64,000 bases of DNA from positions 886,570-950,569 of the forward strand of contig OZ242184.1 of NCBI GenBank assembly GCA_965205855.1, read 5' to 3'. Position numbers and translations under genes: made by a program. This DNA comes from Thermodesulfobacteriota bacterium (GTDB lineage: Bacteria > Desulfobacterota_D > UBA1144 > Nemesobacterales > Mycalebacteriaceae). The notes under the pieces were generated by a model. It worked only from the letters and a program-made list of their open reading frames with translations. It was not told the DNA's origin and searched no databases. Numbering within the stretch: position 1 is the first letter of the stretch; each line of letters starts with the position of its first letter. Below, piece by piece: positions 1 through 64,000 of this stretch.

Positions 1-913
1 CTCAAAGCGGAATATGTCCGTTGACATTTTCGGAGAGAAATTCTCAATGCCGATTTTTGTGGCTCCGACTGCTTTTCACGGGCTTGCATCACCCGAAGCG
101 GAGATTGCAACTGTAAAAGCCGCAAAAAAGGCACAAACGCTTATGATTCTCAGCACTCTTTCAAACACAACCCTTGAGAATGTGAAAAAAGAGACGTCCG
201 TTCCGCTTTTGTTTCAGCTGTATGTCTACAGAGACAGAAGTGCCACGGCGGAGCTTGTGAAAAGAGCCGAACAAGCGGGATACAAAGCAATTGTTGTTAC
301 GGTGGACGCGCCCATTCTCGGAACGCGCGAACGCGATGTGCGCAACGACTTCAAACTTCCCGAAGGACTGACCATAAGAAACATGACTCCGATGCAACTT
401 GAGAAAATGAGCAAGGAATCCGGCTCCGGTCTCGGCAACTACTTTGCCTCGTCAATAGACCCTTCCCTTTCGTGGAAAGACATTGAATGGCTCAAAAGCA
501 TAACAAAACTTCCCGTTCTCGTGAAGGGAGTTGTTCATCCCGAAGACGCGAAGATTGCGCTTAAAAGCGGAGCGGACGGAATTGTGGTTTCAAATCATGG
601 CGGAAGACAGTTGGATACAAGCCCGGCGACAATAGACGCGCTCCCCGATGTCGCAAAGGCTATGGACGGAAAGGGATTGCTGTTTGTGGACGGCGGGGTA
701 CGGCGCGGAACCGATGTTTTCAAGGCGCTTGCACTTGGAGCGGACGCCGTTCTTGTGGGAAGGCCTGTCCTGTGGGGACTTGCCGCAAGAGGCGAAGAAG
801 GAGCTTCTGCGGTGCTTGAAATCCTCAGAGCCGAGTTTGACAAAACGATGATGCTCTGCGGATTCTGCTCCGTGGATGAGATAAAACGAAAGGGAAAAGA
901 GATTCTGTTTTAG
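1..913 (+). CDS. FMN-dependent alpha-hydroxy acid dehydrogenase (glycolate oxidase / L-lactate dehydrogenase family). 5' end lies outside the window, so roughly 75 N-terminal residues are missing
   Basis: The translation aligns along its length with glycolate oxidase/LldD family proteins (SMPI..APTA, LFQLYVY, VDAPILGTRERD, SNHGGRQLD, GGVRRGTDVFKALALGA). The reading frame stays open back to the window edge. Confidence 0.85.
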   Translation, partial: SKRNMSVDIFGEKFSMPIFVAPTAFHGLASPEAEIATVKAAKKAQTLMILSTLSNTTLENVKKETSVPLLFQLYVYRDRSATAELVKRAEQAGYKAIVVTVDAPILGTRERDVRNDFKLPEGLTIRNMTPMQLEKMSKESGSGLGNYFASSIDPSLSWKDIEWLKSITKLPVLVKGVVHPEDAKIALKSGADGIVVSNHGGRQLDTSPATIDALPDVAKAMDGKGLLFVDGGVRRGTDVFKALALGADAVLVGRPVLWGLAARGEEGASAVLEILRAEFDKTMMLCGFCSVDEIKRKGKEILF

Positions 914-923
914 TTTCCTCAGA

Positions 924-1271
924 TTAAAGCAAATTATAAATCAACATAAATACATAGCGCATATTCGGGCTTGTTTTCTGCATGTTAAGTTTTGGCTGAA
1001 GGTTGTTTATGCCCCCGAAAAGAGCGGCGTTGTAGGCTCCCGCTACAATTTTGAACTCTTCAAAATCAACCACCGGCTCATCAGGCACCGAAAGCGGGCG
1101 CACATTCCTTTCCGCTCCGGTGATTTTAATGCCACCCCCCTCAACCCTGGCAAGAAACCATCTCTGAGAATCCGGCAACATATACTCTATGCCGTCTCCG
1201 ACTTTTTTCTTCAATAGTTCCCACTCTTTTTCGGGCGAATCGCCGAAATCCAATTTTCTGTCTTTAAGCAT
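924..1271 (-). CDS. hypothetical protein
   Basis: 115-aa ORF with no recognisable motif. Sits in a gap between two well-supported genes. Confidence 0.35.
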   Translation of the reverse strand: MLKDRKLDFGDSPEKEWELLKKKVGDGIEYMLPDSQRWFLARVEGGGIKITGAERNVRPLSVPDEPVVDFEEFKIVAGAYNAALFGGINNLQPKLNMQKTSPNMRYVFMLIYNLL

Positions 1272-1333
1272 TTTACACTTCCCTTTTTCAGTTGTTTGGC
1301 TTTAATATAACTGACCTATACAATTAGCCGAGT

Positions 1334-2704
1334 ATGGAAAATCAAGAACTGACAGAATCCGTAAAAAAACACATTAAAAACGGAAACAGGGCGGGAATTT
1401 TCCACGCGCTCTCTGAAATTCATCCTTCTGAAATAGCAAAGATTATAGACCCTCTGGAGACCGAAGAGCAGTCTTTTGTGCTTTCCTCCCTCGGAGTTCA
1501 AATATCTTCGGAAGTCATACCAGAGATGGACGAGAATGTCCGCGAAGAACTGCTTTCCAGACTTGATGAACAGCAGATAGCCGATATTGCCGGGAATATG
1601 GATTCGGACGACGCGGCGGATCTCATACAGGAACTGCCTGAAGAAAAAGCCGAAGAGGTTCTTTCCAAAATAGACCCCGAAGAGCTCAGGGAAGTTGAGC
1701 CTCTGCTCAAATACCCCGATGACTCCGCGGGCGGAATCATGCAAACAGAAGTTCTCACTGGAGGCACGGAGTCACCGGTCAGGGAAACCGTTGAGCGGAT
1801 TAGAGAACTCTCCCGTTCAAGAGAGATTGAGGAATACCAGAGAGTCTATGTGGTTGACGACCTGGACAAACTGGTTGGAATGGTCTCCCTTGGAAAACTC
1901 GCGATTTCGGACTCGGCGGCACCTCTGCGCGACATTATGGAGTCGGCAGAGATCACCCTGTCTCCGCTTACGGATCAGGAGGAAACCGCCGTTTTGTTCC
2001 GGAAATACAATCTGCTTTCCGCTCCCGTAATAGACGAAGACGGAAAACTTCTCGGCAGAATAACCGGCGACGACATTATGGATGTCATATCCGAGGAAGC
2101 CGAGGAAGACATATACCAGTTGGTCGGACTGGGAGACCATTTACACCCGATACATACTCCCACCGCGGAAAGAATTAAAGTCAGAATACCCTGGATTATT
2201 CTTACGCTTCTGGGAGAGCTTCTCATAGCGTTTGTGGTTCTGCACAACTTCCAGGTTACGCTTGAGCAGTTTGCCATCCTTGCCGCTTTTATGCCGGCGA
2301 TTATGGCGGCGGGCGGAAACGTCGGGGTTCAGACAAACACGGTTATCATAAGGTCGCTGGGAATGGAAACCATCAGAGGTAGCGGGCAGATATTGTCCAT
2401 CCTCCTCGCTGAAATAAAAGTCGGGTTCATCCTGGGAGTGATATGCGGAGTTATAGGGGCCATTACAGTGGAGCTTATAAATACCAAACCGGAACAGATA
2501 GACAACCTCGCGGTTGGCGCCACGGTTTTTATAGCCATGATTTCGGCAACAGTCGCCACATCTTCAATAGGGGTTTTTCTCCCGATAGTTTTGAAAAAAC
2601 TTAACATAGACCCCGCGGCTTCATCCGGGCCCTTCCTGATGATGTTCAATGACATACTTGGTTCGGTTTTCTACCTCTTTTTGGGAACATTGTTGCTGTT
2701 TTGA
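1334..2704 (+). CDS. mgtE: magnesium transporter MgtE
   Basis: N-terminal MgtE domain, tandem CBS domains and a C-terminal 5-TM channel domain, at typical MgtE length (456 aa). Confidence 0.9.
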   Translation: MENQELTESVKKHIKNGNRAGIFHALSEIHPSEIAKIIDPLETEEQSFVLSSLGVQISSEVIPEMDENVREELLSRLDEQQIADIAGNMDSDDAADLIQELPEEKAEEVLSKIDPEELREVEPLLKYPDDSAGGIMQTEVLTGGTESPVRETVERIRELSRSREIEEYQRVYVVDDLDKLVGMVSLGKLAISDSAAPLRDIMESAEITLSPLTDQEETAVLFRKYNLLSAPVIDEDGKLLGRITGDDIMDVISEEAEEDIYQLVGLGDHLHPIHTPTAERIKVRIPWIILTLLGELLIAFVVLHNFQVTLEQFAILAAFMPAIMAAGGNVGVQTNTVIIRSLGMETIRGSGQILSILLAEIKVGFILGVICGVIGAITVELINTKPEQIDNLAVGATVFIAMISATVATSSIGVFLPIVLKKLNIDPAASSGPFLMMFNDILGSVFYLFLGTLLLF

Positions 2705-3414
2705 CAAACCGCAATATAAAAAGCTGCGAGGCTTTGGTTATAAAAAAAACTCCGCTCGGCGAATCCGATATCGCGGTTGTGTTTTTCACAAAAGAGTTCG
2801 GCAAGCTCAGAGCGACGGCAAAGAATGCGGTTTCGAGCAGAAAAAGATTCGGCGGTCGGCTTGAACTTTTCACCCGTCTGAAAATTGAACTGAGAAAGAC
2901 CCTCGCGGGTACGACAACGCTGGAAAGCGCGGAATTGATAAAGAGTTTTGAAGATGTGGTAAAAGACATGAGAATCTTTCTCAAGGCAAACTGCATTGTT
3001 GAGTTTATAGACGCGGCACTACCGGAAAACGAAGAGCCGTGTGAAATAATGTTCACTGAAGCGCTGAAAGCCTTTTCATCAATGGAAAAAGGAGACGGGA
3101 TTGCGGCGATGATAAAATTCCAAATGGTCTCTCTTGAAACCCTCGGATACGGAGCGGATTTGTCGCGTTGTGGCGAGTGCGAAAGAAATGATTTCGCACG
3201 TGGGTCGCTGGTTTTTTCGACCGGTCTTTTCCTGTGCGACGAGTGCGGACGCAAAGAGGTAGCAAAGCCCGCGAAGAAAATCATGCGCGCAAACGCCCTC
3301 GTAGAAGACGAAGACGCGTTTGAAACCATCAACTGCCTGAACGCTTTCTTTCAATATCAGACGGGAAAAATATTGAAATCCGCGAAAGTTCTGGAGAGTA
3401 TGTTGCTGATATGA
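2701..3414 (+). CDS. recO: DNA repair protein RecO
   Basis: N-terminal OB-fold region. C-terminal zinc finger CGEC...CDECG. Start overlaps the mgtE stop. Confidence 0.85.
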   Translation: MTNRNIKSCEALVIKKTPLGESDIAVVFFTKEFGKLRATAKNAVSSRKRFGGRLELFTRLKIELRKTLAGTTTLESAELIKSFEDVVKDMRIFLKANCIVEFIDAALPENEEPCEIMFTEALKAFSSMEKGDGIAAMIKFQMVSLETLGYGADLSRCGECERNDFARGSLVFSTGLFLCDECGRKEVAKPAKKIMRANALVEDEDAFETINCLNAFFQYQTGKILKSAKVLESMLLI

Positions 3415-4622
3415 GCGCTGCAAAGTTAAAAAAAAATTCTCCCGTTTCGGTTCCAGGGTTTCTGTTCAGTTCGCTTTCGTGCGGAATAAAAAAAGGCGGA
3501 AAGCCCGATCTCGCGCTTATCTATGCGGAGAAACCCGCGGTCACGGCGGCGATATTCACAAAAAACAGACTCAAGGCCGCTCCGGTTCTTCTGGGAATGA
3601 AGCGCGTAAAACAGGGAAAATGCCAAGCGCTTTTGATAAACAGCGGACATGCGAACGCGATAACCGGAAAGGAAGGCGGCAAAGCGGCGGAATTGACCAC
3701 ACGTGCTCTCGCGGGCAAATTAAAAATTCCCCCCGGCCTTGTCATACCTTCGTCAACGGGACTGATTGGCGGAAGGTTTCCTTCCGGAAAAATTGTAAAA
3801 GCGGTTCCGCGCCTGATTTCACAACTTTCCGCAAGCGGAGCAGACAAAACGGCGCGCGCGATAATGACAACCGACCGGTTTTCAAAAATCTCTTCAAGAA
3901 AAATTAAAATCGGCGGACTTGCGGGAACCGTCTGCGCAATTGGAAAAGGCGCGGGGATGATTGCGCCTGACATGGCGACAATGCTTTGTTTTGTTCTGAC
4001 CGACATAAATATTTCAAAAACTTTCTCCGGAAAAATATTGCGAAAAGCCGCCGATGGCTCATTCAACCGCATAATTGTGGACGGCGATATGTCAACAAAC
4101 GATTCGGTGTTTCTTCTTTCAAGCGGAGAGCTGGGAAACAAAACCCTCGCGCCCGAAAGCACGGACAGCAAACGTTTTGACAAAGCCGTTTGCGAGGTGT
4201 GTTTTGACATCGCGCAAATGATAGTCAGGGACGGCGAAGGGGCGACAAAGACCGCGCGTATTGAAGTTGAAGGAGCAAAAAATGACCGTGATGCGGATAA
4301 AGTCGCGAGGGCTGTGGGTGGGTCTGTCCTTGTAAAATGCGCGCTTTTCGGAGAAGACCCTAATTTTGGCAGATTTGCTGCGGCTGCGGGGAGGTCCGGA
4401 GCGAATTTCAATCCCGCAAAAATGGATATTTTTATCGGCGCACTGAGGGTTGTAAGCGGCGGAAAAGAAATGACAAATGCTGAAAAAAAAGCCGCGGAAA
4501 TAATGAAAAAGGATGATTTGATAATAAAAATCCGCCTTTTCGAAGGAAAAGGAAAAGCGTTTACGCTTGTGTCAGACCTATCACTTGACTATGTGAAACT
4601 GAACTCGGAATATAGGAGTTAA
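3411..4622 (+). CDS. argJ: bifunctional glutamate N-acetyltransferase / amino-acid acetyltransferase ArgJ
   Basis: ArgJ family signature, including the autocatalytic cleavage site ..PDMATMLCFVLTD.. Length 403 aa. Confidence 0.9.
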   Translation: MSAAKLKKNSPVSVPGFLFSSLSCGIKKGGKPDLALIYAEKPAVTAAIFTKNRLKAAPVLLGMKRVKQGKCQALLINSGHANAITGKEGGKAAELTTRALAGKLKIPPGLVIPSSTGLIGGRFPSGKIVKAVPRLISQLSASGADKTARAIMTTDRFSKISSRKIKIGGLAGTVCAIGKGAGMIAPDMATMLCFVLTDINISKTFSGKILRKAADGSFNRIIVDGDMSTNDSVFLLSSGELGNKTLAPESTDSKRFDKAVCEVCFDIAQMIVRDGEGATKTARIEVEGAKNDRDADKVARAVGGSVLVKCALFGEDPNFGRFAAAAGRSGANFNPAKMDIFIGALRVVSGGKEMTNAEKKAAEIMKKDDLIIKIRLFEGKGKAFTLVSDLSLDYVKLNSEYRS

Positions 4623-4644
4623 GTGCCGCCTGAAAATCAGGCAA

Positions 4645-5742
4645 TTATTCCGTCCCCACAATTTCCGCAACAGAGTCAACCCCCTCCCTTTCCATAAAAC
4701 GCGCGATGCCCCTGTTGATTTGAGACGCGACACCGGAGCCCTCTCCCCTTATTGCCGTAAATACCTGAACGGCATTCGCTCCGGCTTTGATTTTCTCAAG
4801 AGCGGTTTTCGTATCCTTTACCCCGCCAGAGCCGATAATTGTCATTTTCCCTCCGGTCTGCGAGCGGATGTATCTAATCCGGTTTGTTGAGAGTTTTCTG
4901 TAACCCTCATCATCACCGCTTATTCCGCCGCTTTCGTCCTTCCATCTTGCGCCGTATTTTGATTTTATCCCGGAAGAACTGGTTGTGTTCGTGGCAATAA
5001 TGCCCGATGCGCCAGTTGTTTCAACCGCTTCAATCACCTCGTCTGTTTCAGAATGTGAAATCTCAGGAGATATTTTCACATAAACAGGAATTTTTTTGTC
5101 TTGTGAGGCAATTGTAACGACACTTTGAAGTATTTGATAAAGTGCATCTCTGCGCTGTAAATCCCTTAATCCCGGCGTATTCGGGGAGCTGACATTAACG
5201 GCGAAATATGACGCGAACGGAAGCAGTTTCCGAGCAACCGCCGCATGGTCTTTCGGAGCGTTTTCCGATGGAACTCCTCTGTTGAAACCGATGCTTATTC
5301 CTATGGGAATTGGGAACGGAGCAGTGTTTTGAAGGTTTTGGGCAACCCCCCCTGCGCCCGGGCTGTTAAAACCGAGCCGATTCAGGAACACTCCGGGGGC
5401 CAGAGAGAAAAGGCGCGGTTTCGGATTTCCGGGTTGGGGATGAAGGGTTACCGAACCAATTTCCACGCAAGAAAAACCGAGAGCGTAGATACCGGAAATT
5501 GCCCTTCCCTTTTTGTCCCAACCCGCCCCGACAATAAGCGGGTTTTCAAGGCGCAGACCGTCAATCTCAACCTCAAGCCGCTTATCTTTGAACCTTCTCC
5601 CGCTGTTTGCGGCAAGCTCGGCAAGCAAAAGCGTAATTCGCGTTTTAGCGGCAAAATGCAACCCTTCAACTGCAAGAAAATGAAGGGTTTCGGAATCTAA
5701 TCTGTCAAGAAACGGGCTTACAAAATTTTTATAGATTGACAT
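4645..5742 (-). CDS. pyrD: dihydroorotate dehydrogenase (quinone), class 2
   Basis: Class 2 PyrD with N-terminal membrane-association extension. FMN-binding TIM barrel motifs GFNSPG, GANAVQVFT. Confidence 0.9.
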   Translation of the reverse strand: MSIYKNFVSPFLDRLDSETLHFLAVEGLHFAAKTRITLLLAELAANSGRRFKDKRLEVEIDGLRLENPLIVGAGWDKKGRAISGIYALGFSCVEIGSVTLHPQPGNPKPRLFSLAPGVFLNRLGFNSPGAGGVAQNLQNTAPFPIPIGISIGFNRGVPSENAPKDHAAVARKLLPFASYFAVNVSSPNTPGLRDLQRRDALYQILQSVVTIASQDKKIPVYVKISPEISHSETDEVIEAVETTGASGIIATNTTSSSGIKSKYGARWKDESGGISGDDEGYRKLSTNRIRYIRSQTGGKMTIIGSGGVKDTKTALEKIKAGANAVQVFTAIRGEGSGVASQINRGIARFMEREGVDSVAEIVGTE

Positions 5743-5751
5743 TTCAACCCT

Positions 5752-6837
5752 CTACACATTGAAACGAAAAAGCATAATATCCCCGTCACAAACTTCATAG
5801 CCTTTTCCCTCGGCTCTCATTTTTCCGGCTTCCTTCGCCGCCGATTCGGAACCGGCGACGATGAAATCTTCATATTTTATTGTTTCCGCCCTTATAAAAC
5901 CTTTTTCAAAATCGGAATGAATAACTCCCGCCGCCGCAGGCGCCTTTGTTCCCAGTTTTATAGTCCACGCCTTCACCTCCTTGGGTCCGGCGGTGAAATA
6001 GGTTATAAGTCCCAAGCCTTTGTAAGCCGCTTGCACAAGTTTTTCAAGTCCTGTTCTGTCAATGCCCATTTCATTGAAGAACTCTTCCCTTTCTTCAAGG
6101 TCAAGCCCTGATATTTCTTCTTCTATTTTCGCGCAGATGTTCACTACGGGGCTTGAGGTTTTCTGTGCGTGAAGTTCCACCTGTTTTGAAAATTCGGACT
6201 CCCGCGCCACATCATCAATATTGCACACATACAAAACCGGCTTCGCGGTCAGCAAAAAAAGTTGCTGTTCTTTCTCAATCTCAAGCCAATCACAATGGCC
6301 GCGGACGGAATTGCCGTCTTCAATAAACTCTCTCAGTTTTCTAACATCAGACAGCTGTTTTTTTATGTCTTTGTCGCCGCTTTTGGCTTGCGTAGCAAGT
6401 TTCTGTTCTTTTTTTTCCAGAGTTTCAAGATCTTTCAATATCAGTTCGGTCTCAATTGTCTCAATGTCACGCCCGGGATTCAAAACGCCGTCAACATGCG
6501 TAACATCACCGTCCTCAAAACATCGGACGACATGAACTATTAAATCCATCTCGCGTATATGAGAAAGAAAAGCGTTGCCCTTGCCCTTGCCCTCGGACGC
6601 GCCCTTCACAATTCCCGCGATGTCAACAAACTCGATAAAAGCCGGAACCATTTTTTCGGGTTTCACAAATGACTGTATTTTTTCAAGCCGCTCGTCAGGA
6701 ACCGCAGCAACACCGATGTTCGGCTCTATTGTGCAGAAAGGGAAGTTTGCTGCTTCCGCGTTTCCGTTAGAAAGAGAGTTGAAAAGTGTTGATTTGCCCA
6801 CATTGGGAAGCCCTACCACGCCGCATTTGAGTCCCAT
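5752..6837 (-). CDS. ychF: redox-regulated ribosome-binding ATPase YchF
   Basis: MGLKCGVVGLPNVGKSTLFN P-loop, TGS domain at the C-terminus. The ORF-track start at 6915 is TTG and overlaps tRNA-His. The internal ATG (MGLKCG) at 6837 is the likely start. Confidence 0.9.
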   Translation of the reverse strand: MGLKCGVVGLPNVGKSTLFNSLSNGNAEAANFPFCTIEPNIGVAAVPDERLEKIQSFVKPEKMVPAFIEFVDIAGIVKGASEGKGKGNAFLSHIREMDLIVHVVRCFEDGDVTHVDGVLNPGRDIETIETELILKDLETLEKKEQKLATQAKSGDKDIKKQLSDVRKLREFIEDGNSVRGHCDWLEIEKEQQLFLLTAKPVLYVCNIDDVARESEFSKQVELHAQKTSSPVVNICAKIEEEISGLDLEEREEFFNEMGIDRTGLEKLVQAAYKGLGLITYFTAGPKEVKAWTIKLGTKAPAAAGVIHSDFEKGFIRAETIKYEDFIVAGSESAAKEAGKMRAEGKGYEVCDGDIMLFRFNV

Positions 6838-6870
6838 AATTTTTTCTTTCCTGGTATTTCCCTTTAAAAG

Positions 6871-6949
6871 TGGGGTGAATGACCGGATTTGAACCGGCGA
6901 CCTCCGAGGCCACAACTCGGCGCTCTAACCATGCTGAGCTACATCCACC
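6871..6949 (-). tRNA. tRNA-His (GTG) with encoded G-1 and 3' CCA
   Basis: Manual cloverleaf fold: acceptor GTGGATG/CATTCAC (one G-U), anticodon loop TTGTGGC, T-loop TTCAAAT, extra 5' G pairing with discriminator C. Confidence 0.85.
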
Positions 6950-6956
6950 ATATTTT

Positions 6957-7031
<75 letters not shown>

Positions 7032-7054
7032 AATATCGTATCAAATTCCGCAAG

Positions 7055-7131
7055 TGGTCGGGGCGAGAGGGCTCGAACCTCCGACCCCGGCGCCCCAAAC
7101 GCCGTGCGCTACCAAACTGCGCCACGCCCCG
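7055..7131 (-). tRNA. tRNA-Pro (TGG) with encoded CCA
   Basis: Acceptor CGGGGCG/CGCCCCG, anticodon loop TTTGGGG, T-loop TTCGAGC. Confidence 0.85.
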
Positions 7132-7208
7132 AATCCGATGCGGTTTTTCCTATTATACATTGAGAAAAAGACGGGACAATGAAAAAAAACAACTGCGGAA
7201 TGCGCATT

Positions 7209-8105
7209 TCAGTTTTCCATTCTGAATTTTTTCCAATATCTGACAAGCCCGCCGGTGTTCATCCCCACAGTGTCGGTCTTTCTGTATGTTTCGAGAAGGT
7301 CTTTGCCGTTTGTACTTTCAGTCACGCGCTTGTCAAGAATGTCCTGAAACTCACGGGTGATTTCGTCTTCGGACGTGCCACTTTCCACTTTTTCACCGAT
7401 CCAGGATGAAAATTCCTCAAGATTTGCGGATAATTCGTCCAGATGCGCTACAACATCGGTCGCGGGTCCAAAATGTGTCGGACAAAGGGTTTCGGGCGCG
7501 ATGCCGCGAATGGTTTTTATGGTTTCCTGCCAGAGTTCTATGTTGATTTCGGGCGGCGGAGTCGGAGGAATCACCGCGCCGCCTTCTATTCTGACACCCG
7601 TGGCGTCTCCCGTGAAAAGAGTTCCGTCTTCTTCGCAAAGGTAGCAGTGGTGGTGCCCCGCATGACCGGGAGTGTCAAAAGCCCGTATTTTTAAATTGCC
7701 TACCGAGACCGTGTCGCCGCCGTTGACAACACGAACTTTGTCCTCCGGCACGGGAAGTACTTCGCCCCAAAGCGTTTTCATTTTGTCTCCGAAAACTCTA
7801 GTGGCAGAGGATACAAGACGTTCGGGCGCGGTTAAATGCACCGCTCCGTTGGGATGAACATACACCCGCGCCCCGTTTTGAGCGTACTTCCACGCGCCGC
7901 CACTGTGATCAAGATGTATGTGAGTTACAAAAACGTGTTTTATATCCCCAAGCGACAAGCCAAGCCGCTCAAGATTTTTTTCAACATTCTGAGATGTGGA
8001 TTCCGGACCGCTCTCTATCAGAACAATGCCATCCGAGCTTTCAAACAAGTATGAGGCGATAACCCGCGGAGAAAGAAAATTGTGGTCTATTATCTTTGCT
8101 CTCAT
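7209..8105 (-). CDS. MBL-fold metallo-hydrolase
   Basis: HxHxDH motif (HIHLDHSGG) and downstream His/Asp ligands typical of the metallo-beta-lactamase fold. Confidence 0.8.
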
Positions 8106-8152
8106 AAATTACAATCTACTATCAGAAGTTTTTTTTACAAGGCGCAAAAACC

Positions 8153-9037
8153 ATGACCCCGATACTCAAATTGAAAACTACGAAAAAATCCGCCGATATA
8201 TGGATAAAACTTGAGAATATAAGCAACTCGGGAAGCTCCAAGGAAAGAATCTGCTCCGCGATAATTTCTGATGCGGAAAACAGAGGGAAACTCCATCCCG
8301 GCAAAACAACCGTGGTTGAGGCGACAAGCGGCAACACGGGCATCGCGCTCTCGCTTGTGTGCGTCGAAAAAGGATACCGCACGACTCTTTTCATGCCCGA
8401 AAACACCGCCGCCGAAAAAAAATCCCTTGCCAGGCTGTTCGGCGCGGAAATTGTTGAAACCCCCTCGGATGAGTCCTTGCGGGGGGCGATAAGAAGAGCC
8501 GGAAAGTTTGCCGCTGAAATGCCGGATGAGCGTTTCTTTGCCAATCAGTTCTCAAACCCGTTGAACCCCGCAACGCACAGGACACAAACCGCGCGTGAAA
8601 TAATCGCTCAGGCAAAACAAAAGGACACCGGTGCAATAGACGCTTTTATAATGGGGGTCGGCACCGGCGGAACAATTACGGGCGTGGGGCTTGAGATTAA
8701 AAATGTATTCCCGAACGCCGAAGTCGTCGCCGTTGAGCCTGAATCTTCGGCGGTTCTCTCCGGCGGAAAGCCCGGGAAACACTCAATTTCTGGCATAGGA
8801 ACGGGTTTTATTCCGGATATTCTGGACACCGGAGCATATAACCGGGTGGTTACCGTAACGGATGGTGAAGCATTGAAGGGAGTCTCCGAACTTGCCCTTA
8901 ACAACGGGATCTTCGCGGGAATTTCATCCGGCGCGAACTATGTCGCCGCATTGAAAATGGCGGAAGAACTGGGTCCGGAAAAACAGGTTTTCACCATCGC
9001 GTGCGATTCGGGAAACCGTTATATTTCAATGAAATAA
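8153..9037 (+). CDS. cysK: cysteine synthase (O-acetylserine sulfhydrylase), PLP-dependent
   Basis: PALP-fold with the PLP-lysine region NSGSSKERI, plus GNTGIALS and the glycine-rich loop GVGTGGTITG. Confidence 0.85.
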   Translation: MTPILKLKTTKKSADIWIKLENISNSGSSKERICSAIISDAENRGKLHPGKTTVVEATSGNTGIALSLVCVEKGYRTTLFMPENTAAEKKSLARLFGAEIVETPSDESLRGAIRRAGKFAAEMPDERFFANQFSNPLNPATHRTQTAREIIAQAKQKDTGAIDAFIMGVGTGGTITGVGLEIKNVFPNAEVVAVEPESSAVLSGGKPGKHSISGIGTGFIPDILDTGAYNRVVTVTDGEALKGVSELALNNGIFAGISSGANYVAALKMAEELGPEKQVFTIACDSGNRYISMK

Positions 9038-9100
9038 AACACGTCCCCACCATAAAGGTTGAAACACATTGTCGCGTATGATATTTTCACAAAATACCCA

Positions 9101-11047
9101 ATGAAAAGTAGCATATTCAAGAATATATTCATCTGGTTGCTGATTTTTGTCGGTCTCGTAGCGTTCTATCAGTTCAGGGGAATGCCGCAAGACAAGCCGC
9201 TGGAAATATCCTACAGCGATTTTCTCGCCCATGTTGAAAACGGGAAAATCAGCAGTGTGGAAATAACCCTTGAAGATAGCTTAATTCAGGGCTCATTTAC
9301 AAAAGGATTTATCCCGCTGCAAGAGGCATTGCCTGAAAACGCCGCGTCTGTACAAGGCGCTGAAGCGAACAAAACCGACCGGTCTGTTACTTTCAAAACA
9401 TTCGGTCCCGTGGAAGAGAACTACCTGCTTCAAACTCTCAGAGAAAACGGAGTAAAGTTCAGTTACGCGAAAAATTCGGGTAGAAGCTTCGGGCAGATTT
9501 TAATAAGCTGGGGACCGTTTCTGCTCCTTATAATACTTATGGTTTTCTTTCTGCGCCAGATTCAGGCAGGCGGCTCAAAAGCGATGTCCTTCGGCAAGAA
9601 CAAGGCTAAAAAACTGGACACTGAAAACAACAAAATAACATTTGACGATGTGGCGGGAATCGAAGAAGCAAAAGAGGAAGTCGGAGAGATAGTAGACTTT
9701 CTGCAAAACCCGGCAAGGTTCACTTCAATAGGAGGCAAAATTCCGAAAGGGGTGTTGCTTGTTGGGCCCCCCGGAACGGGAAAAACCCTTCTCGCCCGCG
9801 CGATTGCGGGAGAAGCCAACGTTCCATTTTTTCTGATAAGCGGAAGTGATTTTGTTGAAATGTTTGTTGGCGTCGGCGCTTCAAGGGTCAGAGACCTTTT
9901 CGCTCAGGCGAAAAAGAGTGCTCCATGCATAATATTTGTGGATGAACTTGACGCGGTCGGCAGGCACAGAGGAGCTGGTCTTGGAGGAGGCCATGATGAA
10001 AGGGAGCAAACCCTCAACCAGCTTCTTGTGGAAATGGACGGCTTTGAAAACAACAGGGGAACAATAGTTATGGCGGCAACAAACCGTCCCGATGTTCTTG
10101 ACCCTGCGCTTCTGCGTCCGGGGAGGTTTGATAGACAGATAGTTGTTTCCAGACCCGACTTCAAAGGACGCAAAGCCATACTTCAGGTTCACTCAAGAAA
10201 AACCCCTCTGCAAACAAATGTGGACCTTGAGGTAATAGCACTGTCAACTCCGGGGTTTTCCGGCGCGGATCTTGAAAACCTTGTGAATGAGTCGGTTCTT
10301 CACGCTGCGCGCAATGGAAACAAGATGGTCTCAATGGAAGACTTTGAATACGCCAAGGACAAAATAATGATGGGTTCGGAAAGAAAAAGTCTTGTCATAA
10401 ATGAGAAAGAGCGGAATATCACTGCTTACCACGAAGCCGGACACGCCGTGGTCGCAAAACTCACTCCGGGCGCGGACCCAGTGCACAAGGTAACAATTAT
10501 TCCGCGTGGAATGGCTCTCGGCCTCACGCAGCAGATACCCAAAGAAGACACATACACACAGTCGCGCTCTTATCTGAACACTTTGATAATGGTGCTGCTC
10601 GGCGGGCGCGCAGCGGAAGAAATCATCTTCGGAGAACGCACAAGCGGAGCCGGAAACGATTTGAAAAGAGTTACCGAAATAGCCAGAAAGATGGTCTGCG
10701 AGTGGGGAATGAGCGAAAAAATAGGCCCCATATCACTCGCGAAAACCGAAGAGCAAGTTTTCCTCGGAAAAGAGTTTGCGAAAGCATTCGACCACAGTCA
10801 GCGGACCGCCGAAAAAATAGACATGGAAATCAAAGCGATTGTGGAAATGAACTATGGGAAAAGCAAAAGGGTTTTGAACAACAACATAGAACTGCTCAAA
10901 TCGGTTGCCAAGAGGCTTTTAAAAAAAGAAAGCATCACCGGCAGGGAAATAGACGAAATAATGGAAGCCTCAAACCTTTTCGTCAAACATTTTAAAGACA
11001 GAAAATCCTCAGAAATGGAATCGGGGCCGCAACAAGCCCGCGCATGA
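9101..11047 (+). CDS. ftsH: ATP-dependent zinc metalloprotease FtsH
   Basis: N-terminal TM, AAA+ Walker A GPPGTGKT, second-region-of-homology, HEAGHA zinc motif. Start chosen at [10 protein letters not shown], which is the typical FtsH N-terminus. The ORF track extends 14 codons further upstream. Confidence 0.9.
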
Positions 11048-11124
11048 TAAAACACATGATATCAACAGTCCGGAACATCAAACCGACGCCTGCCGTTTTA
11101 AAAACAAAGAGCGGGGATATTCCA

Positions 11125-11937
11125 ATGTCCAAACCCCTTGTGATGGGAGTGCTGAATCTGACCCCCGATTCTTTTTACGCGGAAAGCAGATGCGCATCCG
11201 TTGACGAATCGCTTTTCAGAGTTGAAAACATGCTTGATGAGGGAGCGGACATTGTGGATATGGGAGCCGAATCCACACGCCCCGGTTCAATTCCCGTTTC
11301 CGAGAAAGAGGAAACCAAACGGCTGATACCGGTTCTTGAACAGTGCGTGAAAAAATTCGGAGATTCAATTTTTTCCGTGGATACAACCAAAGCCGCCGTC
11401 GCACAGCGCGCTCTTGAAAGCGGCGCTTCAATAATAAATGACATAAGCGGTCTTGCGTTTGAGCCTTCCATAGCAAAATGCGTAGCAGAGGCGGACGCAG
11501 CCATTGTTGTTTCCCACACACCTGAACGCCCGGGCAAAATGCAGTCCCGAACGGACTACACTTGCGTCGTACGCGATGTCATAAAATCCCTGAAACAATC
11601 CGTCGAAAAAGCCGTCAATGCCGGAGTGCGGATTGAGTCCATTGTGATTGACCCGGGAATAGGCTTCGGGAAAACGCAAAATCAGAACCTTGAAATACTC
11701 AACAGACTTGATGAATTCTTTGAAATTGGCCGCCCCGTCCTCGTCGGGACATCCCGCAAGTCTTTTATAGGCGGAGTTCTCGGAGGACTTCCGGCTGAGG
11801 AAAGGATTGAAGGAACCGCCGCGACCGTGACGGTAGCGGTGACGAAAGGCGCTCAAATAGTGCGCGTTCATGACGTAAAAGAAATGGCGCGCGTGGCTAC
11901 AATGTCATACGCGATAAAAAGCGGGATGGCGGCATGA
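11125..11937 (+). CDS. folP: dihydropteroate synthase
   Basis: Pterin-binding domain, VMGVLNLTPDSF and GADIVDxGAESTRPG motifs. Start at the ATG encoding MSKPLVMG. The upstream ORF extension overlaps ftsH. Confidence 0.85.
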   Translation: MSKPLVMGVLNLTPDSFYAESRCASVDESLFRVENMLDEGADIVDMGAESTRPGSIPVSEKEETKRLIPVLEQCVKKFGDSIFSVDTTKAAVAQRALESGASIINDISGLAFEPSIAKCVAEADAAIVVSHTPERPGKMQSRTDYTCVVRDVIKSLKQSVEKAVNAGVRIESIVIDPGIGFGKTQNQNLEILNRLDEFFEIGRPVLVGTSRKSFIGGVLGGLPAEERIEGTAATVTVAVTKGAQIVRVHDVKEMARVATMSYAIKSGMAA

Positions 11938-12752
11938 GTCAAATTATCGAAATTCTATCGCTGAGTTTTCTCGCCGGCTTTAACATAAAAGATGCCATAG
12001 ACTTGCTGCTAGTTACGGTGATTCTCTACAAACTGATATCACTGCTTGAAGGCAAGCGCGCGATACAGATGATAGTCGGACTGTGTTTGATCTTCGTTCT
12101 CTATCTGGTGTCCGGCGAACTCGGTATGTTCACAATAAACTGGATTTTGAGGGAGTTTCTGAGTGCCATAATAATAATAATCGTGGTGTTGTTCCAAAAT
12201 GACATAAGAAAGGCTTTGTCGAGCATCGGAGGTAGCTCACCGCTGCGGAAATTTCTCAAGAAGTCCGATTATAACGAAAAAACGGTTGATGAGATAGTCA
12301 AGGCGGCAAACTATCTGGCAAACAACAAAATAGGAGCCATTATCGCGATTGAAAGAACAAACAGTCTTATGGATTACTCGGAAGGAGGAATAGAAGTCAA
12401 CACATCGGTTTCATCCGAAATTCTGATAAGCATATTCAATCCGGATTCTCCTCTTCACGACGGCGGTGTACTTATTCAAGAAAACAAAATCACTTCGGCA
12501 GGCTGCTTCTTCCCCATAGACACAAATCCGGACATCCCCAATCACCTTGGAACCCGTCACCGCGCCGCTTTCGGCCTGTCCAATGAGACGGACGCAGTCG
12601 TTGTTGTTATTTCGGAAGAAAGAGGGGAAATCTCCGTAATGATTCAAGACAAGAGAAGATTCAGAATAGATGTAACCGCCTTGAGAAGCACCCTCAATTT
12701 GTTGCTTCAATTAAACTCGGAAAGCACGGGGGCAAAGGAAAGCAAACCATGA
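11934..12752 (+). CDS. cdaA: diadenylate cyclase CdaA (DisA_N / DAC domain, membrane-anchored)
   Basis: Three N-terminal TM helices followed by the DAC domain (DGGVLI, GTRHRAA motifs). Confidence 0.85.
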   Translation: MSQIIEILSLSFLAGFNIKDAIDLLLVTVILYKLISLLEGKRAIQMIVGLCLIFVLYLVSGELGMFTINWILREFLSAIIIIIVVLFQNDIRKALSSIGGSSPLRKFLKKSDYNEKTVDEIVKAANYLANNKIGAIIAIERTNSLMDYSEGGIEVNTSVSSEILISIFNPDSPLHDGGVLIQENKITSAGCFFPIDTNPDIPNHLGTRHRAAFGLSNETDAVVVVISEERGEISVMIQDKRRFRIDVTALRSTLNLLLQLNSESTGAKESKP

Positions 12753-13771
12753 CCCCAACAAGTGAAAAAGAAAACAAGCGCGGAGAGAAAATGATAAAAA
12801 ATCGCGCCGTGTCGCGGTTTTTTTCAAAAAATATGCCTTCTCTGAGTTTGGGACGTCTTGCTCTGGCATTTGCTGTCGCGAGCATTATGTGGTTCACCGC
12901 AAACTATAAATCCGATTTAGAAAAAGAGCTTGAAATACCGATTAACTACCTGAATTTGTCCGACAACCTTGTTATAAGCAACAAGCCGAATCTGCCAAGA
13001 TACGCAAAACTGAGAATCAAGGGAACGCGTAGCCAGGTTTCTGGGGTCGCAAAAACCAATGCGGCAATCAACATAGATATGGAAAACGAAGGGACGGGAG
13101 TTTTTCGCCGTCAGGTAAGTCCCGAATCTATCAGTCTTCCACGAAACGTGAAGATAATCAGAATAAGTCCGCGTGAGATTATTTTTGACATCGACACGAT
13201 TCTTGAAAAATTTGTTTCGGTCAAACCCGTCATAGGCCGACCTGGCAGCGGATACAGAATTGACAACAAACCGCAAGTCAAACCCTCCGCGGCAAAAATA
13301 AAGGGACCGAAAAAAATTATTCAGGATATCAAAGAGATTCTTACGAGCCCAATCTCCATTGACAAAGAAAAATCGGGTTTTTCAATAGATGTCGGACTTG
13401 TTTCCCCCGATTCGCGTGTTGAACTGAGCAATATAAAAACTGTCAAGGTAACGGTGAACATATCCGAATTAAATATTGAAAAATCCTTCCGGGATCTGAA
13501 AGTGGAAGTTCACAACGCTCCGAAGACCGGAACATTCAGGGTAAAGCCCGACAAAGCGAAGATAAAATTTGACGGGCCCGAGTCTATTATCAACAGCCTT
13601 CACAGCGAAGACATAATCATATTTCTGGATGCCTCCAACGCCGGAAAACTCCCCGCTGGCGGAGAGGCGGTCTACCGCCTGCGTTCCACATATCCGTACG
13701 ACGACAAAATTCAAGTAATAGAAATCACTCCTAAAAACGCAAAGATAATAAGAGAGGAGACGGAAAAGTAG
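12749..13771 (+). CDS. cdaR: CdaA regulatory protein CdaR (YbbR-like domain repeats)
   Basis: N-terminal TM anchor with repeated YbbR-like beta domains. Sits between cdaA and glmM, which is the conserved operon position. Confidence 0.7.
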   Translation: MTPTSEKENKRGEKMIKNRAVSRFFSKNMPSLSLGRLALAFAVASIMWFTANYKSDLEKELEIPINYLNLSDNLVISNKPNLPRYAKLRIKGTRSQVSGVAKTNAAINIDMENEGTGVFRRQVSPESISLPRNVKIIRISPREIIFDIDTILEKFVSVKPVIGRPGSGYRIDNKPQVKPSAAKIKGPKKIIQDIKEILTSPISIDKEKSGFSIDVGLVSPDSRVELSNIKTVKVTVNISELNIEKSFRDLKVEVHNAPKTGTFRVKPDKAKIKFDGPESIINSLHSEDIIIFLDASNAGKLPAGGEAVYRLRSTYPYDDKIQVIEITPKNAKIIREETEK

Positions 13772-13772
13772 A

Positions 13773-15137
13773 GTGCCGCCGGAAAAACTGTTTGGAACCG
13801 ACGGAATAAGAGGAATCTCCGGGGAATTCCCCGTGAACGAATCCGGTTCCCGCGCTATAGGATTCGCGGTAACGAAGGTGTTGAAAAAACAAGCCAATGT
13901 TCCTCGAATCGCGGTCGGAAGAGACACAAGAAAGCGCGGTGATTTGCTTCAACGGAAGATTTGCACGGGAATTGCCTCATGCGGAGGAAAAATCATTCGC
14001 GCGGATATCTGCCCCACTCCGGCGATTGTGGCTCTCGTTCTTGAGAGCCGCGCGGATGCGGGAGTTATGATTTCCGCCTCTCACAACCCGCCCGAATACA
14101 ACGGCTTCAAAATATTCAACTCCAAAGGCTTAAAGATTGGCTTGAGCGAGGAAAGTGAAATCCAAAAAAAGTTTGAGAAATTGAAATACGACACCCCAAC
14201 TGACGGTTTGAAAACAATACCGGAAGAAAAACCTGACTGGGAAAAAACATACTCTTCCTCTCTTGATACGTCAGCGCGGGAAGGACGCGACTTTTCGGGA
14301 ATGACAATCTGCCTTGACTGCGCCAACGGCGCAATGTTTAAAATAGCACCGAAGGTTTTTGAAAAAACCGGAGCAAAAATGTTTCTGACAGGTACAGAAC
14401 CTGATGGCAAAAACATAAACAAAGACTGCGGAAGCCTTGAAACCTCACTGCTCGGCAAGATGGTCAGGGAAAGCGGAGCCGCTTTCGGAGCGGCCCTTGA
14501 CGGAGATGGAGATAGGGTCGCTTTTTGTGATGAGAATGGAAACGAGGTAGACGGAGACATAATCATAGCCCTTTTTGCGCGAGAAATGCTGGAAAATGGC
14601 GCGTTGAAAAAACCGCTTGTGGCAACGACGGTTATGAGCAACAAGGGGCTTGAAATATTCCTGCAAAAAACGGGAATAGAAATAGTCAGAACGGATGTGG
14701 GAGATAGAAATGTGTCTGATATTATGAGGAAAGAACTCATAAACTTTGGAGGTGAAAAATCCGGTCATCTGATATTTTCAGACTATTCAACCAATGGAGA
14801 CGGATTGCTCGCCGCCCTGCTGATCGCGGATATTGTAAAGAAAAAAAACAAACCTTTTTCGCAAATACTTCCCCAATTTGAACTTTTCCCTCATATTCTT
14901 GCCAATTTGCGAGTTGCTCAAAGAGAGCCCTTCGACCAAATGCCCGGACTCACCGAAGAGATTCCGAAGCTTGAACAATACCTCGGCAACGGGGGAAGAA
15001 TCCATATGCGCTATTCCGGAACGGAACCTCTCGCGAGAATCCTTGTGGAGGGAAAAAACCACCGGGCTGTTAGGGAAGCCGCGGACAAAATCGTCGATAT
15101 TGTGGAGCGAAGAGTCGGAGCGGGGCGGAGAAACTAA
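13773..15137 (+). CDS. glmM: phosphoglucosamine mutase
   Basis: Phosphoserine loop SASHNPPEYNGFK and four-domain alpha-D-phosphohexomutase layout. Confidence 0.9.
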   Translation: MPPEKLFGTDGIRGISGEFPVNESGSRAIGFAVTKVLKKQANVPRIAVGRDTRKRGDLLQRKICTGIASCGGKIIRADICPTPAIVALVLESRADAGVMISASHNPPEYNGFKIFNSKGLKIGLSEESEIQKKFEKLKYDTPTDGLKTIPEEKPDWEKTYSSSLDTSAREGRDFSGMTICLDCANGAMFKIAPKVFEKTGAKMFLTGTEPDGKNINKDCGSLETSLLGKMVRESGAAFGAALDGDGDRVAFCDENGNEVDGDIIIALFAREMLENGALKKPLVATTVMSNKGLEIFLQKTGIEIVRTDVGDRNVSDIMRKELINFGGEKSGHLIFSDYSTNGDGLLAALLIADIVKKKNKPFSQILPQFELFPHILANLRVAQREPFDQMPGLTEEIPKLEQYLGNGGRIHMRYSGTEPLARILVEGKNHRAVREAADKIVDIVERRVGAGRRN

Positions 15138-15139
15138 AG

Positions 15140-15871
15140 TTGGTCGGGTTGAATATCAATATAGACCATATTGCCACTCTCAGACGGGCACGAGGCGGAG
15201 AGGAACCGAGTCCAATCAGAGCCGCTCGCGTAGCGGAGAAAGCCGGAGCGGCAGGCATTGTAGCTCATCTCAGAGAAGACAGAAGGCACATAACGGACAA
15301 TGACCTTTACGGGTTGAAAAAATCCGTAAAAACAAAGCTCAACATGGAAATGGCGGCTACCGATGAAATGCTTGCAATAGCCCTGTCCGTGCTTCCTGAT
15401 ATGGCAACCATTGTGCCGGAAAAAAGAGAGGAACTAACAACGGAGGAAGGTCTTGATGTCGCGGGAAATCGGTTGAAAATCAGGCGCGTTGTCTCAGCCC
15501 TTTCGGAAAGCGGAATAACGGTCAGTTTGTTTATAGATCCGGTTTTTGAACAAATAGAGGCGGCGGCGGATGCGGGAGCGAGAATGGTCGAAATACACAC
15601 GGGCGCGTTTGCTAATCAGTGTTTGGAAAAAGAGAAAGAAAAAGAATTTCAAATGATAGAAAAATCAGTTCCATACGCGCTTGACATGGGTTTACAGGTT
15701 TCAGCCGGGCACGGACTTGACTATGAAAACACCAAAGCAATAGCATCATTGGAAGGAATTAAAGAACTGAACATCGGATACGGAGTAGTATCAAGAGCGG
15801 TTTTTTACGGTATGAAACGCGCGGTTGAAGATATGGTTGCCATAATCGCGAAAGCCTCGGAGAGGAAATGA
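15140..15871 (+). CDS. pdxJ: pyridoxine 5'-phosphate synthase
   Basis: LNINIDHIATLR N-terminus and TIM-barrel PdxJ motifs. Length 243 aa. Confidence 0.9.
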   Translation: MVGLNINIDHIATLRRARGGEEPSPIRAARVAEKAGAAGIVAHLREDRRHITDNDLYGLKKSVKTKLNMEMAATDEMLAIALSVLPDMATIVPEKREELTTEEGLDVAGNRLKIRRVVSALSESGITVSLFIDPVFEQIEAAADAGARMVEIHTGAFANQCLEKEKEKEFQMIEKSVPYALDMGLQVSAGHGLDYENTKAIASLEGIKELNIGYGVVSRAVFYGMKRAVEDMVAIIAKASERK

Positions 15872-16245
15872 TACTCGGAATCGGAACCGACATTGTGGAC
15901 AACAAAAGAATTGCCTCTGTGGTTTCAAAACATGGAGACAGATTTATAAAAAAACTTTTCTCCGCGCGTGAGAGAAAAATTTTTCAAAAATTCAAGGGTG
16001 ACGAACAAAAACTGGGAACGTCTTTTGCCGCAAAGGAATCTCTTGTAAAAGCCATGGGAACCGGCTTCAGGTACGGAATATCTTTTTTAAACATTGAAGT
16101 GCTGAGAGGCAGACACGGGAAACCTCTTATCAAACTGTCCGGCAAGGCGGAAGAAGTTGCCCGGGCGATGGGAGTGAAACGTATACACCTGTCCATGTCA
16201 AACGAAAAATCACACAGTCTGGCGGTTGTCATTCTTGAAAGTTAA
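15868..16245 (+). CDS. acpS: holo-[acyl-carrier-protein] synthase
   Basis: ILGIGTDIV N-terminus. 125 aa, which is the AcpS family size. Confidence 0.85.
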   Translation: MILGIGTDIVDNKRIASVVSKHGDRFIKKLFSARERKIFQKFKGDEQKLGTSFAAKESLVKAMGTGFRYGISFLNIEVLRGRHGKPLIKLSGKAEEVARAMGVKRIHLSMSNEKSHSLAVVILES

Positions 16246-17512
16246 AAAAGACCCCTTTAAATACCTGGATTCGCTTGAACAACACACCGTAAAGCCCGGG
16301 CTTGAAAGAATCTCAAACGTTCTGAAAGCGGAAGGAAACCCGCATCTTGCCCTGAATACGGTTCTCATAGCCGGGACAAATGGAAAAACCTCCACCGCAT
16401 CAATACTGGCGGAAATTCTTACGGCGGGCGGTTTTTCAATTGGGCTTTACACTTCCCCGCATCTCATACGGCTCGGGGAAAGAATAAAAATATCCGGACG
16501 GGAAATTCCGATTTCCGTTCTTGGAGAATTGCTTTGCCGGGCACGCCGCCTTTCGGAAAACCTGAACCTTCAGATGAGTTATTTTGAAACACTTACCGCC
16601 GCCGCTTTTATTTATTTTAAGGAAAAAAGAGTTGATGCCGCGGTTTTTGAAGTTGGAATGGGAGGAAGGTGGGACGCGGTAAATGTCGCGCAACCTGTGG
16701 TGTCGGCAATTACCAATATCTCAATGGACCATATGCGGTATCTGGGAAGTACATTGGAAGAGATTGCTCTGGAAAAGGCGGGAATAATAAAACGGGAAAC
16801 TCCTCTTGTTACCGCTGCCGGAGAAGTGGCCCTTGGCGTGATTGAAAAAAAATGTGAAGAAAAACGCGCTCCGATTTTCAGAAACGAAAAAGAGTTTTTC
16901 TGCAGTGAAACTGAAAATGGAGCTTTTAATTACGCCGGACCACGGTGGACGGTGAATAACATCCGACCGGAAATAAAGGGAAGTTTTCAGCGGGCAAACG
17001 CCTGCGTCGCGCTTGCCTGTGCAGAGGTAATAGACCGTCTCAAAGGTTTTAACATTCCACCGGAGCGGGTGAGAAAAGCTGTCGGACAAACCCGTGTCGT
17101 TGGGAGAATGGAGTATGCGCGGACAAATCCTCCCTTCATTATAGACGGCGCTCACAATCCCGCATCGGCGCGGCACCTTGTGGAATCTCTCGGGGAACTT
17201 CACCGGGGGCTGCGGTTTGTTTTTGTCATAGCAATGTCCGGAGACAAAGACCACGCGGAATTTATAAAACAGATAGCACCGGTCTGCTTGCGTCTGATAC
17301 TCACCCGAAGTCCGGACGGGAAAAGCGCGCAACCGGAAACTTTGAGAAAATTCGCGCCGACAAACACTGAAACAGAAATAGCGGCAACACCCGAACGCGC
17401 GCTTGAAAAAGCCCGTCAAACCGCCCTGCCCTGTTGCGTAACCGGCTCTTTGTACTTTGCCGGAGAGGTGAAAAAACTAATTTCACGACCCGATTTTTCA
17501 ATCGAGGTTTAG
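16226..17512 (+). CDS. folC: bifunctional folylpolyglutamate synthase / dihydrofolate synthase
   Basis: Mur-ligase P-loop GTNGKTST and the FolC domain order. Closes the folP..folC cluster. Confidence 0.85.
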   Translation: MSFLKVKKDPFKYLDSLEQHTVKPGLERISNVLKAEGNPHLALNTVLIAGTNGKTSTASILAEILTAGGFSIGLYTSPHLIRLGERIKISGREIPISVLGELLCRARRLSENLNLQMSYFETLTAAAFIYFKEKRVDAAVFEVGMGGRWDAVNVAQPVVSAITNISMDHMRYLGSTLEEIALEKAGIIKRETPLVTAAGEVALGVIEKKCEEKRAPIFRNEKEFFCSETENGAFNYAGPRWTVNNIRPEIKGSFQRANACVALACAEVIDRLKGFNIPPERVRKAVGQTRVVGRMEYARTNPPFIIDGAHNPASARHLVESLGELHRGLRFVFVIAMSGDKDHAEFIKQIAPVCLRLILTRSPDGKSAQPETLRKFAPTNTETEIAATPERALEKARQTALPCCVTGSLYFAGEVKKLISRPDFSIEV

Positions 17513-18256
17513 AAATTGACACATCTTGGAAACCCTGTTGAACGTCAGGTCTCCCAGCTCGTGTTCAAGTTCGTTTTTTCCGTATTTTGTTGTGAGAATT
17601 ATTTTCCCCACCGCGCTGTGTCTTGCCAAAATCAATCTTTCAAGAATACCCTTTTCCCAGTCGGTAAGACCGCGCCCTCCGAACCCAACGCCATCAACCA
17701 CAAGCAACTCGACATTGAGAAACCGGCGGAGAAAGGCACGTTCCGAAACCCCTTCACCTCTGTCCTTTATTTGAAGTATAAAATCACCGAAATCTTGAAA
17801 CAGACAGTCTATGCCCTGTTTGAGTGTCTGATCGGCGACCGTGGCGGCGGCAAGATAGGTTTTTCCGCGTCCCGGGGGGCCTGTGAGTACAAAACCCTTT
17901 GCCACCGGATAGGAGTCTATAAAACCACGAATGTAGCTGCAGGCCAAAGCTGACTCCTTTGTGCCCAAATCTTCTACTTTGGCAGACACCATAGCAGACG
18001 GTATGCGCGCTTTGTTGTATTTTTTAATATTGCCGTAAAGCGCCGAGCATTGATCACAGGGAACAACGCACCTGTAGTTATCTTTGTCTCTTTGAACCAT
18101 AACGCCCCGTCCTTCGCATTGTTCGCAATTTTTTTTGCATTCACAAACACTTGCGTGCGCGAAAGGTTTTTCCTCGCCCAGGATAAAACCTCCCCCGCCG
18201 CATCTATCGCACGTCTTCACTTTCCATCCCGTTTGCCGAAGAAAACAGCCCGTCAA
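17498..18256 (-). CDS. AAA+ ATPase of the DnaC/DnaI/IstB helicase-loader type with an N-terminal DnaJ-type zinc finger
   Basis: Two CxxCxGxG repeats (CDRCGGGG, CEQCEGRG) plus further Cys pairs, then Walker A GPPGRGKT and Walker B LLVVDGVG. Confidence 0.65.
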   Translation of the reverse strand: MTGCFLRQTGWKVKTCDRCGGGGFILGEEKPFAHASVCECKKNCEQCEGRGVMVQRDKDNYRCVVPCDQCSALYGNIKKYNKARIPSAMVSAKVEDLGTKESALACSYIRGFIDSYPVAKGFVLTGPPGRGKTYLAAATVADQTLKQGIDCLFQDFGDFILQIKDRGEGVSERAFLRRFLNVELLVVDGVGFGGRGLTDWEKGILERLILARHSAVGKIILTTKYGKNELEHELGDLTFNRVSKMCQFLNLD

Positions 18257-18884
18257 GACCGGATTCCCTCATAATAATTTCATTCAGACAACCCGCCAAC
18301 GCTTTTTTTCTGTCACCCTTGTTTATAAAGCTCCTTCCAGAAACCGCCTCGCGCGCTTGCTTGTTTACGCGTTCTGTGCGCTCCAGGTCAAAACCCGCAA
18401 CCAGTTCTCTGCACATCCTGTCGCGTAATGTTTCCAAAAAATCACCCACGCTGTTTGCTTTTACTCCAGCTCTGGAAAGTTGTTTGCTGGCTTTTTCAAG
18501 GCACCTCTTCACATTGTCGTCCTTTTCCCTTGCCAGAGCTTTTCGCACATTGCGTGAAACTGCCGCAATCACCGAGTGAACAAACTGTTCCGGCGGCATT
18601 TGCCGGGAAGAAACTTTAGAAATGCCGCCGGCAAGAGAACGGGACTTTATGAAAGATTCCTCAACAAAACGGCTGCATCCCGATATCCGTAGCCTCTCCG
18701 GTCTGGAGCTGTTTTCAAAAGCCTTTTTTATCCCAAGAAGAACATCGCGCTTCGGAACTCCCTCCCGTTTCCACTGTATCAAAAGATAGTCGTCCTCGGA
18801 TGAGATTATCGCCCTACCGACAAGGGAGCAGAAATAGTCTTTTATTTCCCTCATATAGCTGCTTTCGGATATCAAATCGGTCAT
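18204..18884 (-). CDS. DnaD-domain protein (replication initiation / helicase-loading accessory, DnaB_2-like)
   Basis: The segment GRAIISSEDDYLLIQWKREGVPKRDVLLGIKKAFE matches the DnaD/DnaB_2 domain signature (GRxLSxxExxxLxxWxxEGxxxELIxEALKxA). Lies immediately upstream of the DnaC-like ATPase and overlaps it. Confidence 0.5.
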   Translation of the reverse strand: MTDLISESSYMREIKDYFCSLVGRAIISSEDDYLLIQWKREGVPKRDVLLGIKKAFENSSRPERLRISGCSRFVEESFIKSRSLAGGISKVSSRQMPPEQFVHSVIAAVSRNVRKALAREKDDNVKRCLEKASKQLSRAGVKANSVGDFLETLRDRMCRELVAGFDLERTERVNKQAREAVSGRSFINKGDRKKALAGCLNEIIMRESGLDGLFSSANGMESEDVR

Positions 18885-19558
18885 TGGGAAGTCCGCGGAG
18901 CAATCTCTTTCATATCCCTTACCGCTTTGGCTATATCGTCCCGCCCGAATATACCGGAACCGCTCACCACCGCATCCGCGCCGGATTCCACAACCGCTTT
19001 GGCTTTTTCAAAATGCAATCCGCCGTCCACTTCAATAATTGGAACCCCTTCGGTTGGAGGACCGAGAATACCGCGCACTGCTTCTATTTTTTTCAATGAC
19101 GACTCCATAAATTTCTGCCCCGAAAATCCCGGCTCAACGGACATGATAAGAACAATGTCCGCCACCGACAAAGCGCCTTCAATTGAAGAAACCGGAGTTG
19201 AAGGATTAAGAGCGACTCCCGCCATAACGCCAAGCGAACGGATATCCGAAAGCACGGACGAAACATCATCGCATGTTTCAACCTGGACCGTAATGTTGTT
19301 CAGTCTGTCTCCTCCGGCCTTGACAAACGCGCGGATTATCTTCTCGGGATTGTTAATCATCAAATGAACATCCATCGGCGGACACTCAATATTTGAAAGA
19401 GATTTAACCACAGGAAGGCCTATGCTTATGTTTGGAACAAAGCAACCGTCCATAACATCAACATGTATCCAATCTGCGCCGGCATCGGCGACGGCAAGAA
19501 CCTGTTCGCCAAGTTTTGTAAAATCGGCAGCGAGTATTGAAGGAGCAACAATGGCCAT
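18881..19558 (-). CDS. rpe: ribulose-phosphate 3-epimerase
   Basis: MAIVAPSILAADF start and HVDVMDG motif. The ORF-track upstream extension (64 codons) lacks homology, so the start is set at the MAIVAPS ATG. Confidence 0.9.
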   Translation of the reverse strand: MAIVAPSILAADFTKLGEQVLAVADAGADWIHVDVMDGCFVPNISIGLPVVKSLSNIECPPMDVHLMINNPEKIIRAFVKAGGDRLNNITVQVETCDDVSSVLSDIRSLGVMAGVALNPSTPVSSIEGALSVADIVLIMSVEPGFSGQKFMESSLKKIEAVRGILGPPTEGVPIIEVDGGLHFEKAKAVVESGADAVVSGSGIFGRDDIAKAVRDMKEIAPRTSQ

Positions 19559-19731
19559 TGCACGATAGATTATATCATAAACCGCCCCGCCCCACCGTAC
19601 CACAACCGGAGTGGTGGGGCGAAAACCCGCGCGCGAATGCCATCTCCGCACCGACACCGGTTTTGCTTGTCCATCTGGTTTCGGCACGGGTTGTGTGATA
19701 GATTTTATTTTAAAGGCGGGAGGCACATGCA

Positions 19732-19929
19732 ATGAGTGAAAAAACGACAATACAGATTCTCAAAGACGGTCCGCTGATTGTGTCCGGAATGTTTGAGATA
19801 ACCGGTTCTTCCAACGAAAAAATCGACTGCCGAGACAAAGTTGCCCTTTGCAGATGCGGCGCTTCGGCAACCAAACCGTTTTGTGACGGAACTCATAAAA
19901 AAATCGGGTTCCAAGAATCAAGAGACTGA
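19732..19929 (+). CDS. CDGSH iron-sulfur domain protein
   Basis: CRCGASATKPFCDGTH is the CDGSH zinc-finger-like 2Fe-2S motif. 65 aa. Confidence 0.75.
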   Translation: MSEKTTIQILKDGPLIVSGMFEITGSSNEKIDCRDKVALCRCGASATKPFCDGTHKKIGFQESRD

Positions 19930-19951
19930 CAGAAGACTCAGGAGGTCTATC

Positions 19952-20506
19952 ATGGCACTTACACCATCCAACATGGTTCCGCTCGGGATGAAAGCCCCCG
20001 ATTTCAATCTTCCCGATGTTATAAGCGGACAGAATAAAACTCTGGGGGACTTTCAATCCAACTTGGCAACCGTTGTGGTGTTTATATGTAACCACTGCCC
20101 TTATGTGAAACATATTCAGAGCGGACTCGTCTCTCTTGCCGAAAATTACATTCCGCGCGGCGTGTTGTTTGTCGCAATCAATTCAAATGATGTTGAGAAC
20201 TATCCCGAGGACTCGCCCGGGAAAATGCTTGAAGAAGCCAAACGGTTCAACTACCCGTTCGCGTATCTATTCGATGAAACACAGGAAGTGGCAAAGTCAT
20301 ATGACGCCGCATGTACGCCTGATTTCTTTGTTTTTGACAAAGATTTTTTCTGTGTTTATAGAGGGCAGATGGACGATTCAAGACCCGAAAACGGAAAGCC
20401 TGTCACCGGCAAAGACATAAAAAACGCCCTTGACCGTATTATTAAAGGGAACCCTCCGGTTGAAAATCAGATTCCGAGCATGGGATGCAACATAAAGTGG
20501 AAATAG
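19952..20506 (+). CDS. thioredoxin-fold thiol-disulfide oxidoreductase (redoxin family)
   Basis: CxxC active site CNHCPYV inside a thioredoxin fold. GGAGG Shine-Dalgarno 7-8 nt upstream of the internal ATG (MALTPS). The ORF-track start is 37 codons further upstream. Confidence 0.75.
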   Translation: MALTPSNMVPLGMKAPDFNLPDVISGQNKTLGDFQSNLATVVVFICNHCPYVKHIQSGLVSLAENYIPRGVLFVAINSNDVENYPEDSPGKMLEEAKRFNYPFAYLFDETQEVAKSYDAACTPDFFVFDKDFFCVYRGQMDDSRPENGKPVTGKDIKNALDRIIKGNPPVENQIPSMGCNIKWK

Positions 20507-22209
20507 AACCCGCCGAAAAACCCGGTGAGGTGAAAAAAAAAGATTTCATAAGAGAGATTGTTTCAAGCGACTTGGTCTCCGGGAAAAACGGCGGACTGGT
20601 TGTAACACGCTTTCCTCCGGAGCCCAACGGGCATTTGCATATAGGGCACGCCAAATCAATATGTCTTAACTTCTCCATCGCCACGGAAAACTCGGGAAAA
20701 TGCAATCTGCGCTTTGACGATACAAATCCCGGCAAAGAGAAGGGGAAATTTGTCGAGTCAATCAAATCCGATATAAAATGGCTCGGTTTTGACTGGGAAG
20801 ACCGCATTTTCTTTGCCTCGGATTATTTTGACAAACTGTTTGAATGCGCCGTTCATCTGACAGAAAACTCGCTTGCCTATGTGGATGACCTCAGCGCGGA
20901 AGACATTCGCCTGCATCGCGGTACTTTGACCAAACCGGGCAAAAACAGCCCCTTCAGGGAAAGAACAGTTTCCGTAAACCTCGCTCTTCTCCACGAAATG
21001 AAAAACGGGAAGTTTTCCGAAGGAGAAAAGGTATTAAGGGCAAAAATAGACATGACTTCTCCAAACATCAATATGCGGGACCCGGTGATATACCGCATAC
21101 TGGAAACCCCTCATCACAAAACCGGCACAATCTGGAAAATTTATCCGACTTACGATTTTGCCCATCCGCTTTCAGATGCAATTGAGAAAGTAACCCACTC
21201 CCTGTGCACTCTTGAGTTTGAAGACCACAGACCGCTCTACGACTGGTTTGTTGAGCGCCTTGGTGACCTGCTGGGGAACCGTCCGCGTCAGATAGAGTTT
21301 TCCCGCCTTGAGATGAGCCATACCGTTATGAGCAAAAGACAGTTGTCCGAACTTGTTGAGACCGGGGTTACGGACGGCTGGGACGACCCCAGAATGCCGA
21401 CAATTTCCGCAATGCGACGGCGCGGATATCCGCCGGAATCCATAAGGCTTTTTTGCGACAAAGTTGGAATCACAAAACAGAAAAGCTTAATAGAGCAGAG
21501 TTTGCTTGAGCACACGGTCAGGGAGTGTCTGAATAAAACCGCGCTGAGACGGATGGCGGTTTTGAATCCGCTTAAGGTTGTCATAACAAACTATCCGGAA
21601 GATAAAGAGGAGTTTCTGTCTGCGACAAACAATCCCGAAGACGATTCTGCGGGAACAAGACAGCTTCCATTTTCCCGGACAATCTATGTGGAAAGGGACG
21701 ACTTTATGGAAAAACCCCCGAAGAAATTCCACCGCCTCGCTCCGGGCACGGAGGTACGGCTCCGATACGGATATTTTGTTACTTGTGTTGATGTCATAAA
21801 AAACGACAAAGGAGAGGTTGCAGAACTGCATTGCGAATACGATCCCCAGACAAAAGGCGGACACGCGCCCGATGGACGCAAAGTACGGGGAACAATTCAC
21901 TGGGTCAGCGCGAAACACTCCGAACTCGCGCAAGTAAGAATTTACGACAGACTTTTCACGCCGGAAAACCCGTCCGCCGAAGGAAAGAATTTAAAAGATA
22001 TTATCAATCCCGCTTCAATTGAAACCCTGAAAGATATTCCCGTTGAGCTGTCATTGAAAAAAGCAAAGCCCGGAGAAGTCTTTCAGTTTGAGAGGAAGGG
22101 CTATTTCGTCGTTGATAAAGATTCGAGAAACGATGAGATTGTTTTCAACAGAACTGCAACGCTCAGAGATTCGTGGGAGAAAAAGGGCAAAAACGCAAAC
22201 AAAGGTTAA
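20485..22209 (+). CDS. glnS: glutamine--tRNA ligase
   Basis: Near-collinear with E. coli GlnRS: TRFPPEPNGHLHIGHAKS (HIGH), VMSKR (KMSKS), C-terminal beta-barrel anticodon-binding region. Confidence 0.92.
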   Translation: MQHKVEIEPAEKPGEVKKKDFIREIVSSDLVSGKNGGLVVTRFPPEPNGHLHIGHAKSICLNFSIATENSGKCNLRFDDTNPGKEKGKFVESIKSDIKWLGFDWEDRIFFASDYFDKLFECAVHLTENSLAYVDDLSAEDIRLHRGTLTKPGKNSPFRERTVSVNLALLHEMKNGKFSEGEKVLRAKIDMTSPNINMRDPVIYRILETPHHKTGTIWKIYPTYDFAHPLSDAIEKVTHSLCTLEFEDHRPLYDWFVERLGDLLGNRPRQIEFSRLEMSHTVMSKRQLSELVETGVTDGWDDPRMPTISAMRRRGYPPESIRLFCDKVGITKQKSLIEQSLLEHTVRECLNKTALRRMAVLNPLKVVITNYPEDKEEFLSATNNPEDDSAGTRQLPFSRTIYVERDDFMEKPPKKFHRLAPGTEVRLRYGYFVTCVDVIKNDKGEVAELHCEYDPQTKGGHAPDGRKVRGTIHWVSAKHSELAQVRIYDRLFTPENPSAEGKNLKDIINPASIETLKDIPVELSLKKAKPGEVFQFERKGYFVVDKDSRNDEIVFNRTATLRDSWEKKGKNANKG

Positions 22210-22223
22210 TCTCCCGAAGAACG

Positions 22224-23171
22224 TTAATTGCTTTCCGTCTCAAACCATTCTTCATGCTTTCCGTTTTCCGCGCGCGTGATTTCAAAAAACACTTTCTGAA
22301 GTTTTTTTGTAACCGGTCCGGGTTTGCCGTTGCCGATTTTTCTTTTGTCCACTTCGCGCACGGGAGTTATTTCCGCCGCCGTGCCGGTCAGAAAAACCTC
22401 ATCGGCGGTGTAAAGCTCGTCTCTGGTAAAACGCTGTTCACGCACCTCAAGCCCCTCGTCCGCAGCGAGTTGAATAACAGAGTCTCTGGTTATTCCCTCA
22501 AGCACGGATGTCAGCGGAGGGGTCTTTATAACATCGCCCCGGACGGCAAATATGTTCTCTCCGCTTCCTTCGGCAACATATCCCTCGGCGTCCAGAAGCA
22601 ACGCCTCATCAAAACCCATTGATATGGCTTCCTGTTTTGCCAGAACCGAGTTCACATAGTTGCCGCAAACTTTCGCCTTTGTCATAAAAGAGTTGACATT
22701 CATCCTTGTGAAAGAGGAAATTTTTGTTCTGATACCGTTATTTATTCCGTCGTCGCCTAGATAGGCACCCCAATTCCACGCGGCAATGGCCGTGGACACG
22801 GGATTGTTCTTGGGATACAAACCCATAGAGCCGTAACCGAGAAATGATATCGGGCGTATATAGGCTTCCTGCAGACCGTTTTTCTTGAGAAGTTCAAAAA
22901 TTGCGCCGCGAATTTCGTCTTTTGTATGAGGAATTTTCATACCCACTATGTGAGCGGACATAAAAAATCTGTCTATGTGCTTGCCGAGCTTCAACACGGC
23001 GGGTTTGTCCGGCTTCTTGGGGTTTCTGTACGCCCTTATGCCCTCAAAAACCCCCATTCCGTAGTGCAAAGTGTGGGTCAATATGTGAACATTCGCGCTT
23101 TCCCATGGAACGAGCGAACCGTTGAGCCATATAAGCTCAGGCATATCAATGGTATTTGAAGGTTCTGGCAT
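22224..23171 (-). CDS. ilvE: branched-chain amino acid aminotransferase
   Basis: PLP fold-type [18 protein letters not shown]-terminus and VFEGIRAY motif. Confidence 0.9.
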
Positions 23172-23267
23172 TGGGAAGTTCCGCTTGCTTACAAACGGGC
23201 TATTCTAACGACCACCGTCGAAAGTGCAATATGCCTTTTTCTCTTCGTGTGGTAGATTTCGATTTTT

Positions 23268-24515
23268 ATGGCTCAGAAAAACGGCGAAAAAAGAGTTCTT
23301 TTTATCAATCATTCGGTTCGTGACGGGGGTCCGGGAAGGAGTCTTTTCTACATACTGAAACATATTGACCGGAAAGTTATCCGTCCGGTTGTGCTTATAC
23401 CCCGTGACGACATATTCAGCGAAAGGCTGAAGGAAACGGGAATATACCGTGATGTGATTGTTGATTCCCGTTTTCCGGACGGGCTTTTCCGCCCTTACCT
23501 GCAGAAATTTCTCTCTAACTTCAGGTTTTCCTCTCCAGTGTTCACAACGTTTCTGAAGTTCATATACGCCACGGTCAACATATTGCGGATAGCAGCTCTT
23601 GTTTTCACTTTCGGAAATGTAATACGGGAGAGGCGCGTAGATTTGATACACTGCAACGGGACAATAGCAAAAATCACGGGCGCGTTTATGGGCACTATTT
23701 ACAAACGACCGGTTGTTTGGCATGTAAGAAACATACAGCAAACCCGTTTTTTGAAGTTTCTGATAACAAGTCTCGCCTCTTTTTCATCGGTTAAAAAGAT
23801 AATATGCGTTTCACGCGCCACCGCTCTTCAGTTTGGGAACAACCCGAAAGTATGCGTAATACATAACGGCGTGGATATTGAAGATTTTGACTCCAAAGAA
23901 ATGCGCCGGGGTGGGTTGAGAAAGGAGTTTTCAATCAAGCCGGACACAATTGTGATAGGAAACGCGGGCAGAGTGGTTCCGCGAAAAGGATATGAGCACA
24001 TTCTGGAAGTCGCGTCCTCGCTTTTGAAAAGGGAGGGTTTGAAAGAGAAAATCAAATTCGTGATTGTTGGTGATACGCCCGGTTTTTTCGGGGAAAATCA
24101 TCTTTCCAAACTCAAGGACGCAATCGTAAAAATGGGAATGTCGGACAGCTTTGTCTTTACGGGATTTAGAAAAAATGTCGCTACGTGCCTCGCGGACTTT
24201 GACATATTCATTATGCCTTCCAACTACCCCGATCCGTTTCCCCGATCCGTCATAGAGGCGATGTCTTGCGGTATACCGGTTGTGGGTTTCAAGGTGGGAG
24301 GAATAGAAGAATCGGTTGAGAACGGAGTAACGGGGATTTTAAGCCCTCCTGGAGACATAAGCCATATGACCGCGAGCGTAAGCAATCTTATGGAAAATGA
24401 GAACTTAAGAAAATCCATGGGAATAGCAGCCAAACAGCGCGCGGAAAATTTTTACTCGGCGCGGAGCAAAACGATGGAAATTCAGTCCGTTCTTGTTGAA
24501 GCGTCCGAAAAGTAG
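23268..24515 (+). CDS. glycosyltransferase family 4 (GT-B, group 1)
   Basis: N-terminal GT4 acceptor domain. C-terminal glycos_transf_1 motifs (PSNYPDPFPRSVIEAMSCGIPVV, E-x7-E region). Confidence 0.85.
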   Translation: MAQKNGEKRVLFINHSVRDGGPGRSLFYILKHIDRKVIRPVVLIPRDDIFSERLKETGIYRDVIVDSRFPDGLFRPYLQKFLSNFRFSSPVFTTFLKFIYATVNILRIAALVFTFGNVIRERRVDLIHCNGTIAKITGAFMGTIYKRPVVWHVRNIQQTRFLKFLITSLASFSSVKKIICVSRATALQFGNNPKVCVIHNGVDIEDFDSKEMRRGGLRKEFSIKPDTIVIGNAGRVVPRKGYEHILEVASSLLKREGLKEKIKFVIVGDTPGFFGENHLSKLKDAIVKMGMSDSFVFTGFRKNVATCLADFDIFIMPSNYPDPFPRSVIEAMSCGIPVVGFKVGGIEESVENGVTGILSPPGDISHMTASVSNLMENENLRKSMGIAAKQRAENFYSARSKTMEIQSVLVEASEK

Positions 24516-24520
24516 AGGTT

Positions 24521-25882
24521 TCAGACAGTCTTTCTTGCTTCCCTTTTACGGAAGAACAGCCTTATCGGAGTGCCCTCAAAACCGAACTCCTCTCTGAGCC
24601 GCCGCTCAATATATTTTGAATAATGAGAGGGAACCCCAGCTCCCGTGGAGTTTGTAAACACAACAAAACTCGGCGGCTGTGAGCGAACCTGACTCATGTA
24701 GTATGCCTTGAACTCCCGACCCCGAAAAACCGACGGGCCGCTGCGCACGGCTTTTTTCAGAAAGTCGTTCAGTTTTCTCGTGGAAATTTTTTTCCGGTGC
24801 CACAAGTGCGCCTGACAAACCTCCTCAAACAATTTGTGAACGTTCTTCCCTTTCAAAGCGGATGCTTTCATCACCGACGAAAAAGAAAGAACGCCTCCAA
24901 GCCGCTCAACTGTTTTTTCGCGGATATCCTTCACTTCCCTTACGTTTTCGGGCGCGAGGTCCCATTTATTCAAAACAACCACCGCCGGTTTTCCCCTGTC
25001 CTCTACGAGAGATGCAAGACGTATGTCCTGCCGTGAGGGGCCTTTACCAGCGTCTATCATTAGCACCGCAACATCACACGCTGCTATGCTTCTTATCGCT
25101 TTCAAGGTTCCAAGACGCTCAACCGAATCTCCTATTCTCGCCCTTTTACGCACGCCCGCGGTGTCCGTCATCACATATTTTCGCCCTCCGTATTCAAGCG
25201 GGACATCAACGGCATCGCGTGTGGTTCCGGGTTCGGAACTTGTTATCATCCTATCGCTTTTCAGTATTGTGTTGACGAGTGTGGATTTTCCCACATTGGG
25301 TTTGCCGAGAACCGCGACCCGTATCGGCGGCTCGCTATCGTCTTTGGTCTGCGCACGTTTCAGGGGCGATAGCGCCGAGGTTATGCTGTCAAGAAGCTCG
25401 TAGGTGTTACGTCCGTGAAGAGCGGAAATCCCGGCGGTTTCCAACTCCCCCATAAAATGAAAATTATTAACAAGTTTCTCGTGCTTTGTATGGTCTATCT
25501 TGTTCACAAAGCAAAAAACCTTTTTTCTGCTTTTTCTTAGCATCCTCATAATCTCCACGTCCTGAGGAACTGGGCTCTCCATTCCGTTGAGAAGCATCAC
25601 AATCAAATCTGCCTCCGCAATGGCGATTTTCACCTGCTCTTTTGCCCCCGACTCCGAGGTATCCCCACCCAGAGACTCAAGCCCAGCCGTGTCAACAACA
25701 GAAAAATCCAACCCGTTCCATCTTACGTCCGCATATATTCTGTCCCTTGTTACACCCGGCACACTCTCCACGATTGCCTTGTCTGTTCCCGTAATCCTGT
25801 TGAACAAAGTTGATTTACCCACATTGGGCCTTCCAACAATTGCAACAAGGGGAACCGGTTGTCTGGCGGATTGAGAAAACAT
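24521..25882 (-). CDS. der: ribosome biogenesis GTPase Der (EngA)
   Basis: Two tandem GTPase domains (GRPNVGKSTL and GKPNVGKSTL P-loops) and a C-terminal KH-like domain. Confidence 0.9.
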   Translation of the reverse strand: MFSQSARQPVPLVAIVGRPNVGKSTLFNRITGTDKAIVESVPGVTRDRIYADVRWNGLDFSVVDTAGLESLGGDTSESGAKEQVKIAIAEADLIVMLLNGMESPVPQDVEIMRMLRKSRKKVFCFVNKIDHTKHEKLVNNFHFMGELETAGISALHGRNTYELLDSITSALSPLKRAQTKDDSEPPIRVAVLGKPNVGKSTLVNTILKSDRMITSSEPGTTRDAVDVPLEYGGRKYVMTDTAGVRKRARIGDSVERLGTLKAIRSIAACDVAVLMIDAGKGPSRQDIRLASLVEDRGKPAVVVLNKWDLAPENVREVKDIREKTVERLGGVLSFSSVMKASALKGKNVHKLFEEVCQAHLWHRKKISTRKLNDFLKKAVRSGPSVFRGREFKAYYMSQVRSQPPSFVVFTNSTGAGVPSHYSKYIERRLREEFGFEGTPIRLFFRKREARKTV

Positions 25883-25904
25883 AACGCTGGCACATTATAT
25901 ATTA

Positions 25905-26372
25905 TTGTCCGTTATGCAAAGGAAAAGAGTTTTAAAAACAGGAGCCGAAGCAGGCGCGCCAGTATTAGTTGTCAACAGAAGCCTCAAGGCGGAGCCCCGG
26001 CACCTCCGCCTCATCAAAAAGTGCGCGCGCAAAGCACTTGAGATTCTTTCCCTCAAAGGCGAATTGAGCATAGCAGTTGTTGACGACCCGGAGATGCGGG
26101 AGATTAACCGGACTTACAAAAAAGCGTCAAAAACAACCGACGTACTCTCTTTTGAGCAAGGTGAAAACGGTTTGATAGGCGACGTTATAATATCTTTTGA
26201 AACCGCCCGCCGCCGTGCCGGTCTTTACGGCATCACGATTGAAGAGGAAATAAAGCGCCTCGTTGTCCACGGGACCGCCCACCTTGCCGGACACACTCAT
26301 AAGAGGAGAAAGGACGGCGCAGAAATGCGCGCCGAAGAATCAAAAATTCTCTCCGCCGTCTCAAAACTATGA
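25905..26372 (+). CDS. ybeY: rRNA maturation RNase YbeY
   Basis: HGTAHLAGHTH metal-binding motif (the YbeY HxxxHxxGxxH). 155 aa. Confidence 0.85.
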   Translation: MSVMQRKRVLKTGAEAGAPVLVVNRSLKAEPRHLRLIKKCARKALEILSLKGELSIAVVDDPEMREINRTYKKASKTTDVLSFEQGENGLIGDVIISFETARRRAGLYGITIEEEIKRLVVHGTAHLAGHTHKRRKDGAEMRAEESKILSAVSKL

Positions 26373-26960
26373 AACGTCCGGCACGGGCTCCGGTTTTTGG
26401 GGTTTGGCCTCCGACTGTTGCGCTCCGAGGTCTCTCTCTATTTCTTCAATCTCTTTGAGCGTGGGAAGGTCGGAAAGTCTTTCTATGCCGAAAGTCTCAA
26501 AAAACTCCCCGGTTGTTTTATAGAGAAACGGCCTGCCGGGAACGTCCTTTCTTCCGCATATTTCAAGCAGTCGCCTTTCCATAAGAAGGTTGACGACTGC
26601 GGATGAATCCACACCGCGTATTTCCTCCACATCGGCTTTTGTCAGAGGCTGCTGATACGCCGATATGGCAAGTACTTCAAGCGCTGCCTTGCTGAGGCGT
26701 AGTTTCTTTATTTTTTTGTTGAATTTGATTATCTCGCCCGCGTGCTCTTTTTTTGTGCGGAACTGATAACCGCCCGCGACTTTTACAAGCTCAAAACCCC
26801 TGTCCAACTCGTTCCACTCATTGGCAAGCTCCCTGAAAATTGCGCCGATGTCTTCACCGGCGAGTTCGGGCAGATTGTTTTTTACCTCCCCCGGGCTCAC
26901 GGGTGACTGTGATGTAAAAACAACCGCCTCAACCGTTTTCTTTATCAGTTTTTTCTCCAT
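26367..26960 (-). CDS. scpB: segregation and condensation protein B
   Basis: Tandem winged-helix ScpB domains. Start set at MEKKLIKK, because the ORF-track extension of 47 codons overlaps scpA. Confidence 0.85.
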   Translation of the reverse strand: MEKKLIKKTVEAVVFTSQSPVSPGEVKNNLPELAGEDIGAIFRELANEWNELDRGFELVKVAGGYQFRTKKEHAGEIIKFNKKIKKLRLSKAALEVLAISAYQQPLTKADVEEIRGVDSSAVVNLLMERRLLEICGRKDVPGRPFLYKTTGEFFETFGIERLSDLPTLKEIEEIERDLGAQQSEAKPQKPEPVPDVS

Positions 26961-27738
26961 CCTTTTTTTCCTCCGAATATAAAAGTCGTATTGAAGAGAA
27001 AGGTTTTTTTTGAAACAACTCCACAATTTCTTTTTTCGCAAGTTCAAGAATCGCCATAAAAGAAATAACAATATGTCTCTTTGATGGCGCGCCGTCCTCA
27101 AAAAGCATATTGAAATCTTCTATAACTTTCTTCTCTTTTATCTTTTCATGTATCTCGGCAATTCGCCGCTCCACCGACACGGGGTCTATGACAAAGGTTA
27201 TGTCTTCGGTGTCATTTTCGTTGATTCTCGCTCTCATCTCACACAGGGAAGCGATAAGTTTCCACACACCGGACGTTGCCGTTTCGGTTTCAATTTCCGG
27301 ATCGCCGAATTCCTCCGCATATCCGTATCCTTTTACAAACACATCCCTGCCCAGTAAATTCATATCAGCCATTTTCATCGCGACATCACGAAACCTCTCA
27401 TATACAACCAGCCGCCTCGCAAGTTCCATGCGAGGGTCGAGCTGCGAAACTTCATCCTCTTCTTCGGTACGGGGTAAAAGCATTTTGGATTTTATAAAAC
27501 CCAGCTCCGCAAGGAGGGGAAGATAAGCCCCAATGGCGTCAAGGTCGCACTCTTCAATCATTGTCAAATGGCGGTTGTACTGGTCGGAAATTTCCGAAAT
27601 TGGAATGTCATAAATATTTATTTCGCTTTTTTTAACGAGAGAAAGCAGAAGGTCCAACGGGCCTTCAAATTCTTCAATATCAACCGTATAAAAGTCTGTA
27701 TGCGTATCGTCGGTCAATTTTTGCTGTTTTTCCGTCAT
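26929..27738 (-). CDS. scpA: segregation and condensation protein A
   Basis: ScpA/kleisin family. FEGPLDLLLSLVKK N-terminal motif. Confidence 0.85.
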   Translation of the reverse strand: MTEKQQKLTDDTHTDFYTVDIEEFEGPLDLLLSLVKKSEINIYDIPISEISDQYNRHLTMIEECDLDAIGAYLPLLAELGFIKSKMLLPRTEEEDEVSQLDPRMELARRLVVYERFRDVAMKMADMNLLGRDVFVKGYGYAEEFGDPEIETETATSGVWKLIASLCEMRARINENDTEDITFVIDPVSVERRIAEIHEKIKEKKVIEDFNMLFEDGAPSKRHIVISFMAILELAKKEIVELFQKKPFSSIRLLYSEEKKDGEKTDKENG

Positions 27739-27750
27739 TGCAACACGGAT

Positions 27751-28395
27751 TTAAAGAATGCCCTGCACTCCCGATAACAAAACGGTCATCTCCTTTACAG
27801 GCGTCCATAAAACTTTCATAAACCCTTCCCTTGCAAATATAAAAATTCCAAACAGCAGAAGCATCCCGATTTTTTCAAAACGTATGTAAAAATCCGCCAA
27901 CCTTCCCGGAAGAATCCCGTAAAGAATCCTTGAGCCGTCAAGCGGAGGAATCGGAATAAGATTGAACAGCGCAAGGGCGATGCTGTAGAAAACGGTTAGA
28001 ATCAGTACATTCCTCATAAATATCTCCGCACCGGGAGAAAGCAAATTCCCCGTTCCAAAGTCCGCAAGAGCCCTGATTACCCATCCGGCGACAAATGCGG
28101 TCAGAAGGTTTGACAGAGGCCCGGCCGCCGCTATGTATATCATTTCTGTTTTCGGGTTTTTCAGTTTGGAGAGATCCACAGGCACCGGCTTCGCCCATCC
28201 GAACCCCACTATGAACATGAGCACGGTTCCGAGAATATCAAGGTGTGCTATCGGGTTGAGGGTCAGTCTCCCGAGCCTTCTTGCCGTATCGTCTCCAAGC
28301 GCGTCTGCCACAAAGGCGTGGCTGAACTCATGTACGGTCAGCACAAACAGTATGACGACCGACAGAACCACAATTTGCAAAGGGTCGAAAAACAC
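27751..28395 (-). CDS. site-2 protease family (peptidase M50) zinc metalloprotease
   Basis: HEFSHAF HExxH motif in a TM helix. Polytopic membrane protein. Confidence 0.8.
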   Translation of the reverse strand: MFFDPLQIVVLSVVILFVLTVHEFSHAFVADALGDDTARRLGRLTLNPIAHLDILGTVLMFIVGFGWAKPVPVDLSKLKNPKTEMIYIAAAGPLSNLLTAFVAGWVIRALADFGTGNLLSPGAEIFMRNVLILTVFYSIALALFNLIPIPPLDGSRILYGILPGRLADFYIRFEKIGMLLLFGIFIFAREGFMKVLWTPVKEMTVLLSGVQGIL

Positions 28396-28399
28396 CGCG

Positions 28400-30585
<2,186 letters not shown>

Positions 30586-31749
30586 TTATCCCAGACTGTT
30601 TTTCAAACCCTCCGCCCTGTCGGTTCTTTCCCATGTAAATCCTCTCTCCTCGCGGCCGAAATGACCGTACGCAGCGGTCTGTAAATACACGGGTCTGAGA
30701 AGTTCGAGATCTTCTATAATACCCGCGGGTCTAAGGTCAAAATTTTCCCTTATTGCGGACGCTATTCTGCTTTCCGGCTCGGTTGACGTCCCGAAGGTAT
30801 CTACCATTACGGAGACGGGATGTGCTATTCCTATCGCATAGGCGAGTTGAATTTCACACTCCTTCGCGATTCCTGCCGCCACAATGTTTTTTGCTATGTA
30901 ACGCGCCATATACGCGGCGCTGCGGTCAACCTTTGAAGGGTCTTTTCCGGAAAAGGCTCCCCCGCCGTGGCGTGCCCAGCCGCCGTATGTGTCTATGATG
31001 ATTTTTCTTCCCGTAAGACCGACATCCCCCATCGGACCGCCTATGACAAATCTTCCGGTCGGGTTTACAAAAATTTTGGTTTCTTTAGTAATAAGAGACT
31101 CGTCAATCACGGGCTTCACAACCTCTTCTACAATCCCCTCGTATATGGTCTTGCTGTTCGTATCAGCCGAGTGCTGGGAGGAAACCACCACCGTGTCTAT
31201 TGCAACAGGTTTGTTGTTTTCGTATCTGACAGTAACCTGGGATTTTCCGTCTGGCCTGAGAAACGGCAGAACGCCCTTTTTCCTTGCCTCGGAAAGATTC
31301 TTTGACAGCTGATGCGCGCACATAATTGGAAACGGAAGAAGCTCGGGTGTGTCATCATTCGCATATCCAAACATAAGCCCCTGGTCTCCGGCTCCCTGCT
31401 CTTTTCCGGGTCCCGAATCAACCCCCGCTGCTATGTCCTCGGACTGCACATCGGTTGCCACAACAACTGAGCAAGTCCTCGCATCAAAGCCCATTGAACT
31501 GTCCGTATATCCTATGTTTTCCACTGTCTGTCTGACCGTTTCGGGAATGTTAACCCGACTTGAGCTTGTTATCTCGCCCGACACAACGACAAGCCCCGTG
31601 GTTATCAAAGTCTCGCACGCGACCCTGCTGTTGGGGTCTCCGTCGAGCATTCGGTCAAGAACCGCATCCGATATCTGGTCTGCTATCTTATCGGGATGGC
31701 CCTCGGTTACGGACTCTGATGTGAAAATAAAACTCTTGTTGGAGGACAT
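30586..31749 (-). CDS. metK: S-adenosylmethionine synthase
   Basis: [21 protein letters not shown] and GGGAFSGKD motifs. Confidence 0.92.
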
Positions 31750-31845
31750 AATCTGAAAAATGACTCAACGAACTGAAAACTCAACATATTGCCTATATAC
31801 CTTTGTGTCAAGTTTTCCGGAAACGCAAAAGAGCGCGCGGCGGTT

Positions 31846-32514
31846 TCAGGCGAGAATCTTTGAGACCATGACGTTTTTCTCCCCTTCCGTTCTCTCCTGG
31901 GACGGAGGAATTCGGCTTCCCTTGTGAACCGCCGGGCGCGCGGCCACGCACTCAAACCACTTTTTCAGATTCGGCAGACGGGAGATATCAACGCCCGCCC
32001 TGTCGCAACTGTCCGCCCAGGGCCAAAGCGCCATATCCGCTATTGTGTAGTCCTGTCCGGCGACAAATGGAACAAGAGAAAGTCTTTTTTCCAGAACTTC
32101 ATACAACCTGTTTGTCTCTCTTGTGTATCTGTCCCGCGCGTAGTAGGTTTCCTCCTCGGTAACATAGTGGCGGAAAACATGCGCCTGCCCGTGCATGGGA
32201 CCAACTCCCGACATTTGAAACATAAGCCACTGCATCACAACCGACCTGCCCTCCAAGTCGCCCGGCAGGAATTTACCGGTTTTCTCGGCAAGATAGACAA
32301 GAATCGCACCGGATTCAAAAACGGCGAACCCTCCCATGTCTTCATCAACAATCACGGGTATCCGCCCGTTGGGATTCATTGCGAGAAACTCCGGTTTTTT
32401 CTGCTCCATCTCATCCAGTTTGACAGTGTGAACCTTGTATGGAACCCCTGTTTCCTCAAGCATTATGGAGATTTTTCTTCCGTTTGGAGTCGCCGCTGTG
32501 TAAAGATGAATCAT
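31846..32514 (-). CDS. glutathione S-transferase
   Basis: N-terminal thioredoxin-like GST domain ([20 protein letters not shown]) followed by the C-terminal helical domain. Confidence 0.85.
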
Positions 32515-32525
32515 TGGTAAAACTG

Positions 32526-33329
32526 TCAGCGAACAACTTCTATAACTCTGCTTTCACTGCCGAATCTGCCGGGAACAACATCGCCCGAACTGTCCAGGAG
32601 CTCAATCCGAAAAGTGTATACGCCGCTTTTCAGTCCTTCGACAAAAGCCGGACTCCACTTGGCAAACACCTCGGATGCCACAATGGAATCTCGGGACGCG
32701 CCCTCTCCTTCATGGACGGTCAGCCTCACCCTGTATCCATCTTTGCGGAGAACCGCATTGTGAATGTAGAAATCAACCATTATTCTCTCCGCGTCTTTAC
32801 CTTTATAAGAGCCCTTGGGACGACTGTATATAAGCGCGGGACCGGTTGAAAGGTTTTCAAGCGGATAGGGTTTCCCGAAAGATGAGAAAACACTGAAGTT
32901 TACAATATCGGACGCGCCTTCTGTTTTAACGCTTTCGTGATAAGAGCGCGACGGGAAAACGACAAGAGTATGGGTCCCCGGGCTCAAACCGTCCAGGCGA
33001 ACCGGCTTTGAAACATCGTAGATGGCTTTGTATGGCTTGTTGTCAACAATCAAATGTATATGCTGCCCCCGGTCCGAGTTTGCCACAAGAGTTTTTCTTC
33101 CGGTTCGGGTCTGAACTCCGAGTTTATAGCCGGCAACTTCCAGTTTGATTTTTGGCGACCGCGAGAAAACGGACTTACCGTGCTTCGGATAAACAACCCT
33201 GACCCGCGGGCTGCGGAACTCGGGCGACCTTGTAACCTTGGTAATGCGAACCTGCTCCGCTCCGCGAACATCTGTCGAAAAAACTGCTATAAAAAGCCCC
33301 GATACGGCAAAAAAAAGTAAAAACCTCAT
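32526..33329 (-). CDS. hypothetical secreted protein (signal peptide)
   Basis: N-terminal hydrophobic signal peptide [18 protein letters not shown]. No recognisable catalytic motif. Confidence 0.5.
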
Positions 33330-33405
33330 ATTTTAGTTTAACACTACAACGCCGTCCGGCGGAAAGAAATTTGAAAAACGCCACCGCCCGTGTAAGTTCC
33401 ACGCC

Positions 33406-34446
33406 ATGGGCGGAGACCGGAAAAAAAGTGGGGGAAACTTCGGCGTTCCGGACTCCGACACCACATTGCTTGACATACCGGCGCGTCCGCGCAGGAACAG
33501 AAAGACAGAGGCGATACGTTCCCTTGTGAAGGAAACAACTCTGTCTGTGCGGGAACTCATCTATCCTGTCTTTATTCACGCCGGCAAAGCGGATGAAGAA
33601 ATAGCCTCAATGCCCGGCAGAAAAAGGTTCACGCCGGACGGTCTTCTAAGGGAAACGGAAAACTGCCTCAAGGCGGGAATCACCTCATTTATGCTGTTTC
33701 CCGTGATTGACGAAAAACTCAAATCCCCGAACGCGAAAGAGGCGGAAAACCCTCACGGGCTTGTTCCCCGAACCGTGCGCAAATTGAAAAAGGAGTTTCC
33801 CGAAACAGTTGTCATAACGGATGTGGCTCTTGACCCGTATTCAAGCGACGGGCATGACGGGATTGTCTCTGCATCGGGTGAAATACTGAACGACGCGACG
33901 GTTGAAATCCTCTGCCGGCAGGCTCTCTGTCACGCGGATTGCGGAGCAGATATCGTAGCCCCGAGTGATATGATGGACGGACGGGTCGGCGCGATAAGGG
34001 AAACGCTTGATGAAAGCGGCTGTACGGACACTTCAATACTTTCCTACACGGCAAAATACGCTTCGTGTTTCTACGGGCCATTTCGCGGCGCGCTTGTCTC
34101 GGTGCCGAAGTCGGGAAACAAACAAACCTATCAGATGGACCCGGCAAACTTGAGAGAAGCCCTCAGGGAGTTGAGCCTTGATGAAGCGGAAGGGGCGGAC
34201 ATAGTAATGGTAAAACCCGCAAGCCATTACCTTGATGTCGTAAGCGCGTTCAAGGAATCAACCGACCTGCCCATTGCCGCGTATCAGGTAAGCGGCGAAT
34301 ATATCATGATAAAAGCGGCCGCCGAAAAAGGGTACCTGAATGAACATAACGCGATTATGGAAAGTCTGACTTCAATCAAAAGAGCGGGAGCGGATATGGT
34401 AGCGACATACTTCGCCCCCGAAGCGGCAAAGATAATCCGGCCTTAA
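33406..34446 (+). CDS. hemB: delta-aminolevulinic acid dehydratase (porphobilinogen synthase)
   Basis: RPRRNR N-terminal motif. Active-site lysine regions (MVKPA). TIM barrel, 346 aa. Confidence 0.9.
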   Translation: MGGDRKKSGGNFGVPDSDTTLLDIPARPRRNRKTEAIRSLVKETTLSVRELIYPVFIHAGKADEEIASMPGRKRFTPDGLLRETENCLKAGITSFMLFPVIDEKLKSPNAKEAENPHGLVPRTVRKLKKEFPETVVITDVALDPYSSDGHDGIVSASGEILNDATVEILCRQALCHADCGADIVAPSDMMDGRVGAIRETLDESGCTDTSILSYTAKYASCFYGPFRGALVSVPKSGNKQTYQMDPANLREALRELSLDEAEGADIVMVKPASHYLDVVSAFKESTDLPIAAYQVSGEYIMIKAAAEKGYLNEHNAIMESLTSIKRAGADMVATYFAPEAAKIIRP

Positions 34447-34463
34447 ACTCCCGTTTCGGTGTC

Positions 34464-35471
34464 TTACGGGTTTATCACAACCTTTCCGAACTGACTTGAA
34501 TTCTCAAGCGCCAGATGCGCCTCGGCAAGTTGCGCCAGAGGGAGAGTTCTGTCTATGACGGGAGACAGAATTCCCTCTGCCGCCATGTCAACCGTATCCT
34601 GCAAAACGCTTTGCGGAGAGTTAAAAACCGTTACGCCAATAATGGAAATATCCCTCATAATCACGGGGCCGAGGGAAAATTTCTCAACAAGCCCTCCTCC
34701 TACAACACCCACAAGAACAAGCCGTCCTCCGGGTTTGAGTATCTTTATGTTTTTCTCCCAGTAAGACGCGCCGACAGAGTCAAAAATCAGGTCAACCCCG
34801 CCTTTGATTTCTTTGGAAAAATCGGATTTTTTGTAGTTGAAAACTTCATCCGCGCCGAGGGTTTTTGCTTTTTCAAGTTTCTCATCGCTGCCCGCCGTCG
34901 CTATGATTTTCGCGCCGAGATGTTTTGCGAACTGTATCGCAGCAGTTCCCGTTCCGCTGCCTGCGGCGTGCACGACAACCGTTTCGCCCTTTTTCAGCCC
35001 GCCCCTGTTTACAAGCCCATAAACGGCTGTCACATAACAGATGGGAAGCGCAGACGCATCATCATGGGAAAGATTGTCCGGAATTTTGCACACATTCACG
35101 GCGGGAACTTTCACATACTCCGCAAAACCTCCCTGCCGGTTCGCGCCTATGATGCCCGTTCCTCTCTCCCCCGCGATTGCCGGATTCACAACCACCCGGT
35201 CTCCCGTGCCGAGGCTTCCGCCTGCCTTGTTTCCAACCTCTTCTATTACGCCCGAAATATCTATCCCGCCGATATGAGGAAGGTCAACGGGGCGAGGGGA
35301 TTTGCCAGATCTTAATCTGGTGTCCAGTGAGTTCATTGCGCATGACTTAACCCTGATTAAAACCTCGTCAGAAGAGATGGAAGGAGTTTTAATATCCTCG
35401 TATTTTATTACTCCAGCGTTTCCCAATTCGTGATATATACCCGCTTTCATTTTTTTCTCCCATACCGTCAA
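34464..35471 (-). CDS. qor: NADPH:quinone oxidoreductase / zinc-type alcohol dehydrogenase superfamily (MDR)
   Basis: GroES-like N-domain and Rossmann motif AAGSGTGTAAIQ. Quinone-reductase-like, with no catalytic zinc ligands. Confidence 0.8.
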   Translation of the reverse strand: MTVWEKKMKAGIYHELGNAGVIKYEDIKTPSISSDEVLIRVKSCAMNSLDTRLRSGKSPRPVDLPHIGGIDISGVIEEVGNKAGGSLGTGDRVVVNPAIAGERGTGIIGANRQGGFAEYVKVPAVNVCKIPDNLSHDDASALPICYVTAVYGLVNRGGLKKGETVVVHAAGSGTGTAAIQFAKHLGAKIIATAGSDEKLEKAKTLGADEVFNYKKSDFSKEIKGGVDLIFDSVGASYWEKNIKILKPGGRLVLVGVVGGGLVEKFSLGPVIMRDISIIGVTVFNSPQSVLQDTVDMAAEGILSPVIDRTLPLAQLAEAHLALENSSQFGKVVINP

Positions 35472-35526
35472 ATTTTCCTGTAACTATATATCCGGTCACG
35501 GATTTTGTGCAAAGCGACTGAGAAAA

Positions 35527-36480
35527 TCAACCCTTCGGTTTTCTTCCGAGAGACCAAAGCGTTTCCGCGACACTTGTCTGTAAAGCCCACAAGTCGTAGC
35601 CGCCTTCAAGCATAAAAGCCGCTCCGCAACCACACAGTTCACGGGCAAGGGATTGAACCTCGGACGCGATGGCTCCGAAACACTCGCTTGAAACATTCAT
35701 ACCGGCAAGAGGGTCCGCCCTGTGTGCGTCAAAACCAGCCGATACGAGAATGACATCGGGTTTATACGCGCGCGCCGCAGCCGCGAGTTCATTTTGAAAT
35801 ACGCTCATATAAGAATCGTCTGACTGTCCCGCGGCGAGGGGTATGTTCAAAGTGGCTCCCCTGCCATCTCCGCTTCCGGTTTCCTCTGAGCTTCCGGTGC
35901 CGGGAAAAGCCGGATGCTGGTGGACTGAAAAATAGAAAACATCGCCTCTGCCGTAAAAACTGTTCTGAGTTCCGTTGCCATGATGAACATCCCAGTCAAC
36001 TATCATTACGCGGCCCGCGCCACACTCTCTGAGCGCGAACTCCGCCGCGACAGCGATATTATTGAAAAGACAAAACCCCATCGCACGGTCACGCTCGGCA
36101 TGGTGTCCCGGAGGGCGGCAAAAAGCGAACGCGCTTTCCCTTCCGCCTTTGATAACTGTCTCACACGCGCAAATTGCCGCCCCCGCCGAAAGCGCCGCGG
36201 CTCGCCATGTTTCTCCCCCCGCGCCGGTGTCGGGGTCAAGCTGAAAAAAGGGTTTTCCGTCCGTTTTTTCAATCGTTTCCACATACCTTTCATCATGAAT
36301 CCATGCCAGTTGAGCGGGGGTCGCGGCTCTCAATTGCATACGTTCAACAAAAGGCGACACGCTTGCCAAGTTCAAAAGGGAGTCAATCGCGGTTATTCTG
36401 TCAGGGCTTTCGGGATGCGCGGGACCGTTTTGATGCCCTTTACAAATATCAGAATCAATAAAAACAGCAGTTTGTGTCAT
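35527..36480 (-). CDS. histone deacetylase / acetoin-utilisation (AcuC) family amidohydrolase
   Basis: HDAC fold motifs (HPESPDR, DWDVHHGNGTQ, GGYDL). Start set at MTQTAVF. The ORF-track extension of 38 codons overlaps the rpmE promoter region. Confidence 0.8.
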   Translation of the reverse strand: MTQTAVFIDSDICKGHQNGPAHPESPDRITAIDSLLNLASVSPFVERMQLRAATPAQLAWIHDERYVETIEKTDGKPFFQLDPDTGAGGETWRAAALSAGAAICACETVIKGGRESAFAFCRPPGHHAERDRAMGFCLFNNIAVAAEFALRECGAGRVMIVDWDVHHGNGTQNSFYGRGDVFYFSVHQHPAFPGTGSSEETGSGDGRGATLNIPLAAGQSDDSYMSVFQNELAAAARAYKPDVILVSAGFDAHRADPLAGMNVSSECFGAIASEVQSLARELCGCGAAFMLEGGYDLWALQTSVAETLWSLGRKPKG

Positions 36481-36576
36481 AGTGCTGAAAAGACTAACAT
36501 AAGATAACAAAGAGCGCTTCTTTACAAAGAAGCGCTCTTTGTTATAATTAATTCTTCTAAAGCGGGAAAGCGTAAG

Positions 36577-36825
36577 ATGAAAAAAGACATTCACCCAGAA
36601 TATAAACCGGTGGTTTTCAGGGATCCTTCAACGGATTTTATGATACTTACAAAGTCCACAAAGACCTCGAACGAAACAATAGAGTGGGAAAACGGCGAGA
36701 CCTATCCGGTTGTGAATGTCGAGATATCAAGTAGCTCCCATCCTTTTTTCTCTGGCAAAGAGCAGCAGTTTTCAAAAGAAAGCCGCGTGGAAAAATTCCG
36801 CAAAAAATACGGCTCGGCAGAGTAA
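36577..36825 (+). CDS. rpmE: 50S ribosomal protein L31
   Basis: [10 protein letters not shown]-terminus. 82 aa, non-zinc (type B-like) L31. Confidence 0.85.
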
Positions 36826-36830
36826 CCGCG

Positions 36831-37346
36831 TTATACCGCTTCGGACTCTTTCAGGTATCTGGCGACATCCTCCTGAATTGACTCGTCAACCATTTCACGC
36901 CAGTCATTCTCGTTGTTTTTGATTGAATCCCTTATTTTCGTGGCCGATATCCAGCCGATGTTCTCCGGAGGGAAGAACTCATTCATCTCATATCCGACTC
37001 CCCTGCCCCAGTTAACCGATTCAATATCGGGAATCTGTATCACTTCAACATCATCGCCTTTGCTCATATGGTATTTGCGTATCATGTCAATGGTCTGCGC
37101 CGTTGTAAAAGGATTTGTCGGGTCTGGCGGAATGTCTCTGACCATTATCAGGCACGGAACGCCCTTGTCCAGTTTCTGGCGCACAAGACTTATGTGCCCT
37201 TGATGATAGGGCTGATACCTTCCGATGAATATGGCCCTCTTGGACTTTACCGGCTCAATTCCGGTATGCCCGTGATTTGTAAATTTCCATTCAGACATGA
37301 TCTTCCTTCTTCGCCAGTTTTCGAATTCTGCTGGTGATTCAGACAT
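36831..37346 (-). CDS. cytidylyltransferase-like nucleotidyltransferase (NMN/NaMN adenylyltransferase-like HxGH family)
   Basis: GRYQPYHQGH is the (T/H)xGH nucleotidyltransferase motif, seen in archaeal-type NMNAT (GRFQPFHKGH). An alternative in-frame ATG 16 codons downstream (37298) is created by a tandem duplication of the initiation region. Confidence 0.7.
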   Translation of the reverse strand: MSESPAEFENWRRRKIMSEWKFTNHGHTGIEPVKSKRAIFIGRYQPYHQGHISLVRQKLDKGVPCLIMVRDIPPDPTNPFTTAQTIDMIRKYHMSKGDDVEVIQIPDIESVNWGRGVGYEMNEFFPPENIGWISATKIRDSIKNNENDWREMVDESIQEDVARYLKESEAV

Positions 37347-37410
37347 GATGTTTCTCCTTTGTCAGTTTGTTATTTTGGAAACCCATTCTACTGGTAATTC
37401 AGACAAGTTT
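37298..37410 (-). repeat. about 2.3 tandem copies of a 48-57-bp unit spanning the GATase stop and the nucleotidyltransferase start
   Basis: Minus strand reads TTGTCTGAATTACCAGTAGAATGG...AAGGAGAAACATC, then ATGTCTGAATCACCAGCAGAATTCG...GAAGGAAGATC, then ATGTCTGAATGGAAATTT. Each copy carries its own SD-like AGGA(G/A) and start. Confidence 0.55.
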
Positions 37411-38100
37411 CAAAAAAGCGCCGAATACGGACTCCGCGAGTTTGTTAATTCCGTCCGGATAAATCTCCGCGCCCCGCTCAATCTCTTCAATATCAAGACC
37501 GGAGTTTTCAATCTCCAGCCTGTTATCGTTTCTCTCAAGCCATTGCCGCACAATCTTTTCATCCGTCTCAAGGTGGAACTGAAGCGCATACGCCCTGTCG
37601 CCGTATCTGAACGCCTGATTTGGAAAATCATCCGAGAACGCAAGGTTGACCGCTCCAGCGGGCGTTTCAAAACCGTCTCCGTGCCACTGAAAAACCTTTT
37701 CGCTTTGCGAGAAAAGTGAAAATACGGGGTCGGATGCGGCAGAGGGTGCCGCGCTGACATCATACCACCCAATCTCTTTCGAACCACCCGCCCTGACCTT
37801 CGCGCCGAGCGCGGCCGCCATTATCTGCGCTCCGAGACATATTCCAATCACTGGCCTGCCACTTTTGATAAATTCACGCACAAACCGTATCTCCCGCGCG
37901 AGATACGGATACCTGTCGTTTTGATAAACGTTCATCGGTCCGCCCATTATGGCAAGAACGGAAAAGTCGTCCGCATTTGCCGGAGCGGACTCCCCGTCAC
38001 CGAAGTTCACCGTGACGATATCAAAACCGCGTTTGTCCATCAACTTTCCGAGCAGACCCGGAGATTCGTGGCTTACATGCTGAAAAACAAGCGCTTTCAT
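37399..38100 (-). CDS. type 1 glutamine amidotransferase (GATase1) family protein
   Basis: Catalytic triad context GICLGAQ (Cys), with His/Glu downstream. Stand-alone GATase domain of 233 aa. Confidence 0.8.
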   Translation of the reverse strand: MKALVFQHVSHESPGLLGKLMDKRGFDIVTVNFGDGESAPANADDFSVLAIMGGPMNVYQNDRYPYLAREIRFVREFIKSGRPVIGICLGAQIMAAALGAKVRAGGSKEIGWYDVSAAPSAASDPVFSLFSQSEKVFQWHGDGFETPAGAVNLAFSDDFPNQAFRYGDRAYALQFHLETDEKIVRQWLERNDNRLEIENSGLDIEEIERGAEIYPDGINKLAESVFGAFLKLV

Positions 38101-38378
38101 TTTATTTTTTTGTTAATATGCCCGAGGCTCTTTTCTGGCACGACACGGTCTCTCACAAGAGACTTGAGTTCTGCGGCAGATGGAAAACCGCCCTGTTCCC
38201 GCCTTGACCACACAAGATATTTTCCGACAAAGATTCTGAAAACCCCGCCGGAGGAAGGTGCAAGCGCAAAATCGCCTATCTCATCGTCAAAGGTGGAAAA
38301 CAACTCCTGCGCCATCCAGCCCGCTCTGAGAAGCCAGCCGCACCGGACACAATACTCTATTCTTATCTTTACGGGCAC
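38097..38378 (-). CDS. Rdx family protein (SelT/SelW/SelH-like thioredoxin-fold redox protein)
   Basis: N-terminal CxxC (CVRCGW) in a beta-alpha-beta unit, which is typical of the Rdx/SelW family. 93 aa. Confidence 0.65.
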   Translation of the reverse strand: MPVKIRIEYCVRCGWLLRAGWMAQELFSTFDDEIGDFALAPSSGGVFRIFVGKYLVWSRREQGGFPSAAELKSLVRDRVVPEKSLGHINKKIK

Positions 38379-38456
38379 AGCGGGCTTAAGATAACCGCGC
38401 GAACTCGTGGCGCAAACGTTTTCGCAATGTGCCTTATCGGGAATGTTCGGGGGAGA

Positions 38457-38532
38457 TGGCTCCGGCGGAGGGATTCGAACCCCCGACCTAGTGGTTAACA
38501 GCCACCCGCTCTGCCAGCTGAGCTACACCGGA
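38457..38532 (-). tRNA. tRNA-Asn (GTT) with encoded CCA
   Basis: Acceptor TCCGGTG/CGCCGGA, anticodon loop CTGTTAA, T-loop TTCGAAT. Coordinates could be off by 1. Confidence 0.85.
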
Positions 38533-38557
38533 ACTGAAGAAGATGTGTTAAATTATA

Positions 38558-39481
38558 TTGCCTATGAAAGACAGTCAAGAAAAACCCGTGTCCGCAACGG
38601 AGCCCGAAGAAAAGCCCAAACCCGCAATCCGGTCTGCGCCGCTTGTTGAAGCCTCGCCTCTGCAGCGCTATGTGTCCGAAATCGCTTCCAACCCCATTTT
38701 ATCAAATGAGGAAGAGCGCGAACTCGCCGTCCTCTACAGGGAAAAGGGAGACATAGAAGCCGCGCGCAAACTTGTCGCTTCAAACCTGAAGTTTGTCGTC
38801 AAAGTCGCCGGAGAATACAAAAACTACAACATCAACATTATGGACATTATTCAGGAGGGGAACCTCGGGCTTATGCACGCGGTCAAAAGATTCGACCCCA
38901 CAAAGGGTTACAGGCTTATCTCATACGCGGTCTGGTGGATAAAAGCATATATTCAGAAACACATAATGGACACATGGAGTCTTGTCAGAATCGGCACCGG
39001 CAGAGAGCAGAGAAAACTTTTCTACAAAGTCCGCTCCGCGAGTAGCGCGGCGGGAAGTGGGGCGGAAAAAAATGACGCCGAAATTGCGAACAGCCTCGGC
39101 GTTTCGGAAAAAAGTTTCTCGGAGATGAAGCGGGTTATGGGCACAAGAGATCTATCTCTTCATTCTCCGGTTCAAAATGAAGCCCAGCAGGCACATGTGG
39201 ATTTTCTGACCGACAGTTCCGAAGGGCCGGAAGCTGGTTTTGAGCGCGAGGAAACAAAGAGAATTATCCATAACCACATAGGGAAAGTTCTCGAAAAACT
39301 CAAAGAAAAAGAGAGGCATATAGTTGAAAACAGGCTACTGACGGAAAACCCCGAAACCCTAGACACAATCGGAAGCAGGCTGGGCATCTCGCGCGAAAGA
39401 GTAAGGCAGATAGAACAAACCGCTCTGAAGAAACTCAGGCGGGAATTCGAAAAATACGGCATCACCGCCCCACTGGACTGA
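38558..39481 (+). CDS. rpoH: RNA polymerase sigma factor, sigma-70 family, RpoH (sigma-32)-like
   Basis: Regions 2 and 4 of sigma-70. Contains the RpoH-box-like QRKLFYKVR (compare QRKLFFNLR). Confidence 0.75.
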   Translation: MPMKDSQEKPVSATEPEEKPKPAIRSAPLVEASPLQRYVSEIASNPILSNEEERELAVLYREKGDIEAARKLVASNLKFVVKVAGEYKNYNINIMDIIQEGNLGLMHAVKRFDPTKGYRLISYAVWWIKAYIQKHIMDTWSLVRIGTGREQRKLFYKVRSASSAAGSGAEKNDAEIANSLGVSEKSFSEMKRVMGTRDLSLHSPVQNEAQQAHVDFLTDSSEGPEAGFEREETKRIIHNHIGKVLEKLKEKERHIVENRLLTENPETLDTIGSRLGISRERVRQIEQTALKKLRREFEKYGITAPLD

Positions 39482-39505
39482 CACCCGCGCACCGGCAGGG
39501 ACACG

Positions 39506-42115
39506 CTAAATTGACTCAACAACACCGGCGGACATTTCAATCGCTTCGGCAACCCCTTCGGGACGGTCTCCGCCCGCCTGCGCGAGCACGGGCTTTCCGC
39601 CTCCTCTGCCGCCAATCAGCGGGGCAATCTCCTTGATGATTTTCCCCGCGTGAAACCTGTCTGAAATATCCTTTGTAACCCCGACAAGGATAAATGCCTT
39701 TCCCTCGCGCACGCCGCCAAGCACCGCGACCCCGCCTTTAATTTTCGCGCGTATCCCGTCCCACAATTCCCTCAACTCTTCGGGGCCGCAGTCCGGAACT
39801 TCGCGTGAAAGAAACCGCGCTCCGTTAATTTCCTTCATGCCGGATATCATCTCACCGGCGCCTTTCATAAGAGCGCTTTTTCTGCGCACACCAGACTCCT
39901 TTTCGAGCTCCGTGTTACGCTCAAGCAGTTTTCCGATTTTTTCCGCAACCGCTCCCGGAGCAACTCCGAGCATCTTTGCGGCGCGCGCAAGAGTCCTTTC
40001 GTTTTCCAGAGCGCGTTTGTACGCCGCCTCATGGCAAACCGCCTCTATTCTTCTCACTCCCGCGCTTGAAGCGGATTGCGAAACTATGCTGAACATTCCC
40101 GCCTCCGCGGAGTTGGCAATATGAGTTCCGCCGCACAGCTCAACGCTGTATCCGCCGATTGAAACCACCCTGACCCTGTCGCCGTATTTCTCCTCAAAAA
40201 TCGCCATTGCCCCCCCTTTCAGCGCCTCTTCGTAAGAAACATCCGCTCTTGTAACAACCTCGTCCGCGCGTCTTATTTTCTCATTCACCATATCTTCAAT
40301 CCCCTTAATGTCTTCGTGGCTCACGGGCGAGTGGTGTGTGAAGTCAAACCGCAATCTGTCCGGGGCGACAAGCGAGCCCGCCTGTGAAACATGGGTTCCG
40401 AGTTTGTCCCTCAAAACGGAGTGCAGTATGTGAGTCGCGGTGTGGTGCGCGCACGCGGCGCGTCTGCAGCTTTTGTCAACTGAAAGGCGCACGGTGTCTC
40501 CGGGGCGAACCGCGCCTTTTTCAATCACGGCGCGGTGGCGGATAATACCCGCGATGGGGCGGGTTGTGTCAATCACTTTCGCAAAAAACCCGTCCCCCTC
40601 AATGGTTCCCGTGTCTCCCGCCTGTCCTCCGGACTGTGCGTAAAAAGGCGTTGAATCGGTAACAATGTCCGCTGTGATGTCAGAATTTGCGAAAAAAACA
40701 ACCTTGCCCGTCCCTTCGGTGGCTTCGTAGCCGGTAAAAGCCGATGAGAAACCCGCGGAAACAAGTTCCGACAAACCCCCGCCGCCGTCTTCGGTGCCTT
40801 TCCACGACCCTTTTGACTGCTCTTTCTGTTTTGCCATCTCTTTGTCAAAACCTTCCCTGTCAACCCCGATATTTTTTTCCCTGAGCACATCCTCGGTCAA
40901 TTCAAGCGGAAAACCGTACGTGTCGTAAAGTTTGAAAGCCACATCGCCGGAAAGTTTTTCACCGCTTGAAAGTTTTTTCACTTCGCTCTCAAGAATCTCA
41001 AGCCCTCTGTCTGCGGTTTCAAGAAAACCCTCCTCTTCTTTCATCACGATTTGAGCCGCAAACTCGGTTTTTTCCACAAGTTCGGGATAGGTTCCGGCAA
41101 GTGTGCCGGAGACCGCGCCGAGGATTTTGAAAAGAAACGGCTCATTTGTGCCGAGGGTTTTCGCATGGCGCGCGGCTCTTCTGATAATTCTTCTAAGAAC
41201 ATAGCCCCTACCTTCGTTTGAGGGAAAAATCCCGTCCGCGATAAGAAACACAGCGGCGCGCGCATGGTCTGCGATAACGCGCATGCCGCTGTCAATCCTG
41301 CCTCCCTTTCCATCTGTGTATTTTATTTGCGAAAGTTCTTCAATCCGCCCGATTACGGGGCGAATCAGGTCGGTTTCGTAGTTTCCGGGCGCTCCCTGTA
41401 TGACCGCCGTTATCCTTTCAAGTCCCATCCCCGTGTCTATGTTCGGAAGAGGAAGGGGTTTTGTCTCGCCGGATTCATTCTGTTCATACTGCATAAAAAC
41501 AAGGTTCCACAACTCAAGGTAGCGGTCGCAGTCGCAGCCCGGCGCGCACTCCGGTTTACCGCATCCGGTTTTTTCGCCCTGGTCTATGAGAATTTCCGAA
41601 CACGGCCCGCACGGCCCCACATCTCCCATAGTCCAGAAGTTGCTTTCGTCTCCCATGCGCAGAATGTGGGATTGCTCAAGCCCCGCTTCTTTGCGCCAGA
41701 TTTCAAACGCTTCGTCATCGTCCTTGTAGACGGTAACCCAGAGTTTATTTTTGGGAAGTCGGAAAACATTTGTCATCAAATCCCATGCGAAATGCACGGC
41801 GTCCTGTTTGAAATAGTCGCCGAATGAAAAATTGCCGAGCATTTCAAAAAATGTGTGATGCCGTGCCGTGTATCCGACATTGTCCAGATCGTTATGTTTT
41901 CCGCCCGCTCTCAAGCATTTCTGCGACGAGACCGCGCGTTTGCTGGCGGGAGGCTGTTCGAGTCCGAGAAAGATGTTTTTGAACGGAACCATCCCCGAAT
42001 TGGTAAAAAGAAGAGTCGGGTCTTGCACGGGGATAACGGGTGCGCTTCTTACACGCTTGTGGCCGTTTTTTTCAAAGTAAGAAAGAAAAGTTTCCCTTAT
42101 TTCGTTTCCGGTCAT
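39506..42115 (-). CDS. alaS: alanine--tRNA ligase
   Basis: 869 aa. Class II core, HxxxH/CxxxH editing domain, C-terminal DHHA1. Confidence 0.92.
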   Translation of the reverse strand: MTGNEIRETFLSYFEKNGHKRVRSAPVIPVQDPTLLFTNSGMVPFKNIFLGLEQPPASKRAVSSQKCLRAGGKHNDLDNVGYTARHHTFFEMLGNFSFGDYFKQDAVHFAWDLMTNVFRLPKNKLWVTVYKDDDEAFEIWRKEAGLEQSHILRMGDESNFWTMGDVGPCGPCSEILIDQGEKTGCGKPECAPGCDCDRYLELWNLVFMQYEQNESGETKPLPLPNIDTGMGLERITAVIQGAPGNYETDLIRPVIGRIEELSQIKYTDGKGGRIDSGMRVIADHARAAVFLIADGIFPSNEGRGYVLRRIIRRAARHAKTLGTNEPFLFKILGAVSGTLAGTYPELVEKTEFAAQIVMKEEEGFLETADRGLEILESEVKKLSSGEKLSGDVAFKLYDTYGFPLELTEDVLREKNIGVDREGFDKEMAKQKEQSKGSWKGTEDGGGGLSELVSAGFSSAFTGYEATEGTGKVVFFANSDITADIVTDSTPFYAQSGGQAGDTGTIEGDGFFAKVIDTTRPIAGIIRHRAVIEKGAVRPGDTVRLSVDKSCRRAACAHHTATHILHSVLRDKLGTHVSQAGSLVAPDRLRFDFTHHSPVSHEDIKGIEDMVNEKIRRADEVVTRADVSYEEALKGGAMAIFEEKYGDRVRVVSIGGYSVELCGGTHIANSAEAGMFSIVSQSASSAGVRRIEAVCHEAAYKRALENERTLARAAKMLGVAPGAVAEKIGKLLERNTELEKESGVRRKSALMKGAGEMISGMKEINGARFLSREVPDCGPEELRELWDGIRAKIKGGVAVLGGVREGKAFILVGVTKDISDRFHAGKIIKEIAPLIGGRGGGKPVLAQAGGDRPEGVAEAIEMSAGVVESI

Positions 42116-42179
42116 TTAATTGCCGTCCGTGGCGCGACAGAGTGAAGTGGGAAAAGACGCACGCGGGGAATTGAGAAAA

Positions 42180-42434
42180 TCACTCTGCGGGAGAAACGAC
42201 CGAGACGGTGTTTCTTTTTCCTTTGCGGAATTTCACAACTCCGTCTGCAAGAGCAAAAAGCGTCCAGTCCCGTCCGGTTCCGACATTGTCTCCGGCGTGA
42301 AAAGAAGACCCTCTCTGGCGGATGATGATGTTTCCCGCTTTGACGACTTCTCCGCCGAATTTTTTAACGCCGAGCCGTTTGCCCGCCGAATCTCTTCCGT
42401 TTCTTGAACTGCCGCCGCCTTTTTTTGTGGACAT
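42180..42434 (-). CDS. rpmA: 50S ribosomal protein L27
   Basis: [25 protein letters not shown]-terminus. Confidence 0.9.
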
Positions 42435-42446
42435 TCTCTGTCTCTC

Positions 42447-42764
42447 CTACCCTTTTATACCGGTTATGCGAACCGATGTGTATCTCTGCCGGTGTCCGGC
42501 TTTAAGTCTGTATTTTTTGCGTCTTTTGAATTTAAAAACGGTAATTTTAGGTCCTTTCTTCTGAGAGACGATTTCGCCTTTAACTTCCGCTCCGTCAACA
42601 ACGGGAGTACCCACGCGCGCCTCACCCTCTCCGTCCGAAACCATAAGCACATCGGGAAATCCGATCGTGTCTCCGGGGCTACCCTCGATTTTTTCTATGT
42701 CAAGAACATCTCCGGATTTGACCAAGTACTGTCTGTTTCCTGTTCTTATTACTGCCTGCTGCAT
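42447..42764 (-). CDS. rplU: 50S ribosomal protein L21
   Basis: MQQAVIRTGNRQYLV N-terminus and C-terminal KKYRLKAGHRQ. Confidence 0.9.
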   Translation of the reverse strand: MQQAVIRTGNRQYLVKSGDVLDIEKIEGSPGDTIGFPDVLMVSDGEGEARVGTPVVDGAEVKGEIVSQKKGPKITVFKFKRRKKYRLKAGHRQRYTSVRITGIKG

Positions 42765-42788
42765 AAAGATTGCTCCGCTCTTGGAAGG

Positions 42789-43547
42789 TCAATTATGCCA
42801 CAAAAAGGGATGGAGTGTCAAACTATACGGCGACCGCCTGATAGTCGGGGAGTTCACCCATTGTTTTCCCTCAAGAGCGCGTCCCGTCTTCTTTTTGTTC
42901 ACACCGCCCCATTGTTTGAAGAAAAACGGAACCCCGCTTTCAACGCAGTTGTCCCTGATTTCCGTAACCCATTCCTCTTTCATCGGTCTTGCGCCGGGGC
43001 CGGACTCTCCACCGACAATGACCCAGTCTATGCCTGACAAATTGAGGTTTGGAAACGGGGCAAGCAACGGTTCAAGAGAAAGAAACTTCACGCAAGCATC
43101 GGTCTGTTTTAAAACTTCTGTACGGGAAAGATATTTCTCGGACTCTACGCTTGTTCCCATCCAGATGTTGGAAGTCCAGTGCAGGTGTTTGTTCGCCTTC
43201 ACAACCCTTTCCGGTCTTTTTGTGAGAACCTGAAAAGTGTGTTGAGATGCTTCGTTCATAACTTCAAAAACGGACATAATGAATTTTGCGGGAACATCCT
43301 TGTGGAACAAATCGCTCATTGAATTGACAAAAACTATTTTCGGTTTTTTCCATTTAAGCGGGTCTTTCAAAGTGTGTTCATGAGTGGTGAGTTTGAAACC
43401 GTTTCTGTATTTCTCCATCCCTTGAGCGTGAAGCCGCTTTGCCATCCGCTCGGCGTAGCAGTATTTGCAACCGTGGCTGATTTTTGAACAACCGGTAATG
43501 GGGTTCCATGTTGTGTGAGTCCATCCTATTTTGGAGGGTTGGGTCAT
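42789..43547 (-). CDS. phage Gp37/Gp68 family (DUF5131) three-Cys-motif protein
   Basis: N-terminal [26 protein letters not shown] matches the family's GWxxxTWNPxxGC..C..CY signature (C-x6-C-x2-C). The ATG overlaps the res stop (TAATG). Confidence 0.75.
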
Positions 43548-46090
43548 TACTGTTTGTTGATAACACCGTTTATATCGTCCCGCCAGCTGTCTTCAAACAT
43601 CATCCTGAAAGTAGCGGGCGTCTTATTGATGGCCATTTCGCCTCTGTCAAGGGCGATCCTGTATGTTTTTTCAAGCGTGTCGAGCAATTTTTTCTTGTAA
43701 CTCGTATCTTCGCTGCCTTTCAGGTGGATGCCCTTTGTTTCCAGAATTAGCAGTTTTCCGTTATCTTTTCGGCAGGCCACAAAATCGGGATACACGCGCT
43801 GGCGTCGCCAGCCTTGCAGATAGTACGCTTGTCTTGCAGCTATTCTGTGCCACCAGTAGATGGCGTTGCTCTTATCCAGATAAAGCGCAAAATCCCGCTC
43901 CAGACCGTTAAAACTACTTTCATAAACAGGTTCAAAAAGGTTTTGCTGTATAGGTCTGCCATGTTCGCTCTGTAATGATCTTTCTTGACTGGAAACAAAA
44001 ACCTCGAACGACTTGCTCAATTCGTAGTCCAGTCGCTGGTCGGTCTCAAGGTGAAACCGAATCACATTCCGCCCAACCTTTTCCCGAAACACCGCTTCGG
44101 CCTCGTCGTCTATGGCCTTGTTCACGCGGCGGCTCAATTCTTCGGAAAGGTAAATTCGGTTATTCAACAATTTGCTTTCATCGTGTTTCCTGTTTTTATG
44201 TGTTTGAATAAACCCCTCCGCCATGCGCGCCGCCTGCCACGGATTGGGCACCTTGTCCACAAGCCGCCGAACAAAATAATCCACGCTCAGCCGCTTTTCG
44301 CTGTCAGGGATTTGTTCCGAAGCCTTAACCTGCCCTTGAATGTCCACCGTGGTTTTGATCTCCTGAGTGATGTCTCTATCATCCAGATTCACCGCTGCGC
44401 CCGCGTCAATGGTGTCCCAATCAATCGCGCTTAATATATCGCGGTCGTAATCAATGGGGCGCCAGGTGCGCCCCGCTTTGTGTAACACCTGCGGGAGAAA
44501 AATTTTCAATGGCCGGTATTTACCACGACGTTTGACGGTGGTCGGTTTCGGTGCATCGCCCTCGCCATGCCCGTGAACAAAATCGCCAAGCCCGGTCAGC
44601 CCTTCATTCTCCAGGCCGGCCTTCACGCCTTTGATCGCCTTGCCTACGACCTGATTATAGCAATAGATATAACACTGGTTCAGCGCATCGCCTTGTGCGA
44701 TTCTGCGTGCATGGGGTTGCCGCATCACCCGACCGACCATTTGCGTGATGGCGGTGGTTGCGGTGGTGTTATCCAGCAAGGCAAGCAGATATGCAAACGA
44801 GCAATCCCAGCCTTCTTTCAGCGCGTCTTTGGTGATAATCCAGCGCACCTCGCTTGTCTCGCTCAACAAATCCTCACCCGCAAGTTCCTTGCGTTCCGAT
44901 GATTGAATCCTGATGTGATTCTCCGGCACAGCAAGATTTTGTATCAGGTATTCGCGCGCATCCTCCGAATGAATTTTTCCTTGCCCTCTTTGTTTTGCGC
45001 CCGTTCTTTCCACCCTGACCAAAGCGATGGGTCGGATATGGCGGTTTTCCTGTTCCTGTAATTTTTGCGCCGCACTTTCAAGCTCATCCAGTTTTTCCTG
45101 TGTTTTGGCAAGCGTGTGTTCCCAGTCGGAATTGCTGAAACTGTGAATCTCTATCGGCAGTTTGATCATCTCCTCGTCCTGGAGGTCGCGGCCCGATGTG
45201 TTGACCAGGATATTGCTGATGCCGATTTTCGGCGTGGCGGACAGTTCAAGCACAAAACGGGGGTTGAGCCGGTTGACGGATTTGACAAACTCCTGGTTGT
45301 TTTGATTATTCGGTCCATATGCTTTATGCGCTTCGTCCAAAATCACCGTGGGACGAATCAGTTTCAGCACATTGATCAGGCTTTGCTTAACCCAGTCGCC
45401 GGGTGCATTTTTCTCCAGGTCGGGATGGTGTTCCGAAAGCGTTGCATTGGCCGCCGCGTCATCCTGCTCGGGAAAAAACGACATATACCCGCTGCTGTCG
45501 CGGAATATTTTGAGAAACTCCCTGTTCTTTTGCCGGTTGGCGGAGGGTAGCATCAGCAGCATAATGCAAAGATAGTTTTCGGTATCCTGTCGGGTAAAGC
45601 GGTCGGTTTTTTGCAACAATTTGACCCTGCCGCCAGACATATGTTCGAGCATCTGCCGGTAGGTATGTTCGCGGGTGTGGAACGCCTGGCGGGTCTGCTC
45701 GTAGATCGCCCGGGTCGGCACAATCCACAACACAAAGCCGGTATCCCGCTTGATCCGCTCAAGCGTGGCCACGCCCAACAGCGTCTTGCCGCCGCCGGTC
45801 GGCACCTTCAGGCAAACATGCGGGATGGGTTCGCCGGATGCCGCAGTGCGGGAAATGTAGCCGGGAACTGCCATGTCACCGTCTTGGGAAATGCCGGGGA
45901 GGATATTTTGATCTTTCAGCGCCTTCCAAGCTAAGAGGGGATAGTTTTGCAGTTCTTCAGGAATATCAATCCCCGACTCTTCAAGAGCTTTGCCCGCCTT
46001 TTCACTAGTCAGCCGCGCTTCCTTGAGCGCGTCCAGCCAGCGGTCTAACTGTTCAAGAGCTTGTTGCTGATAGTTTTTCAGGGAGAGCAT
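43547..46090 (-). CDS. res: Type III restriction enzyme Res subunit (SF2 helicase plus C-terminal PD-(D/E)xK nuclease)
   Basis: Walker [13 protein letters not shown] box [11 protein letters not shown] (LSATP), motif [12 protein letters not shown]-terminal VYPDF...LILETKG nuclease core. Start set at the internal ATG ([10 protein letters not shown], 46090) abutting the upstream ORF. The ORF track extends to 46225. Confidence 0.8.
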
Positions 46091-46091
46091 A

Positions 46092-46649
46092 TCACGGATT
46101 TTTTGAGTCAGTACTGTCTGAATTATTTGGCAAATTGATGATTTCAACAGGCACATTCCTTTTACCAACTGCAAGACCGACAGCGTAGTTACGGATAATA
46201 GTTTGATCCATTTCCATATCCGCATAGCCTTGTGGATAGTACGAACCCCTTAGAATTTCCATCTGTTCTACCTTAAAATCTAGCACCTTGGCCATTGAGC
46301 TAAGCATCTCCGTGAGCAATTCCATTTGCTCCTTGCCGAGTCGTTCATAGTGCGAACGAGAATCATTTTCTTCGTTAGGCCTCTTAGCATGCGTTTCACC
46401 ATAATGCTTGCGGAGTGCTGCCCATTTTTCTATAACTTCTTTATGCTTAACAAATTCTATCTCAACCAGATTAATGGCTCCGACATAATCAGGTGATAAA
46501 CGCGCATTTCGTGTACGCATTAACGTCTTGAATATATCCATTTTTCGCGCCTTTTGTTCGCGCCATCTGTCAAGAAGACCGTTAACCCAGACAGCTGCGC
46601 AAGGACCGATTAAGATGGCTGCAATGGTGATGATAGAATATGAATTCAT
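46092..46649 (-). CDS. hypothetical membrane-anchored protein (single N-terminal TM), embedded between mod and res
   Basis: ATG start, N-terminal hydrophobic helix IITIAAILIGPCAAVWV, then a charged helical region. 2-nt gap to the mod stop and 1-nt gap to the res start. Visibly AT-richer than its neighbours. Confidence 0.55.
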   Translation of the reverse strand: MNSYSIITIAAILIGPCAAVWVNGLLDRWREQKARKMDIFKTLMRTRNARLSPDYVGAINLVEIEFVKHKEVIEKWAALRKHYGETHAKRPNEENDSRSHYERLGKEQMELLTEMLSSMAKVLDFKVEQMEILRGSYYPQGYADMEMDQTIIRNYAVGLAVGKRNVPVEIINLPNNSDSTDSKNP

Positions 46650-46651
46650 GT

Positions 46652-48291
46652 TTATCTTATACCCTCATATGGTAATTGGGCAAAAGTTATCCCCATCTCG
46701 GTTAATGCTTTTTGTCCCATGAATTTGTGAGTGGCGAACACCACCGCGGTTTTCTTTTTTGCCTTGGCCTGTTTGGCGATGCGTTCGGCGCGGGTGCTGT
46801 TCAAAGCGGAATCCGCACTGCGCAGAAAATCAAGGTTCGGCTCGTAGATCAGGTAAAACATTTTGTCACCTGCTTCATAAAATAAACCGTCTTTGCCACG
46901 CCTTGTTTTCGGGTTGAGTTTATGCGGCGATTGTCCGCTTGCGGTATAGATCAGATGGCGGGCAAAGGTTTCATAGCCCGGCAGGTTCCTGCCGGTGAGC
47001 ATTTTTTCAATGCTGATTTCATCGCCCAGTGTGCAATAGGCAAAACTGCCGCCCAGTCCGTTTTTTAGGTTCTCATCCTTTGCTTTTGGTATGCCCTTTA
47101 TCACACGGCGAACGCGCTCGGCGGTGATTTTGTCGGCGTAGTCTTCGCATTCCACCAAGATAAATTTGCGGTTGCCGCCGTCTTCCTTGTTCAGCGCAAG
47201 CACGGCGTGGGCAGTGGTGCCGGAACCGGCGAAGGAGTCGAGGATAATGGCGTTTTTTGTCGTTGCCAGTTGTAAAATCTTTTTCACAAGGGAAATTGGT
47301 TTGGGGTTTTGGAACTGATTAGAACCAAACACCGTCCTCAACTCGATTGTGCCGTTGGTTGTTGTACCTACATCATCCCACCAAGTGCTAGGCGTTAACC
47401 CCCTTCGGCGTGCCTCTGACAAAAAACGTTTGCGCTGAGGTCTGGAACTATTTCTCTTTCCGAATACGATTCTATTGTCTGCAAGAAGCTCCTCAAATTT
47501 GTTCAAATCGTTTTTCCAGCAATTACCTTCAGTGGGGTAAAATATTTCTTTTGTTTTAGGGTTTCTTATCGGATACATCTGATTAGGTCGAACCCCACCA
47601 GCCTCAAATGGATCCGCCTTCCATGGGCCTCTCGGATCATTATCAGGATTTTTGAATCCTTCTAAAATGGCAGGAAGTTTGAAATCTTTTCTAATGGTTT
47701 TTAATACATTCAGTTGTTTAGCATAAGCTATATTATGAGTGTGTGATATTGATACTAATGCAGGATTTGTAATTGATTTTGTGCTATGCCACACAAAATC
47801 TGCAACAAAATTCTCCTCCCCAAAAATCTCATCCATGACCATCCGCAGGCGGTGCTGTTCATTGTCGTCGATGGAAATAAAAATTACGCCATCTTCGGCC
47901 AGCAATTCTCTTAACAACTGCAATCTTGGCCACATCATGCACAGCCATTTGTCGTGCCGCTCCAGGTCTTCGCCATCCACCGGACTTTTGCCTTTCAGCC
48001 ACGCCTTCATCATCGGGCTGTTGACATTGTCGTTATAGACCCATTTCTCATTGCCGGTGTTGTAGGGCGGGTCGATGTAAATGCAGTTGACGCGGCTGGC
48101 ATAGCGCGGCAGCAACGCCTTGAGCGCGTGCAGATTGTCGCCGTGGATAATCAGATTGTCATCAAGGGAAGGGTTACCCCCCCATTTTTCGCTGAAAGAG
48201 ATTTTTTAGTGTCTATCTCAAGTGTCCTGGACGGAACAGTCAGGTGGTGCGCATAAATGAGTTGCTTCCCTTTGAAATCAATTGTCGGCAT
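46652..48291 (-). pseudogene. mod: Type III R-M Mod subunit (beta-class N6-adenine/N4-cytosine DNA methyltransferase), frameshifted at a G7 homopolymer (phase-OFF or sequencing slip)
   Basis: The in-frame body 46652..48115 carries DPPY (motif IV, CIYIDPPYN) and FAGSGTT (motif I). Upstream in the same frame there is NLIIHGDNLHALKALL but no start, and a stop codon follows. An ATG at 48291 opens frame +1 (MPTIDFKGKQLIYAHH..) and ends 47 codons later. The two frames join if the G7 tract at 48177..48183 is 8 G. Confidence 0.75.
48177..48183 (-). repeat. poly-G7 (C7 on the plus strand) simple sequence repeat inside the mod 5' region
   Basis: gggttaccccccca on the plus strand. Homopolymer tracts at the 5' end of Type III mod genes are the classic phase-variation switch. 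Confidence 0.8.
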
Positions 48292-48448
48292 TGAAAACCC
48301 CGTAAATCAGTTTGATATTGGCTTTGAAGATACCCGATTTACTCCCCCAACCTAAACCCCTCAACCTCCCGATGCACCGCCCCTTCCCGTCTCAATTCAC
48401 TCTCCATCAAACAAACTCTTTCAGAAGCAAAACCAAGTTCAAACTGCG
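48285..48448 (+). repeat. direct repeat A: copy of the thpR 3' end (last 36 codons, 48339..48448 on the minus strand) plus about 54 bp downstream. Identical to repeat B
   Basis: 164 bp identical by eye to 51106..51269. The minus strand encodes ..LPQFELGFASERVCLMESELRREGAVHREVEGFRLGE*, compared with native ThpR ..LPQFKLEFVSDRVCLMESELRREGAVHREVEGFRLGE*. The mod ATG lies inside this repeat. Confidence 0.8.
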
Positions 48449-48830
48449 CCCGCGGTGACATGGAGAACCGGATCAAGGATCAGCAGTTGGATTTGTTTGC
48501 GGATCGCACCTCTTGTCACCGCTGGTGGCCCAACCAGTGCCGGCAGTTGCTGTCAGGGTTGGCTTACACGTTGATTGAGGGATTGCGGCGCCTTGCACTA
48601 CAGGGCACCGAACTGGCCAAAGCCAGTCCTCACAGGATCAGGCTGACACTGCTTAAAATCGGTGCCGTGATCATCCGCAACACGCGCCGCATCCGCCTAC
48701 TGATGAGCAGTGCTTATCCCCATCAGGCGTTGTTCCGCACGGCAGCCTATCGGCTCAACTCCCCATAAACCCAACCCAGTGCTGCCCCGGCATGTTGATA
48801 AACAATGGGGGTAGGGGGAGTTGCGCCCGA
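48449..48830 (+). mobile_element. IS1380-family-like insertion sequence remnant (3' end only). The right boundary is approximate
   Basis: Begins abruptly at the repeat A junction and encodes only the C-terminal 100 aa of a DDE transposase. Downstream GGGGTAGGGGGAGTTGCGC could be a terminal inverted repeat. Confidence 0.5.
48460..48768 (+). pseudogene. transposase C-terminal fragment (IS1380/IS4-like)
   Basis: ENRIKDQQLDLFADRTSCHRWWPNQCRQLLSGLAYTL resembles the conserved C-terminal block of IS1380-family transposases (ENRIKE..L..ADRLSCH..ANQ.RL). The N-terminal roughly 350 aa are absent. Confidence 0.6.
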
Positions 48831-48959
48831 AATCTGTGAACAACGAAAGAATTGATCAAAGAACAGGCAACTGCATCATATGATGCATCGACAGGGATGG
48901 CGCTACCGAAAAATCGACCACCACCGCTTCACTCATGAAATATCCGGGATAGTCTCGCT

Positions 48960-50099
48960 TTATTTTCGGATGAGAAACAGAAATTCTTTATTCGGATCGC
49001 TGGATTCCCGCAACCACTCATTTGTCCATTTCATGGCGGCCATCACATTTTTTTTATACTCAATTTTTGCGCTATCCACAATTTCTCCGTTACGCGTTAT
49101 CACCTCGTTTAATTCCTCCGCGGTTGCTCGTCCACCGGAACTGTAAGAGAGCAAGATCCATCGGCAAGGAGTTTCCTTCAGCAAACGCTCTATGGCTTCC
49201 ACCACAACCAATCGTCCTGATTTGCTTCTACGAAATTCCTCGAACACTGAAGTCGCCACTTTATCGGATGTGTCTTTTCTGCGGAGGGACTTGCCAAATA
49301 GCACGGGATGATCATTTTTACATATGGTCGTCCACAAATGATAATATGAAGCGTACCGAACCCTTGAAGGTGGCATTTTTTCATTGTTTGACCCATACGG
49401 AGGATCAAAATAAGCAAGATCGGCGTCCGCTTCGGGAAGTACCTTAAAAACATCACCACACAGCACCGTGTTTTCGATTTCATTTTTCCACAACCGTGGC
49501 ACTTTCAATTGTAAATTTTTGAATGAACGCGGCGACCAATCTTTTAAATAAGAAACAAAATGACCAAGAGTACTGTCTATCTCATTCAACCCTAAAATCA
49601 GGCTTGTCAATGCCACACTTTTGGAAACGTCATCCAGCATCAAGGCATCGATCTCTCTCCTGATTGCATCAAGTTTTCTTGTATTTTTTTTCTGCCAAGG
49701 CTTTTTGGTTCCATCCTTCTGAATAGCATTATGGCAAGTTCCAGAGCGAACATCACCACCGTAATTCTCAGTAAACCATCCGTCTTCCGGAGGAAGCGAA
49801 TTTAAATGATCAATAAGAGGTTGGTATATTTTCGGGTTTTTTAAGTTTTTCAAATAGCACGTGGCAAAAATTCTTGACCATTCGGAAATATCATTTGATA
49901 CCACGCGATATCCTGCTTGTGCAAAAGATTGACTTACTCTGGTGGAGCCTGAAAAACCGTCAAAAATGCTTTTTGCTCCGGTCTGTTTTGACAGATTAAA
50001 AATATGTGGAAGCAGTTTCAGTTTTGAGCCTGCGTAATTGATGCCTTCGGTTTTTGGAACATCAATCCAATCACGAAAAATTTGAACTTGCCCTTGCAT
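48960..50099 (-). CDS. Dam-family (D12 class, alpha-type) N6-adenine DNA methyltransferase
   Basis: NYAGSKLKLLP (compare Dam WAGGK), FDGFSGS (motif I) and YFDPPYG (motif IV) in the alpha-class order. Has a C-terminal extension of about 100 aa. AT-rich. Confidence 0.8.
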   Translation of the reverse strand: MQGQVQIFRDWIDVPKTEGINYAGSKLKLLPHIFNLSKQTGAKSIFDGFSGSTRVSQSFAQAGYRVVSNDISEWSRIFATCYLKNLKNPKIYQPLIDHLNSLPPEDGWFTENYGGDVRSGTCHNAIQKDGTKKPWQKKNTRKLDAIRREIDALMLDDVSKSVALTSLILGLNEIDSTLGHFVSYLKDWSPRSFKNLQLKVPRLWKNEIENTVLCGDVFKVLPEADADLAYFDPPYGSNNEKMPPSRVRYASYYHLWTTICKNDHPVLFGKSLRRKDTSDKVATSVFEEFRRSKSGRLVVVEAIERLLKETPCRWILLSYSSGGRATAEELNEVITRNGEIVDSAKIEYKKNVMAAMKWTNEWLRESSDPNKEFLFLIRK

Positions 50100-50776
50100 T
50101 ATGTAACTTTAAAGCGGGAAGCCTGCTTGAGTCTAACAATATCATCTTTCACTTTTGCAAGAGCCTCATTCTGGCCGAAATCAGAAGAAACAAGCGCGTG
50201 AGAAAATAGTTGGACCAAGATAGGATTGTGAGAATAATCAACCCATCCATTGGTTATGCTATCAAAATAGTTTAAACCACTTTTTGTATGAGTCCAAAGC
50301 CCTCGCTGGAGGGCATTGGCGGTTGCGCTTCCATAACGCACCTCGCAAATATAAGAATCGCTTGCATCGTAGAAACGATATACTGGGTGCTTTCTACCTT
50401 TCTTTTTTGTTTCTTTTACTATTTTCACCGTTTCAGTTTCAGCGCGGTGGTAATCGAAGACAAGAATATTACACTGTCGATTTTTTTCGTCATAAATTAA
50501 TGGCAAAACATTTACATTGTAAAAATCCGAGAAAGCGGGGTCGGCAAGCACTCGTTGTACATTTTTCTTGCCCACTATTTCATCCCCCTCTTGTGCCAAT
50601 CTCGGAAACATTTTGAAATTCTTGTCGGTTGAAAGTTGAAGGGGACCATCACCATACGCTTTGATGCTAACAGGAAATTCAGCTTCGGTTACTTCATTTA
50701 TTATTTTGATGTCTTCTTCCCGAGATTTGGCTCTGTATAAATCTTTGCCAACATGGATCGAGCGAAAATCATACAT
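50099..50776 (-). CDS. hypothetical protein. Putative Type II restriction endonuclease partner of the Dam-like methyltransferase (by context only)
   Basis: Co-oriented with the methyltransferase gene, start-stop overlapping it. AT-rich. No motif I can name from sequence. Confidence 0.4.
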   Translation of the reverse strand: MYDFRSIHVGKDLYRAKSREEDIKIINEVTEAEFPVSIKAYGDGPLQLSTDKNFKMFPRLAQEGDEIVGKKNVQRVLADPAFSDFYNVNVLPLIYDEKNRQCNILVFDYHRAETETVKIVKETKKKGRKHPVYRFYDASDSYICEVRYGSATANALQRGLWTHTKSGLNYFDSITNGWVDYSHNPILVQLFSHALVSSDFGQNEALAKVKDDIVRLKQASRFKVT

Positions 50777-50777
50777 A

Positions 50778-50987
50778 CTACTGGTTGATAAATTCGGCTA
50801 TGGCGATTTCTGCCAAATCTCCATGTGTTTTATTTCCAATGAGGCGCATGGTGAAAATGTTGCTCAATGTCAAGATTATTAAATCCGGGCGTTTACTCGC
50901 AAGAAGCTTCAATCTCGAGATGAAATCTTTATATGGATCATTTTTCATGTTTTTCGTTTGATGCCTCTGTTTTGGTATTTTTATCAA
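50778..50987 (-). CDS. small ORF (TTG start). It may be the N-terminal part of the downstream endonuclease gene split by a frameshift, or a separate small gene
   Basis: Its stop lies 1 nt from the ATG of the 225-aa ORF, in another frame. Combined length would be about 294 aa. Confidence 0.25.
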   Translation of the reverse strand: MIKIPKQRHQTKNMKNDPYKDFISRLKLLASKRPDLIILTLSNIFTMRLIGNKTHGDLAEIAIAEFINQ

Positions 50988-51105
50988 CCTTCATTTTTCA
51001 GATCGTCGCATGAGCTTGGGTTGAGATGATTCGGTAGCGTCATCGAGAATTCATGTGTATCAATTGCTGTTCAAGTTTAACCCGTTTTGCCTGTAAATCA
51101 CCCAA

Positions 51106-51269
51106 TCGGCATTGAAAACCCCGTAAATCAGTTTGATATTGGCTTTGAAGATACCCGATTTACTCCCCCAACCTAAACCCCTCAACCTCCCGATGCACCG
51201 CCCCTTCCCGTCTCAATTCACTCTCCATCAAACAAACTCTTTCAGAAGCAAAACCAAGTTCAAACTGCG
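51106..51269 (+). repeat. direct repeat B: identical to repeat A
   Basis: 164/164 identity with 48285..48448 on visual alignment. Continues on the high-coordinate side into more thpR-homologous sequence. Confidence 0.8.
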
Positions 51270-51338
51270 GCAATTCGGGTAGCTTCATCCTTTTTTTTAT
51301 CCACCCTATCGTAACGTGCGACATAAAATCCCGTTATT
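51160..51338 (-). pseudogene. thpR 3' fragment (last 57 codons), diverged copy
   Basis: Encodes RDFMSHVTIGWIKKRMKLPELPQFELGFASERVCLMESELRREGAVHREVEGFRLGE*, compared with native RDFIPHITIGRIRKRIKLPELPQFKLEFVSDRVCLMESELRREGAVHREVEGFRLGE*. There is a stop codon immediately upstream in frame. Confidence 0.75.
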
Positions 51339-51461
51339 GTAGGCTGCTGTTATGTGTAACGGAGTTTCATATGAAAATTCTCTGCTATGAGCAATTGTGG
51401 TCACTGGGATTCTCACAATTGCTGGTTGTGCGAGCCAGCCAGATTTGACAATGACTCAGTA

Positions 51462-51872
51462 TTAGTGCTCGCCCTCTTGATTAATTTGTTTCCACAAACT
51501 GCCGATAGCAAGTAGTGCTGGAATAATAAGTAGCACCACTACAATTGGCACACTTGATTTAATTACCTCTACATTTAATGCATATACGGTAATAACATCG
51601 GATATGTCCGTCAATAATCTGACAATTAATATCGCTAAAAGTGCTTTATGAGACTTAAGGAATAAAGCAACTATTATCCCTATAACTACCATTACATTTC
51701 TTGTAATGTAAAGTTGTGTAACATAATTCAATTCGGAAACCTCTGGTATGAAACCACTTGGGTTCATGGCCGTACCAGCTGAGAAGAAAAGCACTAAAGA
51801 TATTTGTATTAGAACAATGACCCATACCCAAATAGGTAAGAATCCATTGGTTTGACCATTTTTGTAATTCAT
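51462..51872 (-). CDS. hypothetical 4-TM membrane protein
   Basis: Four hydrophobic helices and an ATG start. AT-rich. Lies between repeat B and native thpR. Confidence 0.55.
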   Translation of the reverse strand: MNYKNGQTNGFLPIWVWVIVLIQISLVLFFSAGTAMNPSGFIPEVSELNYVTQLYITRNVMVVIGIIVALFLKSHKALLAILIVRLLTDISDVITVYALNVEVIKSSVPIVVVLLIIPALLAIGSLWKQINQEGEH

Positions 51873-52050
51873 ATTTGCAACCTCTTATTTTTACCTAATT
51901 ATCACTTAAACTAAGCAGAGTTTCAAGATATTTTCCGGCATCGGCGGCGTTTTGAGCGCTGCATAAGCAAGTCTCGGTATTAACTCGCACAAATCAAAGC
52001 GACGATTGAAACGATACTGAAATTCTGACAAATAACGCTGTGCGTATTTT

Positions 52051-52256
52051 TCAGTTTGATATTGGCTTTGAAAATACCCGATTTACTCCCCCAACCTAAA
52101 ACCCTCAACCTCCCGATGCACCGCCCCTTCTCGTCTCAATTCACTCTCCATCAAACAAACCCTGTCAGAAACAAACTCAAGTTTAAACTGCGGCAATTCG
52201 GGCAGTTTTATCCTTTTTCTTATCCGCCCTATCGTAATGTGTGGTATAAAATCCCG
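52051..52256 (+). repeat. native copy (C) of the repeated thpR 3' terminus plus downstream flank
   Basis: About 85-90 percent identical to the B fragment over about 200 bp. Homology ends at cagtttgatattggc, 32 bp past the stop. Confidence 0.7.
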
Positions 52257-52643
52257 TTTCTCCGGCTCAAAACCGATTGTCTCAAGTTTTGAGTCAATCT
52301 CGTCCTTGAGACTGAAAAACGCGTCCCCGGATTCCGCAATCACCGCAAGCGTCTGCGTATAACGGCGGAGTATAAGCGCCTCAACCCCGTCCGTTGTGAT
52401 GTCGAGCGGCACAAACCGCTTGCAACAACTTTCAATAACCCCGCACAGTTCGGGAATCAATTCGCGGCGCGTCTCTCCGAGAAACCTTAAAGTAATATGG
52501 AATTTTTCAGACAGCTCCCAACGCACATGGCGGAGCGAGCGTATTGCGGCGGAACGGGATTTTATCACCCTTTTTGCTTTTTCGGGAACTTCAAGAGAAA
52601 TAAAAAGCCGGACGGTAGCGCTGTCAACTCTCAAGCTCAACAT
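52083..52643 (-). CDS. thpR: RNA 2',3'-cyclic phosphodiesterase (2H phosphoesterase, LigT/ThpR)
   Basis: Two H-x-T/S-x motifs (HITLRFLGE and HITIGR) in the 2H fold. Start chosen at MLSLRV (52643). The ORF track begins at 52664. Confidence 0.85.
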   Translation of the reverse strand: MLSLRVDSATVRLFISLEVPEKAKRVIKSRSAAIRSLRHVRWELSEKFHITLRFLGETRRELIPELCGVIESCCKRFVPLDITTDGVEALILRRYTQTLAVIAESGDAFFSLKDEIDSKLETIGFEPEKRDFIPHITIGRIRKRIKLPELPQFKLEFVSDRVCLMESELRREGAVHREVEGFRLGE

Positions 52644-53232
52644 TCCAGTATGAGGCATCAACAAAACTTACAAACGGCTCCCATTCTTTGTAGCGGATTG
52701 GGTGCGCGTAAATGTTTGCAAACGGTCCCCACTGCGGTTCGGAGGGAATTGTGAGCAATTTCATCCTTGCCTGTTCGGGAGTTCTACCGCCTTTTCTGCG
52801 GTTGCACGAGCCGCAGGAGCAGACAACATTGTCCCATCTGCTTTCTCCGCCGTGCGCGCGCGGAATAACATGGTCTATCGTAAGCTCGGTTTTGGAAAAA
52901 TGCTTTCCGCAGTATTGGCATTTACCGCTGTCTCTGCGGAATATGTTGAAGCGCGTAAATCTCGGACGCTTTCTGTGAAATCCGCTGTAACGGAGCAGGA
53001 TTATAACCCTCGGCGCTTTGATGATCCTTGTAACGGTTCTCACATAGTCGCCACGCCCTCCGGCGGCAGAGGCGGCGGAAACCTCCGCCCAACTCTCAAA
53101 ATCAAAAGTCTCGTAGGTTTTTGTTACGGCTTTCGCCTCGCCGCAATAGAGCATCACAAATGCCCGTCGCAAATTGGTAACGGAAACGGGCATATAGTTT
53201 TTGTTCAAAACCAGAACCGGCGAACTCAACAT
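52624..53232 (-). CDS. HNH endonuclease (COG1403-type with N-terminal VLVLNxxYxP domain)
   Basis: HNH core CQYCGKH...TIDHVIPRAHGG...N...CSCGSCNRRKG. Its 3' end overlaps the thpR start. Confidence 0.8.
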   Translation of the reverse strand: MLSSPVLVLNKNYMPVSVTNLRRAFVMLYCGEAKAVTKTYETFDFESWAEVSAASAAGGRGDYVRTVTRIIKAPRVIILLRYSGFHRKRPRFTRFNIFRRDSGKCQYCGKHFSKTELTIDHVIPRAHGGESRWDNVVCSCGSCNRRKGGRTPEQARMKLLTIPSEPQWGPFANIYAHPIRYKEWEPFVSFVDASYWNVELES

Positions 53233-53468
53233 ATCCCGATATTTTACAGTCGGAAACGGACTATTTCAAAAAAAAACCGGCCGCTGTTGAAAAAAAGTCT
53301 GAAAAGATATAAATAGAACAAAGGCGTTTGCCGGTTATGGATATTACAGCAAATATTGTTTTTCTTGTTAACTTTCTGCTCTGCGCGGGCTTTTTCTCCC
53401 TGCTGTTTGCGCTTTCGAGAACAAACGCGCGCGCGGAAAAAGCCGCCCAAGAGAAACGGCACGGTTAG

Positions 53469-54233
53469 ATGTATCCGGATCTTTTCAAAGCCGGAGACTT
53501 TACGGTCGGCTCATTCGGCGTTCTTGTCGCTCTGGCGTTTCTTGTCGCCTACATCGTTGCGGCGGGAGAGTTGAAAAGAAAAGGCGCGCCGCCCTCCGCC
53601 GCTCAGGACATGTTTGTGTGGATTTCTTTGTGCTCAATAGTGGGAGCAAAACTGTTCTTTGTCACGGAAAATTTCACATTTGCAGAAATAATCTCAGACC
53701 CCGTTCCGGTTCTTTTTTCGCGCAACGGGCTGACTTTCTACGGCGGTCTGCTCGGCGGGATTGCGGGCGGGATATACGCCGCGCGTAAAAACGGCGTGCA
53801 GGTGCGAAAGGCGCTTGACGCTGTGGCTCCCGCGCTTGCAATCGGCTACGCGATTGGAAGAATCGGCTGCCTACTTGTTGGAGACGACTACGGAACGGCG
53901 TCCGACCTGCCGTGGGCAATGGCGTTTCCAAACGGATATCCGCCCGTGGATTTTACCGTTCATCCGACCCAGATATACGAATCGGTTTTAATGTTCGCGG
54001 TGTTCGCCCTGCTGTGGAGAATCAGGAAAACCGCCATGCCCGACGGACGCCTGTTCGCGCTTTATCTCGCGCTTGCGGGCACAGAGCGGTTTCTCGTTGA
54101 GTTTATAAGAACAACCACCCAAAGCGGATTTGCCGGACTTTCAGTCGCGCAAGTCATTGCCCTTGCGTCAGTAACAATCGGATGTGTGTGGCTTGTCGTT
54201 TCCCGCCCATCGGGTTCGCGCCACGAACTATAA
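53469..54233 (+). CDS. lgt: prolipoprotein diacylglyceryl transferase
   Basis: Lgt signature GRIGCLLVGDDYG and a polytopic membrane topology. Confidence 0.9.
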   Translation: MYPDLFKAGDFTVGSFGVLVALAFLVAYIVAAGELKRKGAPPSAAQDMFVWISLCSIVGAKLFFVTENFTFAEIISDPVPVLFSRNGLTFYGGLLGGIAGGIYAARKNGVQVRKALDAVAPALAIGYAIGRIGCLLVGDDYGTASDLPWAMAFPNGYPPVDFTVHPTQIYESVLMFAVFALLWRIRKTAMPDGRLFALYLALAGTERFLVEFIRTTTQSGFAGLSVAQVIALASVTIGCVWLVVSRPSGSRHEL

Positions 54234-55313
54234 AACAGCCGGAACAATGTCGCGTAAACAGGCCTCAAACTCACGGTTTTCTTCCGCAAGTCCGACCGTA
54301 ACCCTGAGACAGTCCTCGACACCGCCACCGGAAAAATTGCGCACAAGAACGCTTTTTTCAACAAGCGCCCGGTAAACCCTGTCCGCCGCCGCCACGTCCG
54401 GGAAACGGATAAGAAGAAAATTGGAATCACTCCGATAAACGGTAACGCCTTCAACGGCAGAGAGAGATTTGAATATTTTTGCACGCTCCGCCGCGACGGT
54501 TTTCACGTTTTCCTCAAACATCGCGCGGTTTTCAAAAAAGAACATGACCGCCGCCTGCGTGAGCGAGTTTATGTTATACGGAAGCCTGACTTTTGACAGT
54601 TGCGCGGAAAGTTCGGGACGCATAAACAAAACTCCAAGCCGGAGAGCGGCGAATCCGATTTTGGAGAATGTGCGCATAACGGCAAGGTTCTCGTATTTTT
54701 CCATAAGCGGTGTGTTGTCCGCGCCGCAGAACGCGCCGTATGCCTCATCCACAACAACAACCCCCGGAGCGTTTTTTATGACCGATTCCACCCTTCGGGG
54801 CGACAGCAAATTTCCGGTCGGGCTGTTGGGTGAGGCGAGAAACACAATGTCGGGGTCGCATTTCTCAATAGCGTGTTGCATAGCAGCTTCTTCAAGGTCA
54901 AACTCCGGGTCAAGGTTTTCAGAAACAACCTTTCTGCCAAGAGCCGCCGCCGTGAGCGCATACATTGAAAATGTCGGAGACGGAACAAGCACGGTTTGAG
55001 AACCACCGCAAAAAGCCTCCACGGCCATCTGTATCAACTCATCCGAGCCATTGCCGAAAACAATGCCGTCCGGACAAACTCCGCTCCATTGCGACACCGC
55101 CTCTCTGAGACGCGAGCAGTCCGGGTCGGGATAACGGTTGAGCGGAACGCTCGAAAGGTTTTTCAGAATCTCGCCGCGCTCTCCCACGGAAAGCGGAAAA
55201 GGGCTTTCGTTGCCATCAAGCCGTATCCGGCACTGCGGTCTTGAGGAGTCGTAAGCCGAAAGGTCGCGCACGGAGCCGCGAACCCTGTGCAGAAGTTGTT
55301 CAACGCCCGCCAT
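54228..55313 (-). CDS. hisC: histidinol-phosphate aminotransferase
   Basis: Class II aminotransferase with the PLP-lysine region. Operonic with hisD. Confidence 0.88.
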   Translation of the reverse strand: MAGVEQLLHRVRGSVRDLSAYDSSRPQCRIRLDGNESPFPLSVGERGEILKNLSSVPLNRYPDPDCSRLREAVSQWSGVCPDGIVFGNGSDELIQMAVEAFCGGSQTVLVPSPTFSMYALTAAALGRKVVSENLDPEFDLEEAAMQHAIEKCDPDIVFLASPNSPTGNLLSPRRVESVIKNAPGVVVVDEAYGAFCGADNTPLMEKYENLAVMRTFSKIGFAALRLGVLFMRPELSAQLSKVRLPYNINSLTQAAVMFFFENRAMFEENVKTVAAERAKIFKSLSAVEGVTVYRSDSNFLLIRFPDVAAADRVYRALVEKSVLVRNFSGGGVEDCLRVTVGLAEENREFEACLRDIVPAVL

Positions 55314-56607
55314 TTGAGAAGTTTTTCTTCCTTGTGGTTACGGAAAGAGCGTGAGCGGAAAGCCCTTCGGCGAGGGCGAGGTTGACCACTGTGTCCGAGA
55401 GGTTTTCAAACCCTTTTTCCGTAAGTTCGGCGACACTCGGTGTTTTCACAAAATCCGCGGCGGAAAGAGGCGAAGAGAACCGCGCCGCGCCGCCCGTAGG
55501 TAGCACGTGGCTTGAGCCGCAAACATAGTCGCCAAACGCCTCGGTGGTGTTTTTCCCCATAAAAATGGCGCCGGCGTGCCGTATCAGAGGCAGAACCGAA
55601 CGCGGAGATTTAACGCAAAGCTCAAGATGTTCGGGAGCGACCGCGTTTGCGATACGTGCGGCCAGATTGATGTTTCTCACAACAAAGATTCTTCCGTTGT
55701 TTCGTATCGCCGCAAGAGCGATGGCGCTTCTTTCAATCCCGTGCGCCATTTCGTAAAGCGCGGATTTAACCTTGGCGGCGTGGGACGCAGAGGTTGTAAC
55801 AAGGGTCGGGGTCGCCATTTCATCATGCTCGGCTTGGGCGAGCAAATCCGCGGCAATCCACCGCGCGGGACATGAACCGTCTGAGATAACAAGCACCTCG
55901 CTGGGCCCGGCCATCATGTCTATGTCTGTTTCGCCGTAGACGAGTTTCTTCGCAATCGTAACATAGATGTTTCCTGGACCGACAATCTTGTCCGCACGGG
56001 GAACCAAGCGTGTTCCAAAAGCGAGCGCGGAGATTGCCTGAGCGCCTCCGATTTTGAAAATACGGTCAACACCCGCAATACCTGCCGCGGCAATCGTTTC
56101 GGGATTTAACTCCCCCCCGCGGCACGGTGTCGCCATGACTATTTCACGAACTCCGGCGACCTTTGCCGGAACAGCCGTCATGAGAACGGTTGAGGGATAC
56201 GCCGCTTTTCCTCCGGGAATATATATCCCGACTCTGTCAAGCGGCCGGACAACCCAGCCCAGTTTGTTCCCGTATTTGTCCCTGTGCTCATGAGAGCGCG
56301 GCAGTTTTTTTTTCTGGTATTCCGCTATGCGGCGGCGCGCGGTTTTCAAATCCCTTATGACGGATTTTGCAACCTTTGCAGTCGCCATCTTCGCTTCGTC
56401 CGGCGAGACCTCAACCGTCCGGGAGTTTACGACCGTGCCGTCAAATTTTTTTGTAAGCGAAAAAAGAGCCCGGTCGCCTCCGGTTCTTACGAGTTCAACA
56501 ATCTTCGCAACAGAGGCAACCTCCCGCGTACTGAACGGAGAAGCCGTCTTGCGTATCCGGGCAATCTGTTTCTCAATGTTGGAGAAATCTATTTTGACAG
56601 TTTTCAT
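55300..56607 (-). CDS. hisD: histidinol dehydrogenase
   Basis: HisD family over 435 aa. Zinc and NAD sites present. Confidence 0.9.
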   Translation of the reverse strand: MKTVKIDFSNIEKQIARIRKTASPFSTREVASVAKIVELVRTGGDRALFSLTKKFDGTVVNSRTVEVSPDEAKMATAKVAKSVIRDLKTARRRIAEYQKKKLPRSHEHRDKYGNKLGWVVRPLDRVGIYIPGGKAAYPSTVLMTAVPAKVAGVREIVMATPCRGGELNPETIAAAGIAGVDRIFKIGGAQAISALAFGTRLVPRADKIVGPGNIYVTIAKKLVYGETDIDMMAGPSEVLVISDGSCPARWIAADLLAQAEHDEMATPTLVTTSASHAAKVKSALYEMAHGIERSAIALAAIRNNGRIFVVRNINLAARIANAVAPEHLELCVKSPRSVLPLIRHAGAIFMGKNTTEAFGDYVCGSSHVLPTGGAARFSSPLSAADFVKTPSVAELTEKGFENLSDTVVNLALAEGLSAHALSVTTRKKNFSNGGR

Positions 56608-56619
56608 ATCCGCGCCGCA

Positions 56620-56907
56620 TCATTCTCCGGTGTGAGCACCCTCCCCGAATCCGCTCTCCACAAAGCCGGATATCTGCTCGGAGGCTTCCTGAGCATCGCC
56701 GCCCGAAACCCTGATATCAATCTCCGTGCCTCTTGTGGCGCCGAGGGAAAGAATTCCGAGAATGCTTTTGCCGTCCACTTCGTATCCGTTTTTAATTATC
56801 TTCACATCCGATGAAAATCTGCTTGAAAGTTTGACAAAACCCGCCGCCGCTCGCGCGTGCAAACCGAGGGTGTTGACAATTGTGAGGGTTTTGTTTATTG
56901 AATCCAC
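56620..56907 (-). CDS. ptsH: phosphocarrier protein HPr
   Basis: The block TIVNTLGLHARAAAGFV aligns to the HPr active-site His15 region (GLHTRPA). A probable GTG start at 56907 is preceded by GAGG. The ORF-track ATG at 56949 would add 14 atypical residues. Confidence 0.75.
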   Translation of the reverse strand: MDSINKTLTIVNTLGLHARAAAGFVKLSSRFSSDVKIIKNGYEVDGKSILGILSLGATRGTEIDIRVSGGDAQEASEQISGFVESGFGEGAHTGE

Positions 56908-56992
56908 TACTGTTGCCTCTGTAAAAATACGATGACGGATTATACACAATTATACGGCAAGCATTAAAAACCGTGGCACGGCAAGTTACAAT

Positions 56993-58078
56993 GTGAGCAG
57001 TATGAGCATCAAAGAAATATGTGGCAAGGTAATGGACTGCGAAAGACTGCGCGGCGATGACGGACTTGAACTCCTGCGCGGTGCGACCCTGACGCAACTC
57101 GGTGGCCTTGCGTCTTTTTGCAGACAGAGGTGCAACCCCGGCAAAACCGTAACCTTCATCTGCGACACAAACCCGAACTATACAAATGTGTGCGACACAG
57201 AATGCCTTTTCTGCGCCTTCTGGAGACCCGCGGATGCGTCGGACGCCTACACTCTTTCAGTGGACAGGCTCATTGAGATGATGAAAACATCTTATCACAA
57301 CGGAGCCACAACGGTTTTGCTTCAGGGCGGTCACAATCCCGATATCGGAATTGAGTATTACGAGAAAATTGTGAGGCGCGCGAGAGAGGAAATTCCCGGT
57401 CTTCATCTTCACGCCTTTTCCGCGCCGGAAATAGCGGCAATCGCGAAATACGAGGGCATCAATACGCGGGATGTGCTGTGGAGACTCTGGAATGCCGGAC
57501 TCAGAACAATCCCCGGCGGTGGCGCGGAGATACTTTCCAACAGAGTGAGAAAAAAAATCAGCCCGCTCAAGATAGATGCGGACAAGTGGATTGGAATTAC
57601 AAAAGAGGCACATGAAACCGGATTCAAAACCACCGCGACAATGATGTTCGGTCATTTAGAGCGGGACGAAGACATTGTGGAGCATCTCACGAGGGTGCGC
57701 GATTTGCAGGATGAAACGGGCGGTTTTCTCGCTTTTATACCCTGGATATTCAAGCCTTCCAACACCTTCCTTGAGCGCAAAATTTCCGCCGAAATAGGCG
57801 GGGAACGCTATTTACGTGTGCTTGCGGTGTGCCGAATCTTCCTTGACAACTTCAGATTTATTCAGGGCTCGTGGTTCACTCAGGGGTTTAAAATCGGGTC
57901 TGCGTCAATGAATTTCGGCGCGGACGACCTTGGGGGAACATTGTATGAGGAAAACGTGCTCAGATGCGCGGAGAACAGAATAAAGGCGAGTGCCGGAGAG
58001 ATTTCCGGAATGATAGAGCGCGCGGGCTTCAAGCCGGCGCGGAGAAACACTTTTTATGAAATCATACCCAAACCCTGA
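56993..58078 (+). CDS. radical SAM enzyme, MqnC/MqnE family (futalosine-pathway menaquinone biosynthesis, or the CofH-like clade)
   Basis: CDTECLFCAF (CxxxCxxC). The surrounding sequence resembles the MqnC/MqnE YTNxCxxxCxFCAF block. 361 aa. Confidence 0.7.
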   Translation: MSSMSIKEICGKVMDCERLRGDDGLELLRGATLTQLGGLASFCRQRCNPGKTVTFICDTNPNYTNVCDTECLFCAFWRPADASDAYTLSVDRLIEMMKTSYHNGATTVLLQGGHNPDIGIEYYEKIVRRAREEIPGLHLHAFSAPEIAAIAKYEGINTRDVLWRLWNAGLRTIPGGGAEILSNRVRKKISPLKIDADKWIGITKEAHETGFKTTATMMFGHLERDEDIVEHLTRVRDLQDETGGFLAFIPWIFKPSNTFLERKISAEIGGERYLRVLAVCRIFLDNFRFIQGSWFTQGFKIGSASMNFGADDLGGTLYEENVLRCAENRIKASAGEISGMIERAGFKPARRNTFYEIIPKP

Positions 58079-58821
58079 TGGCTGAGCGTATACAGAAACT
58101 GCTCGCGGGCGCCGGAGCGGGCTCGCGGAGACAGGCGGAAAAGTTGATAAAATCCGGCGCGGTTTTTGTCAACGGAAAGATTTGCAAACTCGGAGACAAA
58201 GCGGAGCCGCATGACGCCATTACAATAGACGGAAGGGAAATTGATTGTAAAACAGACCCGTCCGAAAAACTCGTAATCGCATACAACAAGCCCGCCGGAA
58301 AAATCGTGAGCAGAAGCGACCCTCAAAACCGCCCCGTTGTTTTTGATGATTTGCCCCCGTTAAAGAAAGCCCGCTGGGTTTGTGCGGGGCGGCTGGACGT
58401 GAATACATCGGGGTTGCTGCTCTTCTGTTCGGACGGACTGCTTGCGCACAGGCTTGCTCATCCCTCAAGCGGAATTGAGCGCGAATATATGGCGCGTGTG
58501 CGCGGAAACACGGGTCCGGAAACGATTAATAAACTGCTCGCGGGCGTTGTTCTTGACGGCAAAAAGGGGCAGTTTGAAAAAATTACAGCAGTTGCCTCAA
58601 AGAACAAAAGCAACAAATGGTTCAAGATAATTGTACAAGAGGGAAGAAACAGGTTTGTCAGAAGAATGTGGGAAAGTTGCGGGTGTTCGGTCAGTCGCTT
58701 GATAAGGGTCAGGTTCGCAACGGTGAGGCTTCCGAAAAAATTGCCCACGGGAGCGTCGGTATTTCTTGATGGGAAGGAAATCCGGAAGATTTATAAAGCC
58801 ACGGGGGTTAATACGGGTTAG
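58078..58821 (+). CDS. rluB: rRNA pseudouridine synthase, RsuA/RluB family (S4 domain plus catalytic domain)
   Basis: N-terminal S4 RNA-binding domain. Catalytic Asp context GRLDVNTSGLLLF. Confidence 0.8.
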   Translation: MAERIQKLLAGAGAGSRRQAEKLIKSGAVFVNGKICKLGDKAEPHDAITIDGREIDCKTDPSEKLVIAYNKPAGKIVSRSDPQNRPVVFDDLPPLKKARWVCAGRLDVNTSGLLLFCSDGLLAHRLAHPSSGIEREYMARVRGNTGPETINKLLAGVVLDGKKGQFEKITAVASKNKSNKWFKIIVQEGRNRFVRRMWESCGCSVSRLIRVRFATVRLPKKLPTGASVFLDGKEIRKIYKATGVNTG

Positions 58822-58848
58822 GCAATTTGCGTGCCGTCGCGGGTGGAA

Positions 58849-59415
58849 TCACTTCACCCTTTCAACATAACTTCCGTCCCTTGTATCAACCCTTATGATA
58901 TCCCCAGGGTTGACAAAAAGCGGGACGTTAACCTTCGCTCCGGTCTCAAGAGTCGCGGGCTTTGTCGCGGACGCGGCGGTGTCTCCCTTCACTCCCGGTT
59001 CCGCCTCGGTAACTTTCAATTCCACAACCGCCTTGGGAAACTCAACTCCACGCGGCTCCCCGTTGATGAAGTTGACCTGGACCTCCTGGTGCTCGCTGAT
59101 AAAATCCGCCATGCTCCCAACCTGAGCGGCCGAAAGCTCCCATTGGTCAAACTTCTCGCTGTCCATAAAATGGTAGGAAGAACCGTCCGAATACAGAAAC
59201 TGCATTGCCGTTTTTTTTATGTCAGGAGTATCAAATTTGTCTCCCGAACGGAATTTTTTTTCCTGTACCGCTCCCGTAACTATGTTGCGCACCTTTACCG
59301 TTACGATGGGACTACGTTGAGCCATCTTTGAGTGCTGATACTCAATGATCTCCCAAATCCCGTCATCGGTCTGTATTTTCATTCCTCTGTGAAAATCGTT
59401 TGTTTCAACAACCAT
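58849..59415 (-). CDS. efp: elongation factor P
   Basis: Three OB-like domains with the KPGKG-type loop region. Start set at MVVETNDF. The ORF track starts 16 codons upstream and overlaps mutL. Confidence 0.9.
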   Translation of the reverse strand: MVVETNDFHRGMKIQTDDGIWEIIEYQHSKMAQRSPIVTVKVRNIVTGAVQEKKFRSGDKFDTPDIKKTAMQFLYSDGSSYHFMDSEKFDQWELSAAQVGSMADFISEHQEVQVNFINGEPRGVEFPKAVVELKVTEAEPGVKGDTAASATKPATLETGAKVNVPLFVNPGDIIRVDTRDGSYVERVK

Positions 59416-59437
59416 TTTATTCTCCGGACAAGTGAGA

Positions 59438-61240
59438 TTACTTTCTCTTGAACATCTTCTCAAGACTGCCGTAAGTAATTCTTACCGCGACCGGCCTGCC
59501 GTGCGGACAGAAATGGGGAGACTCGCATTTGTCCATATCGGAGAAAAAAGTATTTAACTCCTCCTCCGCCGTTATGTATCCGGCACGGATGGACCGGTGA
59601 CACGCCATTGTGGCGAGAATGTGCTCGGTTTTTTCGTCAAGCTTGTTGGAAAGTTCCGGACAGTCGGCCTCTTTCAGTTCGGTAAAAATATCGATAAATA
59701 GGTTTCTACCACTTACGCACGGCAAAATGGCGGGAAGCGCACCAAGTCTGATGGCATCTTCTCCAAACGCTTCTGCGCCAAACCCTATTCTGCTCATTTT
59801 CGGTTCAATCTCCGCAAACAGGATGATATCTTCGGGACGCATCTCTATAATCTCCGGTATGAGAAGCCTCTGAGCCTTCAAGCCGCCGTCGTTGAGGTAA
59901 CTGTTTTTAAGCCGCTCAAAATTGACTCTCTCGTGCGCTGCATGTTGGTCAATCAGCACAAGTCCCTCTTTTGACTCACAGATAATGTAAAGCCCTGCTA
60001 CCAGCCCGATACGGTTAAGTTGGGAGAAAAAACCCCTCTCCGCAGGGGAAGAGATTCCTTGCGGATTGCCGGTTCGCGGTGGCTCCTCCAAAGCTGTGAA
60101 ATCCAAATCGGGGGCTTTGTTTACCGGTGGCTTTCCGTAAACCTGAGCACCGATAGACTGCCGTGCCGCGCGGGAGCCGGAACCGTACCGTTCGGATTCG
60201 GGGGTCTCTCTCATCGGAGATGTTTGCCGGGGAGCGGACGGTTCCGGATAACCGGTAATCCACGGAGCGGATGAAAGGAAAGCCTCCACCGCCGCGCGAA
60301 CTGACGCGGCAACCGCGGCGGGAGACTTGAAACGAACCTCGTGTTTTGTGGGATGCACATTGACATCAACCTCCTCCGACGACAGGTTGATAAAAAGCGC
60401 CCCTTGCGGATAACGCCCCCTTTCAAATGTGCGCCCGAAGGCGCCTATCACAACCTTGTTGACAAACCTGTCCCGCACATACCTGCCGTTAACATAGCAG
60501 TAAAAATGCGTCATTGAGGAAAATCCGTCCAAAGGGGAACAGAGAAATCCCTTTATTTCAACTGCGCCGCCCGTGGCTTCAATCTCATACGGCTTTATCT
60601 TTCCGAGCACATCCCCGACTCTGCGCTCAAGGTCGCCCGGAGAAAAACTGAAAATGCTTTTGCCGTTGTGCAGAACCTCAAAGCCAACTTCGGGATTTGC
60701 CAGCGCGATGGAACGGATAACTCCGGCGCACCTTGAAAGCTCGGTTTCATTTGTTTTCAGAAATTTGAGACGCGGACGCGTGTTGAAGAAAAGAGAGCGC
60801 GCCTCAACGGTTGTTCCTGCGGGACAGCCCGTGTCCTTCACACCGCCTGATCTTCCGCCCTCCACAACTATAAGGGTTCCGGTGTCGCAATCGCGCGGGC
60901 GTGTCTCAAGAGAGAATCTGGACACAGCGGCAATGGAGGCAAGCGCCTCTCCCCTGAACCCAAAGGTGGACACAGAGGCAAGCTCCTTTTCGTTCTTTAT
61001 CTTGCTTGTGGTATGCCGTTCAACGCTCAACACAGCATCTTCGCGCGACATTCCGCAACCGTCATCGGCAACCCTTACAAGGCGTTTTCCACCCGAATCA
61101 AGCTCAACCGAAATCCTTTTCGCTCCCGCATCAACGGAGTTCTCAAGAAACTCTTTGAGAACCGACGCGGGTCTTTCAATTACTTCTCCGGCAGATATTT
61201 TGGAAATAAGGATATCGTCAAGTTTTTGAATGTGGTTCAT
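59438..61240 (-). CDS. mutL: DNA mismatch repair protein MutL
   Basis: GHKL ATPase N-terminus (ISAGEVIERPASVLKEFLENSVDAGA). C-terminal dimerisation domain containing the endonuclease-type D..E..K motif region. Confidence 0.9.
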   Translation of the reverse strand: MNHIQKLDDILISKISAGEVIERPASVLKEFLENSVDAGAKRISVELDSGGKRLVRVADDGCGMSREDAVLSVERHTTSKIKNEKELASVSTFGFRGEALASIAAVSRFSLETRPRDCDTGTLIVVEGGRSGGVKDTGCPAGTTVEARSLFFNTRPRLKFLKTNETELSRCAGVIRSIALANPEVGFEVLHNGKSIFSFSPGDLERRVGDVLGKIKPYEIEATGGAVEIKGFLCSPLDGFSSMTHFYCYVNGRYVRDRFVNKVVIGAFGRTFERGRYPQGALFINLSSEEVDVNVHPTKHEVRFKSPAAVAASVRAAVEAFLSSAPWITGYPEPSAPRQTSPMRETPESERYGSGSRAARQSIGAQVYGKPPVNKAPDLDFTALEEPPRTGNPQGISSPAERGFFSQLNRIGLVAGLYIICESKEGLVLIDQHAAHERVNFERLKNSYLNDGGLKAQRLLIPEIIEMRPEDIILFAEIEPKMSRIGFGAEAFGEDAIRLGALPAILPCVSGRNLFIDIFTELKEADCPELSNKLDEKTEHILATMACHRSIRAGYITAEEELNTFFSDMDKCESPHFCPHGRPVAVRITYGSLEKMFKRK

Positions 61241-61426
61241 AAATTCAGAACGCCCCGGATACCCTCAAAACTGCTATGATCGCAATCACAGCAACGGGAA
61301 CAACAACGGCGGCAAAAGCGAAAAGTACATAGAAAAAAAGAGCGCGGGAAGCATTTTTGCCGTAAACATCACCGGACTGCTCTTTTAAGGAAGCAAATAG
61401 CGACAGAAAAAATCCGCCGTCCGAGC

Positions 61427-61744
61427 TCATCTTTTTTCGTTTCTCCTCTCGGCTTTGTCTTTGGCAAGAGTATCCACCACCGAGTCAATTGAAATAGCCA
61501 CAAGAGTAATAATCTCAACGGTTCCCCTTGAGCAAAGCTCAACCGACACCTGACCTATGGTTTCATTGTCCGGGGCTTCGACGATATTGACAAAATCGTA
61601 ATGACCGAGAGTGGCATACTGCTCAATAACCTGGACACCGAATTTTTCAAGCTCCCTGTCAACTTCTTTGATTCTCTCCGGCCTTTCCTTGACTGTTTTT
61701 CTTCCTTCGGGCGTTAACTTGCTGAGTAGAATATAGATTGACAA
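61427..61744 (-). CDS. GYD domain protein
   Basis: LGHYDFVNIVEAPD contains the GxYD signature. About 100 aa. Confidence 0.7.
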   Translation of the reverse strand: MSIYILLSKLTPEGRKTVKERPERIKEVDRELEKFGVQVIEQYATLGHYDFVNIVEAPDNETIGQVSVELCSRGTVEIITLVAISIDSVVDTLAKDKAERRNEKR

Positions 61745-61800
61745 AACCCTTTCCGTTCCTGTGATATAGTCTTATTTTAATTGTATCGGTTCTTTGCCAC

Positions 61801-62907
61801 ATGACAACAAGGAAAATAAATTCACTCACTCTTACTGCGTTCTTTTTTATGGTTTCGGCGTTTTGGATTGCGGATGCGCACGCTTTGTCGCGCATCGGCA
61901 TTTTCGGCGGGCGGCAAAGCACGGACATCACCGTTGAAAGCTTCAAATGGCAGTCTGGCGGAATCGGCAGAAAAGCGGTTTTTTCGGAAGTAACGCTCCG
62001 CAACAACAGCAATCTGGACTATTCCTCGGTCACATTGAGAGCCCGGCTTCTGGTATCGGGAAAGTCAAGAGGCGGCGTTCGGGGCAAACTGAACACCGCT
62101 TTGAAAGCCTGGGAGATGAAAACATTCAAAAATGTGCGTCTCGGAAGAATGAACTTCAATGCGGACTCCGTCTCGCTTGAGGTTGTCGGCGCAACTCTCG
62201 CGTCAGAGGACGGAAAACGGCGAAACCCTCTCAAAATAACGGATTGGGAATGGAAAAGCGGAGGGCAACAGATGGGAAGCGGAACAATTGAAAAAATTGT
62301 CATAAAAAACCCGTCAAATACTCCGTACGGGAAAGTGCGCATTCTCATAGTTCAGAAAAGAGCGGGAAAAAGACTTCAGGCTTATCCGGTAACGATAAAT
62401 AAAATCGCCCGACCCGGCACGGAGACGGTTTATGAAAACGTGAATCCAGGATTTATCCACCCTTCGGCCGACGAGATTGAAGTCTCCATCGTCTCCGCAT
62501 ATCCGGTCTCGGAAAAACAGATAGCTTTGATGAGCGAAAGAGCCGGAGAGAAAAACACAAAGGCCGTAAAGTTCGGTGGCAAAGCCAAGGCCGTTCCGGG
62601 TTACGATATTGTGGTAAGAGAATTCGAATGGGGAAGCGGAGTCGCCGGTTCGCTGGGGGTTGTCAAATCTCTTGTCTTGACAAATAGAAGCGCTGTCCGA
62701 TATGCGGAAGTTTCCATGGCGGTGGAGTTTCTCTCAAGAAAAGGAACGGTTGTTAACACAAAAGTTTTCAAGATAAAAAAACCACCGACACCCGGAGAAA
62801 CCGTCACTTTCAAAAACTTGAAATTGGGAATTCTAAATTACTCTCCAGAAAAAAGACTGATGAGAATATATGTTAAAGGTGGCAAGAACACAGACTTGGA
62901 ACAATAA
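61801..62907 (+). CDS. secreted protein with three internal repeats of about 110 aa
   Basis: Signal peptide ending AHA. Three repeats begin ESFKWQSGG, TDWEWKSGG and REFEWGSGV, each followed by a (V/I)xLxNxS region. Confidence 0.55.
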   Translation: MTTRKINSLTLTAFFFMVSAFWIADAHALSRIGIFGGRQSTDITVESFKWQSGGIGRKAVFSEVTLRNNSNLDYSSVTLRARLLVSGKSRGGVRGKLNTALKAWEMKTFKNVRLGRMNFNADSVSLEVVGATLASEDGKRRNPLKITDWEWKSGGQQMGSGTIEKIVIKNPSNTPYGKVRILIVQKRAGKRLQAYPVTINKIARPGTETVYENVNPGFIHPSADEIEVSIVSAYPVSEKQIALMSERAGEKNTKAVKFGGKAKAVPGYDIVVREFEWGSGVAGSLGVVKSLVLTNRSAVRYAEVSMAVEFLSRKGTVVNTKVFKIKKPPTPGETVTFKNLKLGILNYSPEKRLMRIYVKGGKNTDLEQ

Positions 62908-62910
62908 AAA

Positions 62911-63129
62911 TCAGTCCGTTACAAGAGATGCCTTTTTCATAATATCCGCTAAGCTTTCGCTAAACGATTGAGCCCCGCTGAGAGGAATCACTATGCATGA
63001 ACGACCGCCGCTCACTTCGGTTATGCGTACATATTTTCCCTTATGGTTTTCTTTCAAGTCAAAAAAGAACTTTTTCTGTTCTATGTTAATCTGTTTACTG
63101 ATATGGTCTTTTTCAAAATTTCCGCTCAT
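62911..63129 (-). CDS. bacterial PUR-alpha-like ssDNA/RNA-binding protein (DUF3276 family)
   Basis: KKFFFDLKENHKGKYVRITE fits the PUR repeat pattern of DUF3276 proteins (YFFDVKxxxxGxYLKITE). Confidence 0.45.
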   Translation of the reverse strand: MSGNFEKDHISKQINIEQKKFFFDLKENHKGKYVRITEVSGGRSCIVIPLSGAQSFSESLADIMKKASLVTD

Positions 63130-63239
63130 TGTTCACTCCCGCTAATTAAGACACTCTGACAGAAATTCTATACTACAAGCAAGCGGAGAAAAATCAAACC
63201 GGCTTGGCAGCCGCGGAAAATGAATTTATATTGCCATAT

Positions 63240-63686
63240 ATGGCGAAAATTAAGATAGAAATGCCGGATTTTTTTCTGTTTTCCACCGATATTACCGTAA
63301 GAATAAACGACATCAACTATGGAATGCACGTTGGGCATGACTCATTTCTTACAATAACCCATGAAGCACGGGTCAGGTTTCTGAGAAGTCTCGGAGCGAC
63401 CGAAGGCGATGTGTTTGGAAAAGGAATAGTGTTGTCTCACGCGGCCCTTTCATACACAAACGAGTCTTTCTACGGAGATGTGATAACGGTCAAAATAGGA
63501 GCCGGAGAGTTTAGTAAATACGGGCTGGAGCTTTTCTATCTGCTTTCCGAAAATACGCGCGAGACAGAGATAGGCAGAGTGCGAACCGGAATTGTCTTCT
63601 TTGACTACAAGAAACGGAAAGTGGCGCGCGTGCCGGCGAAATTCGCGCAAATGATTTCCAGTATCCGCGCGGCCGCGGACATTTGA
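63240..63686 (+). CDS. acyl-CoA thioesterase, hotdog fold (4HBT/YbgC-like)
   Basis: Hotdog-fold thioesterase layout with a conserved acidic/His region. ATG at MAKIKIEM. The ORF track starts 12 codons upstream at TTG. Confidence 0.7.
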   Translation: MAKIKIEMPDFFLFSTDITVRINDINYGMHVGHDSFLTITHEARVRFLRSLGATEGDVFGKGIVLSHAALSYTNESFYGDVITVKIGAGEFSKYGLELFYLLSENTRETEIGRVRTGIVFFDYKKRKVARVPAKFAQMISSIRAAADI

Positions 63687-63689
63687 CGC

Positions 63690-64000
63690 CTATTTGCCAT
63701 TCGGGTAATCAACCCTGAACGCAATAAACAGGTTGCCACCCCTTCTCCGGACAAGAAACCGCACCGGCTTGTTTTTATCAATGTCTTTTATCTTTGCGTT
63801 GTAATGGTCTACGGATTTTATCTCATCACCGTTCACCTTAAGCACAATATCCCCACGACGAACACCGGCATCCCACGCGGGACTGTCTCCGCGCACGTTG
63901 ACCACAACAACACCGGAGCGCGAATCCAGAGCGTAACGTTCCGCAAGACCCTGAGTAACCTGAGCAACCCGTATTCCGGTTGAGGAAGATGGCTCTTGCT
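63690..64000 (-). CDS. PDZ domain protein (probable C-terminus of an HtrA/S1C-like protease). 5' end outside the window
   Basis: VVVNVRGDSPAWDAGVRRGDIVLKVNGDEIKSV is a canonical PDZ (GLGF-type) segment. The frame is open to the window edge. The M in the ORF track is a GTG within the coding sequence. Confidence 0.5.
   Translation of the reverse strand, partial: QEPSSSTGIRVAQVTQGLAERYALDSRSGVVVVNVRGDSPAWDAGVRRGDIVLKVNGDEIKSVDHYNAKIKDIDKNKPVRFLVRRRGGNLFIAFRVDYPNGK

What the first reader, a model, noticed from the sequence alone, without database searches (positions are those of the whole stretch)
48285..52256. Array of cassettes separated by copies of the thpR 3' terminus. Two perfect 164-bp direct repeats (A, B) flank the Type II R-M cassette and the IS remnant, and a third diverged native copy (C) follows
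Repeats A (48285..48448) and B (51106..51269) are identical by eye. Both contain the last codons of thpR plus about 54 bp of its downstream flank. B continues into a longer diverged thpR fragment (57 codons). The intact thpR lies about 0.9 kb further on. Each copy bounds a different cargo: the Type III operon, the Type II R-M cassette with the IS remnant, and the membrane-protein cassette. This is the footprint of repeated site-specific integration into the thpR 3' end with regeneration of the target. Alternatively it could be a recombination hotspot that shuffles defence cassettes. No integrase is present in the window. The perfect A/B repeats could also drive deletion or inversion of the intervening Type II cassette.
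Basis: seen in the sequence. Interest (0 to 1): 0.7.

Follow-up and report, generated by a model that had tools for sequence, protein, structure and literature searches.

The report
Foreign genes inserted with long target duplications
Two pieces of foreign DNA (a restriction-modification gene pair and a small membrane-protein gene) were spliced in between the thpR gene and a neighbouring Type III restriction operon, each leaving a duplicate of the thpR end. The joints look like short-overlap illegitimate joining, not the work of an integrase, and this mode of insertion is already known.

Summary
A (48285-48448) and B (51106-51269) are 164/164 identical. B runs on to about 51337 and matches the intact thpR end, C (52051-52258), at 91%.

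The site-specific-integration reading is not supported.
- The repeat unit is the last 107 nt of thpR, its stop codon, a 47-nt spacer and the first 7 nt of the Type III mod gene. A-to-mod is therefore the native junction, not a cassette border.
- The Type II R-M segment (48950-51114) is 98.7% identical to copies at unrelated sites in two other genomes of one metagenome sample. There it has no thpR sequence and carries variable flanks.
- The membrane-gene module recurs as a lone gene in four other contexts.
- Three junctions show short overlaps (11, 4-9 and about 6 bp) with sequence that continues across the joint in the proxy copies.
- The other ends of both inserts lie inside truncated transposase genes (IS1380, IS1595).
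- The only recombinase in the window is a housekeeping XerD 20 kb away.

Best reading: two integrase-free "insertions with long target duplication" (Nobusato 2000; Furuta 2010) in a thpR-rplU defence hotspot whose content differs in two distant relatives.

The inserted restriction gene is frameshifted. The Type III mod is out of frame at a G7 run.

The parts
52083..52643 (-). thpR (RNA 2',3'-cyclic phosphodiesterase), intact. Its last 176 nt plus 32 nt downstream form repeat copy C.
   Evidence: Pfam LigT_PEase / 2_5_RNA_ligase2. NCBIfam TIGR02258 at 102.5 bits against a cutoff of 65.7. The public gene call P0001 is 186 aa.
52051..52258 (.). Repeat copy C: the 3' end of the functional thpR plus 32 nt of spacer. 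It is 91% identical to B.
51894..52050 (-). Remnant of an IS1595-family element: the last ~47 codons of the transposase (stop at 51906) plus the sequence 3' of it. The break at 52050/52051 lies inside the transposase gene.
   Evidence: Pfam PF12762 positions 139-153/153. NCBIfam NF033547 positions 199-215/215. tblastn to annotated IS1595 transposases at 58-61% identity, E 1e-13, with alignments starting at the junction.
51338..51893 (-). Membrane-protein module: a 136-aa gene at 51462-51872 plus ~125 nt downstream. GC is 36.5% against 48.8% for the window.
   Evidence: 682 homologues, mostly on short contigs. It occurs as a lone gene in four unrelated contexts, L016-L019. It is 90.7% identical to L016, with the downstream 143 nt shared at 80%. 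GC.
51106..51337 (.). Repeat copy B: a displaced thpR 3' fragment of ~58 codons, the stop codon, the 47-nt spacer and 7 nt of mod. Both of its ends are joints with foreign DNA. The right joint has the 11-bp overlap AACGGGATTTT. The left joint has TCGG(N)ATTG.
48950..51105 (-). Type II R-M segment. M is 48960-50099 and intact (379 aa). R is 50099-50948 and is split by a 1-nt insertion at 50778. GC is 40.7%.
   Evidence: 98.7% identical over 2165 nt (to 51114) with L012/L013/L014 and, in pieces, L015. There are 27 substitutions plus one 1-nt insertion relative to L012, whose R is a single 282-aa ORF. PADLOC MTase_II E 7e-162; the L012 R matches REase_II at E 1e-129 over the full 281-position profile.
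48449..48949 (+). Remnant of an IS1380-family (ISPa33-like) element: the last ~105 codons of the transposase (stop at 48768) plus ~180 nt. It is not part of the segment shared with L012. The break at 48448/48449 lies inside the transposase gene.
   Evidence: Pfam PF13701 positions 332-431/435. NCBIfam NF033539 positions 331-418/419, E 7.5e-26. blastn to ISPa33 at 72%, starting at query base 2. Junction overlap ACTGCG inferred from ISPa33.
48285..48448 (.). Repeat copy A: 107 nt of the thpR 3' end, TAA, the 47-nt spacer and the first 7 nt of mod. It runs uninterrupted into the Type III mod gene.
46652..48291 (-). Type III mod gene. Its ATG is at 48291 inside repeat A. It is out of frame at a G7 run (48177-48183); G8 or G5 would give a 546- or 545-aa protein.
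   Evidence: PADLOC MTase_III E 9e-146 for the 487-aa ORF, aligned from profile position 53-58. The frame-repaired N-terminus aligns residues 1-120 to profile positions 1-119, E 9e-59.
42789..46649 (-). Rest of the Type III operon: DUF6680 (46092-46649), res (ORF 43547-46225, real start near 46087) and DUF5131 (42789-43547, whose start overlaps the res stop).
39506..42764 (-). Conserved far flank of the hotspot: rplU (42447-42764), rpmA (42180-42434) and alaS (39506-42115).
   Evidence: same order in L010
52624..53232 (-). HNH-domain gene just upstream of thpR. This is the conserved near flank in all relatives examined.
28400..29335 (-). The only recombinase gene in the window: XerD-type, in a housekeeping context next to scpA/scpB and ahcY. 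It is not part of the island.
   Evidence: Pfam Phage_integrase plus SAM_1. TIGR02225 XerD at 341.4 bits against a cutoff of 329.6.

Best explanation
The native arrangement was thpR, a 47-nt spacer, then the Type III mod-res operon. It lies in an interval (HNH-thpR ... rplU-rpmA-alaS) that holds different defence genes in related genomes. Two pieces of foreign, lower-GC DNA were captured there without a dedicated recombinase.

Older event: a 713-nt fragment (the tail of an IS1595 element plus a promiscuous 136-aa membrane-protein gene) was joined in. This left the thpR end, from -176 to +32 relative to the stop, on both sides (C and B, now 91% alike).

Recent event: a 2.66-kb fragment (the tail of an IS1380 element plus a Type II M-R pair) was joined in 54 nt below the thpR stop. 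This left the segment from -110 to +54 on both sides (B and A, still 100% alike).

Each fragment has one end inside a transposase gene. The joints that can be examined were made at short overlaps. This is illegitimate, microhomology-guided joining that produces an 'insertion with long target duplication'. Because each duplicated stretch spans the thpR stop codon, and the recent one also spans the mod start codon, both flanking genes stayed whole, so such insertions could persist. Afterwards the Type II restriction gene was lost to a frameshift.

Shown: the anatomy, the junction sequences, the cargo copies elsewhere, and the absence of an integrase. Inferred: the order of events, the joining mechanism, and the route of DNA entry (transformation is unproven).

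For B/C an equally workable variant exists. A related donor that already carried the insert may have supplied its own thpR allele as a homology anchor, with the other end joined at the 11-bp overlap (homology-facilitated illegitimate recombination).
For: 1. Repeats and their limits.

2. The mod start codon lies inside A, and the repaired Mod N-terminus aligns from profile position 1. A-to-mod is therefore native.

3. R-M segment. Window 48950-51114 is 98.7% identical to L012-L014 (between valS and a UDP-glucose dehydrogenase gene) and to L015 (between rsgA and rhaM). All are from ENA sample ERZ25069296, on separate 2.4-Mb contigs with different coverage, and none has thpR sequence nearby. L015 additionally carries 45 nt and ~230 nt of the L012 flanks, so the segment has no fixed termini. 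L022 has M plus a 135-nt R stub.

4. Joints. Cargo to B-left: L012 reads ..CCAATCGGGATTG|TTCT, the window ..CCAATCGGCATTGAAAAC, native A ..AATTGTCGGCATTGAAAAC. Cargo to B-right: L016 reads ..ACAATAACGGGATTTTTTAAC, the window ..ACAATAACGGGATTTTATGTC, thpR ..GAGAAACGGGATTTTATACC, an 11-nt overlap. A-right to IS1380: ISPa33 reads ..TACTGCGGCCGTGG, thpR ..AAACTGCGGCAA, the window ..AAACTGCGCCCGCGG.

5. Both remaining ends are internal points of transposase genes.

6. Composition: 40.7% and 36.5% GC against 48.8% for the window.

7. The ages agree. A/B is 100% alike while the cargo is 98.7% identical to its nearest copy. B/C is 91% alike while that cargo is 90.7% identical to its nearest copy.

8. 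There is no integrase, transposase or relaxase among the island ORFs. Across the whole window the only recombinase is XerD.

9. The hotspot content differs in L010 and L001, and no extra thpR fragments occur there.

10. Published precedent and criteria: PMC2853133. That paper reports repeats of 46-423 bp and notes that the repeats often span a start or stop codon.
Against: - No conspecific genome with an empty site could be retrieved. The nearest relatives share only 63-66% ThpR identity. The 'target duplication' is therefore inferred from one genome.
- The donor sequences are proxies: L012 at 98.7%, L016 at 80% across the joint region, ISPa33 at 72%. The exact lengths of two of the three overlaps are uncertain.
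- The fourth joint (C / IS1595) could not be tested.
- Both inserts contain IS remnants. The published class excludes cases with other mobile elements, so IS activity may have played a part.
- B and C have diverged symmetrically, and both carry non-synonymous changes. That fits an imported allele at least as well as an old in-situ duplication.
- The sequence comes from a metagenome assembly, and read-level support was not examined.
Confidence: 0.6

Rival explanations
1. Tandem accretion of small integrative elements by a site-specific integrase that targets the thpR 3' end and carries a replacement end (attL/attR repeats). The integrase gene was later lost, or it acts in trans, as with cis-mobilisable elements.
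For: There are three direct copies of a gene's 3' end with different cargo between them, and the intact gene sits at one end. B and C differ by 9%, as expected if one end came in on an element. The locus is a variable hotspot in relatives.
Against: - No integrase lies in or beside the island. The only recombinase in 64 kb is an XerD equivalog in a housekeeping context.
- The two events have different repeat limits.
- The 'elements' would be 0.9 and 2.8 kb with no mobility functions.
- The same R-M segment lies at unrelated sites, without thpR sequence and with variable ends.
- Cargo sequence continues across the joints in other genomes.
- Two borders fall inside transposase genes.
Confidence: 0.08
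2. IS-driven assembly followed by deletions. An ISEcp1-like IS1380 element mobilised the adjacent M-R genes as a transposition unit, and an IS1595 element carried the membrane gene as a passenger. Both landed near thpR. Later deletions removed the 5' parts of the ISs, and recombination produced the repeats.
For: In both inserts the 3' end of the IS faces the cargo and the truncated interior faces the joint. From general knowledge, IS1380-family elements are known to mobilise DNA next to their right end, and some IS1595-family members carry passenger genes. The membrane gene starts 33 nt after the transposase stop. A promoter-like site lies in the IS tail.
Against: - Transposition gives target duplications of a few bp, not 164 or 208 nt.
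- The L012, L015 and L022 copies of the R-M segment have no IS1380.
- The four other membrane-gene copies have no IS1595. One lies beside an unrelated rve fragment.
- The cargo-to-B joints show overlap with the target rather than IS-end-like sequence.
- Several extra events would be needed.
Confidence: 0.15
3. Import by homology-facilitated illegitimate recombination from related donors for both events. Under this reading the repeats are not duplications made on insertion. They are the recipient's own thpR end left beside the donor's anchor copy.
For: B keeps family-consensus residues (KK, M, FEL) where C is derived, and the reverse holds at other positions. The divergence is symmetric, with 5-7 C-derived against 5-8 B-derived changes. 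An 11-nt overlap lies at the non-homologous end.
Against: A and B are 100% identical, so for the recent event the donor would have to be clonal. That donor would itself need an earlier illegitimate joint, which only moves the question back. No second allele or donor genome is available. This is a variant of the main explanation rather than a contradiction of it.
Confidence: 0.14
4. Assembly artefact: strain variants of the thpR-mod junction were stitched into one tandem arrangement.
For: The source is a metagenome-assembled contig (P0001 and P0020 lie on a 1.4-Mb contig). Perfect repeats are where assemblers make errors.
Against: The whole structure spans only 4 kb. Each inter-repeat segment is unique, with its own joints. 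The related contigs come from long-read assemblies with very high coverage (names). The R frameshift and the substitutions show an independently evolving copy.
Confidence: 0.03

Closest known systems
Insertion with long target duplication of restriction-modification units (Nobusato et al. 2000, Gene 259:99; Furuta, Abe & Kobayashi 2010, NAR 38:2428, PMC2853133)
   Same: An R-M gene pair in a small insert (2.66 kb) is flanked by a long direct repeat of the target (164 bp at 100%; the published range is 46-423 bp). No recombinase is present. The repeat spans a stop codon (thpR) and a start codon (mod), so the flanking genes stay intact, as that paper notes for many of its cases.
   Different: - The insert includes a dead IS1380 fragment.
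- A second, older event at the same target carries a non-R-M gene.
- No empty-site genome is available.
- Here the joints can be compared with proxy donor copies from other genomes, and they show microhomology.
- The R gene has since been inactivated.
Core defence hotspots without identifiable mobile elements (P. aeruginosa cDHS1/2, PMC10250203; E. coli hotspot #37, PMC10121019)
   Same: Conserved core flanks (HNH-thpR on one side, rplU-rpmA-alaS on the other) enclose variable, defence-rich content in three genomes (window, L010, L001). There are no functional mobility genes.
   Different: Only three genomes from a sparsely sampled lineage could be compared, and they are related at roughly genus or family level rather than being strains of one species. 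The island is small (about 9 kb).
Accretion of integrative elements and cis-mobilisable elements at the 3' end of a gene (for example ICESt1/CIME at fda in Streptococcus thermophilus; from memory)
   Same: Several direct copies of a gene's 3' end separate modules, some of which carry R-M genes.
   Different: Those repeats are att sites with a common core, made by a tyrosine integrase. Here there is no integrase, no common core position, and the cargo does not target thpR elsewhere.
Homology-facilitated illegitimate recombination in natural transformation (de Vries & Wackernagel 2002, PNAS; from memory; the term is used in PMC6382021)
   Same: One homologous anchor plus a microhomology joint would reproduce the C - insert - B structure and explain the 9% B/C difference.
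   Different: Competence of this organism is unknown. The A/B event shows no allele difference.

Membership tests
Insertion with long target duplication (Furuta 2010 criteria) | Both R and M gene homologues lie in the inserted sequence | tested here: met
   M is 48960-50099 (PADLOC MTase_II, E 7e-162). R is 50099-50948, homologous to the full-length REase_II in L012 but frameshifted at 50778.
Insertion with long target duplication (Furuta 2010 criteria) | Insert shorter than 20 kb | tested here: met
   48449-51105 is 2657 nt. The older insert, 51338-52050, is 713 nt.
Insertion with long target duplication (Furuta 2010 criteria) | Direct repeat of the target longer than 30 bp | tested here: met
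   164/164 identical for A/B and 208 nt at 91% for B/C.
Insertion with long target duplication (Furuta 2010 criteria) | No other mobile element or mobility gene associated | tested here: inconclusive
   There is no integrase and no intact transposase. However, each insert carries the truncated 3' part of a transposase gene (IS1380, IS1595).
Insertion with long target duplication (Furuta 2010 criteria) | A related genome has an empty site with a single copy of the repeated sequence | tested here: inconclusive
   L001, L010 and L011 each have a single thpR end and no fragments. They are only 63-66% identical in ThpR, so they are not true empty-site alleles. No conspecific genome was found.
Integrase-made att repeats (integrative element / CIME accretion) | A tyrosine or serine recombinase gene at one end of the element | tested here: not met
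   Every ORF from 42789 to 53232 is accounted for and none is a recombinase. The only recombinase in the window is XerD at 28400-29335.
Integrase-made att repeats (integrative element / CIME accretion) | All repeat copies share one crossover core, and the elements have fixed ends | tested here: not met
   The duplicated spans differ (-176..+32 against -110..+54). Cargo sequence continues past the joints in L012 and L016. L015 carries extra L012 flanks.
Integrase-made att repeats (integrative element / CIME accretion) | The same cargo uses the same target gene in other genomes | tested here: not met
   The R-M segment lies between valS and ugd (L012), between rsgA and rhaM (L015), and between dnaX and a cytochrome c gene (L022). 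The membrane gene lies in four unrelated contexts. None of these is next to thpR.
IS1380 (ISEcp1-like) transposition unit | An intact IS with both ends, and a short target-site duplication around the unit | tested here: not met
   Only the last ~105 codons of the transposase remain. The left end is absent, and the flanking repeat is 164 nt. The IS right end could not be located.
Core defence hotspot | The same core genes flank the region, and its content is variable and defence-rich across genomes | tested here: met
   Window: Type III plus Type II R-M. L010: Mrr-like plus a PD-T4-4/PDC-M47-like pair between thpR and rplU. L001: a different Type III-like set with DUF1828. Only three genomes were compared.

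The most novel reading that the evidence does not exclude
The thpR-stop / mod-start junction may be a recurrent, integrase-free landing pad. On this reading, double-strand breaks or stalled replication at this spot, possibly caused by the resident or incoming restriction enzymes, repeatedly capture fragments of DNA released by co-resident bacteria through microhomology joining. The resulting long direct repeats then allow the captured defence genes to be deleted, amplified or released. This locus, with an insert 98.7% identical to copies in other genomes of one metagenome sample, would be a natural system in which to watch how 'mobile-element-free' defence hotspots are filled.
Probability: 0.2. 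Interest if true: 0.6.

Novelty: new member of a known kind. Interest (0 to 1): 0.35.

Why it matters
Many defence hotspots have no recognisable mobile element, and how genes enter them is an open question. For E. coli hotspot #37 the authors state that the mode of mobilisation 'could not be readily determined' (PMC10121019).

This locus gives a readable footprint of one route: short-overlap joining of foreign fragments, with long target duplications that keep the flanking genes intact. Near-identical copies of the cargo in other genomes of one metagenome sample serve as proxies for the donor sequence. It also extends the 'long target duplication' class to an uncultivated lineage whose closest named relative is Candidatus Mycalebacterium at 66% ThpR identity, and to a non-R-M cargo.

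The 164-bp perfect repeat predicts ongoing loss or amplification of the 2.8-kb unit, and that prediction can be tested in the reads. On its own this is an instructive example of a known phenomenon, not a new mechanism.

Tried and rejected
- Searches for conspecific or closely related loci. The genome contigs and metagenome-contig scans with ThpR returned only relatives at 64% identity or less. Exact look-ups of the window's own HNH, membrane and ThpR proteins returned nothing. A true empty-site comparison was therefore impossible.
- Extra thpR 3' fragments in relatives: none. No direct repeats were found in L001.
- Long direct repeats around the R-M segment in L012, L015 and L022: none. Those copies do not show the same insertion mode.
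- A structured or terminator-like element in the thpR downstream spacer that might mark a recombination site: the fold is no better than shuffles (z = +1.08), and no terminator was found.
- Carriage of the cargo on phages or plasmids: no relatives in viral contigs and no DNA match in the plasmid or phage collections.
- Locating the IS1380 right end by comparing two ISPa33 copies failed, because the two plasmids also share their flanks.
- My first reading, that the R-M segment has 'fixed ends' in three contexts, was rejected. The L015 copy contains L012 flanks, so the apparent common ends are simply the limits of the window's insert.
- Source names for the other contigs could not be obtained.

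Full report
**Observation**

The repeats are real and are as described. A (48285-48448) and B (51106-51269) are identical at all 164 positions. B continues to about 51337, and over 208 nt it matches the end of the intact thpR gene, C (52051-52258), at 91%. This is the only repeat family of 40 nt or more in the window. A 28-mer from it occurs three times against zero expected. thpR (52083-52643, minus strand) is confirmed by Pfam and by NCBIfam TIGR02258 above its cutoff.

**Local map, read in the thpR direction (minus strand)**

| Feature | Coordinates |
|---|---|
| HNH gene | 53232-52624 |
| thpR, whose end is copy C | 52643-52083 |
| IS1595 transposase tail | 52050-~51894 |
| 136-aa membrane-protein gene | 51872-51462 |
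| Copy B | 51337-51106 |
| Type II restriction gene | 50948-50099 |
| Type II methyltransferase gene | 50099-48960 |
| IS1380 transposase tail (opposite strand) | 48449-48949 |
| Copy A | 48448-48285 |
| Type III mod | to 46652 |
| DUF6680, res, DUF5131 | 46649-42789 |
| rplU, rpmA, alaS | 42764-39506 |

**What the repeat unit contains**

The 487-aa mod ORF aligns to Type III methyltransferase profiles only from position ~53. The missing N-terminus lies upstream in another frame, and it starts at ATG 48291, seven nucleotides inside repeat A. A G7 run at 48177-48183 separates the two frames. G8 or G5 would give a 546- or 545-aa protein, and the repaired N-terminus aligns from profile position 1 (E 9e-59).

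The A/B unit is therefore 107 nt of thpR, TAA, a 47-nt spacer and the first 7 nt of mod. A followed by mod is the undisturbed native junction. The Type III operon is a neighbour, not a cassette delimited by A.

**The cargo seen elsewhere: the Type II R-M segment**

Window 48950-51114 is 98.7% identical over 2165 nt to a segment on a 2.47-Mb contig of ENA sample ERZ25069296. There it lies between valS and a UDP-glucose dehydrogenase gene. It is also found, in pieces, on a separate circular 2.36-Mb contig of the same sample, between rsgA and rhaM. Apart from the inserts themselves (the R-M segment and the membrane module), nothing in the window matches these loci, and no thpR sequence lies near those copies.

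The second copy also carries 45 nt and about 230 nt of the first context's flanks. The segment therefore travels with variable ends and has no defined termini. A 78% relative of M in the L001 genome sits beside only a 135-nt stub of R.

Relative to L012, the window copy has 27 substitutions and one inserted base at 50778. That insertion splits the 282-aa restriction gene into 69-aa and 225-aa ORFs. The insertion is not in a homopolymer.

**The cargo seen elsewhere: the membrane-protein gene**

The gene has 682 close homologues, mostly on short contigs. It occurs as a lone gene in four unrelated contexts. Only L016, which is again from ERZ25069296, shares the downstream 143 nt with the window.

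The two inserts are compositionally foreign, at 40.7% and 36.5% GC against 48.8% for the window.

**Joints**

- Where the R-M segment meets B, L012 continues ..CCAATCGGGATTG|TTCT, and the native sequence in A reads ..AATTGTCGGCATTGAAAAC. The window switches from one to the other within TCGG(N)ATTG.
- Where the membrane module meets B, L016 continues ..AACGGGATTTTTTAAC, and thpR reads ..AACGGGATTTTATACC. All three share the 11 nt AACGGGATTTT.
- Where A meets the IS1380 tail, the ISPa33 relative reads ..TACTGCGGCCG at the corresponding codons, and thpR reads ..AAACTGCGGC. This implies about 6 nt of overlap.
- The fourth joint (C to the IS1595 tail) falls exactly where homology to IS1595 transposases begins. 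No close enough IS was available to read the overlap.

The outer end of each insert therefore lies inside a transposase gene. The ends that can be examined are short-overlap joints with sequence that runs on past the joint in other genomes. These are marks of illegitimate joining, not of a recombinase acting at a core site.

**Recombinases**

I scanned all substantial ORFs of the window. The flanks are housekeeping genes. The single tyrosine recombinase (28400-29335) scores as XerD above the equivalog cutoff and lies beside scpA/scpB.

**Relatives**

The lineage is poorly sampled. The next ThpR is 66% identical (Candidatus Mycalebacterium). The conserved flanks are nonetheless recognisable.

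- L010 has HNH-thpR, then an Mrr-like gene and a PD-T4-4/PDC-M47-like ATPase pair, then rplU-rpmA-alaS.
- L001 has thpR, a hydrolase gene, a different Type III-like set with DUF1828, then DUF5131.
- None of the relatives has extra thpR fragments.

The interval is a variable defence locus, but the triplicated thpR end is particular to this genome.

**History**

The degree of repeat identity tracks the age of the cargo. A/B are 100% alike and their cargo is 98.7% identical to its nearest copy. B/C are 91% alike and their cargo is 90.7% identical to its nearest copy. That fits an older insertion of the membrane module and a recent insertion of the R-M fragment into the already displaced copy.

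Polarising the B/C differences against three outgroups gives about equal numbers of derived changes in each copy, with non-synonymous changes in both. B is therefore not simply a decaying copy of C. An imported thpR allele, with a homology anchor at one end and a microhomology joint at the other, explains B/C as well as an old in-situ duplication does. I cannot separate the two.

**Comparison with what is known**

The A/B event meets the published operational criteria for 'insertion with long target duplication' of R-M units: R and M in the insert, an insert under 20 kb, a repeat over 30 bp, and repeats that often span a start or stop codon (PMC2853133). Two criteria are not satisfied. An IS remnant is present, and no empty-site genome is available.

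The locus also resembles the core defence hotspots that lack mobile elements (PMC10250203, PMC10121019). It fails three defining features of integrase-made att arrays.

**Verdict**

This is a new example of a known kind, of moderate interest.

Noticed in passing
window 48177-48183 (within mod, 46652-48291, minus strand): The Type III mod gene is out of frame at a G7 homopolymer 108 nt after its ATG. G8 or G5 restores a 546- or 545-aa Mod. This could be a phase-variable switch currently off, a fixed frameshift, or a homopolymer error in the assembly.
   Followed up: partly
window 50778: A single inserted base, not in a homopolymer, splits the Type II restriction gene (282 aa in L012) into 69-aa and 225-aa ORFs. 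The methyltransferase is intact, so the captured system is probably now an orphan methylase.
   Followed up: yes
L015 10560-10698; L016 5418-5557 and 3500-3566: A ~139-nt MITE-like element with terminal inverted repeats GAGACCTTTGCACGAAAG interrupts the M gene in L015. Window 49541-49545 is present on both sides of it, which may be a 5-nt target duplication. The same element lies downstream of the membrane gene in L016, and a second copy there shares a 67-nt stretch at 100%. It appears to be active in genomes of sample ERZ25069296.
   Followed up: partly
L012 8987-9061 and L015 9586-9642: In both other contexts the stop codon of the upstream housekeeping gene (valS, rsgA) lies inside or just at the R-proximal end of the R-M segment. 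The insert therefore supplies those genes' last codons.
   Followed up: no
L012 and L013 (same contig, 257675-278814 and 2354658-2375797): The same ~21-kb context appears twice, about 2.10 Mb apart, on one 2.47-Mb 'linear' contig, with small differences. This probably reflects a circular genome assembled past its own start, or two strain variants.
   Followed up: no
window 42789-43547 (minus strand); L001 16185-16940: The DUF5131 gene (PADLOC candidates PDC-M41B/M30B; weak similarity to 'radical SAM mobile pair protein A') has a start that overlaps the res stop. It is 84% identical at the DNA level to the copy next to rplU in L001, more conserved than the neighbouring thpR.
   Followed up: no
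window 52624-53232 (minus strand): A 202-aa HNH-domain protein whose 3' end overlaps the thpR start is conserved immediately upstream of thpR, or one gene further upstream, in all relatives examined. Its HNH domain gives weak hits to IscB/Cas9-type HNH models.
   Followed up: no
window 51898-51926 (minus strand): The best promoter-like match in the region (TTGAAA-17-GATAAT, 10/12) lies in the IS1595 tail and points into the membrane-protein gene.
   Followed up: no
window 17498-18884 (minus strand): A 252-aa IstB/DnaC-like AAA ATPase follows a 226-aa ORF that has no family match. This may be a helicase-loader pair or the remains of an IS21-type element.
   Followed up: no
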